Positions 1 through 64,000 of a stretch of DNA of 64,000 nucleotides are shown here, in pieces. Numbering within the stretch: the first letter of the stretch is position 1; each line of letters opens with the position of its first letter. The stretch covers positions 2,108,001-2,172,000 of the forward strand of contig NW_026889756.1 of NCBI RefSeq assembly GCF_033153115.1, given 5' to 3'. This stretch comes from Saccostrea echinata (Eukaryota). The notes under the pieces were generated by a model that saw only the letters and a program-made list of their open reading frames with translations, was not told the origin of the DNA and ran no database searches. Position numbers and translations under genes: made by a program.

Positions 1-760
1 CAAAGAGTTGATTAAGCTGTTTTGTGTTAATCTTCTGAGGAGAAAATACTGGCAATGAAACATTGACTTTTGGAGGTAAGCGTCTGAACTCTTCGTTTCT
101 GGATTTGTGTGCTAGGGAGAGATCATTAAATTCAAGAGTTTTCTGCAAATCAAGAACACGTTGTTTCATTTTGGAGGTAATTTGTGTGATGATATTTTCC
201 TGTTTATTTAAAATAGACATGTGTATAGTTTTCATGTCATCAATTTCAGACTTTTGTTTGTTTACAATTATGTCAATTTCTCTGTGCCAGGTTTCTCCTT
301 GTTTGTTAACGGCTATTTTCAATTTATGATAGAGATTATCCGACTTGTCTTTTTTGTTTTTAATGTCTAATGCAATATCTCCATATTTTGGATAAATTCT
401 ACACTCAAGTTCTATCAAGTCTCTTTTTATAGCTTTTGTCTTACAGCTAAGTTTCTGAAAAATATTTAATAAACAGTGTTCTCTATGTTTACCTGAGGAG
501 ATACACGTAGAACAGACAGGAATGTCACATTTCTCACAAAACAATTGACAATTTTTAAGATGGTTTTTGCATTTTGGATTGTTGGGAGTTCTTCTTTCTG
601 AATATGGCACGACTTTGTGTCCTTTGCTTGAAGCTGAAAGATGCTCCCTTACACAGGCTTTGCAGAGGTTGGTGTAACAAACTTCGCAATGACTTTGCAC
701 TACATCTCCCTCACAAAGGTCACACCTGATGATGTCTTGAGCACAATATCGGGGATCCAT
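1..760 (-). CDS. B-box/coiled-coil TRIM-like protein (bivalve expanded family), 5' part; ORF runs off the window start
   Basis: Manual translation from ATG 760: MDPRYCAQDIIRCDLCEGDVVQSHCEVCYTNLCKACVREHL...GHKVV...CKNHLKNCQLFCEKCDIPVCSTCISSGKHREH. Two B-box zinc fingers followed by a coiled-coil region, open to position 1. Polypyrimidine tract and AG acceptor at about 793-810. Confidence 0.85.
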   Translation of the reverse strand, partial: MDPRYCAQDIIRCDLCEGDVVQSHCEVCYTNLCKACVREHLSASSKGHKVVPYSERRTPNNPKCKNHLKNCQLFCEKCDIPVCSTCISSGKHREHCLLNIFQKLSCKTKAIKRDLIELECRIYPKYGDIALDIKNKKDKSDNLYHKLKIAVNKQGETWHREIDIIVNKQKSEIDDMKTIHMSILNKQENIITQITSKMKQRVLDLQKTLEFNDLSLAHKSRNEEFRRLPPKVNVSLPVFSPQKINTKQLNQLF

Positions 761-1001
761 CACTGATGTTTAGGCCATATGCTCAGTTTTTACTGAAATA
801 AGAAAAAAAGACGATAAAAAGTTGTTTAAATGTCTGTATTTATGATAAAATATTCATAAACTTACATGTATCACTGCCTGGCTGACACATTTTTTTTCTT
901 GGAAAGCAAACTATTTAAACTATAAGACACGGTTACTTAAAGGGTATTCAACCCATTTTTGAATAACTTTGAGATTTCATTAATTTTCAAAACATATATT
1001 T

Positions 1002-1240
1002 TCAAAGGTACATAAGGGAAGTTAACGACGGAAAAAAATAATGGATCCCATTTGTGAGTTTATTTTTTAGTTCGTCAGAATAATTAGATATCCAATAACA
1101 AAAAGATTTGAAGATTTTATGGTGTTTCTCCCCAAATTTACTAGGATGCATAGAGTCGACAATTAAACAAATGTAATTATTGTTAATTGATAAAACGTAG
1201 TCGATATATCTAAATATCGAATTGAAGACCACGTTAAAAC
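1002..1240 (-). mobile_element. Degenerate reverse-transcriptase fragment (Penelope-like retroelement relic)
   Basis: FNSIFRYIDYVLSINN matches the F-R-Y-I-D-D-V-L-S-I-N-N RT catalytic motif, with the second Asp mutated. Related copies occur at about 44.3 kb and 46.3 kb. Confidence 0.65.
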
Positions 1241-2999
1241 AATGATCTAGTAATTCACTTAAAGCACAAATAGTACCTTATTGACAATGAAAAGTCCATA
1301 ATATTTGGTCTCACCTGTAAATCTAACATGGCTAATGGAGAGCTGTGTGTACACTGATATTACATCTGCTTGTTTTGTGGTCATGAGATTTAGGTACTTG
1401 TACATTGGTTGATAGGATAAAATGACTTTTGTTGGTTTCAGCGTGCTACATTACAGATAAATGAGTATAAAGTCGTTGTAAACTATGTAGTATTTGACCA
1501 AATTATCTTTGCAGATATTAAAAAGCACCTTATCTGTAGGTATATTGTTTTATAAGTGGGCAAAAAGTGTCTTTATATGTAGTTGTGTAACAAGACTGTC
1601 TACACTTTTGATGATCTGTTAACTGTATTTTAGAGAAAGATCAATTATTATTGATATTTCCATCAATATAGCGACATATGAAAAACAAATAAATATGTAT
1701 TATAAGAGGATATGCATGATTTAAATAGGTATGATGTGCTTTTGTAAAATGTTCAAACAAATTGTTTTGAAAAATCCCTCTCTTTTGACAGTTATCTTAT
1801 GCAATTATATTCTTTGATTGTTTTTTTTTTGTTTCGTTAAAGATATANNNNNNNNNNNNNNNNNNNNNNNNNNNNNNNNNNNNNNNNNNNNNNNNNNNNN
1901 NNNNNNNNNNNNNNNNNNNNNNNNNNNNNNNNNNNNNNNNNNNNNNNNNNNNNNNNNNNNNNNNNNNNNNNNNNNNNCCATTCTGTGAGAGAAAGAACTA
2001 ATCGAGGGCCGTAGGCTTTTCTCCTACTGAAAACATGATTTCCTTTGTTCTGAAAATTAAATAAAAATGTACAAAATGACAGGTAGCACACAACCAATGA
2101 CAAGTTCATTGTTTACGGAATGGACAGTCACAGGTAAGCTAGTGATGCAGAGCAATTTGTTGAATAGCCATTGTGTTTCCAGATGCAAATAAAAAAAGGT
2201 CTTAAGAATGGACAGTTAAAGGTGGATTTTGTGGGATACTAGTATCTATACAAGTATGCGATGCTTCTATATCAGTTTACAGTTTGCGTTGTAAAGGCAT
2301 ACATGTTTACTTGTGATGGAGAGAGTATATGAAAGAATCAAAATCTAATAAACAAAAATATGCGCAAAATTAATGATATTTAGATCTGGAAACAGAAAAG
2401 TAAGAGTAAAAGAAATACTACCCAAATTTTGACCCAAAAATGAACTTCGACGACAGATACAGATGATCAAATTCGAATCAAACTTGGAAATGTTTTATTT
2501 GAATTCCATTTTTGAAAATATATTAGATGCAAATTCTTTTCTGAGTGTTGGATTAGCCATGAGCCAATCTTCGACCTGAAATGTTTTTCAAATGTTTCAT
2601 TTTTATTTATTTTCTACCGAAATATTAACTGCAGCAGTGTAGTGTTCATGGGGCAAACAGTTTTCTGGGTGGAGGATTTAATATTAGAAGTACTTCTATC
2701 TGAAGTCCTCGAGGGAATGATTTTTACGAAATTGTAATCAAATGTGAAATTGTGTCATTTGAATTCAAGTTTTGTGAAAATTAAGTTTTGAGTATTGAAA
2801 TAATGTGCATTACTCATAGATTTAAAAGAGTAAAATCGAGTGGATGCTGTGCAGATATTGTGTTCTGGATTAACTTTGATCTCCGCGTTCCTTTTGTTAT
2901 TTACATGTAAATTAAAAAGTATCTAATATATCTGTTTTTGTTTCCCTCTTGAACACATTCCAAAGTTTACCTGTAACTCTCCATTCTGTTTGTTTTAAC

Positions 3000-3064
3000 T
3001 GTCCATTCTTTTTGGAAAACTGTCCATTCTTAAAGAATGGACAGTTTTCCAAAAAGAATGGACA
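3000..3064. repeat. Perfect inverted repeat (about 32-bp arms) inside a GAATGGACA-rich non-autonomous element
   Basis: tgtccattctttttggaaaactgtccattctt-a-aagaatggacagttttccaaaaagaatggaca. The GAATGGACA motif recurs between about 2118 and 3123. Confidence 0.8.
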
Positions 3065-3172
3065 CTTACAGGTAACTTAATGGATTTGAAGAGTTAGCTC
3101 AACATTAATCTATAGAATGGACAACACAAACAAAAGGTTTACGTCACAATCATGTTTTAAATATAAATATAT

Positions 3173-4231
3173 ACGAGGGGGTATCAAAAAGTTCATCGAC
3201 TAGCGCCATAAAATTAAAACCGATTTAGGTACATCAATGAATTTTAAAATATTTATTAACATCATCTTTTCTATCTATAAATAATATACCACAAATCATA
3301 AATTTTATTTTTTAATAAATTAGTAATGTTTTTGTAAGCAATGGTATGTCCAGGCGGCGCAACTTCGAACATGACGTTTTTCGACTTGAGTGTTACTGAG
3401 AAAAACTCTTTTGTTATGAACATTTGATATTCAAAAATCCCATTAATTCAGGTAGAAGATGGGGCACTATTGTTCCGTACAATAAGCAATTTTTACCTAA
3501 TTCTGTAAGTTCTATGAAATTTTGTCGCAAATTTTGTCTGGAGTGTCCAAGCAATTAAGGGCTTGAAAATGACGTCAAAAAGGTGGAGGGTTTCTTTTTC
3601 CAACATTCTATAAAGTTTTGCCCCTGAAAAACCACGTACAGACCTAGGAAATGTTTAAACTGGATACAGAGAAATAATATGCATCCAGAGTACTTGTTTT
3701 AAAGCGAAAATAGAATCAGAGTGAAAAGGGATGCACAGTTAATGTCGATTTGTAGTCAAGGTGTGAAAAATCAGTCGAGAATCGCATCAAAGAATGACGT
3801 TAAGCATGTGTGGTAGATATTATAATCCAAAAGCAAAATATGCTGGCATAATCAAGCGAGGATCTCTCCCAATGTATAAATCCATTTGCAATATTATATG
3901 CATTGAAAGCAGATGTTCATGACATTATAAAGTAATATAAACAAGAAGGTTTTAAGTCCTTACTCAGCTTCAGGAAATCTCATCAGGATAAGTGTATGAG
4001 GTAGAAAAAGCGGACATTGAAAAACAATGACGTTGTCGGACGTCATGAAACTAAACGGCGACAGCGCCGGGTGATCATATAATGTCGTTTTTAATTTATA
4101 ATAATTTGGCAAGTAATGAACGTATCAAGCTAACATTTTCAACATTTCTTAATTTTTTGTTATTTTATGTTCCTTTTAAATTCTGAAAGCACAGACTACA
4201 CAGTACTAATTTTATCGCCTCTGTCCACGAA
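3173..4231. mobile_element. Probable non-autonomous mariner-like element; right end lost in the N gap
   Basis: Starts ta-CGAGGGGGTATCAAAAAGTT, a mariner-type terminus. Weak inverted similarity (tttatcgcctctgtccacga) just before the gap. No ORF. Confidence 0.4.
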
Positions 4232-4599
4232 NNNNNNNNNNNNNNNNNNNNNNNNNNNNNNNNNNNNNNNNNNNNNNNNNNNNNNNNNNNNNNNNNNNNN
4301 NNNNNNNNNNNNNNNNNNNNNNNNNNNNNNNNNNNNNNNNNNNNNNNNNNNNNNNNNNNNNNNNNNNNNNNNNNNNNNNAACGTCAAGGTCTTTCTTTAC
4401 CTTTGTCCATCAATGTACCCTTTTATCCTATTTCCCTTATTACAACATGACTTTACTGGTAAACAAACATCGAATGTTTGGAAAACTACATAGCCATCAG
4501 ATCAGGAAAGTCTCTAATACGATTTTTGGATCAATCTTTAATTATTTTTGAAGAATCTTAAAATTAAAATGAGAACTCGTATTCATATCTGAAGAGCAA

Positions 4600-4960
4600 A
4601 GGTAAAAGGTCAAGATAACTAAAAGATATCCATTTGATAAATACAGACCTCTTAAAACGCCAGAGGTGGGATCTGGTACCTAAGAGGAGTATGTATCCCC
4701 TGTCAACCGGTTGCATTCGCCGTGAGCCCAGTTTATTGATCAGGTGGACAGAGTTATCCTTAGTCAAATTTAGGATAAAAGCAATGACATAACATACGAT
4801 ATGAAATATGTCAGACACAATTCGACCCACGATAGGTTGTGTTTACAAACAAGGCCATTATAACGACCGTAGAATTTGCAAAAAGCTTACTTTAAACAGG
4901 GTTGTTGGAATCCCTGTAGCATCTACTTGTTTGTCAGTTACTTGATTTGGTTTTAAAAAT
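4600..4960 (-). mobile_element. 3'-portion relic of the same Penelope-like retroelement family
   Basis: Reverse strand reads ...gggatacatactcctcttaggtaccagatcccacctctgg..., similar to 46750-46800 (tactcttcctaggcatctgatgctatctctgg) downstream of an RT relic. Confidence 0.45.
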
Positions 4961-6395
4961 TATCATATTTAGAGTATCAAATGAGTTGGGAGGCATAAAC
5001 ATGTTATTATTATGAGGCAGTCTCTGTGGTGTCTTACATCTCGAGTTCACTCGGATGTATCAAGTCGACATATGAATGAAAGTAACTACATGTATTGTTA
5101 ATTCATGAAACATAGTCGATATGTTCTGCATGCATTGTTTGAAGCTACATGTACATTTTTATGAATTCAATGAAAAGTATAATCAAAGTAGTCTGTTTTC
5201 TGATTTGTGAGTGTGAAACGTGCACAGACAATTTAATTAATGATGAAAGTTTATCAGCAAAAAAAAATCAGTAAAAGGAATTCAAGTGAAGAATATGTAT
5301 CTACTGAAATTTAAATTTATTTTGTGCGTTAAAAACCAAATGCATGCAAAGGATTTTTGCGACCTCATAGTCTTACAACTTTCAAATCACAGTAACCATT
5401 GAAATCTTTTAAAATTAATGTATTATAGGATTAAACGTTCTTTTTTAAAAATTTATCGATTTGTAAACTCTTACCTTTAATACATGGATGCATAGGTTTA
5501 TAAGGTACGTGCACTTGCTCCTTGTGTAATTTTACTCATCATTAGAAGGATCTAAAATTGTTCTCTTGTTTGGGAACAGTTACAATACAAAATACCGTGA
5601 ATGCAATTTATACATTGATATAATTGTAATTAATAACAATGAAATGGCATATGACCATGTACGAAACAAACAATATAAGAGTTTCTGAAAAATTTTGAAA
5701 TAAATGTAAGCAGACTTTTTTTTACAATACTTTTCTGGAAATTGTCAAATAATTTGCAAAAGAAATAAATAAATAGATAAGTAAATAAATAAATAAATAA
5801 GTAAATAAATACATAAATAAATAAATAATTAACAAGGAAATTTTGAATGGATAGTTAACAAACAAAAACATTTCTGCATATAATATGGAAACAGAAAAAA
5901 ATATATTTACATTCACAGTTTGTATCTTTCTCTATACCACCTGTTTCAAAAGCTATCATATGTTAATCTATCCTGAAATGGTAAAATAAATATAATTACG
6001 TTTTGTTTATAATTGGAAAAAAATTGTGACACAAAATGTCAGAATGATTTTTATTCTTGAAAAAAAAAAATGCATTTATTGATAATATACAACACCTTTT
6101 TGGGGTTTTGGAAAATATTGCATTCTAAATAATTGATGGAAAATATTGCATTCTAAATAATTGATGGACAAAATATTTGACAATTATACAGATAAATAGA
6201 GCTGAAACGATATATGATTAAAAATCAATAAGTGTCTTTCTCTTCTAGTCAATTCCTTCCTTCTGTATTAAATTTGAATAAAAAATGTTACAATCTTATG
6301 GAGCTTGTTTAAGTAATTAAGTCACGATATTTATGCATATAGAAAAACATAAATACAAATAGACAAATCGTTATGACCCAAAATTTTAAACTTAA

Positions 6396-8429
6396 AGGGC
6401 ACATTTAATAAAAAAAATATTGTTTGATTAAAATATTTATCTGCTTATTGAAAATTCAGTCCTGAAAAAATCATGTTTATAAGATCTGTGGTTAAGCTAA
6501 AATTAATTAAAATGTCAAATGCTCAGTGAAAGTAACCTGAGCTCCGCAGTTTCCGCTGTTATCAGCTGCCTGACGTAAAGAATGTGAACAGATGCAGGGA
6601 CAGCCTCAATGTTGTTATACTGCATATATTGCATACATGTATAAATGAAAATGTCCTCTGATGCTCACAGTGAAACAAAAGGGGTAGAATTCGAAGATGT
6701 GGAGCAGGTGGGTGTTCAAGTACACATTTAGATAGAGTGTCCCTGCACTATTTTCTATTTAAAAAGGAATCACATCTTGTACCAAAGTGGACTGCCTTTG
6801 TTAGACTCAAGAGAAAATGGCCTGAGGGGTCTACTAGATATTCCAGGCTGTGTGAATTACATTTTGATGACTCTTGTTATGGGTGAATAAAAAAAATAAT
6901 GACCACCAAATTTTTTTTTTAAAATTCAACTAACCATAACATATATTTCTTAATTGTATATATGAAAGAAATTGGCTTTTTGATTGCTATTATATATGAT
7001 TTTTTTCAATTCTGGTTTGAAAAGTTTTAATATGAAAGAAATATAAAAAATAAATTCACCCAAAATTACTTTTTTGTCCATTTTTAAAGTCAATTCTTTA
7101 AATCTAAGCCAAAAAAAATTTGATATACAAGTGTTCTTACAAAAAATACTAGATTTTGAAGTTATCCTATGTAACATTATTGTGCTGTACTCCTGACATC
7201 TGATATGTATTTTATTCAACATTGTTTTGAAAATTATGATACAAGCAATAACTCAAAAAGTTTGCAAATCAGTTCATCATTGTGATATTTTGTATTATTT
7301 ATGGCACGTTTTTCATATTTTCAAGGCTTGAAAACATGATTATTTGCAATGTAATATATACATTGTATTTAAACATTTTTAAAAATATATGTTAACTGAT
7401 GAAAACTATTCTCCGAATAGACTGTAAAATGTCCAAACAATTTATCTGTACTTTGTTGATAGACATAATGATTTGAAAATCAAATAGTATAAAACATTTT
7501 CTGCAATATATTATTTAATAAAGATAGATGAAATTTATTGATAATTATAAACCAGTTTTATTACACCCCTGATTGCAGTAAAATTCAAAATTAAAACCAT
7601 ACAACATAAAAATGCATAAAATGTTGGCAACATAGAGTGGTAGCTAAATTGTCCAATACTACATAATTAAAGCACATGAAAGTATTTAAACTATAGGCTT
7701 TATATCTTGAATTATTCCCTTTTTATGTCAAAAAAAAAAAAACTAGCAAAAATTTATATTTTATAGAAGATAAAATATATTTTATGGCATATTTTCCTGC
7801 ACGGGGCAAACACTGAAAGCAATTGAGGTCAACCAGAATCATTCTACTCATCAATTTTTTCATTGTATTTATTCATATTTGATAAACGATAATTCTTATA
7901 TTTTTGTTGCACTTCTGACCAAGAGCACGGGAGTATTCAAAGTAAAATTGTGAAGCATAAATTAGATTAGAACTTGTTCTGCGTTTTAGTGAAGTTGAGG
8001 TGTAATACTTGAATTTTATAACAATTTTCCGCTTTAGGCTCATATTGGTATGGGAGAATACCAAGGGCAGTGTTTTCTGTCCCAATGGTATCAAAATCGG
8101 TATCATCATGGTCAGAAGAATCTTCACTAAGATCTTCTTTTTTGTCTCTCCTCTTCCATATCCAAATCAAACCAAATATCATTTTCTTTTAATATTTCAA
8201 TTTCATCTCTCGCGGACACATTTGTGACATTGCGCATTCCACAGCCGATAAGAGAGTTTTTGCTGCTTTAACTCTCGTGTGCTTCCGTGAGGAGGCAAAA
8301 AATGTCAAATTTAATTGTTTTTTATTAGCTTAACCACTGCAGATAAAGAGGTGTAGATTTTTCATGTGTTTATAGGTAAATTATCTTTATTGATTATAGT
8401 GAACAGAAAATATTTCACTAAAGGTGCCT
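6396..8429. mobile_element. Degenerate Kolobok-like DNA transposon
   Basis: TTAA flanks at 6392-6395 and 8430-8433. Imperfect TIRs AGGGCACATTTA / AGGCACCTTTA (reverse complement). THAP-like remnant CELHFDDSCY at about 6852-6880 (+). Acidic tract plus LPYQYEP at about 8030-8130 (-), resembling the second (KolX/P2X7-tail-like) ORF. Confidence 0.5.
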
Positions 8430-8915
8430 TTAACGCTGGAAAGTATGTATTTTGTACAACAAGAACAACAACATCAAAACAACCACAACAAGTTAATTCA
8501 GAGAGTATGTGTCCCCCACTAAAGAAAAAAAAAGAGTGGAAGAAATGGAAAAATTTTGCAAATGTAGAAAAAAGGTCAACCTTGACCATTCAGCTTTTGG
8601 CCTCAAGGGCACATGGATTTAAAGTTCAGTTTTTTTATCCTAATTTGCTTGCAAATTTGGGCGGGTGAGCAGACTTTATTTTTTATTTTCCATGTCTGAA
8701 AACATCTTACGATCTTCTTATACAAACTTTTCACATTGTAAATGCCAATATGGATATATAGATTTTGTTGTTTATTCCTTTAAATGTGTACAGAAGATTC
8801 TTTTTGTATAAAAAAATCATCACACGGTATTAATGATTTTATGAAATCGTAAGTCGTTTGTAAATGCCACACATAACTGCTTGTTTGAAATTGGGCGCGG
8901 ATCCAAATACTTATA

Positions 8916-10164
8916 CAGCATAGTGCCATAAATGAGTCAAATTTTTTAATGGCGTGCAATTATAAGCGCCGCTTCAAAACTTCGAAGTTACGTTGTAGAA
9001 AGAAAAACGATATCATATCGATTTTTTCATGATCAAAGGGAAGTAACGCTTACTGAGTTTTAATTTCCGGATTTTCGTTAGCGAATTTGATTTTGTTATT
9101 ACTCTACTTCCTTGTTTACGAAATGGCAAAACACGGCAATGAAATGTCAGACGACACTATCATAGGGTGCGTTCAGAGTTCTACCAGTAGTACCAACTTT
9201 CAATATACCAATGTTAATGTCAGAGGAGAACGGACACTTTCTCGCCTTGTTAAAAATTCGCGTAGGATAACTTTAAAGGATATAACGGCAGAATTCAACA
9301 ACAGTACACCGGTTAAAGTTTCTCGTCGCACAATACAAAGGACCCTTCACTCCATGGGCTATACAAGGCGATCTTTTCGGAAGTCTGTAGAAATTCGGGA
9401 CGTAAACAAAAAGAAACGCATAGCTTGGTGCAGAGGGAAGTTAGATTGGAATGCCAATAACCACTTGAAAAAGGTGATGTTTTCCGATGAAATGATGGTT
9501 ATTATTAAACCTGACGGAAAGTTTAAAGTATGGAGGAAGTCATCGGAAAAATGGAGACCTGAATGTTTGAGCCACTTTGCACCAATGTAGTCTGCTTTTA
9601 TTAAAATAATGGTATGGGGATGTATCACCTACTATGGGGTAGGAAGTTTAGCATTCATAAATGGAAATATGAACTCTCAGAAATATATCCAAACACTTGA
9701 TGACAATATTTGGCAGGTTGTTGTTGAACATTTTGGTAATAGTACATGGTACTTCCAAGATGACAATGCCCTATGTCATCGGTCCAATGAATCTTAAAAT
9801 TGGAAACATCAGAACAGAATTCACGGATAAGTTGGCCTTCGCAGTCTCCCGATTTGAGCCCAATCGAGAATATTTGGCTATTAATGAAAAACAAAATCAA
9901 AAACAGACTTTACCTGATCCATAATGTAAATGACTTGAAAACTCAGTTACTGAGGTCTTGGAATGAAATCCCTGTATTTTACATTCAAAGACTTTATGCA
10001 AGCCTTCCAAGAAGATGCAGAGAGGTACGGATCCAGAAAGGTGACATCACAAAATATTAGAAGGATTAGAGTTCATTAAAGAGGCTGGTAAGGAATTTAG
10101 GTTGAATTTATATGATTCAAATGGCAGCCATTAAAAAAGTTGACTCATTTATGGCACTATGTTG
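8916..10164 (+). mobile_element. Tc1-family transposon with inactivated DDE transposase
   Basis: TA target duplication (8914-8915, 10165-10166). 38-bp TIRs cagcatagtgccataaatgagtcaa.ttttttaatggc with 2 mismatches. Transposase motifs VSRRTIQRTL, VMFSDE, MVWGCI, FQDDNA, WPSQSPDLSPIENIW are split across ORFs 9087-9590, 9609-9797 and 9800-10060 by a stop and a frameshift. Confidence 0.95.
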
Positions 10165-11737
10165 TACAAATTGGTGCTTTAGTGTTATTCACCACTTCTC
10201 CTTTGGACTTTTTCTAAATATATATTTTTGTTTGACCAACAAATACTTGTGCTTTTTCTGAAAATTTCACAGATTTCCACTCTCCTTATGACGTCAAATT
10301 TTTCGTTCTTGACACGTTCGATATTGTCAAAATTTTACTCAGTACATTGGGTCTAATTAGCCTTTACTTAACAGTTTTAAACAGTTCTTATAGATTAACC
10401 ATGTAATATAAAATCCGCCGACAATTTTTATTATATGTTATAAGCTGCTCTCTTTACCTTTGCTCCTCCACATACTCCTGTGCTGTGCTAAAAATAGTGC
10501 CATGTTACTTTTAATATTAACGAGGAGTAACTCTAAAATTTTGACGTGATCGATGCCAACAAACTTCCAATTAACTTTTGATAACAAAAAAAAAAAAAAA
10601 ACCTAGACCAAAATTAAAAAATAAACAACAACAACGGGAAGGGACACTTTGAGAGGGTTGGGTGGGGCCATAGAGGGTTGTGGTATAAAATTTCATTGCA
10701 AAAGCTCAAAAGCTTCTCGAGATATTGTACGGAAAAGATATATGATTCCTCTAAGGATCCTGAATTTCACGCGGGAACAATGGAACTAGTATATACAACA
10801 GTAAATCTGAAAAAAAGTTGACCAAGGGATAAAAGGCTGACGAAATCCAAAATTCCTTGCTTTAAAAATATTAAAAAATCAATTACTTTTAAGTACATAA
10901 AAGTTTGTTTATCTAACAGTCTTGAATCAATATATTTACATTTTGTACAAGTCCTTTTTTTTAAATAAAAAAAAAACCCACACTTGATAAAGATGTAAGA
11001 TAACTGACTTAATAATTTCATTCCGAAACATTCCATACAAGGAAACAGAATACACTGTAAACTTGTCAAAGTATAACTCCAGATTAAGGACATACGCACC
11101 GTAGTTTGAACTTAATTGTCTTTTTCCCTGGAGTTGAAGAGTTCCAATACTTAAAGGAACTATGTACTACATTTTAATGATTATATATGCTGCTGTACAC
11201 TTCTTCTAAAACAAGTTTGGATAAACAAAACATCTACAATATATGTTTAGTAATTTTGTATATTTTTCTTTGAAATATACAAAAATGTTCATCAAATGAT
11301 ATCTTTTCAAAACCCCTGGTAATGCATTCTGACTTTTTGCCTACGTACATCTGATGACACTATAACCTTAAATTAAGAATATCTTGAAAAATTATCAGTA
11401 GGTAAGGTACTTTGTGTATGTCCTTGACATTTAACAGTAAGGTAAAGGGATTGTTTTATGGAGAGTTATTTACAAGAGAATTATGAAACACAAAATCAGT
11501 TATAAACATCTATACTTACTTAATTTTATTTATTATAATAATCACCAAGTTTATTTGTTATAAGTTAGATAATGTAATCCAAGGAAGTCCATTAATGGTT
11601 TACCTATGAACTATGATTTAATTTGGTTATCGCCCTTATAAATCTATCAATTAATTATTGCCCTTGTACAATATATGTTACATAGATTTTCAGTCCAATT
11701 ATCCAGCATCAACAAGAGATGGCAGAAATATTCTCAA

Positions 11738-13019
11738 TTTTTTGTCCCCTGCTTTCGCGAAAGCGAGGGGGCATCAAATCTCATTCGTCTATCAGTCTGT
11801 CCTCTGTCATTCTGTCTGTCACAAAAACTTTATCCTTGGTAATAACTTTTGATTGAGAAGAGATAGAGCTTTCATATTTGACATTCGATTTATCTGTGAC
11901 ACGACCTTTCCAAATATAGTTTGATTTTTGACTCCTTGACCTTGAAGTTTGACCTACTTTTCAATACTGTAAACATTACAGTAACTTTAAATTGGTCAAA
12001 AACAATCAAACTGTAAACATTACTTTAAATTGGTCATAAATGAATGCAAAAAGATAAGGCTTTCATACATATATGAACATTACCTGTAACAAGACCTTTC
12101 CAAATATACTTTGGTTTTTGACCGCGTGACCTTAATCTGGGAATTTGACCTACTTTTTAAAATTTTTATATTTGCTTATAACTTTTGATTGCGAAAAGAT
12201 AGAACTTTCATGTTTGACATGTACATTACCTGTGACAAAATGTTTCCGAGCATGCTATGATTTTTTACCCTTTGACTTCGACCTTCATGTTTGGTCTAAT
12301 TTTCAAAAGAATTTAACTTCGGTGTTTACTTTTGAATGACATATAAAAGGGCGTTCATATTTGACAAGTGCATTACCTGTGTCAAAATGTTTCCGAACGT
12401 GCTATGATATTTAAACCCGTGACCTTGACCTTCAAGTTTGACCTTATTTTCAAACATCTTATCAGTGTTGCTACCTTTTGAAGGAGCGAAGGGCATGCAT
12501 ATTTGACAAATGGATTACTTGTGACAAGCATTTCCAGATGTACTATGATTTTTAACCCCCATGACCTTGACTTTGAAGTTTGACCTAATTTTCAAAATTT
12601 TTAACATTGTTGATAACTTTTGATTGAGGGAAGATATGGTATTTAACATTGTTGATAACTTTTGATTGAAGGAAGATATGGTATTTACATTTGACATGTG
12701 CATCACCTGTTTCAGGACCTTTTCGATTGTATACTCTGGTTTTTGATATTTTCTTAACATGTGCATTTACTTGTGACAAGACCTTTTGGATCGAAATAAG
12801 ACATTTGACCTCATGACCTTGATCTTGAAAGTTGGTGTAGTTTTTAGAAGCTATAATCTTTGCCATAACTGTTATTACTTCAATTATTAATGTTTTTTTT
12901 TGTGTGATGCACAAAAAAGACAGGATACACAAAGAAGACAATTACAATATGCCATAAATAATTGCATTCCATCCACTAAGACACCGAAAGCGGGGGACCA
13001 CAATTTTTTGAATTTGTTT
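11738..13019 (-). mobile_element. Pearl/HINE-type (Helentron-associated) non-autonomous element with internal tandem repeats
   Basis: Terminal hairpin gtcccctgctttcgcgaaagcgaggggg, then a GTCT microsatellite, several degenerate repeats sharing gaccttgacc and tgacaagaccttt, and a subterminal inverted copy aaagcgggggac at about 12987. Confidence 0.7.
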
Positions 13020-15979
13020 GTTTTTGTTGTTTATATATATATATATTTTTTTTTTGTGTATAATTATTTTGAAACAAGCTTTGTAATGATAATTTGACTT
13101 ATCAAAACGATCGAAGTCCGATTTCCAAATTTTGCGCTATTGATTAGTCATTATTAGGCTATTTCCTCCGATGTTTATTTGATTTCTTATTCCGGAAAAA
13201 AAATACCTTTTATATCCGGGACCAAGAAACCCTCTGAGCAAATATTCCCCAAATGCCAGAAAAATTATCTCTCTTAGCTCTTCTTGGATGTTCTGGCTCT
13301 TTATATCTTTTGGACTTTTTGGCGCTCATCTTTTATTCAAGATTTATATTACAACCTTTTTGGACTTTAATTATCAAACATCCATGCCATTTTAGCAAGT
13401 GTTATTTTCCGTTGGTCGCCACATTTAAGGTATACAAGCCCGAATTCCTTCATTATTCAACCAATTTAAACTAGTCGTACTGGGCATTTGGGAAAAGATA
13501 ACACAATTTTTCTTACGAATTTATGTTAACACAAGCTACCTTTAATTCGCAATTTTAGTATTTTAAAGATTTTGGCCATTATAGCGAGCGCAGCGAGCGG
13601 CGCGAAACGCCGCTCGTCACTGTGAGCTCTTAAAGCAACGCCTGGGCGAAGAGAAATTCGGACTTTGCACATTGATCCTAACGATTTTTTTCCGCAGTAA
13701 CATGTGGTCCCATAATGCTTTGCGAATTGCATCTCGCCGCAAACTACGTTCAACAAAAAATAAAATCACATTGATTTTATGGATATTGCAGAAAAAACAG
13801 TAGATTAAACATTCTTCATTAAAACTAGCACTGTTCAGGCTTCGATTTGATACTGCAACTTACAGTCAAGACGAACCAAATGCCACGTGCGGTTTGAAGA
13901 GACGATGTAAATTGTATATGTATCTGCGCTCGCCCTAACGGTCGCACCGTCAACATATTATTTCTGCCATAGAAGTTTAATTTGGTTGCTCAAAGGGGAA
14001 CATTCTTTAGTTGGACCTCCAAGATGGCGGCCAAGGGAGGTAACTCGCAAGGAAAATACGTCATACGAAAACTATCTATTCTGAAATCGTTCAAGGATCA
14101 ACATATCATGGTGAATTAATAAACATTTGAAAGAGTACAAAATCTTGTTTTTAACATTCATGCACATATTACGGCTTTGAGATATTGTGTTTGAGTAAGT
14201 CGTAAAGAACAGACCGGAATGTTTAAATAATACGAGAGGCAGATGATCTACATAAGTAAAAATTGTGAATTTTAGCCACAAATTGACCGATGAGAAATTT
14301 TTATTTCTAAGAGTACAAATTCTAAAAAGATCGAAATAAAGAAACTTTGTATACAATTCGCTGAACGTCTCCAGTGTTTCTCCAGTAGCGACAAAGTAAA
14401 GACGTCTGAAAATACAACCACCCCTCCACATATATATGTTTGCGGCTCCCCCAGCTACATATTGATCAGTATCGTCAAGACTCGAAAATTTAAAAGGAAA
14501 TCACCCACTTCTATTTATAGATATACCTTTTCAATTCAAGACCAATCTATGTTACATCAGTGCTATATTTTCATAGGTGCAAGAATGTCATATAACGCTC
14601 TTTTTACATATTCATTACATATGCAATGCCATTTAAATAGCAAACAGTTCTTCGTATATAGCATGTTTAGCAAGCGTAGAATTTTTTAAGAACATGGTGA
14701 AAATTTTTTATGTAGAGTGGGTCTTCGTGCCAAATTTTTGCAAGTGTAAAAAGAAATATCTTTCCATTGCCTTTCATTATTTGTTCTCAAAAGAAAAATG
14801 GAGCGAAGACCCACTCTATTGTAAAAATATACTTATAGCATCCAATTTATGTCGGTTTAGTGAAAATTGAGAGTGTTGCCATTTTGGTGCGTTAATCATA
14901 ATGAATTTCGCAATTACTGTATTCATGCATTATCAATTTTGTATGCAATTAGTAATAAACATTACCTAGCTAAATTTAACTAAAAAGTACAATTTTTGAA
15001 AAATAAATTTATTGATTTCTTTTATTCGTTGAAGGCATGTGGCTCGGCTTATCCCCCCCCCCCCCCGGTTCTTTATCATATAAGGGAATTATTAACATTT
15101 AAAATCATTATTGTGTAATTAGCGTTTAAACACAAGTATATTTACATCCACTGAATATTATCTTGTTTATTTCTTTAAGAAAACTAACGTTTATCAGTCA
15201 GTAGATACCGCTAAGCATATGACCTCTACAGATTTATTGAGCAGTGGCTCTTCCATCAACATATAATGACGTAAATATAGATAATACAATATTTCATCTA
15301 CTTAATCCTACTTTAAATGATTATTTGTACAGATATAAATATAAACAATAAAATGTCTTTCTTAATTTGTTAGTACAGGAATTAACATTACAGCTGTTAA
15401 AAAAAAAAAAATTACATAACCCGCTTACGCAGATTATTCATTTTTTCTGCAACAACTGTAACATTAATTTTTGTCCTAACAACCAAAGAAAGCATTTTAT
15501 TGGGCCACCTTTAAAAAATTGCTTGGTTGCCCCCTCCCGTCCGACTGGCTTAAAATGGCCTGACTCAAGACCTTTTTTTAATGAACAGGAAGCAATTATT
15601 TTTTTAAGTATTCTTGGAAAAAAAATTAAAAATTCAGCATTGAAAATGGCATTTTCTGAGAATTTTTTTATTCCTCACCTACCTACCGACCCACTTTTTC
15701 CATCCCATAGTGTCGTTTACTGATTTTTATTTGAAAATAAAAATAAGTACACGACTATACATTTTAATTTTCAAATAAAAATCAGTAAACGATAATATTA
15801 TGCGTGTCTACGATATTAATATATATGTAGTTAATCCTTCCTTTTACTTGGAAGGGTGAGCAAGTTCGGAAAAATGTCCATTCCGAAGTTGTCCGTCCCA
15901 CTGTTAAGGATAGATTCTGTCAAAAATCATTTTAAACGTTTCATCGGCCTCTATTTAAAAAACATAAACTTTTCCTAAT

Positions 15980-17179
15980 TTATAATCGTTGCAAAACATA
16001 ATATTGAAATATTCCAAAATTGTCAACAGCTGTTGCCACGCACTGCACAACTTTATAGCCTGCAACAGCTCTATAATTAGCGGAGGAGAGGAGCACTGGA
16101 GTGTGTCCAAAAATTATCATATACCCGCCCCTTTTCACGGTTGGAAGAAGAGCAGTCAGCAGATCTTCTGCCTCTGTTGACTTCACGACTTCTGAGTTTA
16201 GAAAACGAACAAAACAGTAATCAGCCGTCCCTGGTTCTATTTTTGGCTCCATGGCATTCCCACAATGCACCTCGTCAACCCTTTGGCGGGAAATTTCCGT
16301 CATCTGCTTACTAAGATCTTGGCCTATTGTATAGCTGTCGGGAAACGCGTTTTTAAGTGTAGACAGGAAAACACCAGTTGAGCAAGCTGGGTCATAGAGT
16401 CTGGCGTTCTTTATTTTAGCGGATGCCATAAATTGAATGGTGTAATCTCTGATTCTTTCTTCACCACAACTCAGCATGACGTCAAAGGCATCATCTATCT
16501 CCCAACCCTGTGGCGGAGAACAGAGCTCCTCGTGTGTCGACTGCCTCAGTAGCGGGTATGGAAAGACTAATTCTGGCATTCCAAAAGAACTGTTCATCAC
16601 TTGGTTCATGAAATACAGTTTTTCTGATTTGTCAAATGGGTAGAAATGCACAATGACTTTGTTTTCGGTTATTCTCTGATCCACAAAGAGGCCAAGGAGC
16701 ATGTCCGCCGAGATGAAACTGCAATAGAGTTCGGGAATCTTGTTTTTGATGAAAAAATCAGAGAGGATTTTTCTTCCCAGAATTTGAACTGGACTTGGCG
16801 TTCCCGGAACAGCAATGTTGAGGTAGAACAATCCCTGGGGCAGCTCAAAGAAACTAACATCTATCCGAGTGATTGGCCTCCGACATACTTCATCCCAGCT
16901 CGCTTCTCTCTTCATGGCAACCCCAGGTTCGATTTTCTGCGCCTTATACCTGACGATCTCGTCTCTGATCGTTGTCAGAGTTTTCTTGTCCCCCACACTC
17001 CGTTCGGATTCTATCAGCGCTTGATTAAGAATATCCTCTGCCTTTTTCCAATCCCCTTTGGAAAGGTTAATCCGAATGTCAGTAAACATTTCCCGAATTT
17101 TCTCATCGTACATATTCTTAAAAATTCCATCGTATGTTGTCACGACTTTTGTAGATTTTAATGCTGGGTCCTTCTCCAT
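15980..17179 (-). CDS. Intronless class I SAM-dependent transferase, Nat/isonocardicin synthase-like 3-amino-3-carboxypropyltransferase (ACT), 399 aa
   Basis: Long uninterrupted ORF. SAM motif I LYDPACSTGVFL, motif II TIGQDLSKQM, then VHCGNA, FVRFLNSEVV, KRGGYMIIFGHTPVLL and terminal IFQYYVL. I recognise this motif series from bacterial proteins annotated as isonocardicin synthase (recall, not a search). Confidence 0.8.
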   Translation of the reverse strand: MEKDPALKSTKVVTTYDGIFKNMYDEKIREMFTDIRINLSKGDWKKAEDILNQALIESERSVGDKKTLTTIRDEIVRYKAQKIEPGVAMKREASWDEVCRRPITRIDVSFFELPQGLFYLNIAVPGTPSPVQILGRKILSDFFIKNKIPELYCSFISADMLLGLFVDQRITENKVIVHFYPFDKSEKLYFMNQVMNSSFGMPELVFPYPLLRQSTHEELCSPPQGWEIDDAFDVMLSCGEERIRDYTIQFMASAKIKNARLYDPACSTGVFLSTLKNAFPDSYTIGQDLSKQMTEISRQRVDEVHCGNAMEPKIEPGTADYCFVRFLNSEVVKSTEAEDLLTALLPTVKRGGYMIIFGHTPVLLSSANYRAVAGYKVVQCVATAVDNFGIFQYYVLQRL

Positions 17180-19926
17180 TATTAGTGTAAAACTTCTTAC
17201 CCTAGTGTGTCCTAGTGGTTGGAAAGGTGAATTATTGATAGCATCTCGCTGTACTTGAGAGATAAGCCACGTTTAGTTTGGAAATTCTGATAACGCCGCT
17301 ATCTGAAATGTGGCCGTGTTTAAATGACGAGATAATGAGGGTCACTCAAGTGTAACATAAACACGTGTAATGCCAGCATGATCATTACCGCAGCACAAGT
17401 CCTGTTGATCATCGTAAGATGGGTATTTCATTTGGTATGTAAACATTATTTTCGGTAATTTAAGCAAATCCTTTGGATAAATGACATACATCTTAACAAA
17501 AAGGGAATGTTATATGAACAGTATTGCAGTCTCCATATGCATTTTATAAAATGTGTCATCTTTCAAGTTATCAAATACAGTTGATATTTCAAACGTAGTA
17601 GTGGCCTGAGACCACTACAATGTCCCATTTTTGATACCCCTCGAAATAGAACATGTGTACTCCAAGGTTCGTGTAGTTTTCTATTTGGTGATGTCAATCT
17701 GCCGCTGGAAAATAATATTACTATCTTTATTTATGTGCAGAAAGATATTGTAGCAACAAGGATGTAAACATATCGATTTTTGTTGTTGTGTTTATGCACT
17801 GCTTATCTCTGCTTTTAACAGTTTAAGCTTAATATGATTATGTACATGATGTAGGAGCAACATCTTAAATTTTCCTTTGTAGTAATATTCTTCAGAATTA
17901 CTTTGAAATGTTTATAGTCTATTTTCAAAAAATATTATGTTGTGCAATTTTTCTTCTCGCATTGATTATTTCTAATTTCATTATATTCAAGTTCTTGTAT
18001 ATACAAGTGATATATATTAAACATGTTAAACTTCATACTTTATTTCCCTGCATTAGGAATACAATCCGTCAAATGTATTTATTCATTGCACAGTACAACT
18101 TTATAAGGGTACATTATTTATCAGTTAACTTACAAAACAAATGAGAAGACGGGTTTGTTTATGTTTCTATTAATGTGCATAGCTTCAATGCTAGTAAATG
18201 TTCTGGTTGACTGTCTTATTACAACTCTCGTGTATATGAACAGCCATTTAAGTGCCTTCAACAGGTTGGAGAGAATGCTCGAAATAGGGTATTATCAGAG
18301 AAATCGCATAATACATGTAAATTGTCCCCGATATCGGAATGTCATTGAATCAGCGAAATCGGGTATCCCGTGCAACTTTTTGTAAAAGCAAGAAAATAAA
18401 GCAAAGGCGCATGATGTCAGTTAGTGTTACTTGTACATCAGTGTCTTGGGGGTTTATTTTCATTGAACCTAATTTGCAGGTTAATCTAAAGAATTCAAAA
18501 TGACACGACTAACACATCTGGGGTAGCATTGAAGTCACGACAGCGTCATTATTTTTCAATGCCATTACCAAAACCAAATGATTACATTTTTTTTTACTTT
18601 ATTTTCTACTGATACATTCCCCAAGCTTCATTTCTAATTTTGTGAATTATTCACAAAGTGTAGAACTTTTAAGAAATTTATTCTATACCTTAAAATGTAT
18701 GGTGTCCCCTTCCCGCTAAAAATCAGACGATGCTAGAAACAATTACAATGTAGTATTGGTTTCCTATCGATATAAAATTATACAGGGACATTCGTAAAGC
18801 AGAAAAATAAAAGATTTTATGCATAGACAAGTGGGTTATGTAAGATTTAAAGACACGCATATATAAAAATCAGATTTTATTATCGGCGGAAGAAGCGATA
18901 GATCTTTATGCTTTGATAGAAAGAGCACATCTAAAAATGGTTTAATGTTTCTATTGAATAACACCTAGTATTAAGTTATTAACAAAAAACCTAATTTTAT
19001 AAAACACACTGCCTTATACTCAATCACATTTTTATGTTTCATGTTGTTTTTTTTTTTTTGGGGGGGGGGGATAACTTCTCATACGATATTCATTAATGAT
19101 TCTTAAGTTTACACTCCCCCCCCCCCTCAAAATGGGATTGCGAAAGATACATAATTTATGCAAATTGCCACTATCCTATTTTTCTATACTTCAAAATATT
19201 TATAAGAATATATTATCTTAGTTACATGTAATATTCCAGTAAATCAATTTATTCATCATACAATGTTTATAAATGTAGAAGCACAGCCCTCACACTCTTT
19301 TTTTTCTGAGAATATACTTTTGCTGTTAATTCTGACCAAAAATATTTATTCAAAGGAAACCCCCTCCCCTCCCCCTTTTTTTTAGTTTTATCTACGCAGC
19401 CCATGTAATTGATCTATATATTTATTTATTTTTAAATAAATTTATTTTTTTCTGCCTGTCAATTTTTAAACCTAACCCTTACAAAAATTCTACTTGTCAA
19501 AATTTCACTCCACCTCTCGAAATAGCTTCTTTCGAGTTTAGCGAGTTTTTATTTAGTGTGTGCGAGCGTGTAAGCCCCCCCCCTCCCCCTCCCCCCCCCC
19601 CCCCCCCCGGCAGAGACTTTTAGAAATTCAAAATGCAAAATACATCGGTCTCACGTCGGGAATGTCCGGTCAACAGAGGATTCTTACTACTCCTAGGCTG
19701 CAGGCACCTGTATTTTATGACCTGTCACAAATATGATATTTTATAAGAATTTTGCGATCAATTACTGTTCATTATCTTTACGTTGTTTATGTACAAATAC
19801 AAGATCTAACACGTTATATCGTTCTTCAACATGTGAGGGTGGGGGTGGAGCTACATGTAGCAATATAATTGACTACTCTCCTAAAAGTCTTTGACATACA
19901 AACATAGAAAAAAATTATTATTGTTA

Positions 19927-21201
19927 AACCCCTGTCACACCGGGACTGCGTCCTCACGGCGATCGCACGGCGTCCATAATAAATGCAAAACGCCGAGGTG
20001 AGCGCAGTAGAGTCTCCTACAGCGCCGTGACAACGCGGCGAGATCTCCTCTGAACGCGGTAGGGTCGCGTAGGGTCTCCTAGAACGCCAGGGGACGGCGC
20101 GCACTTTGGGCATGCACAAAGTACGCGCCGTGTGATCGCCGTCTGGTAAGAACGCAGTAGAAACGTAGTATGATCGCCGTAGCAGCGCGGTGAGATCTCC
20201 AACAACGCAGTGGGAGCTCCGTACGCACGCCGTGAAGACGCACATGATCGCAGCATGGACGCAGTGATAGTAGACTGCGCTTCCACGGAGACCTCGCCGA
20301 GACCTTGGAGATGTCTCGGCGTTTCTATCACGCTTTTACGGCGCTTCTAATGAGATTAATTGTCTTGTGATTTTTTTGACTGCGATTACACAGCGACAAC
20401 AAGGAGTTGTCACTGCGATCATTGCGCTCCCTTGGCGTTTCTACCGCGAACGTTGGCGATCACAATGCGCTTTCACGGCGTTGTTAGAGCGTTGTCAGCC
20501 AGCTCACAAAACAAGAGCAATGGCCTCATATTTGATCAGCAATAATTCTACCGTATTTGTTGCACTCCTGGCCAGGAGCATGGGAGTAGAATTGGGAAGT
20601 AAAAATTATACCAGAACCTGTTCTGTTGTTTCAGTGGAGTTGCGGTGGAATTACTTAAATTTTATAACAACTTTTTAGTGTGTTTATTTTTTACATTCAT
20701 AATAAAATCAATGGAAAAACACATCTGAATTGATATAATTGAAAAAAAAGAAGGGTTTTAATTATAAAACTAACAGTAATTTAGTACTAAATTATTCAAA
20801 TATATCATTTTTTGAAGTATTTTCGTTATGTGACTCGAATCTTTAAAAATAAATGTGTTACACTCCTGAATATATATCCATAGTGAAGAACGCATCTTTG
20901 ACGTATTGTGAACACAGCAAGCGCAGTGAGAACGCCGTGAACGCGAGATGACAACTCCTAACACGCCGTAAAAGCTCCGCGGAAGCGCAGTCAATCGCGA
21001 AGAGATCTCCGTTGGGAACGCAGTAGCCCGCAGCGAGAACGCCGTAGAAACGCGTGGGTCGCCGTAGGGACGCCGTGACATCTTCACATTGTAAAAATTT
21101 TACAGAAATTTGTGTGATTTCCCTGCGATTCCACTGCGATTTTAACATTTTTACAACACCGTAATGACTCCGTGTGGACGCAGCTTGGTGTGACAGGGCC
21201 C
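19927..21201. mobile_element. Non-autonomous TIR DNA transposon (Harbinger- or Kolobok-like), GC-rich arms with AT-rich core
   Basis: Imperfect TIRs ccctgtcacaccgggactgcgtcctcacgg ... ccgtgtggacgcagcttggtgtgacaggg, flanked by TTAA on both sides. Internal sub-repeats cgccgt, acgcagt and gagatctcc. Confidence 0.75.
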
Positions 21202-21696
21202 TTAAAAATTCGGGAAAGTTGGAAATTTCCAGATTTGAAAATAATATTTCGTTGGAGGGGGTGTGTGTCTTCAAACACTATTGATAAGGGAAAAATGAAA
21301 TACATTGGTATGGGGGAATTTGACTATCCTACAAAAAAGTGGGGAAAGCAAATTAGGCAATGTTTATTAATGAATCTTTTTGTGGTATAAATTTACAGTT
21401 AATCATTATGTTTTGGAAAAATTAGAAGGGGGGGGGGGTCATACTACTTGAAAAGTTCGTGTATTGGTATTGGTATTTAGTTCTAGTTCGAAATATTTTA
21501 TCCATTAAATAGTTGATACATTTTGTAATGAATTTGATTTTAAGCAAAATATAAATATGAAAGCAAATAATATATTATATAATATTACATTTTTATACAC
21601 ATATAAATATATTACATATATTATACACACATATTAGGATATGAAAGACAAATCTTTCCCTTCGCTTCGTGTTGACGACCTTTAAAAATTGCTTTC

Positions 21697-22593
21697 ATGC
21701 ATTGGTACTTTTTTATTCTTTGCGTCTTTTTGCTGCTGAAGGTTCTGTATTACTTTTAAATGCTAAAAAAACCCCGGTAGCAATTAAGTGATCTTTACTG
21801 TCCACTATAAATCTGGTTTTTATTTTAATCAGGTTCCTCTCACGAAAGGCTACATACCAGAGCCGGGGAGATTCCTCCGGACTTTACTAACCCTGACGTT
21901 CCATGGTGACAAACTAAAGAAACTCGAGTTCCTTACGGAATACTATTTCTACTATGGACTGTTCAAGTTTGATGCCAAGATTTACATTTTTAATCCGAAA
22001 CTAGCACAGCATGCTATATATAAACTTGAAAAGGGAGCGGAACATTATTTAGAAAATTCACCTTTAAAGAACACGTTCCTTGGATCATCACAGAAAAGTC
22101 CCGAAACAAGGCGCGCTATAGCGTCATTATTCCGAAAAACTTCAATTGAGGAACGCGCTGCTATAATGATAAGCGACATACAGAAAATGTGTACAATATT
22201 CAAGAAAGATCCGAAGGGCATCGTAAACGTCACACAATGGACTCTTCGGATGGCATTGGACATTGTCGGCCATGTCTTACTTGAACTTGATCTTAACGGT
22301 TTGGAAAAGAAGCAAGAGAAAATGATTTCTTCGATGTTGACGATTTTGCATAGATGTTATGCCATGGGAGAAATATCATCAGACAGTAAAGAGTTCTCTG
22401 ACGCAAACGAAGAATTTGATGCCATCACACAAAGGGTTTTAGAGGAAGCACTCAGCATTGATAACGTCACAATTAAGGGAAAACGACTGGTCAACTCACT
22501 GCACGACGCATGCGGATTCAGCGAAGTAAGTATAACATCTCATGCGTTACTTTAAGTTCAGTAACGTGTACATGGCAAAATCTGTATCACACT

Positions 22594-22624
<31 letters not shown>

Positions 22625-24185
22625 GATAGCTCATTTTGATCAAGGGTTGATACTAGTATGGGGTGTGATACAGATTTTTACATGTATTGTTGGGTTATTT
22701 TTATGTATTTGAAAATGATGTCAACAAGTCATGTATAAATGTACCTATAAATGTACTTTTAATAATTTCATGTGTCTTTTTTTTGTTGAATTTCCAACAT
22801 TAATTAGTCCAATGATAATACATTCAGCGATAAGAATAATGAAAATAATTATAATTAAACAAAATAATTATTTTAAATGATATGAAATTAAATTGGAATT
22901 TTAATAAACCTCAAAAACAATAGAAAAGGATCCGATCGAGGTACTCCGAATGAAAAGTACAGAGGTGTTCCAGGAAAGGTGTATTAAAGAGTGAAATAAA
23001 TGGTGATGAAACAGGGTGATGATACAGGGTTCGTGCCTGTGTTCATATCGGGGATGCAAAAAACCTGTATTATATAACAAATATCTAATAAAGTTTTTTT
23101 TAAAAATAAAATGTGATACTGAAATGTGTTCATCTTTCAATTTTTTTTCCTTTCATCTGCTCAGGCCAAAGACAACATGAAATTGTTTTTGATGGCGGGA
23201 ACCGAGACCACCGCCTCTACTATTCCTGTGGTGATGTATCTATTGGTCAAATACCCACATATACAGGTAGAAAGATCAATAAAACTAACCAAGAACAATT
23301 TAAAACATTTCAAATCGCTCATAAAATGTGCCTTTGTTCTCAATACTAGATAGATATGGTGTTATTTGTCAGTTTTTATGTATACATGTAAGTTCTTTTG
23401 AACATAAAACAGGAAGAGTTACGACAGGAAGCGGAAGAGCTCCTTGAATCTTTGGTGGCGGATCCCACCACACCTTTACCTAAGACAGAGAGCGTACTGA
23501 CCGAGGTGCTCCGATTGTACCCGATTGCACCGTTTATCAGCAGACAGAATTACGAGCCGGTAACTCTCGGTGACGTCAACCTGAAACAACATGTAAGTTT
23601 GACTGACAAACAATAATAAAAATATCCCTTTCCCTGGAAAACACTTTAATCCAGTCCTTAAAATAATGATTTTAATATTATATCTATTCAGTGATAAACT
23701 GAAGTCTTACAATTTTTATTCACTTGAGTTAATATAAGGCAGTGCTTAGCCTTCTAAAAATCAGTGATTGATGGAATTAATGTACATTTTTGCATATATT
23801 TACATGATACATCCACCCCTCATGAATTCACACTTCATTTTAGGCTGACGTCATCATATTTACTTGGGGAATTCATCGCAGCCCGCATTATTGGGATAAA
23901 GCAAAGGAATTTGTTCCCTTCCGATTTCTAAACACAAGCAAAACTTCCGGAAATATGTTCATTCCGTTCGGTGCAGGTTCTCGAGTGTGCATTGGACAGC
24001 ATCTGGCTTGGCTGGAACTGAGGCTCGCCGTAGCTATGTTGTTATATCAGTTTAAGTTTGAGCATGCGCAGGAGACACCAGAACTGAATTTTGTGGTAGA
24101 CTGGGCGCATGCTGTTGTGCATCCAGATAAAGACATGATCTTTAAAATTACACCAACACAGAACGACCCCATCACGCTCTCATGA
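21697..24185 (+). CDS. Divergent cytochrome P450, about 453 aa; exons 21697-21741, 21833-22525, 23165-23266, 23413-23592, 23844-24185
   Basis: All introns GT-AG and phase 0. N-terminal hydrophobic anchor MHWYFFILCVFLLLK (exon 1 is the least certain), I-helix AGTETT, ExxR (EVLR), PFRF as a PERF variant, heme motif FGAGSRVCIG. Confidence 0.92.
22577..22678. repeat. Small inverted-repeat element (MITE-like) in a P450 intron
   Basis: aaaatctgtatcacactccata ... tatggggtgtgatacagatttt. Confidence 0.6.
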
Positions 24186-24819
24186 CATTATATAGTGATA
24201 AAATATTGTTATCGTGTTATTTTGATGATGTCAGTGTTTGCTCTTTTTGAGTTTATTGTCTATCTGAATCAGGATTTTGTTAATAAGCGTTTGAATTGTG
24301 AACAGTACATTTAGAGTCAGATTTGATTTAAAAAAAAATACAGCATTTGATGCCACATGACTTGTTCTTATGTTTCTACAAAGTTACACTCTTTCAGATT
24401 GGCACAATTCCCAAAGCTTTATGAAATCCATTGAAATCGGTATACCGAAATAAAGATAATGAATTCAATTAAATTCTTAGACCGACTCTCTTGTTCTAAA
24501 ATATACCCTTAAATATATTTAATATTGAACTGTTTGAAAGGAGCTATGTATATGTGCAACATTCTTTCGTGTGTAAACTTGTGTAAACTTTGCAGAATAG
24601 GATATAGAGAATTTTTAGTAAAGAAACTCCGAAAAAGAAAAGACATTTTCATTTATTTTCAATTTCATAATTTAAAACACAACATATAAAACATGTTAAT
24701 AAGATGTTCAATTCAAAACCCTCACTATAACAATACAAAGAGGAAAAATGTGTCTTCACTGGACGGATTTTCACTTGAAAATAAAGCCTGGTTCACAGTT
24801 TCAGTAAAGTTTTACAGTT

Positions 24820-27800
24820 CTATAATTCTGTATTGCACAAATGGCGCACCATATCGGGGGTTTTTGTTTTGGCTACGAGATCACTCCAATTGTTATATCT
24901 GAAATACACCAAAAAAAGGACTGATCAAAATATAAGTGATAATAGAAATAAAGCAACTATCGATAATTAATGGACATATTCAACAAACCTGGTTTTCGGG
25001 TCTACCGTCATATTGTTGTAATCACTGCACACGGAGGCAGCCATACAGGAACTCAGAAGACTGTATATGGTTTCTCTTTCTGCTAAGACCTCAAGTGGCG
25101 ACATCTCACCGGAAGTCCATTGACGAATCATCCACGCAGCGTCATACGACGAGAGGAAGCCTCGACCACATCCGGTTCCCAATGGCCAGAAAGGCTTTTA
25201 AAAAACGGTTATGAATTGTGAATTTTTTTAAATAATGAGGACATTTTGAGAGTTATTTACAATCAAACTAGTAACTTAAAAATTAACTCCAAGAAATAAT
25301 GCTCATACATATTTTTTTTTCCTTTTTAAAGAAGGCTTGAACTCCATATCAAGCGTTAATACCTTCAGAAAACAACCAATAAACATTTAACATTTTACTT
25401 ACCTCTAACAGGCTATCCCCTACAAGTCCCATTAACAGTTTGTGTCCGTTCCTCACCAGAACACGTGACGCACTCTCAGAATAATACATGGCAGTAAAAT
25501 CAAAGATGGCAACGTCAGGTTCACCTCGATAATTGGTTTCACATTCTAGATCCGGAAGTAGACCGTCTGTACACACTTCCGCTACATTACAGGCGAATTT
25601 GGTTAGTTTTACTTTGTCTATGTTGTCCGGAGCTAATAATGCCTTTGCATTTGGTTGGTTGGATTTTAAAACGCCATTTTTGAGTAAGCTTTGTTTTAAA
25701 GCAGTCATCACAAAATAATGTGTTTCGCCTTTAAAATAAACACAGTTCTCCAGCAGAATGTCTTTCTTGTTCACCAGATTGTGGAAATGCTCAGGTTTTC
25801 CCCATACGGCTAATCCCCCCAGTTCCTGAACCTTGGCCTCTTGGTTTGTATATTTCCGTTTAAAGTTTATGGTAACTGCTATTGCTAGGGGCCCACGTAT
25901 TTCTTTCCGAACAAAACCTGTAGATAAATTTATATTTTTACTTAATAAAGACATGTACAGTTTTGCACAAAAGTAAACTAGATCTTGGTTATCTGGATAT
26001 CAATGAAGTGTAATCCCAGACAATGAATTTGTAAAATGTACTTTTATTTCATACACACCCGGTAGCGTTTCGCCTTTTCCGTCTGCTCCAATAATGACGG
26101 AGAATTGATAATCAGATAAAGGGTGGTCTTCAGGTGTACACCGACATCGCCAACCCACTGTAAGAAAATGAACAAAAAATACTCATCAGTTTGCATTTCT
26201 TGACAACCATGTCTACACTTTAAATTTTCTGAAAACAGTCTCCCAGCACTAGAATGTATCAAAATGTACACAAACATGGTGTCCACAATATTCATTTCAT
26301 TGAATGATAGATGACAAAATCGTATTATTTCGTCAGAATTTTAATGTAAACGCAGTACTTCTACTTTTAATGTAAACATTCCCTGTCATTTTTTTAACAT
26401 AAACCTAAGAATTTATAAATGATTTAACTTAATAGAGATCTTGCATTACTGACTCTACACGAATTTGCTGATCTTACCGTCTGCATTATCAACAGGCGGA
26501 TCCAACAGTCCATCATACGCCACATTTGTGTGCACTTCCACCCCAAGTAACAGCGCAACTTTAAGTAAAATACTTTGTAGTCTCCGGATACCTGATAGAG
26601 AAATCAATAGGTTAATTAGGACTGAAACTAAATCATTGCAATGAATACTGGTGTTTGTGAGCAGCTCCTCCCCCACCCCTTTTACATACATCCCGGTCCC
26701 AGGGAATTTTTAAAGTTGTTTGTTTTAAATTGTTATAGTTTCAAGATTAAAAAAAATAGAAAAATCAGTGAAAAATAATACTTTTTTATTTAAAAAAACA
26801 AACAAACGAACAAAAAACCATGGTGCCCACCATTTGGAAAGGTATACCCCCCTCCCTCAAAGATGAAAACATTTACACTTTGGCAAAGGTGTTTTATTTG
26901 TTTTAAAAAATCAAGTGTGTTAATATAACACAATTTTTACTTACTGATGTGACTTATTCCTCCGACACAAAACTTTGAAAACAATTCCTTTGCTCCTAGA
27001 TTCTTCAGGTCCTCGATGACAAACGGCCAGAGGTGAAGGGTGTTGTGACGGGAAAAAGAACAGCGCTTCTCCATAACAACCACTATGTATCCTAGCAACG
27101 CAACTTCAATGGCGGTTCGAAGGCCACATGGTCCGGCACCAATAACTAAAATCTTTAATAAAAAGTACAAGCATTTAGAAAAGAAATATCTCACGAGCTT
27201 AAAACATAAAAACTGAAAAGAAATGAGGCAGTAAATCACGAATGCTGAATTTGTACGAACGTCGATGAGGACAAGAGAAATAACTATAAAATAGTCGTAA
27301 ACATCCGGAAAATCTGAAGACGTTAAATCACGGTGAAAAACTGCAGGAAACAGTTTTTCGTACACTGGATGGAATTAAAAAGTCATGATGGGGTACAACT
27401 GGTATTAATACTTTTTTACGACCTTCAATAATTTTTCAATTATGATAAAAAAAACTCAATATTTGATGTATTATTACGAAAAAAATCGATCAATAAAATT
27501 TGACAAATATACATGTAAAATGTTGCTGTTGTGCCATAAATATGTTGGTTTCGTTAGCTCATCATGTATTTCCGCTACAATCTGATTATAATTGCATCTT
27601 TTACTTTGTTCCCCAATCGCCTGACATTTTTATTTTATTTTAAAGACATTCCAATATTTCTTTCAAAATGACCCTATGATTCATTCCTGTGATTATAATG
27701 TAAAAATGTATAGATACATAAATAATTAATAAATCGAGTGACATTTTTGTTTTATTTTTAAGAAATTCCAGCATATCTTTCAAAACGAACCTATGATTTA

Positions 27801-28101
27801 TTCAAGTGATTATAATGTAAAAATCTATAGATATAATTATAATTGAATAATTTGTACTTACCTTTGCGTGTTGACAGCCTCGATTGTTCTGAAAGACCTC
27901 AACGTTTCGTTTTCTGGTCAGTTTGCTCAAAAGTGGCCTGGCGCGCCATGACGTCACTTTAGAGGAGAAATGTTCTATCAGCTCCAATCTATTTTTGATG
28001 TTTTTCAAGTCCAGTTCGTAACAGAGGGAATCAAAATATTCCAAAATGTTTCCACAATTGTCTGTTTTCATGAACTTTTCAAAAATCTCGTTTGCATTCA
28101 T
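24820..28101 (-). CDS. MICAL: MICAL-family FAD monooxygenase, monooxygenase domain only, about 486 aa; exons 28101-27862, 27152-26945, 26591-26478, 26157-26059, 25917-25403, 25194-24989, 24898-24820
   Basis: Frame-consistent GT-AG exons give [82 protein letters not shown]...[15 protein letters not shown] on the - strand at about 24652-24657. This is a family assignment, not an orthology call. Confidence 0.9.
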
Positions 28102-29533
28102 TTTTTTTTTTAATCAAAATCCGTTTATCACTAGCGATTCTTTTCAGCGAGTGTAAAGAGCCGAGTTATGAATACTATAAGCGATGTGTATTCTACAGAG
28201 GTTTATTAAACAAATGGTATCTGTTATTTCTTTTATATATGAAAAGTCACGGGTATATTGCAAAAGACCCATGGAGTGTAAACGTGTATACTGATACCCT
28301 ATGTTGCTGCCATATTCGGTGCAGATCGTCGCTATTTTCCTTATTTGGCTAATCGATCCTCGCTGACCCAGTTTTTATTTACTTTACATAATCTAAATTT
28401 AAACACTGGGAAATCACCACGTCTGTTATAAATATCTTAGTGTCAGTATATAGTACGAACTACAATTACTCGACTTGGAAAATTAAATATATTAAAAAGT
28501 CGAGATATATCGCTTTCTAATCGATTACAATTATACTTATGTGAAGAGGTAAATAAAATATAATCTATTTGAGAGGATATTTTGTGGTTATCCACTCCAA
28601 ATATACAGATGTTGATGGTAGATGTTTAAAAATATCGCATGACCTCGTACGTTGCCTTTAATATTTCCATATATGGAAGTTAAATGCTGGCCTAAAAATC
28701 AATGTGCCGAGTTTTCGTAATTTAATTTTTAAAATGGTCTAATCAGCTGGTATACATACTTCATAGATTTATATACATGCACAACATAAAATTTGATAAA
28801 TCTGGTCTAGAGCAAAGAAATTCCAAATCTTAAATTTATAAACTGATTTTAATTTAAAGATAGTAATATTCATTACACAATCAACATATACAAGTCGTAC
28901 ATAGATGTTTAAATGTACTACCTCTGAAATGAATAAATAAATAAATATCCAACATAAAGTAATTGTTTTTATTACTGACCTTCAAAAATGTCTTGGAGTC
29001 TGAGATAAGAAAATCACATCAAGTCGTGGGAGAGGGAGGGGGTGTCATTGTTACAAACGTGATCGAACATTTACAATTGTTATAGTTCATTCTTGACCTC
29101 GGAGAACCCGCTTGTTCAGATTGTCTTTAATGTTTGTTGAGAAAAAGTGATTTAGTGTTCAAATAATTTTATAAGGACTTAGCAAATCTAGTAATTGTAT
29201 TCTCTTCATGAAATTAAAAAAAAGATAAATTAATAATGAAGGGAAGTTTTCATTTTAACGTCGTGTTGAATTTTCTTTGTCTCCGTATTTAATTTTACAA
29301 CCCCGACGTGTTTCCTATATAATTATTTTTATGGGGGGTTGTACCACCTTTAATTATCAATTTCCGGGTCATCAAATAAAGACTAACAGTTTCGCTGTCA
29401 ATTTACGACTCTATAGTGGATTAATCGGCCCGTTATTTGTTACCTATAGCGGGGTGATTTGTCGGTACAAGTGTTTACATATGAGTACATACATTTACGG
29501 ACCTGTGTTATAAATATCTGGATAACTGGAATA

Positions 29534-29662
29534 ATGGAAAAATTCCTTTTTATTAATTTCATGCTAATTATAGTGATTTTCAATTATCCTGCTGAAACAG
29601 GTAAGTTTGAAATTTTTATACCACCATAACACTGTCTTTTATTATAAAATTTGGTTCGAAAA

Positions 29663-29712
<50 letters not shown>

Positions 29713-32700
29713 ATTATTTTGATTTTTATGTAACGCAATAAGTCGTTGAAATATTAAACCGAGAAACATTATGCCATCTATTAAATACGATTGTTATGAA
29801 AGTATTTCATTATAGAGGAGAAAAAATATTCATGAAAATTTGACTATATTCTAATAGTAAGAAAAACGAAATTTAGTTAAAAAATTACTGTTACTTTTTA
29901 AATTATTTTGAATCTTGAAACTTTCAGGGGGCCCAATTTACTCCAAATGTGCCCCAGCTGGGGCCCCTTTATCTATACAATGCGATACCTGGAGCATCAT
30001 CTACGTTAGGCAAACAATGTACTCCGAGTACTACGGTGTTCCGAATGTCAACTGTCAGCTTCCCTCCTACAACACCCTCTGTCACACCTTTAGTAACACC
30101 TCGGACTTCTACTTCAACGGTAAATATAGGGCGGAACACACATTTACATCCGAAAGGCTGGCAGCGGTGGGTCAGACATTCGGTCTGGGCTGTAACTATT
30201 CGTCTACTGTCAAAGTGGTCCAGATACTGTACGAGTGTCTCACAGGTAAGCTCATGTGACTCAAATCCATCAATCTAAAAGCAACCTTAAATTTTAAAAT
30301 TTAAAAAAAAAATCAGTCATGGGATGTTTTTTGAAAAAAAGATTTTTTTTTTATTTTCATTGAAAATCACCAAAAATATTTCAAGGATAGATTTTTAGGC
30401 AATACATGTATTAATCAAACTACTTTTACATGTTCTTTCCTTTTATTGGATTCATTTTTTGTCATCTCCCTCGGGAGATGACACATTAAGTTTGAATCAC
30501 CGGAAGTAAAGTCCTACAGTAAGCTGCCATTGATAAGCTGGTGGTCTGACTGACGATGACACGATTTCTAAATATAGAGATGTAAACAAAATTGACCAAA
30601 GTCTGTCTTATTATTATTAAACAAAATGGTCCATCTTAAAGTTAAAGTAAAACTACATCAGTGTTCATTCAGAGTAATAGAGGTAGGATCACTTGGGTGG
30701 TGGTGGGTCTTCTTTAACGGTTTATATACATAAACATTGCATCTAGGCTATTGCGTAAAACGATGGTCAGCGCGCGGGGATCAAAATAGCATATTGAATG
30801 TATAAGCCAAGGCGTGGATCCAAGATTTACTGACGAAAGAAAACAGTGAAAATATTTAAATGACAACTCACATTAAATGCATATATACAATGGCAAAAAC
30901 TTTACTTTTATGAGCACTTTAGTCAATCGATAATTAATGCCGTATATATGAAAAATAAAACAGAACTTATTCAAAAAAAAAAAATAAATAAATAATAAAG
31001 TTGGAAGAAAAGAAATTTTACCTAAAAGCACAATTTAGGCAGAAACATAATTATAAATGTCTCTGATTTAAGTAACTCAGTGCTGCAGGCATTGGAATAA
31101 AGATCATAAAGAATCATTATGAGTATTTTCTCGGATGTGTGCACTATATTCTTTTTACCCCTGTATAAAAGTATTAGGAAAATATACAGTTTTCTTTACC
31201 TGGCTCAGATTTTAAGAGTTAATAAACAAAGCAACTGTTTTCATATTCTCTATGCAATTCTAATTTGCGTTTTTTGTCAATGAGAAAAGGTAAAAAAAAA
31301 AATCACTCCTCGTATTCTTGAAACAAAGCCAAAATTATAAAATGTGTGTCTCATGGAACAGCCTATAAAATCGATGTTGGTAGATTGGGGTTCTTTTCGA
31401 TGTGTTAATACTTAATTTTAAATGGTATCGTTTCAATTTTATAATTACCTTTCTATGCATGATTTTTTTCCAAGAGCGTATACATGTACATGTACATGTA
31501 CTTATATTATACATAATATAGCGTTAGAACATGAATCTGAATGGGCAGCAGAAGGGCATGATGCAGGAGTGTCTCAATTTTTCCCTTGATATTCCCAGTG
31601 GCTCGATGGCCAAGTCACTTCAGAGGATACGATTAAGGAAAATAAGGAAAGTCTTGGAACTAATTCAGGTTCAGATTAATTTAAGTTGGCGCTTTAAAAC
31701 TTCTTTGCTGCCGTGGTAGGCGGCTAAGAACTAAAGTCAAAAGGAACGCTAAGTTTTTATCCATCTTCTTTCGGAATAATTGTTAAAGCTATATATGGCG
31801 TATCTGAGCTAAAAAATAAAAATACGAGATTGGGTGAAGCTAAACATTATGTATGTTATTTACGTTGAAATTAAATTTTTCACCGATTTTGAACTTGAAT
31901 AACCTCATGTTTCCATAGTTCGACTGATTAAAAAAAAAAAAATTAAACTGTGTCTGTTAATTAAAATCTGAATCGGTAAATAAATCGGTTTTTGCTTTAA
32001 ATTTCTAATATCTTTGAAACGTGATTGATTTAAATTGTGTAATTTACAGGAAAGTCCTATTTTTATATAAAGTAATAAAACAAATAGAAAGATCTTTTNN
32101 NNNNNNNNNNNNNNNNNNNNNNNNNNNNNNNNNNNNNNNNNNNNNNNNNNNNNNNNNNNNNNNNNNNNNNNNNNNNNNNNNNNNNNNNNNNNNNNNNNNN
32201 NNNNNNNNNNNNNNNNNNNNNNNNNNNNNNNNNNNNNNNNNNNNNNNNNNNNATTCTTACGAATATTTCTCAGTGGTTAGAATTTTTTACAGACATTGTA
32301 CAAAATATATTTAAACCGAATAAAGCATATTTACAACAGGTAAAATAATACAGGTACATAGCACCAGGAGGGCCGTCCCCTTCCACTTTTTTCCCCAAAC
32401 ATTGAAAAGGCGCACCCTTGACCCCTCTTCCACCTTTTGTTGCAGTATGGTACGTCAAATCATCCCATGAGAATGTATTATAACATAAAATATGTTTGTC
32501 GGAAAAGTTGTAATCCCTTCTTCCAAGAAATGAAAATGTTGAGTTTGGATAGCCCCTTTTTCCCCTTGTCAAAGATTGTTCAGAAAAATCGTCGATTTTT
32601 TTGTCCTCCACCCCCCCCCCCCCATTTTTTCAAAAGCGATACTACTGCCTGTAATAGCTGAGAAAACAAGCATTCTGAGAGTATTGCATTAGCAATACTA

Positions 32701-35278
32701 GTCCCCTACCGGCAAGTGTAATCTGGTTCCCGTTAAGAATTGAAAATGCCATAATTCCGTCAAAAATTAATGAAGCGGGACGAAATGCAAACTTGATCTA
32801 TAACTAATCAAGGTAAAGCCACATACCAAAAATCAGCTCAATATCTACAAGCGTTTAGAAGAAAATTGCGGAAAACCCGTAAAAATTGAAAAGGTCGTAA
32901 TTCTGTCAAAAATCAATGAAGCGGAACGAAATGTAAACTTGATCTGTAGCTCATCAAGATACACTCACATACCAAAAATCAGCTCAATATCTGTAAGCGT
33001 TTAGGAAAAAAGTGCGGAAAACCAAGTGGGACAGACTGACAGACAGACAGAGGGACAGACAGACGGACAGACAGACAGACGGACGGACAGACTCAGAGGA
33101 AACCTATAGTCCCCTCCGGTTTCACCGGTAGGGGACTAATAATATAACATTCCACTGTTTATTCTGTGACGTTAATGAAGCCAAAGAGATGACATTTCAG
33201 GCTTTCTGGAAAGCCAAACTTGTTTTATTTCTCTTTACTCTGTCTACGTGTTTATGCTTATACTTTCCCCCCTTTAAATGAAGATTTTTTTTTAAATTTA
33301 TTTCTGTCATAGAAAGTGGGGGAAATTATTACAATGGTTTAATTCAAACAGAACTAGAGAGACCAAGTATTTGTGAAAACAGAGAAAGATTCGGGGAAGT
33401 TGACGGGTTGCTTTTTAATCCTGGATTTCCTGATCCGGTTAGGGAACATCATGGCGGCTGTACATGCCGAATTTCAGCCACGGACTGGGGAGTAGTGCGA
33501 CTGAAAGCTATTATTATCAACCCTGTCCATCCGCATACCGGAAGCGGAAGGTGGAGCCTTACTATCAGAATCAATGAAGGTATCAACGGAAAAACGAATA
33601 ATTATTTACTTACCCCTTTATTTCCGATATTTTTTTTCTTATATGAAAATATTTTTGTAATCTTATCAAGGAAACAACATATTTTTTAAAGAAATATAAC
33701 TATAACAAACGTTTGATTTTGAAATACAATGCCGTCGAGTTCCGGTCGGATATGGAATAATTCCGATTGATTTGTCATTTGCCCTGTTAATTTTAGAGCA
33801 GGTCTACAGTCTTGATCAGATGTACCGCCTCTCTACAGATATTGGTATCCCAGACACCAACAGCCTCGTTCTGGACTATAGTAATGGCGGTGACACTACA
33901 TTCCTCCCCATAATGGTTCCAAGGGTACCCACGGGCTTCTGGATTAAGTACTCCGGTAAATTATTAACACCATATACTCCGGCAAACCGAGCATGTTCAG
34001 AGAGGTTACAATGTACAATCTCCTAACAGCAATATTCGTATATTTGGAAAGAAATATTTATGTACAAATCGTGGAAATAATCGCAAGATCTTTGAAAGTT
34101 AAATGCACATACATTTTGAAATGAAAATTCATATGAAATACCTCCCATGCAGCTCAATATCAGATAATTTAATATATGATTTTTTTAATATATGACCTTT
34201 TTTAATTTGTTTTTTCTCTGTAGCGTTCCCGTTAACTTCTCGTTTGCATGTGACATGCTCTGTTCAAGAACAAAAGGAAGAAGCACTCTCCTCAGGTAAA
34301 AACGAAAAATAAATAAAACCTGGTGAAGGCCGAAACCCTGTTTTTATATCTTTGAAAATTCTCATGTAAAATTTACACACCACACTTCAATTCATGCAGT
34401 TACATGTAGAATTGGAAAAAAATGAATCGATTTTATATAAATTATCTAATAACTGGGAGGATGCCATATTATTACTTTTTCTGTAGGCCTGATAGCGGTG
34501 ATAAGCAGTGTAGCTGGAGTTGTCCTTCTTCTTATATGTATTGTTATTCTCCTAATAATTAAAAGGTAAGAAACGATCAGGGAATACATGATAATAAACA
34601 AGGAAACAGGCTAATCGAAAGAAGAGGTGGAGGAAATCTTTATTTTCAATTGTTACATTAAAAGCATTAATTATCCCTGTTTCCACATTGACCCTTGCTT
34701 GATTTCATTTGGATCGTATTTTCAATTGTTACATTAAAAGTTTTAATTACCCCTTGTTTCCTCAATGCTTTGCTGGATTTCATTTGAATGGTTTCTTTTA
34801 ATATTTAACAGATTCATGTCAAAAAGGACAGAAAAAAGACAGCCGTTTCACAGATACCTAAATAAACTTGGCGGATCCCAAGGGGTGAGTGTAAGAAGTG
34901 ATGCGTTCTCGGAACTTAATAAAGAGTTTCACTTCCTGAGATGTAATTCACTCTCCAGTATTTCTAGGTACAACAGTTTAAAATTTTATCTTTAAAAACA
35001 AGAGAAGGAAAATGTCGTCTACGAAATCAAAGGATTCTGGGATAGCCACTATTGACATTCATCGGAACGAGTCCTTTAAACAAGCGGTGGATGATTCTGA
35101 AAACGCTGCAAAAAATCCGGAAAAAGAGTTGAAATCTGAAGAGAGTGACGAAATAGGTAAACAGGAAGTGACGCCTGTACCGGAAGCTGTACAGAATGAG
35201 ATAGAATCTACAACGGAGTTTGGGGTTTTCGAATTTTTATCTGTGTTTGGCGCAACTGACGACGAAGTGGACGTGTAG
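29534..35278 (+). CDS. Type I membrane protein, about 436 aa: signal peptide, SUEL-lectin-like domain, CUB-like domain, TM helix, acidic tail; exons 29534-29600, 29928-30245, 33313-33579, 33797-33955, 34224-34295, 34487-34565, 34812-34884, 35003-35278
   Basis: TATAAA about 25 bp upstream of the ATG. All junctions GT-AG and frame-consistent, with phase-1 ectodomain exons. Signal MEKFLFINFMLIIVIF; CUB-like GLLFNPGFP...CTCRI...GFWIKY; TM GLIAVISSVAGVVLLLICIVILLII followed by KR. Domain names are tentative. Confidence 0.75.
29666..29711. repeat. (GA)n microsatellite
   Basis: Direct read, in intron 1 of the membrane-protein gene. Confidence 0.95.
32665..33141 (+). mobile_element. Pearl (CvA)-like HINE element
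   Basis: Subterminal inverted repeat tagtcccctaccgg (32699) / ccggtaggggacta (33125), two core repeats of about 145 bp, an (ACRG)n microsatellite and a 3' hairpin. Confidence 0.85.
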
Positions 35279-36981
35279 TTTATAGGCAATTATTTCAAGA
35301 TTTGTTTCCTTTTTAAAAATTTATATATACATGTAGATATCTATATTTATTTTTCAACTTTCAAGATATTGTTCAAATTTAATTAAAAAAAAAAATACGC
35401 AGCTATTTCATGAATGTGGGTGATTCTGCAATTTTTTGTCACCAGTTTATCTAAAATACAAAGAGCAGAATGATAATATTGGGTTTGCTTTTTTTTTTCT
35501 CTGGCATCACGAATTATTAATAAAACGTTGATGTGGATTGTAAAACTAGTTGTATTGACTTTAAGAGTGCTTCAAATTTTGGATTGTTCAGATACCTAAA
35601 TGTCTTGTCACAAATGTGTGAAGTGCACAAATTTAGGCAAAGGAAATTCAATTAACTGACCTCTTAAGTTTTCTCTCTTATTTTACAGAATTTTTGCAGG
35701 AGAAATAAAATAGTTAAATACCGTTAGACATGAAATATTGAAAAAAAAATTATATGGTTCTCATGATGATTAAATAAGAAAGAGAGATTTGTACGGAAAT
35801 ATTAAGGGGGTGAAAGTACTTTTTTAACAAGATTTTTGACCGTTGTGTACATTTCTAGTCTGCGTCTTACCTTAAAAAATAAGGTTGATGCGTACAATAG
35901 ATACGATTTTTTCCTTGATAAAGCATACTTGTCACCCGTTCCCTTTCGCCAGACACAAACTTAAAAAAAAAAAAAACAAAACAAAAAACACTCGAACTCA
36001 TAAGAGTTATCTCACACTGGTCAATCTCGCATTGATCATTAACTTAAAAGAAAGAAAAATAAAAAATAAAATATCAGTGCCCACTGGTGTATGTTTCATT
36101 AAAGAAGGTGTTTATGGAGTGAATACATTATTTATTTTTTTAAATGTCTATTGTGCGAAATACAACTTATAAAGTTTTTTTTTTAAATCATTTAGTGTGT
36201 GTCATAACATTTAGTTAGTTATTAAGGTTGAGTCAGACTTCTCTATTTCTAAATTTTAAAATTGTTTTCCGCTTATATGTAGTTTCCTTATTCCCGGAAA
36301 TGGAGAAGAAAATAGGAAAAAAGACAAAAAAAAATTGCTTCCAAAACAAATTCCATTTGTGAATCCTTAAAAGCAAATGTTGATTTCTACCACAACTAAA
36401 AACTGCTTGGTTGTTTTGAAAAACATTATGTGTATTTTCGTGACGGATAATGAATAATCAAAATCTAAAGTTGTAAGGATGACATATCAGATGGAGTTAT
36501 TCCTCTTTACCTTAAAACACAAGGTTTATATCGTCCAAAAATTGTGTAGACTTGTGTGATAAATAATAAGTTCCATAGGGATAATTTTAATGTTTCATCT
36601 TCGTTTTTCGTCCTACGTGATTTCTTTGTATTTGTTTTCTCCAAAGATATCAGGTTTTATACTTCATAAGAAGTGTAGCAGTTGCATACTTATTTTTGTA
36701 AATGTATACATTTAGGTAAGTAGGGATAAATATTTAAAAATTAATATTTGCCATAGGGTTTGAGGTTTGGGTATGGGGGAATGGCAGAGATATACAACCA
36801 GCACTTTATTAGATAAATCACCAGCGGTCATTAAGATTTTTATTGTCAGAGAACATGCAATCCAGAAATCACCTTAAAAATCCAATAAGCTTTTAGCTGC
36901 TCATGTGATTTTTTTTCCTTAACGTTTAATATTTTGAGGCATCCAAACTTTTCAACCCTATTGTAAGTTTTCCGTTTAGGT

Positions 36982-37018
<37 letters not shown>

Positions 37019-64000: not shown

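Follow-up and report, generated by a model that had tools for sequence, protein, structure and literature searches.

A stretch of 64,000 nucleotides of the Saccostrea echinata genome (NCBI RefSeq assembly GCF_033153115.1, contig NW_026889756.1, here C7, positions 2,108,001 to 2,172,000 of the forward strand; hereafter the window) carries at positions 15980-28101 three intact and non-homologous enzyme genes, which encode an aminocarboxypropyltransferase (ACT), a cytochrome P450 and a MICAL-type flavin monooxygenase. An earlier note on this DNA had described them as three consecutive, intact and non-homologous enzyme genes, the transferase and the P450 being divergently transcribed and the monooxygenase converging on the P450, and both the gene content (by open reading frames, spliced contigs and motifs) and the orientations were confirmed. 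The start codons of the ACT and the P450 lie 198 bp apart, head to head, and 634 bp separate the stop codons of the P450 and the monooxygenase, which are arranged tail to tail; the 3' ends of the latter two transcripts come within about 280 bp of each other. Transcription of the P450 and the monooxygenase genes is seen in public transcript contigs. Gene models were built from spliced public transcript contigs with GT..AG joints from four runs, database searches were made exon by exon or with the database proteins P0121 and P0420, and the joined spliced translations served locally to check the frames, to calculate dN/dS and pairwise identities and to build trees. Runs of N occur within the window at 1848-1977, 4232-4379 and 32099-32252, all of them outside the three-gene region.

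The act gene (15980..17179, minus strand) is a single-exon, intronless open reading frame for an isonocardicin-synthase-like aminocarboxypropyltransferase of 399 aa, which matches Pfam Methyltransf_25. Its closest solved relative is Nat, the isonocardicin synthase of nocardicin biosynthesis (PDB 8zhu, E 6.6e-39); query residues 114-398 are aligned with chain residues 49-325, that is, with nearly the whole Nat chain, and about 110 aa at the N-terminus of the mollusc ACT are additional to it. Nat and the mollusc ACT both move the 3-amino-3-carboxypropyl group from SAM to a phenol and each of them is accompanied by a P450, but the acceptor is tyrosinol in the mollusc pathway and a β-lactam peptide in that of nocardicin. 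Orthologs in bivalves, named “isonocardicin synthase-like” in the databases, are 50-80% identical, and in the S. echinata genome ACT homologs are found only on contigs C7 (the window) and C4. In a tree that did not include the characterised ACT of Mytilus californianus, the window ACT falls into a mollusc clade with 99% support (clade A) together with Potamilus_024261, Tegillarca_012996 and a copy on an ENA contig of 133 kb, all of which have P450 partners on their contigs; besides clade A, the mollusc ACTs include a second, ancient clade.

The P450 gene lies on the plus strand and consists of five exons encoding 457 aa. Coding exon 1 (17378..17434) specifies a hydrophobic leader of 19 aa (MIITAAQVLLIIVRWVFHL, mean hydropathy 1.97) and comes from the loose end that precedes 21832 in the spliced contigs; this end maps uniquely to 17407-17433, the reading frame is continuous and a GT donor follows 17434. 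Exon 2 (21833..22525) has an AG acceptor and is covered by contigs X1-X4 with a GT..AG joint 22525/23165. Exon 3 (23165..23266) and exon 4 (23413..23592), both set by contig joints with canonical splice sites, contain the I-helix motif AGTETT and the ExxR motif as EVLR, respectively, and exon 5 (23844..24185), also from contigs, contains the haem-binding loop FGAGSRVCIG and the stop codon and is followed by a 3'UTR reaching at least 24355. All the haem-thiolate motifs are present, at residues 261 (AGTETT), 315 (EVLR) and 386 (FGAGSRVCIG). A loose end of run X2 at 24174 reads as the start of ubiquitin and was taken for an assembly chimera. Tandem and dispersed repeats were sought in the first intron (4.4 kb) and none were found. 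Over 437 aa, the identity of the full model to Ostrea edulis LOC125676234 is 84%, and that to the Magallana gigas ortholog is 75.5%; 16 of 16 database matches are molluscan, and C7 (the window) and C16 are the only contigs of the S. echinata genome that carry this lineage. Exon 2 alone matches Pfam p450 weakly and a PDB search with it gave no matches, and the best PDB matches of the C-terminal exon are CYP17, CYP97, CYP3A and BM3, that is, eukaryotic class II P450s and BM3, and do not include NocL, the P450 of nocardicin biosynthesis.

Between the ACT ATG, which ends at 17179, and the P450 ATG at 17378 lies a spacer of 198 bp (17180..17377), into which one P450 contig (run X3 record 7) extends by 13 extra bases upstream of the ATG. 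To judge from this layout, the spacer is presumed to be a bidirectional promoter, and because it is shared head to head, the two genes are probably co-regulated. In addition, act and p450 are linked in five bivalve assemblies besides this one, where they share a contig or have near-consecutive locus tags, as judged from protein-search matches by matching source-contig sizes and locus-tag order: in Potamilus (CHS0354_024259 / 024261), in Tegillarca (KUTeg_012993 / 012996) and on ENA contigs of 133,081, 4,274 and 582,559 bases, each of which holds both genes. The linkage is thus maintained in Ostreida, Arcida, Unionida and further assemblies, and because orthologs of both genes are linked in five assemblies besides that of S. 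echinata, the pairing is beyond chance. Adjacent animal genes are usually unrelated and only position ties the monooxygenase to the other two genes, so three unrelated genes without a common pathway might have come together by accident; for act and p450, however, this is contradicted by the linkage across bivalve orders and by their common spacer, and as an account of the whole locus it is highly improbable. Microsynteny, which the earlier note had proposed as a check, was accordingly found for act and p450 in the five other assemblies, and the adjacency of the monooxygenase was seen in S. echinata only.

The monooxygenase gene runs on the minus strand from the ATG at 28101 to the stop codon at 24820-24822 and consists of seven exons encoding 486 aa. 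Exon 1 (27866..28101) is an open reading frame beginning with this ATG, whose boundary is given by a loose end behind 27156 mapping to 27866-27895; the contig that sets this boundary is that of a paralog, and in the window this exon has an open frame and 88% identity to its counterpart in the paralog. Exon 2 (26942..27156), with the FAD-binding motif GAGPCG, has its transcript support only from the paralog's contigs. The remaining exons are exon 3 (26478..26588; contig joints including the near-identical X1 record 3), exon 4 with the GADG motif (26057..26157; X1 record 3), exon 5 with the Rossman_Mical core (25403..25915; Pfam PF25413 at 3.7e-42, contig joints), exon 6 with PFWPLGTG (24989..25194; X1 record 2, with no discordant letters on the exon) and exon 7 with the stop codon (24820..24898; joint 24898/24989). 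Unspliced contigs continue to 24707 and 24637, so the 3'UTR extends down to at least 24637, with the P450 gene beyond. Loose ends at 24825 and 24785 do not map in the window and represent the 3' splicing of the paralog and not of the window gene, since their contigs match the paralog at 32 of 32 listed variant positions. The RefSeq model ends in the same terminal residues as the window model but begins at an intronic ATG, and the window copy may start there instead of including exons 1 and 2. The protein is 50-54% identical to canonical MICALs and shares the complete monooxygenase domain of MICAL1-3 and Drosophila Mical, which are F-actin methionine monooxygenases; unlike these, it lacks the CH, LIM and C-terminal bMERB/coiled-coil domains and ends about 30 residues past the monooxygenase domain. 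The predicted protein, therefore, consists solely of a MICAL-type FAD monooxygenase domain, which is complete.

A biosynthetic pathway to bursatellin and oxazinin with an ACT and an Fmt-A-T-R NRPS, which the earlier note had mentioned for molluscs, is real and has been published under the name bur-ox; it comprises the fmt-atr NRPS, act, p450 and two fmos and is described from molluscs including mussels and oysters (Venugopalan & Schmidt, JACS 2025, PMC11869996). Consequently, the locus is not the candidate new cluster that had been supposed, as act, p450, two fmos and FmtATR had already been described as one cluster. In that work, the ACT activity was demonstrated for Mytilus californianus and the T-R reduction for the NRPS of Crassostrea virginica, whose FmtATR was used for the biochemistry, the ACT was found to be promiscuous and to accept many substrates, the ACT was noted to be retained without the NRPS in some molluscs, and “partial/full machinery” was allowed among bur-ox species (PMC11869996). 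The S. echinata genome has the same families as those reported from Mytilus galloprovincialis and other molluscs, namely an isonocardicin-synthase-like ACT, a nearby P450, FmtATR and flavin monooxygenases (PMC11869996). It contains one 1595-aa frame for an Fmt-A-T-R NRPS (C9:53,402,978-53,407,762, minus strand) with the domains Formyl_trans_N, AMP-binding, AMP-binding_C, PP-binding and NAD_binding_4. An intact two-exon classical FMO (PF00743; C9:53,433,524-53,435,234), the best-scoring one of the genome, lies 25.8 kb from the NRPS, and a decayed FMO copy with 12 in-frame stops (C9:53,426,626-53,428,536) lies 18.9 kb from it. These classical FMOs would be the published bur-ox fmos, although the article text gives no flavoenzyme type for the latter (PMC11869996).

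Compared with the published cluster, therefore, the set is split in S. echinata into an act-p450 sub-locus on C7 and an NRPS-FMO sub-locus on C9; if the contigs abutted, the two would still be separated by at least about 3 Mb. Because this assembly shows no linkage of the NRPS with act and p450, the word cluster is valid for the act-p450 pair only. The earlier note had foreseen either a split version with the NRPS elsewhere or an NRPS-free variant; the former is what was found, and the latter is contradicted by the FmtATR frame on C9. Two further differences concern the window: a MICAL-type monooxygenase-only gene, unmentioned in the paper, abuts the P450, and the bivalve bur-ox P450, described as globular, bacteria-like and without an N-terminal anchor (PMC11869996), has in S. 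echinata a transcript-supported start that adds the hydrophobic leader.

The window monooxygenase is most closely related to monooxygenase-only proteins found in limpets, a chiton, a sea cucumber, Nematostella and krill, and the long branch of these proteins holds the window enzyme apart from the oyster's canonical MICAL, which lies 147 kb away. A literature search for MICAL monooxygenase-only proteins in molluscs was without result. The paralog is 94% identical, transcribed and gene-sized and lies at C7:4.58 Mb, 2.45 Mb away. On the assumption that all three window genes form one unit, the Saccostrea lineage would have recruited such a monooxygenase-only MICAL paralog to act on the tyrosinol ether as a tailoring oxidase. 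Several features are in accord with this: the tail-to-tail packing with the P450, the strong purifying selection between the window gene and the paralog (dN/dS 0.097) and the completeness of the enzyme, for which catalysis is plausible from the intact GxGxxG, GADG and GD/PFWP motifs and from the predicted structure of the paralog (Atlas model, TM 0.96 to MICAL monooxygenase domains over 480 residues). MICAL monooxygenase domains have the same fold as phenol hydroxylases of the p-hydroxybenzoate-hydroxylase type. Furthermore, monooxygenases probably constitute a small fraction of the genes, so that a chance adjacency to a biosynthetic pair should be uncommon a priori; chance alone would be unlikely to place a monooxygenase directly 3' of the P450, and leaving the MICAL-type gene out of the pathway could for this reason be wrong.

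However, the paralog has neither act nor p450 beside it, and the nearest relatives come from animals with no reported bur-ox. Among the best 120 matches there is no close ortholog from a named oyster or other bivalve, whereas the ACT and P450 orthologs are 75-84% identical in Ostrea and Magallana, and none of these 120 lies on a contig holding both an ACT and a P450. Contig depth across the four runs, a weak measure, ranges from 2-6 to 434 for the P450 and is about 5 for the monooxygenase in both runs where the latter appears. In addition, the chemistry of bursatellin makes ring hydroxylation unnecessary (PMC11869996). For these reasons it is unlikely that the three genes are one unit or that the MICAL-type gene belongs to bur-ox, and that a paralog of this type was drawn into the act-p450 sub-cluster in Saccostrea, with a small-molecule tyrosinol ether as its substrate, is considered slightly less likely still. 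The stand-alone flavin monooxygenase, which the earlier note had regarded as a pathway enzyme, is thus probably not one of the published fmos, being MICAL-derived while classical FMOs stand beside the NRPS on C9.

It is concluded, with a probability of roughly 85%, that window positions 15980-24185 are the act-p450 half of bur-ox and that the MICAL-type gene is a neighbour and not an established member. The proposal that the locus represents a bursatellin/oxazinin-type pathway is consequently supported for act and p450, by clade A membership and linkage, and not for the flavoenzyme, which has adjacency only. Since the published ACT is promiscuous, the acceptor in S. echinata is uncertain, and the pair might make some other product from another acceptor independently of FmtATR, in which case the location of the NRPS on a different contig would be accounted for; the retention of the ACT without the NRPS in some molluscs fits such a product, and the second ancient ACT clade suggests more than one role for the family. 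This is quite improbable, as the window ACT falls in the clade of P450-linked copies, FmtATR and its intact neighbouring FMO are kept in the genome, and the published biochemistry was carried out with the FmtATR of another oyster.

In the bur-ox reading, and by analogy with the published enzymes, FmtATR on C9 would activate, N-formylate and reduce tyrosine to give N-formyl-tyrosinol, and the window ACT would then move the 3-amino-3-carboxypropyl group from SAM onto the phenol oxygen to yield a homoserine ether. The P450 and the classical FMO or FMOs near the NRPS are candidates for the benzylic hydroxylation and for the conversion of the amino-acid end into a nitrile.

Biosynthetic gene clusters are rarely encoded by animals, and bur-ox belongs to the small number of such clusters that have biochemical support. 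The S. echinata locus leaves the published picture of bur-ox unchanged and provides a well-resolved oyster example of it, in which the gene models of the P450 and the monooxygenase are transcript-based. It provides evidence that bur-ox is separable into an act-p450 pair, with a presumed shared promoter region, and a distinct NRPS-FMO group, and that the linkage unit conserved across bivalve orders is the act-p450 pair. Leads beyond the published work are the second ancient clade of mollusc ACTs and the family of monooxygenase-only MICAL proteins. If recruitment of the MICAL-type gene were true, a MICAL-type flavoenzyme would for the first time have a role in small-molecule biosynthesis, and an animal gene cluster would have gained a member from the catalytic domain of a cytoskeletal enzyme.

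The interval 15980-28101 of the window, which itself is positions 2,108,001-2,172,000 of contig C7 (7,733,234 bases) in a Saccostrea echinata assembly of 923 Mb and 425 contigs (G000), is filled by three enzyme genes, namely those of an aminocarboxypropyltransferase (ACT), a P450 and a MICAL-type flavoenzyme. Gene models built from open reading frames and spliced contigs bear out the earlier note, which had claimed these three genes, and the mollusc pathway it named exists in print as the bursatellin/oxazinin (bur-ox) pathway (Venugopalan & Schmidt, J Am Chem Soc 2025, PMC11869996); the observation was correct and its interpretation largely right. In that paper, ACT activity was demonstrated with the enzyme of Mytilus californianus, and the T-R didomain of the NRPS from Crassostrea virginica was shown to carry out a four-electron reduction. 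The P450 is predicted there to supply the hydroxyl and the Fmos the nitrile.

The ACT gene is an intronless open reading frame at 15980-17179 (-) encoding 399 amino acids with a class I SAM-methyltransferase-type domain (Pfam Methyltransf_25). Among solved structures, only isonocardicin synthase Nat (PDB 8zhu) matches it strongly (E 6.6e-39), residues 114-398 aligning with 49-325 of the 326-residue chain. Related database entries come from bivalves and gastropods and measure about 400 aa; several are labelled "isonocardicin synthase-like". Identity is 80% in close relatives, as against 47-60% in Haliotis and across bivalve orders. In a phylogenetic tree, these enzymes form two mollusc clades, A and B (99% SH-aLRT each), both containing bivalves and gastropods, a topology by which the A/B duplication predates the bivalve-gastropod split. 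The window ACT falls in clade A, and a second intronless ACT of this genome (C4:1,483,107-1,484,255 (+), locus L002) falls in clade B, which also holds copies from Pinctada, Mizuhopecten, Potamilus, Pomacea, Batillaria and Patella. The L002 open frame of 447 aa shares 39% identity with the window ACT. An ACT without NRPS is noted in limpets (PMC11869996), and the clade B gene may be this enzyme. In addition, two different clade A proteins (clusters P0039 and P0044) co-occur on ENA contigs of 2,092,994, 2,326,995, 4,343,486 and 545,567 bases, so the ACT is tandemly duplicated in some bivalves.

The P450 gene has five exons, of which the frame at 21788-22555 given in the earlier note is only part of one. 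Exons were taken from contigs of four public runs (X1-X4) whose GT..AG joints indicate that they derive from spliced RNA: exon 2 (21833-22525), exon 3 (23165-23266), exon 4 (23413-23592) and exon 5 (23844-24185), all on the forward strand. Exon 1 (17378-17434, +) was located by the contig letters preceding 21832, which map uniquely to 17407-17433; it has an in-frame ATG at 17378 and a GT donor after 17434. The 457-aa product carries the motifs AGTETT, EVLR and FGAGSRVCIG; over 437 residues it shares 84% identity with LOC125676234 of Ostrea edulis and 75.5% with K1PLS9 of Magallana gigas. The start codons of the ACT and the P450 lie head to head with 198 bp between them, a spacer that presumably acts as a bidirectional promoter. 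Exon 1 encodes a hydrophobic 19-mer leader (mean hydropathy 1.97) that the annotated orthologs of Ostrea, Magallana and Mya lack, and this transcript-supported leader is at odds with the description of the bivalve P450 as globular (PMC11869996); it may anchor the protein in a membrane or come from an alternative 5' exon. Contig depth over 21750-24330 is 434 in X2, 13 in X1, 19 in X3 and about 2-6 in X4, contig depths being unable to rank genes, and X1, X2 and X4 are listed under a single sample despite their unequal depth; the spread may mean that expression depends strongly on tissue or condition. A second bur-ox-type P450, about 80% identical, lies at C16:9585466-9594385 (+) (loci L024, L034-L036). 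Its large exon is split into three frames with stop codons and its last exon is open; it is probably a pseudogene.

Linkage of the two genes in other bivalves was read indirectly, by matching P450 orthologs, retrieved with the exon-2 frame as query, to clade A ACTs through shared contigs or locus tags. P450 and ACT stand together in Potamilus (CHS0354_024259 and CHS0354_024261, on the same 420,547-base contig), in Tegillarca (KUTeg_012993 and KUTeg_012996) and on ENA contigs of 133,081, 4,274 and 582,559 bases. With P450 orthologs beside clade A ACTs in five assemblies, the act-p450 pair is a conserved linkage unit; the earlier note had listed a lack of conserved linkage in other molluscs among the findings that would refute its reading, and for these two genes linkage is kept.

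The rest of the gene set is found on another contig. The F-A-T-R NRPS that the earlier note proposed to seek elsewhere in the genome is present as one 1595-aa open frame at C9:53,402,978-53,407,762 (-), with the domains Formyl_trans_N, AMP-binding, AMP-binding_C, PP-binding and NAD_binding_4 (Fmt-A-T-R). Of all classical FMOs (PF00743) in the genome, the top-scoring one is its neighbour at 25.8 kb (C9:53,433,524-53,435,234, two open exons), and between the two, 18.9 kb from the NRPS, is a second classical FMO copy (C9:53426626-53428536 (+), L042) whose HMM-colinear matches contain 12 in-frame stops. This arrangement matches the published cluster of "nrps plus two fmos, homologous to other animal Fmos" (PMC11869996). 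One of the two fmos appears to have decayed in Saccostrea echinata. The published fmos would thus correspond to these classical FMOs and not to the MICAL-type enzyme of the window. Near the C9 NRPS there is no ACT or P450 of the bur-ox lineage; a genome search gave ACT homologs only on C7 and C4, and the bur-ox-type P450 is found only on C7 apart from the decayed C16 copy. The two sub-loci would still be about 3 Mb apart if both contigs abutted end to end. Of the split or NRPS-free version envisaged earlier, therefore, the split part holds, with FmtATR and FMOs on C9 and act-p450 on C7, and the NRPS-free part does not, since FmtATR is present in the genome. Both sub-loci are flanked by mobile elements: a Tc1/mariner-type transposase fragment (window 9087-9590 (+), HTH_Tnp_Tc3_2 2.9e-16) upstream of the ACT, and a 366-aa open frame resembling, as judged by eye, a DDE transposase (C9:53392849-53393946 (+)) about 9 kb from the NRPS.

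The flavoenzyme gene has seven exons on the reverse strand, from the ATG at 28101 to a stop at 24820-24822 (486 aa); the apparent stop at 24967-24969 in the earlier note lies inside a 90-bp intron. The product is a complete MICAL-type monooxygenase domain (PF25413, 3.7e-42) with intact GAGPCG, GADG and a further ten-letter motif. It is without the CH, LIM and bMERB part, contigs running unspliced into the 3'UTR down to 24637. Transcript support covers exons 3-7 only (X1 records 2 and 3), near-identical transcripts over exons 1-2 being absent from the four runs. The RefSeq protein of this copy, XP_061171065.1 ("F-actin-monooxygenase mical1-like [Saccostrea echinata]", 340 aa), is modelled from an ATG inside an intron, at 26821 (MVFC...), and lacks exons 1-2 (26942-28101) together with the FAD-binding GAGPCG; because these exons are open and conserved (dN/dS 0.097, see below), this model is probably truncated.

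Only three MICAL-type domains occur in the genome, all on C7, one of them being the window copy. The top-scoring one, at 1.99 Mb and 147 kb away from the window, sits on a short branch among the canonical multi-domain MICALs. The third belongs to a gene-sized duplicate of the window flavoenzyme (C7:4,576,348-4,581,907 (+), L043-L046; XP_061171200.1, 485 aa), 83% identical with introns included; the seven exons align gap-free at 92.4% nucleotide and 93.6% protein identity. The dN/dS of 0.097 (dS 0.28) points to purifying selection on the full 486-aa frame in both copies. Divergent X3/X4 contigs carry the paralog letter at all 32 of the listed variant positions, so the paralog is transcribed at full length; its transcripts splice, just ahead of where the window copy has its stop, into one more exon, which was not located. 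For this 94%-identical paralog, an Atlas model can be superposed on the monooxygenase domains of canonical MICALs (TM 0.96, 480 residues).

The window flavoenzyme is about 50-54% identical to canonical MICALs across animal phyla, the oyster's own included, and the only closer relative is P0271, a 503-aa transcript-derived protein (57%) with the same end point. In the flavoenzyme tree these sequences lie in a long-branch group with other short proteins that stop just past the monooxygenase domain and come from Patella vulgata, Lottia, the chiton Liolophura, a sea cucumber, Nematostella and krill; this group is split from canonical MICALs with 93% support, long-branch attraction being possible. 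These short proteins (P0274, P0239, P0293, P0294, P0305, P0298 and P0271, about 460-545 aa) may represent an old monooxygenase-only MICAL family, on which no paper was found.

It is unlikely that the MICAL-type gene is itself a member of the bur-ox pathway. It is packed tightly against the convergent P450, whose 3'UTR reaches at least 24355 and whose stop codon is 634 bp from its own, and a monooxygenase would be rare as a chance neighbour. However, monooxygenase-only relatives occur in animals without reported bur-ox, the paralog has no adjoining act or p450, and the best 120 matches include no Ostrea or Magallana ortholog, whereas the ACT and the P450 have 75-84% orthologs there. The bur-ox system is already published, and the side leads left by this locus are the monooxygenase-only MICAL family and the second ACT clade.

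What the first reader, a model, noticed from the sequence alone, without database searches (positions are those of the whole stretch)
15980..17179. Intronless bacterial-type aminocarboxypropyltransferase-like gene, likely horizontally acquired
Seen: a 1200-bp intron-free CDS among intron-rich neighbours and host TEs, so it is unlikely to be a contaminant contig. The motifs YDPACSTG, GQDLS.QM, RFLNSEV, FGH.PVLL and FQYYV match my recollection of bacterial Nat/isonocardicin synthase-like proteins rather than any standard metazoan methyltransferase. The first ~85 aa look like an added helical segment (KGDWKKAEDILNQAL). Inference: an HGT-derived enzyme that transfers the aminocarboxypropyl group rather than the methyl group.
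Basis: partly seen in the sequence, partly recalled or inferred. Interest (0 to 1): 0.8.

Follow-up and report, generated by a model that had tools for sequence, protein, structure and literature searches.

The report
Oyster bursatellin-pathway aminocarboxypropyl transferase gene

Summary
A single 399-aa open frame lies at 15980-17179 on the minus strand, and every quoted motif is present.

It matches isonocardicin synthase (Nat, PDB 8zhu) at E 6.6e-39. A confident AlphaFold model (pLDDT 91.9) superposes on Nat (TM 0.87-0.90), far better than on any ordinary methyltransferase.

It is not a contaminant:
- It sits in a 7.7-Mb contig of a 923-Mb oyster genome.
- A high-copy host repeat and multi-exon animal genes flank it.
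- Transcript-like contigs are colinear with it.

Orthologues are 80% identical in Crassostrea virginica, 77% in Ostrea edulis, 53% in Mytilus and 49% in Haliotis. Outside molluscs and rotifers, every relative that could be named is bacterial.

The transfer is therefore ancient. It predates the bivalve-gastropod split and a duplication into two mollusc clades.

The family is already described. Venugopalan & Schmidt (JACS 2025, PMC11869996) showed that the Mytilus "ACT" of the bur-ox (bursatellin/oxazinin) cluster aminocarboxypropylates N-formyl-tyrosinol.

In this oyster the gene sits 4.6 kb from a P450. The FmtATR synthetase and flavin monooxygenase genes lie on another contig.

The scan had not noted this gene on other DNA.

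The parts
15980..17179 (-). Complete single-exon CDS (399 aa plus stop) of the aminocarboxypropyltransferase (ACT), a homologue of isonocardicin synthase.
   Evidence: ORF. PDB match to 8zhu at E 6.6e-39. Single copy at the DNA level in the genome.
16937..17104 (-). N-terminal three-helix segment (aa 26-81). Helix 1, together with the disordered aa 1-25, is missing from the ~335-aa bacterial forms. Helix 3 carries the invariant E74.
   Evidence: AlphaFold secondary structure H26-40, H44-60 and H62-81, with pLDDT 87-97. Alignment A1.
16565..16870 (-). Beta-rich N-domain (aa 104-205), shared with Nat.
15986..16492 (-). Class I SAM-binding Rossmann-like domain (aa 230-398). It carries the family-invariant motifs D263-PACSTG, GQD288, R325-FLN328, GHT360 and FQY394.
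   Evidence: Pfam Methyltransf_25 over aa 263-352. Invariant columns. Motif positions.
15684..17436 (-). Approximate extent of transcript-like contigs in four public runs. They are colinear with the genome and show no joint inside the CDS.
   Evidence: tables 2, 5 and 8. The runs are only guessed to be RNA.
15726..15731 (-). AATAAA polyadenylation-type signal. It lies about 40 nt before the lowest coordinate reached by the contigs and inside a MITE-like palindromic repeat (15707-15800).
   Evidence: Sequence. Repeat hits in both orientations.
19925..21205 (.). High-copy dispersed host repeat inserted between the ACT and the P450.
   Evidence: 1187 first-look candidates; the 40 scored are 86-97% identical and lie on many contigs.
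21788..24185 (+). Neighbouring multi-exon cytochrome P450, divergently oriented. ORF pieces are at 21788-22555, 23126-23353, 23398-23616 and 23955-24185. It is the presumed bur-ox P450.
   Evidence: Pfam PF00067 matches on all four pieces, including the heme-Cys exon at E 3.5e-12. Splice sites and the first Met were not determined.
24820..28101 (-). MICAL-type FAD monooxygenase-domain gene next to the P450. It is a separate finding of the scan, and its membership of the pathway is untested.
Evidence: PF25413 Rossman_Mical at E 3.7e-42, and a FAD-binding GxGxxG exon.

Best explanation
The gene encodes the oyster orthologue of the mollusc 'ACT' enzyme of the bursatellin/oxazinin (bur-ox) pathway. 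This is a Nat/isonocardicin-synthase-type, SAM-dependent 3-amino-3-carboxypropyl transferase.

Shown here:
- It is intact and single-copy, and polymorphism suggests purifying selection.
- It is homologous to Nat in both sequence and structure over both domains.
- It belongs to mollusc clade A, which in other molluscs lies beside the FmtATR NRPS.
- It sits 4.6 kb from a P450, and its genome also holds a single-exon FmtATR NRPS with flavin monooxygenase (FMO) genes nearby.

Taken from the literature: the Mytilus californianus enzyme transfers the aminocarboxypropyl group of SAM to the phenol oxygen of N-formyl-L-tyrosinol, making the O-homoserine ether.

Inferred:
- The oyster protein does the same reaction and releases MTA rather than SAH.
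- The family entered a mollusc (or earlier spiralian) ancestor from bacteria. It then duplicated into clades A and B before bivalves and gastropods split.
- The coding sequence has stayed intron-free while acquiring eukaryotic expression signals.
For: - Sequence: ORF; PDB 8zhu at E 6.6e-39 over aa 114-398.
- Structure: AlphaFold pLDDT 91.9 and pTM 0.90. Foldseek's top hits are 8zhv/8zhu at E about 1e-29 and TM 0.87-0.90, against E about 1e-8 for the best methyltransferases.
- Orthologues: C. virginica 80%, O. edulis 77%, Mytilus 53%, Haliotis 49%.
- Trees: mollusc clades A and B together are starred at 95. Clade A follows bivalve and gastropod groupings, and the animal sequences sit among bacterial ones.
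- Clade A lies with FmtATR in other molluscs. In Sinanodonta the locus tags are ACJMK2_036135 (ACT) and ACJMK2_036132 (NRPS) on contigs of identical length. In Mizuhopecten both are on a 312,184-bp scaffold. In an unnamed, Mytilus-related genome (sister to Mytilus in the tree) both are on a 2,206,407-bp contig.
- Context in this genome: P450 next door; a 1595-aa FmtATR ORF on C9; FMO genes 19-26 kb from it.
- Expression and selection: transcript-like contigs are confined to the gene; variants in them are 13 synonymous to 6 non-synonymous.
- Enzymology and cluster description: PMC11869996.
Against: - No enzymatic or metabolite data exist for this species.
Mytilus has both a clade A and a clade B gene. 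Assigning the assayed enzyme to clade A therefore rests on synteny in other species, not on identity.
- In this assembly the ACT and the NRPS are on different contigs (C7 and C9), so the tight cluster of Mytilus is not reproduced.
- The four runs used for expression are only guessed to be RNA.
- I did not verify that the neighbouring P450 is the bacteria-like bur-ox P450. The PDB search was not discriminating.
Confidence: 0.85

Rival explanations
1. It is an aminocarboxypropyl transferase of the Nat family, but in oysters it acts on a different acceptor. It would then not be part of bursatellin/oxazinin synthesis.
For: The ACT and the NRPS are unlinked in this assembly. McalACT is reported to be promiscuous. 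A MICAL-type monooxygenase that the paper does not mention sits in the local gene group.
Against: The gene is orthologous to the clade that lies beside FmtATR in Sinanodonta, Mizuhopecten and an unnamed, Mytilus-related genome. This oyster genome keeps intact FmtATR and FMO genes. The paper reports the pathway genes in oysters.
Confidence: 0.09
2. It is an ordinary SAM-dependent methyltransferase that only resembles Nat.
For: The only Pfam family over threshold is Methyltransf_25, at 29.2 bits against a cut-off of 27. There are weak NCBIfam hits to UbiE/BioC-type methyltransferases.
Against: Homology to Nat spans both domains and is about 30 orders of magnitude better than to any methyltransferase. 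All family-invariant motifs are kept. A mollusc member was shown to transfer the aminocarboxypropyl group (PMC11869996).
Confidence: 0.03
3. It is an old eukaryotic gene inherited vertically and lost almost everywhere, not a horizontal acquisition.
For: The trees are unrooted. An unnamed clade (P0111/P0113/P0117) is sister to the animal sequences.
Against: The named eukaryotic members are only molluscs and a bdelloid rotifer. Named bacterial members span many phyla. Many bacterial homologues sit beside NRPS genes, as in natural-product clusters. The CDS is intron-free, as is the FmtATR gene.
Confidence: 0.02
4. It is bacterial contamination or a very recent, lineage-specific insertion.
For: The open frame is intron-free and its closest non-animal relatives are bacterial.
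Against: It lies 2.1 Mb into a 7.7-Mb contig. Host repeats and intron-containing animal genes flank it. Its GC (0.44) and GC3 (0.46) resemble the neighbouring P450 exons. Orthologues at 77-80% identity occur in other oysters and follow the species tree. The best bacterial identity is only about 40%.
Confidence: 0.01

Closest known systems
Mollusc bur-ox ACT (McalACT of Mytilus californianus; Venugopalan & Schmidt, JACS 2025, PMC11869996)
   Same: Same protein family and, by tree and synteny, the same orthologue group (clade A). Same length class (397-399 aa), same N-terminal helices, and the same kind of neighbour (a P450). The genome also holds FmtATR and FMO genes.
   Different: Identity to the Mytilus clade-A protein is 53%. 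Here the ACT-P450 pair and the NRPS-FMO pair are on different contigs instead of forming one cluster. The activity of the oyster protein has not been tested.
Nat / isonocardicin synthase of the nocardicin pathway (PDB 8zhu, 8zhv)
   Same: Homologous over the beta-rich N-domain and the Rossmann domain (E 6.6e-39; TM 0.87-0.90). It shares the motifs YD(P/A)ACSTG, TIGQDLS, R-LN, GHTPVL and FQ-YVL. Both use a phenolic acceptor derived from an aromatic amino acid.
   Different: Identity is about 30-32%. Nat is 326 aa and lacks the first ~65 residues of the oyster protein. Nat is bacterial and acts on nocardicin peptides. In the tree the actinomycete homologues branch further from the molluscs than the Amoebophilaceae, Bacillota and CPR homologues do; Nat itself was not in the tree.
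Ordinary class I SAM methyltransferases (Pfam Methyltransf_25/11)
   Same: The C-terminal domain has the Rossmann-like SAM-binding fold.
   Different: The glycine-rich motif I is replaced by the family-invariant DPACSTG. There is an extra beta-rich N-domain. Structural matches are much weaker (E about 1e-8, target TM 0.6 or less). The group transferred, in the characterised relatives, is aminocarboxypropyl.
Mollusc clade B paralogue (own genome C4:1483107-1484255; Mytilus trossulus XP_063441879 'isonocardicin synthase-like')
   Same: Same family, same invariant residues, a single open frame, and present in both bivalves and gastropods.
   Different: 39% identity. No P450 or NRPS lies within 10 kb in this genome. 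Its function is unknown, and the main text of the 2025 paper does not discuss it.

Membership tests
Nat/isonocardicin-synthase-type aminocarboxypropyl transferases | Significant sequence homology to Nat across both the N-domain and the SAM-binding domain | tested here: met
   phmmer against PDB: 8zhu_A at E 6.6e-39, query aa 114-398 aligned to chain residues 49-325.
Nat/isonocardicin-synthase-type aminocarboxypropyl transferases | Same three-dimensional architecture as the solved Nat structure | tested here: met
   AlphaFold model with pLDDT 91.9. Foldseek ranks 1-4 are 8zhv/8zhu, with target TM 0.87-0.90 and E 1e-28 to 1e-29. The next hits are at E about 1e-8.
Nat/isonocardicin-synthase-type aminocarboxypropyl transferases | Family-invariant motifs (D-PACSTG, GQD, RF-N, GHT-P, FQY) | tested here: met
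   All are invariant or at least 90% conserved columns in 64 diverse members, and all are present in the window protein.
Nat/isonocardicin-synthase-type aminocarboxypropyl transferases | Transfers the 3-amino-3-carboxypropyl group of SAM, with MTA as co-product | not testable with these tools
   Shown only for Nat and for McalACT in the literature (PMC11869996). Inferred here.
Mollusc bur-ox pathway ACT (orthologue of the clustered Mytilus gene) | Falls in the mollusc clade whose members lie beside the FmtATR NRPS | tested here: met
   Clade A in the trees. Sinanodonta locus tags 036132 and 036135, the Mizuhopecten 312,184-bp scaffold, and an unnamed 2,206,407-bp contig each link a clade-A ACT with FmtATR.
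Mollusc bur-ox pathway ACT (orthologue of the clustered Mytilus gene) | A cytochrome P450 lies close to the ACT | tested here: met
   P450 exons at 21788-24185, 4.6 kb from the ACT start codon. The clade B paralogue has none within 10 kb.
Mollusc bur-ox pathway ACT (orthologue of the clustered Mytilus gene) | FmtATR NRPS and FMO genes are present in the same genome | tested here: met
   A 1595-aa Fmt-A-T-R ORF at C9:53402975-53407762. FMO genes at C9:53426626-53435234.
Mollusc bur-ox pathway ACT (orthologue of the clustered Mytilus gene) | ACT physically clustered with the NRPS, as in Mytilus | tested here: not met
   The ACT is on contig C7 (7.7 Mb) and the NRPS on contig C9 (54.3 Mb). If the two contigs abut, the genes are still at least about 3 Mb apart.
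Mollusc bur-ox pathway ACT (orthologue of the clustered Mytilus gene) | The assayed McalACT sequence belongs to the same clade (A) | tested here: inconclusive
   The paper's supplement is not held, and Mytilus has both clades. The assignment rests on synteny.
Ordinary class I SAM methyltransferase | Canonical glycine-rich motif I and methyl transfer | tested here: not met
   Pfam Methyltransf_25 is only just over its cut-off, at 29.2 against 27 bits. Motif I reads DPACSTG. Methyl transfer itself cannot be tested here.

The most novel reading that the evidence does not exclude
In oysters the bur-ox pathway is split into two sub-clusters: ACT + P450 + a MICAL-type FAD monooxygenase on one contig, and FmtATR + FMOs on another. 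The MICAL-type enzyme would be an undescribed tailoring step. Separately, the conserved clade B paralogue, present in Mytilus, oysters, scallops and gastropods but without pathway neighbours in this genome, would be a second animal aminocarboxypropyl transferase with a different, unknown acceptor.
Probability: 0.3. Interest if true: 0.5.

Novelty: already known. Interest (0 to 1): 0.2.

Why it matters
Aminocarboxypropyl transfer from SAM is rare chemistry, and animal-encoded biosynthetic pathways of bacterial origin are few. However, the mollusc enzyme, its bacterial ancestry, its cluster and its activity were published in 2025, and NCBI already names the oyster orthologues 'isonocardicin synthase-like'.

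Four modest points are added here:
- The family has two ancient mollusc paralogue clades.
- The cluster is split in this oyster.
- A MICAL-type monooxygenase sits in the ACT-P450 group.
- Bacterial homologues often sit next to, or are fused with, A-T-R NRPS genes.

Tried and rejected
I used contig-length and locus-tag fingerprints instead.
- The metagenome scan with a mytilid ACT returned only one 2.9-kb contig, which was useless for synteny.
- The protein Atlas could not read the new sequence. The C. virginica orthologue gave only a mollusc cluster followed by bacterial clusters.
- The paper's supplement is not held, so McalACT could not be placed directly.
- No paper on the 8zhu structure was found in the library, so catalytic residues could not be compared with a published analysis.
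- PDB searches with P450 exons did not show whether it is bacteria-like. Exon 1 had no hit. The heme exon hit both CYP3A/CYP17 and bacterial CYP102.
- A possible 5'-UTR intron, suggested by a contig that leaves the genome at 17436, was rejected because there is no AG acceptor there.
- tblastn found no P450 next to any of the 80 bacterial homologues.
- The spliced P450 and MICAL-like models were searched exon by exon only.
- The N runs in the window (1848-1977, 4232-4379, 32099-32252) were left as they are.
- The large representative-protein search was not used. It carries no names and could not settle the taxonomic distribution.

Full report
**Observation.** One search lists one uninterrupted ORF at 15980..17179 on the minus strand, with an ATG start and 399 aa. 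An in-frame stop lies 31 codons upstream of the ATG. Orthologues begin at the same position. The frame has GC 0.44 and GC3 0.46. The flanks have GC 0.33-0.37, and the neighbouring P450 exons have GC 0.36-0.47. The composition is therefore that of a local coding sequence, not of foreign DNA.

**Not a contaminant.** The window is G000:C7:2108001-2172000, inside a 7.7-Mb contig of a 923-Mb assembly. Several host features lie within 10 kb of the gene:
- a Tc1/mariner-type transposase remnant at 9087-9590 (PF01498, E 2.9e-16);
- a multi-exon P450 at about 21.8-24.2 kb on the plus strand;
- a multi-exon MICAL-type FAD monooxygenase at 24.8-28.1 kb on the minus strand (PF25413, E 3.7e-42).

The 1.28-kb stretch at about 19925-21205, between the ACT and the P450, is a dispersed host repeat. 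It gave 1187 first-look candidates, and the 40 scored copies are 86-97% identical on many contigs. The gene itself is single-copy at the DNA level. The organism is an ostreid-type oyster. The closest named proteins are Crassostrea virginica XP_022346107 (cluster representative 80% identical) and Ostrea edulis XP_056017047 (77%).

**What the protein is.** Pfam sees only Methyltransf_25, barely over threshold (29.2 against 27 bits). NCBIfam gives only sub-threshold methyltransferase hits. Against PDB sequences, however, the protein matches isonocardicin synthase (8zhu/8zhv) at E 6.6e-39 over aa 114-398. The next hit is at E 0.013.

An AlphaFold2 model built on a 64-sequence alignment is confident (mean pLDDT 91.9, pTM 0.90). 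It shows a disordered tip (aa 1-25), three helices (26-40, 44-60, 62-81), a beta-rich domain (about 104-205) and a Rossmann-like domain (about 230-398). Foldseek against the PDB puts the four Nat chains first, at E 1e-28 to 1e-29 and target TM 0.87-0.90. Ordinary methyltransferases follow at E about 1e-8 with target TM 0.6 or less.

Across 64 diverse members the invariant or near-invariant residues include D263, P264, A265, C266, S267, T268, G269, G286, Q287, D288, R325, F326, N328, H359, T360 and Y394. The canonical glycine-rich motif I of methyltransferases is replaced by DPACSTG. My reading that the RFLN motif helps present the Cγ of SAM instead of its methyl group is inference only.

**Distribution and phylogeny.** The word-based search found 199 relatives. 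The named ones are bivalves (Sinanodonta, Ruditapes, Ylistrum, Tegillarca, Mizuhopecten, Argopecten, Pinctada, Potamilus, Mytilus, Crassostrea, Ostrea), gastropods (Haliotis, Pomacea, Batillaria, Patella), the rotifer Rotaria socialis, and the bacterium Cardinium.

A scan of one genome per bacterial or archaeal species found 99 relatives, with at most 40% identity. They come from Bacillota, Mycoplasmatota, candidate phyla radiation (CPR) lineages, Amoebophilaceae, Chlamydiota, Rickettsiella, Legionellaceae, Streptomyces and other actinomycetes, Pseudomonas, cyanobacteria and others. The Atlas look-up with the C. virginica orthologue gave a mollusc cluster followed only by bacterial clusters.

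Two maximum-likelihood trees (quick IQ-TREE, LG+C20) agree on four points:
- Mollusc sequences form two clades, A and B. Each contains both bivalves and gastropods.
- A and B together are monophyletic (SH-aLRT 93-95).
- They join a Rotaria-containing clade and an unnamed clade (P0111/P0113/P0117) in a starred group.
- That group sits among bacterial sequences, and the actinomycete homologues branch further away (Nat itself was not in the tree).

Inside clade A the grouping follows taxonomy: oysters with Pinctada, then scallops, unionids, venerids, mytilids, and Haliotis outside. The best reading is a bacterial origin, followed by a duplication, both before the bivalve-gastropod split. The trees are unrooted and many rows are unnamed. 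One transfer versus several (molluscs, rotifers) cannot be decided.

**It is already known.** Venugopalan & Schmidt (J Am Chem Soc 2025, PMC11869996) describe the mollusc bur-ox cluster. It comprises an FmtATR NRPS, an 'ACT' that is an isonocardicin synthase homologue, a bacteria-like P450 and two flavin monooxygenases. They showed that recombinant M. californianus ACT converts N-formyl-L-tyrosinol and SAM into the O-homoserine ether (+101 Da, confirmed by NMR on an analogue). They found the genes in mussels, oysters, clams, scallops and several gastropods. They proposed ancient HGT predating the mollusc classes, and noted NCBI's name 'isonocardicin synthase-like'.

**Is the window gene that ACT?** Mytilus has both a clade A protein (M. 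galloprovincialis VDI72202, 397 aa) and a clade B protein (VDI70785; M. trossulus XP_063441879). I therefore used synteny.
- In this genome the clade A gene lies 4.6 kb from a P450. The clade B gene (C4:1483107-1484255, 39% identical, one open frame) has no P450, NRPS or MICAL-like gene within 10 kb.
- In other molluscs the clade A ACT and the FmtATR NRPS share a sequence record. In Sinanodonta woodiana the locus tags are ACJMK2_036135 and ACJMK2_036132. In Mizuhopecten yessoensis both are on a 312,184-bp scaffold, while its clade B gene is on a different one. In an unnamed, Mytilus-related genome (sister to Mytilus in the tree) both are on a 2,206,407-bp contig.

Clade A is therefore the cluster ACT.

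**The pathway in this oyster.** A Pfam Formyl_trans_N search of the genome led to a single 1595-aa ORF at C9:53402975-53407762 with the Fmt-A-T-R layout. It is 77-80% identical to oyster orthologues and 56% identical to M. californianus LOC127698786. The best FMO-like genes of the whole genome lie 19-26 kb away: C9:53433524-53435234 in two open exons, and C9:53426626-53428536 carrying stops. The pathway is thus present but split. FmtATR and the FMOs are on C9. The ACT and P450, plus the MICAL-type gene, are on C7. Even if the two contigs abut, the groups are at least about 3 Mb apart.

**Expression and constraint.** Four public runs (guessed, not recorded, to be RNA) hold contigs colinear with 15684-17436. 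There are no joints inside the CDS and no coverage of the unique flanks at 17566-18126 or 18688-19622. This pattern fits an unspliced mRNA of about 1.7 kb. An AATAAA lies at 15726-15731, inside a MITE-like palindrome. One contig leaves the genome at 17436, but no AG acceptor is there, so I do not call an intron. Variants in those contigs are 13 synonymous and 6 non-synonymous, as expected under purifying selection.

**The N-terminal segment.** Short bacterial forms (about 335 aa) start near oyster residue 45. They therefore lack aa 1-25 and helix 1 but keep helix 3 with the invariant E74. All mollusc and rotifer members carry the full segment, and so do unnamed long forms (P0088, P0110, P0113). 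It includes a conserved YDGIFK-like motif at aa 16-21, in a low-confidence part of the model. The extra part is thus about 45 aa, not about 85 aa, and it is old.

**Bacterial context.** In 30 of 80 bacterial loci an NRPS adenylation-thiolation(-reductase) gene lies within 8 kb of the ACT homologue. In one MAG (L028) the ACT domain is the C-terminus of a 1204-aa NRPS-like ORF. No P450 was found in those flanks. The bacterial clades nearest the animals (Amoebophilaceae, gut Bacillota, CPR) lack such neighbours. En-bloc transfer of NRPS plus ACT is therefore possible but not shown.

**Verdict.** The gene is a member of a published, biochemically characterised family, so its novelty is 'already known' and its interest is low.

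The Atlas could not read new sequences. Spliced gene models were searched exon by exon only, and the N runs were left untouched.

Noticed in passing
window 21788-24185 (+): A multi-exon cytochrome P450 sits 4.6 kb from the ACT in divergent orientation. It is the presumed bur-ox P450. Its first Met, N-terminus and exact splice sites were not resolved, and I could not show whether it is bacteria-like.
   Followed up: partly
window 24820-28101 (-): A MICAL-type FAD monooxygenase-domain gene lies directly beside the P450. The bur-ox paper does not mention it. It could be an extra tailoring enzyme or merely a neighbour.
   Followed up: partly
G000:C9:53402975-53407762 (L010 2975-7762, -) and C9:53426626-53435234: A single-exon 1595-aa FmtATR NRPS has one intact two-exon FMO gene and one FMO copy with stops 19-26 kb away. 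This is the other half of the bur-ox pathway, on a different contig from the ACT.
   Followed up: yes
G000:C4:1483107-1484255 (L002 1354-2655, +): A second, 39%-identical, single-exon ACT paralogue (clade B). It is conserved in bivalves and gastropods, including Mytilus, Pinctada, Mizuhopecten, Pomacea and Patella. In this genome it has no pathway neighbours within 10 kb. Its function is unknown.
   Followed up: partly
G000:C16:9562981-9595991 (L092-L095): A paralogous segment holds a remnant of the ACT 5' flank (74% to window 17293-17481), a P450 paralogue (about 80% DNA identity, exon 1 broken into different frames) and the 3' end of the MICAL-like gene. No ACT is detectable there.
   Followed up: partly
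L028 (MAG 'bacterium CG_2015-01t_44_12') 8001-9053; L053 (Xenorhabdus khoisanae); L044/L047/L055 (Rickettsiella-like): Bacterial ACT homologues often sit directly beside A-T-R NRPS genes (30 of 80 loci). In L028 the ACT domain ends a 1204-aa NRPS-like ORF. In L053 the ACT ORF runs on to 866 aa.
   Followed up: partly
window 19925-21205; also G000:C9:53412322-53413604: A 1.28-kb high-copy dispersed repeat with long spurious ORFs lies between the ACT and the P450. Another copy lies 4.6 kb from the NRPS on C9.
   Followed up: yes
window 15707-15800: A short palindromic MITE-like repeat, matched in both orientations at dozens of places in the genome, overlaps the 3' end of the ACT transcript and carries its AATAAA signal.
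   Followed up: partly
window 17117-17134 (aa 16-21): A YDGIFK-like motif is conserved in mollusc clades A and B and in the rotifer clade. It lies in the low-confidence N-terminal tip that short bacterial forms lack. It may be a lid or a partner-binding element.
   Followed up: no
window 17436: One 1237-nt contig of run X2 matches 17364-17436 and then continues with sequence not found in 14200-19800. There is no canonical acceptor at the break, and the cause is unknown.
   Followed up: partly

Follow-up and report, generated by a model that had tools for sequence, protein, structure and literature searches.

The oyster Saccostrea echinata carries an intact, spliced MICAL paralogue that has been cut to its FAD monooxygenase (MO) domain; we propose, with a probability of about 0.5, that it serves as an always-unlocked NADPH/O2 monooxygenase acting on a substrate other than F-actin. 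MICALs are flavin monooxygenases with a protein substrate: the MO domain binds FAD, is reduced by NADPH and activates O2, and in full-length MICAL1 the coiled coil blocks the MO domain. The gene described here (the MO-only MICAL) lies in a 64,000-nucleotide stretch of contig NW_026889756.1 (C7 below), positions 2,108,001 to 2,172,000, the whole of which is called the window.

Gene structure and spliced contigs of the MO-only MICAL

The window copy consists of seven minus-strand exons, which join into 1461 nt encoding 486 aa and one stop without a frameshift, and GT..AG borders are present in 6/6 introns. Its features are given below in window coordinates; the second copy is another MO-only gene of the same genome.

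27862..28101, minus strand: exon 1, ATG at 28101; N-terminal helical part, aa 1-80; 211/240 nt identical to the second copy
26945..27152, minus strand: exon 2, GxGxxG FAD motif and NADPH-side basic residues; 189/208 nt identical to the second copy, with 3 amino-acid differences
26478..26591, minus strand: exon 3, joints seen in contigs
26059..26157, minus strand: exon 4, DG motif with the Asp kept (GADG)
25403..25917, minus strand: exon 5, PF25413 Rossman_Mical (E 2.4e-42); rewritten segment aa 250-281; GD motif
24989..25194, minus strand: exon 6, PFWP motif (F394/W395, equal to human F399/W400); second rewritten loop aa 436-449
24820..24898, minus strand: exon 7, stop TAG at 24822-24820; a copy-specific contig reaches 24707
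24652..24657, minus strand: candidate polyadenylation signal AATAAA, a sequence motif

An earlier reading of this DNA, made from the sequence alone (the sequence-only reading), had claimed that the gene stops just after the MO domain, and this was confirmed: the TAG closes the 486-aa frame five codons after VRHL, and contigs read through it into the 3' UTR. The exon 7 counterpart in the canonical MICAL of the oyster extends further and is followed by a CH exon. The stop of the opposing P450 gene, previously put about 630 bp away, ends at 24185; the two stops are separated by 634 bp and the genes lie tail-to-tail. The polyadenylation signal named in that reading is present as an AATAAA starting at 24657, but it sits in AT-rich DNA beyond the reach of every contig and is therefore kept as a candidate only.

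The evidence for splicing consists of assembled contigs from runs presumed to be RNA, used here for their exon joints and not for expression level, strand or ends. Joints at all six introns were seen in these contigs (four runs, two samples, two studies). Contigs specific to the window copy (runs X1 and X2) cover only two joints, 5/6 and 6/7, and extend 113 nt beyond the stop; in one X1/X2 example, exon 6 showed 0 differences from the window copy vs. 4 from the second copy. The source contigs for joints 1/2 and 2/3, which were placed on both copies, match the second copy, and run X3 contains a 1637-nt second-copy contig that is spliced across all six introns and extends ~200 nt into the 3' UTR. 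Splicing onward to CH or LIM exons would have contradicted the sequence-only reading, and among the joints listed from the four runs none leaves exon 7. The NCBI model of the window copy (XP_061171065.1) has 340 aa and lacks exons 1 and 2. We consider the 486-aa form to be the likely product of the window copy, because exons 1 and 2 are open, well spliced and conserved with the second copy.

Absence of CH, LIM and bMERB

A MICAL-type FAD monooxygenase domain is present in the MO-only MICAL, as the PF25413 match indicates, and the second copy matched MICAL3 in the PDB at E 1.2e-154. To the claim that CH and LIM exons are absent, including beyond the P450, we applied tblastn with the oyster's own MICAL C-terminus against the window, C7:1.96-2.11 Mb (150 kb left of the window) and C7:4.52-4.65 Mb (130 kb surrounding the second copy). 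No CH, LIM or bMERB was detected in this area outside the canonical MICAL. The oyster's own LIM matched the canonical gene only by tblastn (other matches, E>=0.35), a genome-wide CH-exon search gave seven matches, the sole one on this contig being the canonical MICAL, and PF12130 (bMERB) matches on this contig were likewise limited to that gene. Hidden CH/LIM exons beyond the P450 were thus ruled out by the tblastn, Pfam and genome-wide CH-exon searches. The best match outside the canonical gene, a weak CH-like one (22263-22123, E 0.02), is antisense within a P450 exon; Pfam recognised nothing there at E<=10, and the match was attributed to chance. Decayed fragments of canonical MICAL middle exons, which the same tblastn also matched, lie at C7:2056196-2060721 (+), between the canonical gene and the window, with 67-89% identity. 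In MICAL2, the C-terminal coiled coil/bMERB is absent. The MICAL family is defined by an MO domain with LIM, CH and a C-terminal region (PMC3305314), and the MO-only MICAL falls outside this definition despite its MICAL descent, fold and cofactor sites; pending an assay, it should not be classed as an F-actin monooxygenase.

Copies in the oyster genome and selection

Genome searches with exons 5 and 2 recovered three loci, all on C7: the window copy, the second MO-only copy and the canonical MICAL. The second MO-only copy (XP_061171200.1; 485 aa; C7:4.577-4.581 Mb), 2.4 Mb away, shares the exon layout of the window copy and has its stop one codon earlier. The canonical MICAL (XP_061171175.1; 2134 aa; C7:1.98-2.02 Mb) contains CH and bMERB domains recognised by Pfam as well as a LIM-like stretch. 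It ends about 111 kb from the window copy on the opposite strand, which answers the question raised in the sequence-only reading of whether a canonical copy exists elsewhere. The exon breaks of the MO-only MICAL match those of the canonical gene, whose MO domain is ~54% identical to it over exon 5.

The dN/dS ratio, also proposed as a check, was 0.098 overall between the two MO-only copies at dS 0.28 (Nei-Gojobori), with values of 0.056 over aa 81-485 and 0.27 over aa 1-80. By this codon comparison, the MO-only copies are under purifying selection and not in decay. We rejected the idea that the second copy is a haplotype duplicate or an assembly artefact, because dS is 0.28 and the introns are about 68-83% similar. 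A higher rate of evolution in the window copy was also considered (branch lengths, 0.065 vs. 0.002) and set aside, as support on the polarising differences is weak: in the 29 differences between the copies, the outgroups side with the second copy in 10, with the window copy in 6 and are ambiguous in 13.

Conserved core and rewritten docking face

The MO-only MICAL was compared with a reference set of 92 long MICAL rows (Owenia excluded; CH not confirmed in each), in which 204 positions are at least 80% conserved. Three regions were defined as those protected by F-actin in HDX of human MICAL1 (PMC11557892). In these regions, 16 of the 37 conserved positions were changed in the MO-only MICAL, vs. 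27/125 elsewhere. The FAD motifs, described as intact in the sequence-only reading, had 3/42 conserved positions changed and kept W395. Comparing the F-actin-protected regions with all else (16/37 vs. 30/167) gave a Fisher p of 0.0015, in a test that is not blind, since the segment had been flagged beforehand, and for which the bounds of the beta11-alpha11-beta12 region are approximate. The oyster canonical MICAL has 0 changes in the FAD motifs, 1/37 in the F-actin-protected regions and 6 elsewhere. Three of the 92 long MICAL rows have at least 13 such changes, i.e., the same skew occurs in some divergent full-length MICALs, and the skew was not significant in three limpet rows (p 0.05-0.34). 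A conserved docking-face sequence was not found in the MO-only MICAL by this comparison, which is a sequence test with approximate region bounds.

In the most protected actin region, 11 conserved positions are rewritten. The sequence-only reading had contrasted the changed segment with a conserved one given as VEEISGVAFIFNQKFF, which we found letter for letter in the oyster canonical MICAL; the contrast is thus real. Of the 32 codons of aa 250-281, 7 show a synonymous difference between the two copies and none a non-synonymous one; the loop 436-449 has zero synonymous differences between them and is thus uninformative on selection. P0002, a relative described below, has derived states in the rewritten segment in common with the oyster copies, and the new sequence therefore looks held rather than drifting. 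Mapped by alignment, human V261, I264 and Q267 are L, W and P in the MO-only MICAL, so that the human contact residues I264 and Q267 are among those replaced, and human K142 is E. Human F399/W400 (W395 being the stacking Trp), G150, R233 and E257 are kept, as are 6/7 proposed NADPH-side residues, 8/10 basic-patch residues (lists from PMC3645671) and the DG-motif Asp. Six changes lie in or next to segments around the flavin ring (positions 118, 279, 282, 284, 294 and 402). The predicted model of the second copy had a pLDDT of 90.7, with values <50 only at 257-260, and a Foldseek TM of 0.96 against MICAL3 (6ici). On the MO domain of human MICAL1, the coiled coil and F-actin share overlapping sites (PMC11557892).

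Compared with known systems, the MO-only gene has the whole MO domain in common with human MICAL1/2/3, Drosophila Mical and oyster XP_061171175.1, at about 50% identity, together with the FAD motifs and F399/W400. It differs from them in the absence of CH, LIM and bMERB, in the rewritten actin/coiled-coil face and in its long branch. Engineered MO-only constructs of MICAL (PDB 2bry, 2bra) have nearly the same boundaries (about 485 aa) and, like the oyster gene, no autoinhibition; however, the oyster gene is natural, under selection and changed on the docking face, and it keeps the DG Asp that is absent from MICAL1. The p-hydroxybenzoate hydroxylase-type flavin monooxygenases resemble the MO-only gene in fold class, NADPH/FAD/O2 chemistry and the stand-alone catalytic domain, but at 13-18% identity and TM 0.37-0.48 they are remote from it, and the gene is clearly MICAL-derived.

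Relatives and age of the MO-only lineage

Of 385 BLAST rows, 26 combined an MO match that extended to the end of the domain with a short tail, and several of these are isoform or truncated models of normal MICALs. The credible CH-less animal relatives are P0002, two Patella proteins (XP_050390831.1 and KAK6170452.1), one Lottia protein (ESO89320.1) and one Owenia protein (CAH1793194.1). Like the oyster gene, these have an MO domain without CH by Pfam, except that KAK6170452.1 was called CH-less from its length and its cluster. P0002 (503 aa) is 56% identical to the MO-only MICAL and has the same architecture, and the Owenia protein has a repetitive tail. The other CH-less MICAL-type proteins, all of them gene models, are changed at the same face as the oyster gene but with different substitutions.

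An IQ-TREE mixture-model tree was built from 27 rows selected out of 104; in it, the oyster MO-only pair grouped with P0002 at 100/99, and all seven CH-less rows formed one group at 94/98. When the rewritten columns were removed (19 rows), the P0002 link remained at 99/97 and the wider CH-less group dropped to 60/88; a single origin of all CH-less forms is thus not established. A recent offshoot of the oyster's canonical MICAL was rejected by the AU test (p 0.0004), with the caveat that long branches pull on this test. As judged from these trees, in which long branches may pull, the MO-only lineage is old. The Atlas also contains clusters that have the MICAL Rossmann domain but lack a common CH, most often from oomycetes and diatoms; stand-alone MICAL-type domains therefore exist beyond the oyster gene. 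No named bivalve orthologue of the MO-only gene was present among the 120-150 matches listed, while relatives of the neighbouring ACT gene are widespread. A search for synteny in other species gave 0/44 stretches in a metagenome scan and one marginal locus (1/35) in a prokaryote scan. No prior description of an MO-only animal MICAL was found in the literature outside subscription journals.

Neighbouring genes

The genes next to the MO-only MICAL are as follows.

15980..17179, minus strand: isonocardicin-synthase-like aminocarboxypropyl transferase (ACT), single exon, 399 aa; PDB 8zhu, E 6.6e-39
17378..17434, plus strand: P450 exon 1, 19 hydrophobic codons; joint 17434/21833 in run X3
21833-22525, 23165-23266, 23413-23592, 23844-24185, plus strand: P450 exons 2-5; 457-aa open frame

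The P450 and ACT ATGs are head-to-head and 198 bp apart (17180-17377), a spacing that suggests a shared two-way promoter. The MO-only MICAL is physically linked to this pair, as its stop is adjacent to that of the P450 (634 bp) and it lies 7.6 kb from the ACT start. The ACT was placed by tree, and its mollusc relatives, named in scallops, clams, ark shell, pearl oyster and abalone, are 46-80% identical. The P450 was not placed more closely by PDB and Atlas searches. Its hydrophobic exon 1 and the proline-rich stretch after it resemble a membrane anchor, and exon 1 is retained in the copy on contig C16.

The bursatellin/oxazinin (bur-ox) cluster of molluscs comprises ACT, P450, NRPS and two FMOs (Venugopalan and Schmidt, PMC11869996); in that paper, the NRPS reductase and ACT activity are confirmed in vitro and the oxidase steps are left unassigned. 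The word 'MICAL' occurs 0 times in the main text of PMC11869996 and in passages of its preprint and of PMC12833800. Adjacent act-like and p450 genes are found in both the published cluster (PMC11869996) and the oyster and, judging from family and pairing, the window ACT and P450 are probably orthologues of the published act and p450. In this assembly, the bur-ox set is split over two contigs: the NRPS is a 1595-aa single-exon formyl-A-T-R gene at C9:53402978-53407762 (-), and FMO-like (PF00743) matches lie ~19 and ~26 kb from it (C9:53.427-53.435 Mb), the nearer one with stops and probably broken. The oyster thus differs from the published cluster in having its set on two contigs and a MICAL-derived gene abutting the P450. 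The bur-ox P450 is predicted to be globular (PMC11869996), whereas the oyster P450 has a hydrophobic first exon, a comparison made by description only. The second MO-only copy has no PF00743 match and, by description, the PF00743 matches beside the NRPS on C9 fit the described FMOs better. Another isonocardicin-synthase-like gene (C4:1483107-1484255, +), 39% identical, belongs to a separate mollusc-wide clade, and no oxidase was recognised near it among long ORFs within about 45 kb.

At C16:9.563-9.596 Mb, a broken P450 duplicate is followed tail-to-tail by MO exon 6-7 remnants, with no ACT match. The dS of this P450 duplicate is about 0.54 (138 synonymous sites, a rough value). Because this exceeds the 0.28 between the MO copies, the P450-MO adjacency is likely to predate the divergence of the two MO copies, and the position beside the P450 is likely to be the older one. 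No ACT or P450 match was found around the second MO-only copy within C7:4.56-4.61 Mb, yet that copy is conserved and spliced.

Possible function and alternative explanations

From established MICAL chemistry, NADPH would reduce the FAD of the MO-only MICAL and O2 would be activated. With no coiled coil, there would be neither autoinhibition nor a Rab-type switch, and the enzyme would be always available, although probably slow without substrate owing to the DG Asp. The rewritten face and the six changes around the flavin ring may define a new partner, which would replace F-actin as the trigger of turnover. Because of the neighbouring genes, the best named substrate candidate would be a tyrosine-derived bursatellin/oxazinin intermediate; a methionine of another protein is equally open. 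The presence of a canonical MICAL that could do the actin job favours a substrate other than F-actin. Against this, the face also binds the coiled coil and LIM, and losing these domains could by itself leave it free to change. Substitutions are also accepted more readily at the surface than in the core. Of the neofunctionalisation advanced in the sequence-only reading, the truncation, the canonical copy elsewhere, the purifying selection and the changed segment on the F-actin-protected surface, which agrees with a new function, all stand; the loss of CH and LIM alone, however, does not imply a new substrate, because the MO domain alone binds and oxidises F-actin (PMC9982024).

It is possible, with a smaller but appreciable chance, that the MO-only MICAL is still an F-actin methionine oxidase, constitutive and unlocalised, and that its surface changed because contacts with the coiled coil and LIM no longer constrain it. 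F-actin binding requires no more than the MO domain, and the presence of CH makes little difference to kcat (PMC9982024), the fold is unchanged in the model of the second copy, the basic patch (8/10) and G150, R233, E257 and F399/W400 are kept, and the overlap of the coiled-coil and actin sites (PMC11557892) fits such a release. However, 11 conserved positions of the most protected region carry new residues (I to W and Q to P among them), identically in both copies, and an unregulated actin depolymeriser would probably be costly. A dedicated NADPH oxidase releasing H2O2 for defence, signalling or the neighbouring P450 appears improbable. MICAL MO yields H2O2 without substrate (PMC9982024), isolated MICAL1 MO is ~200-fold more efficient at H2O2 production than full-length MICAL1 (PMC11557892), and the inhibitory domains are absent here. 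Nevertheless, it is the loss of the DG-motif Asp that gives MICAL-1 its high basal H2O2 output, and restoring it lowers basal activity 12-fold (PMC5772675); this Asp is kept in the oyster gene, and a pure oxidase would need no conserved new surface. The suggestion of a small-molecule hydroxylase or H2O2 generator in the sequence-only reading therefore fares unevenly: the hydroxylase gains bur-ox-like neighbours as context, and the H2O2 generator is weakened because the Asp is kept.

The least probable of these explanations is that the gene lacks a function of its own, being a duplicate in decay or truncated at its 5' end, or an artefact of annotation. This would agree with the 340-aa NCBI model that lacks exons 1 and 2, with joints 1/2 and 2/3 having no copy-specific contig among those listed, with the faster evolution of exon 1 (dN/dS 0.27), and with the decayed MICAL fragments in the region and the C16 duplicate, which did decay. 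The open frame and GT..AG borders across all seven exons, the overall dN/dS of 0.098, the spliced copy-specific contigs, the 56%-identical relative with the same architecture and the rejection of a recent origin from the canonical gene (AU p 0.0004) argue against it.

Within the preferred reading, a monooxygenase with a substrate other than F-actin, we assign about a third of the probability to a bur-ox intermediate. The full proposal, in which the MO-only MICAL would be an overlooked tailoring enzyme in the bursatellin/oxazinin pathway of the oyster, drawn from an old lophotrochozoan CH-less MICAL family, is accordingly rather doubtful. The second copy is conserved with no ACT or P450 nearby, the proximity of the canonical MICAL could account for the location, and the matches listed include no named bivalve orthologue, though ACT is widespread. 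If it were true, a cytoskeletal enzyme would have turned back into a small-molecule oxygenase and been recruited to an animal natural-product gene cluster. Whether MICALs have other direct substrates is described as an open question in PMC5772675. A natural, selected MO-only MICAL with a rewritten face offers a ready test of the actin specificity of MICALs, with the oyster's own canonical MO domain as the matched control, and it represents a new candidate oxidase next to an ACT-P450 pair in a farmed food animal. Short proteins of this kind that are annotated as 'F-actin monooxygenase' may be mislabelled.

Other features of the window

A B-box (TRIM-like) gene array occupies window 2-769 (-) and C7:1.99-2.11 Mb, between the canonical MICAL and the ACT-P450-MO group. 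A Tc1/mariner-type transposase is present in pieces at 9057-10060 (+; PF01498). Small, probably secreted genes occur as tandem duplicate pairs at 41377-43010 and 51238-52716 (+) and at 49771-50028 and 59000-59284 (-), and those on the plus strand gave weak DAN/Spaetzle cystine-knot matches, below the Pfam cut-off.
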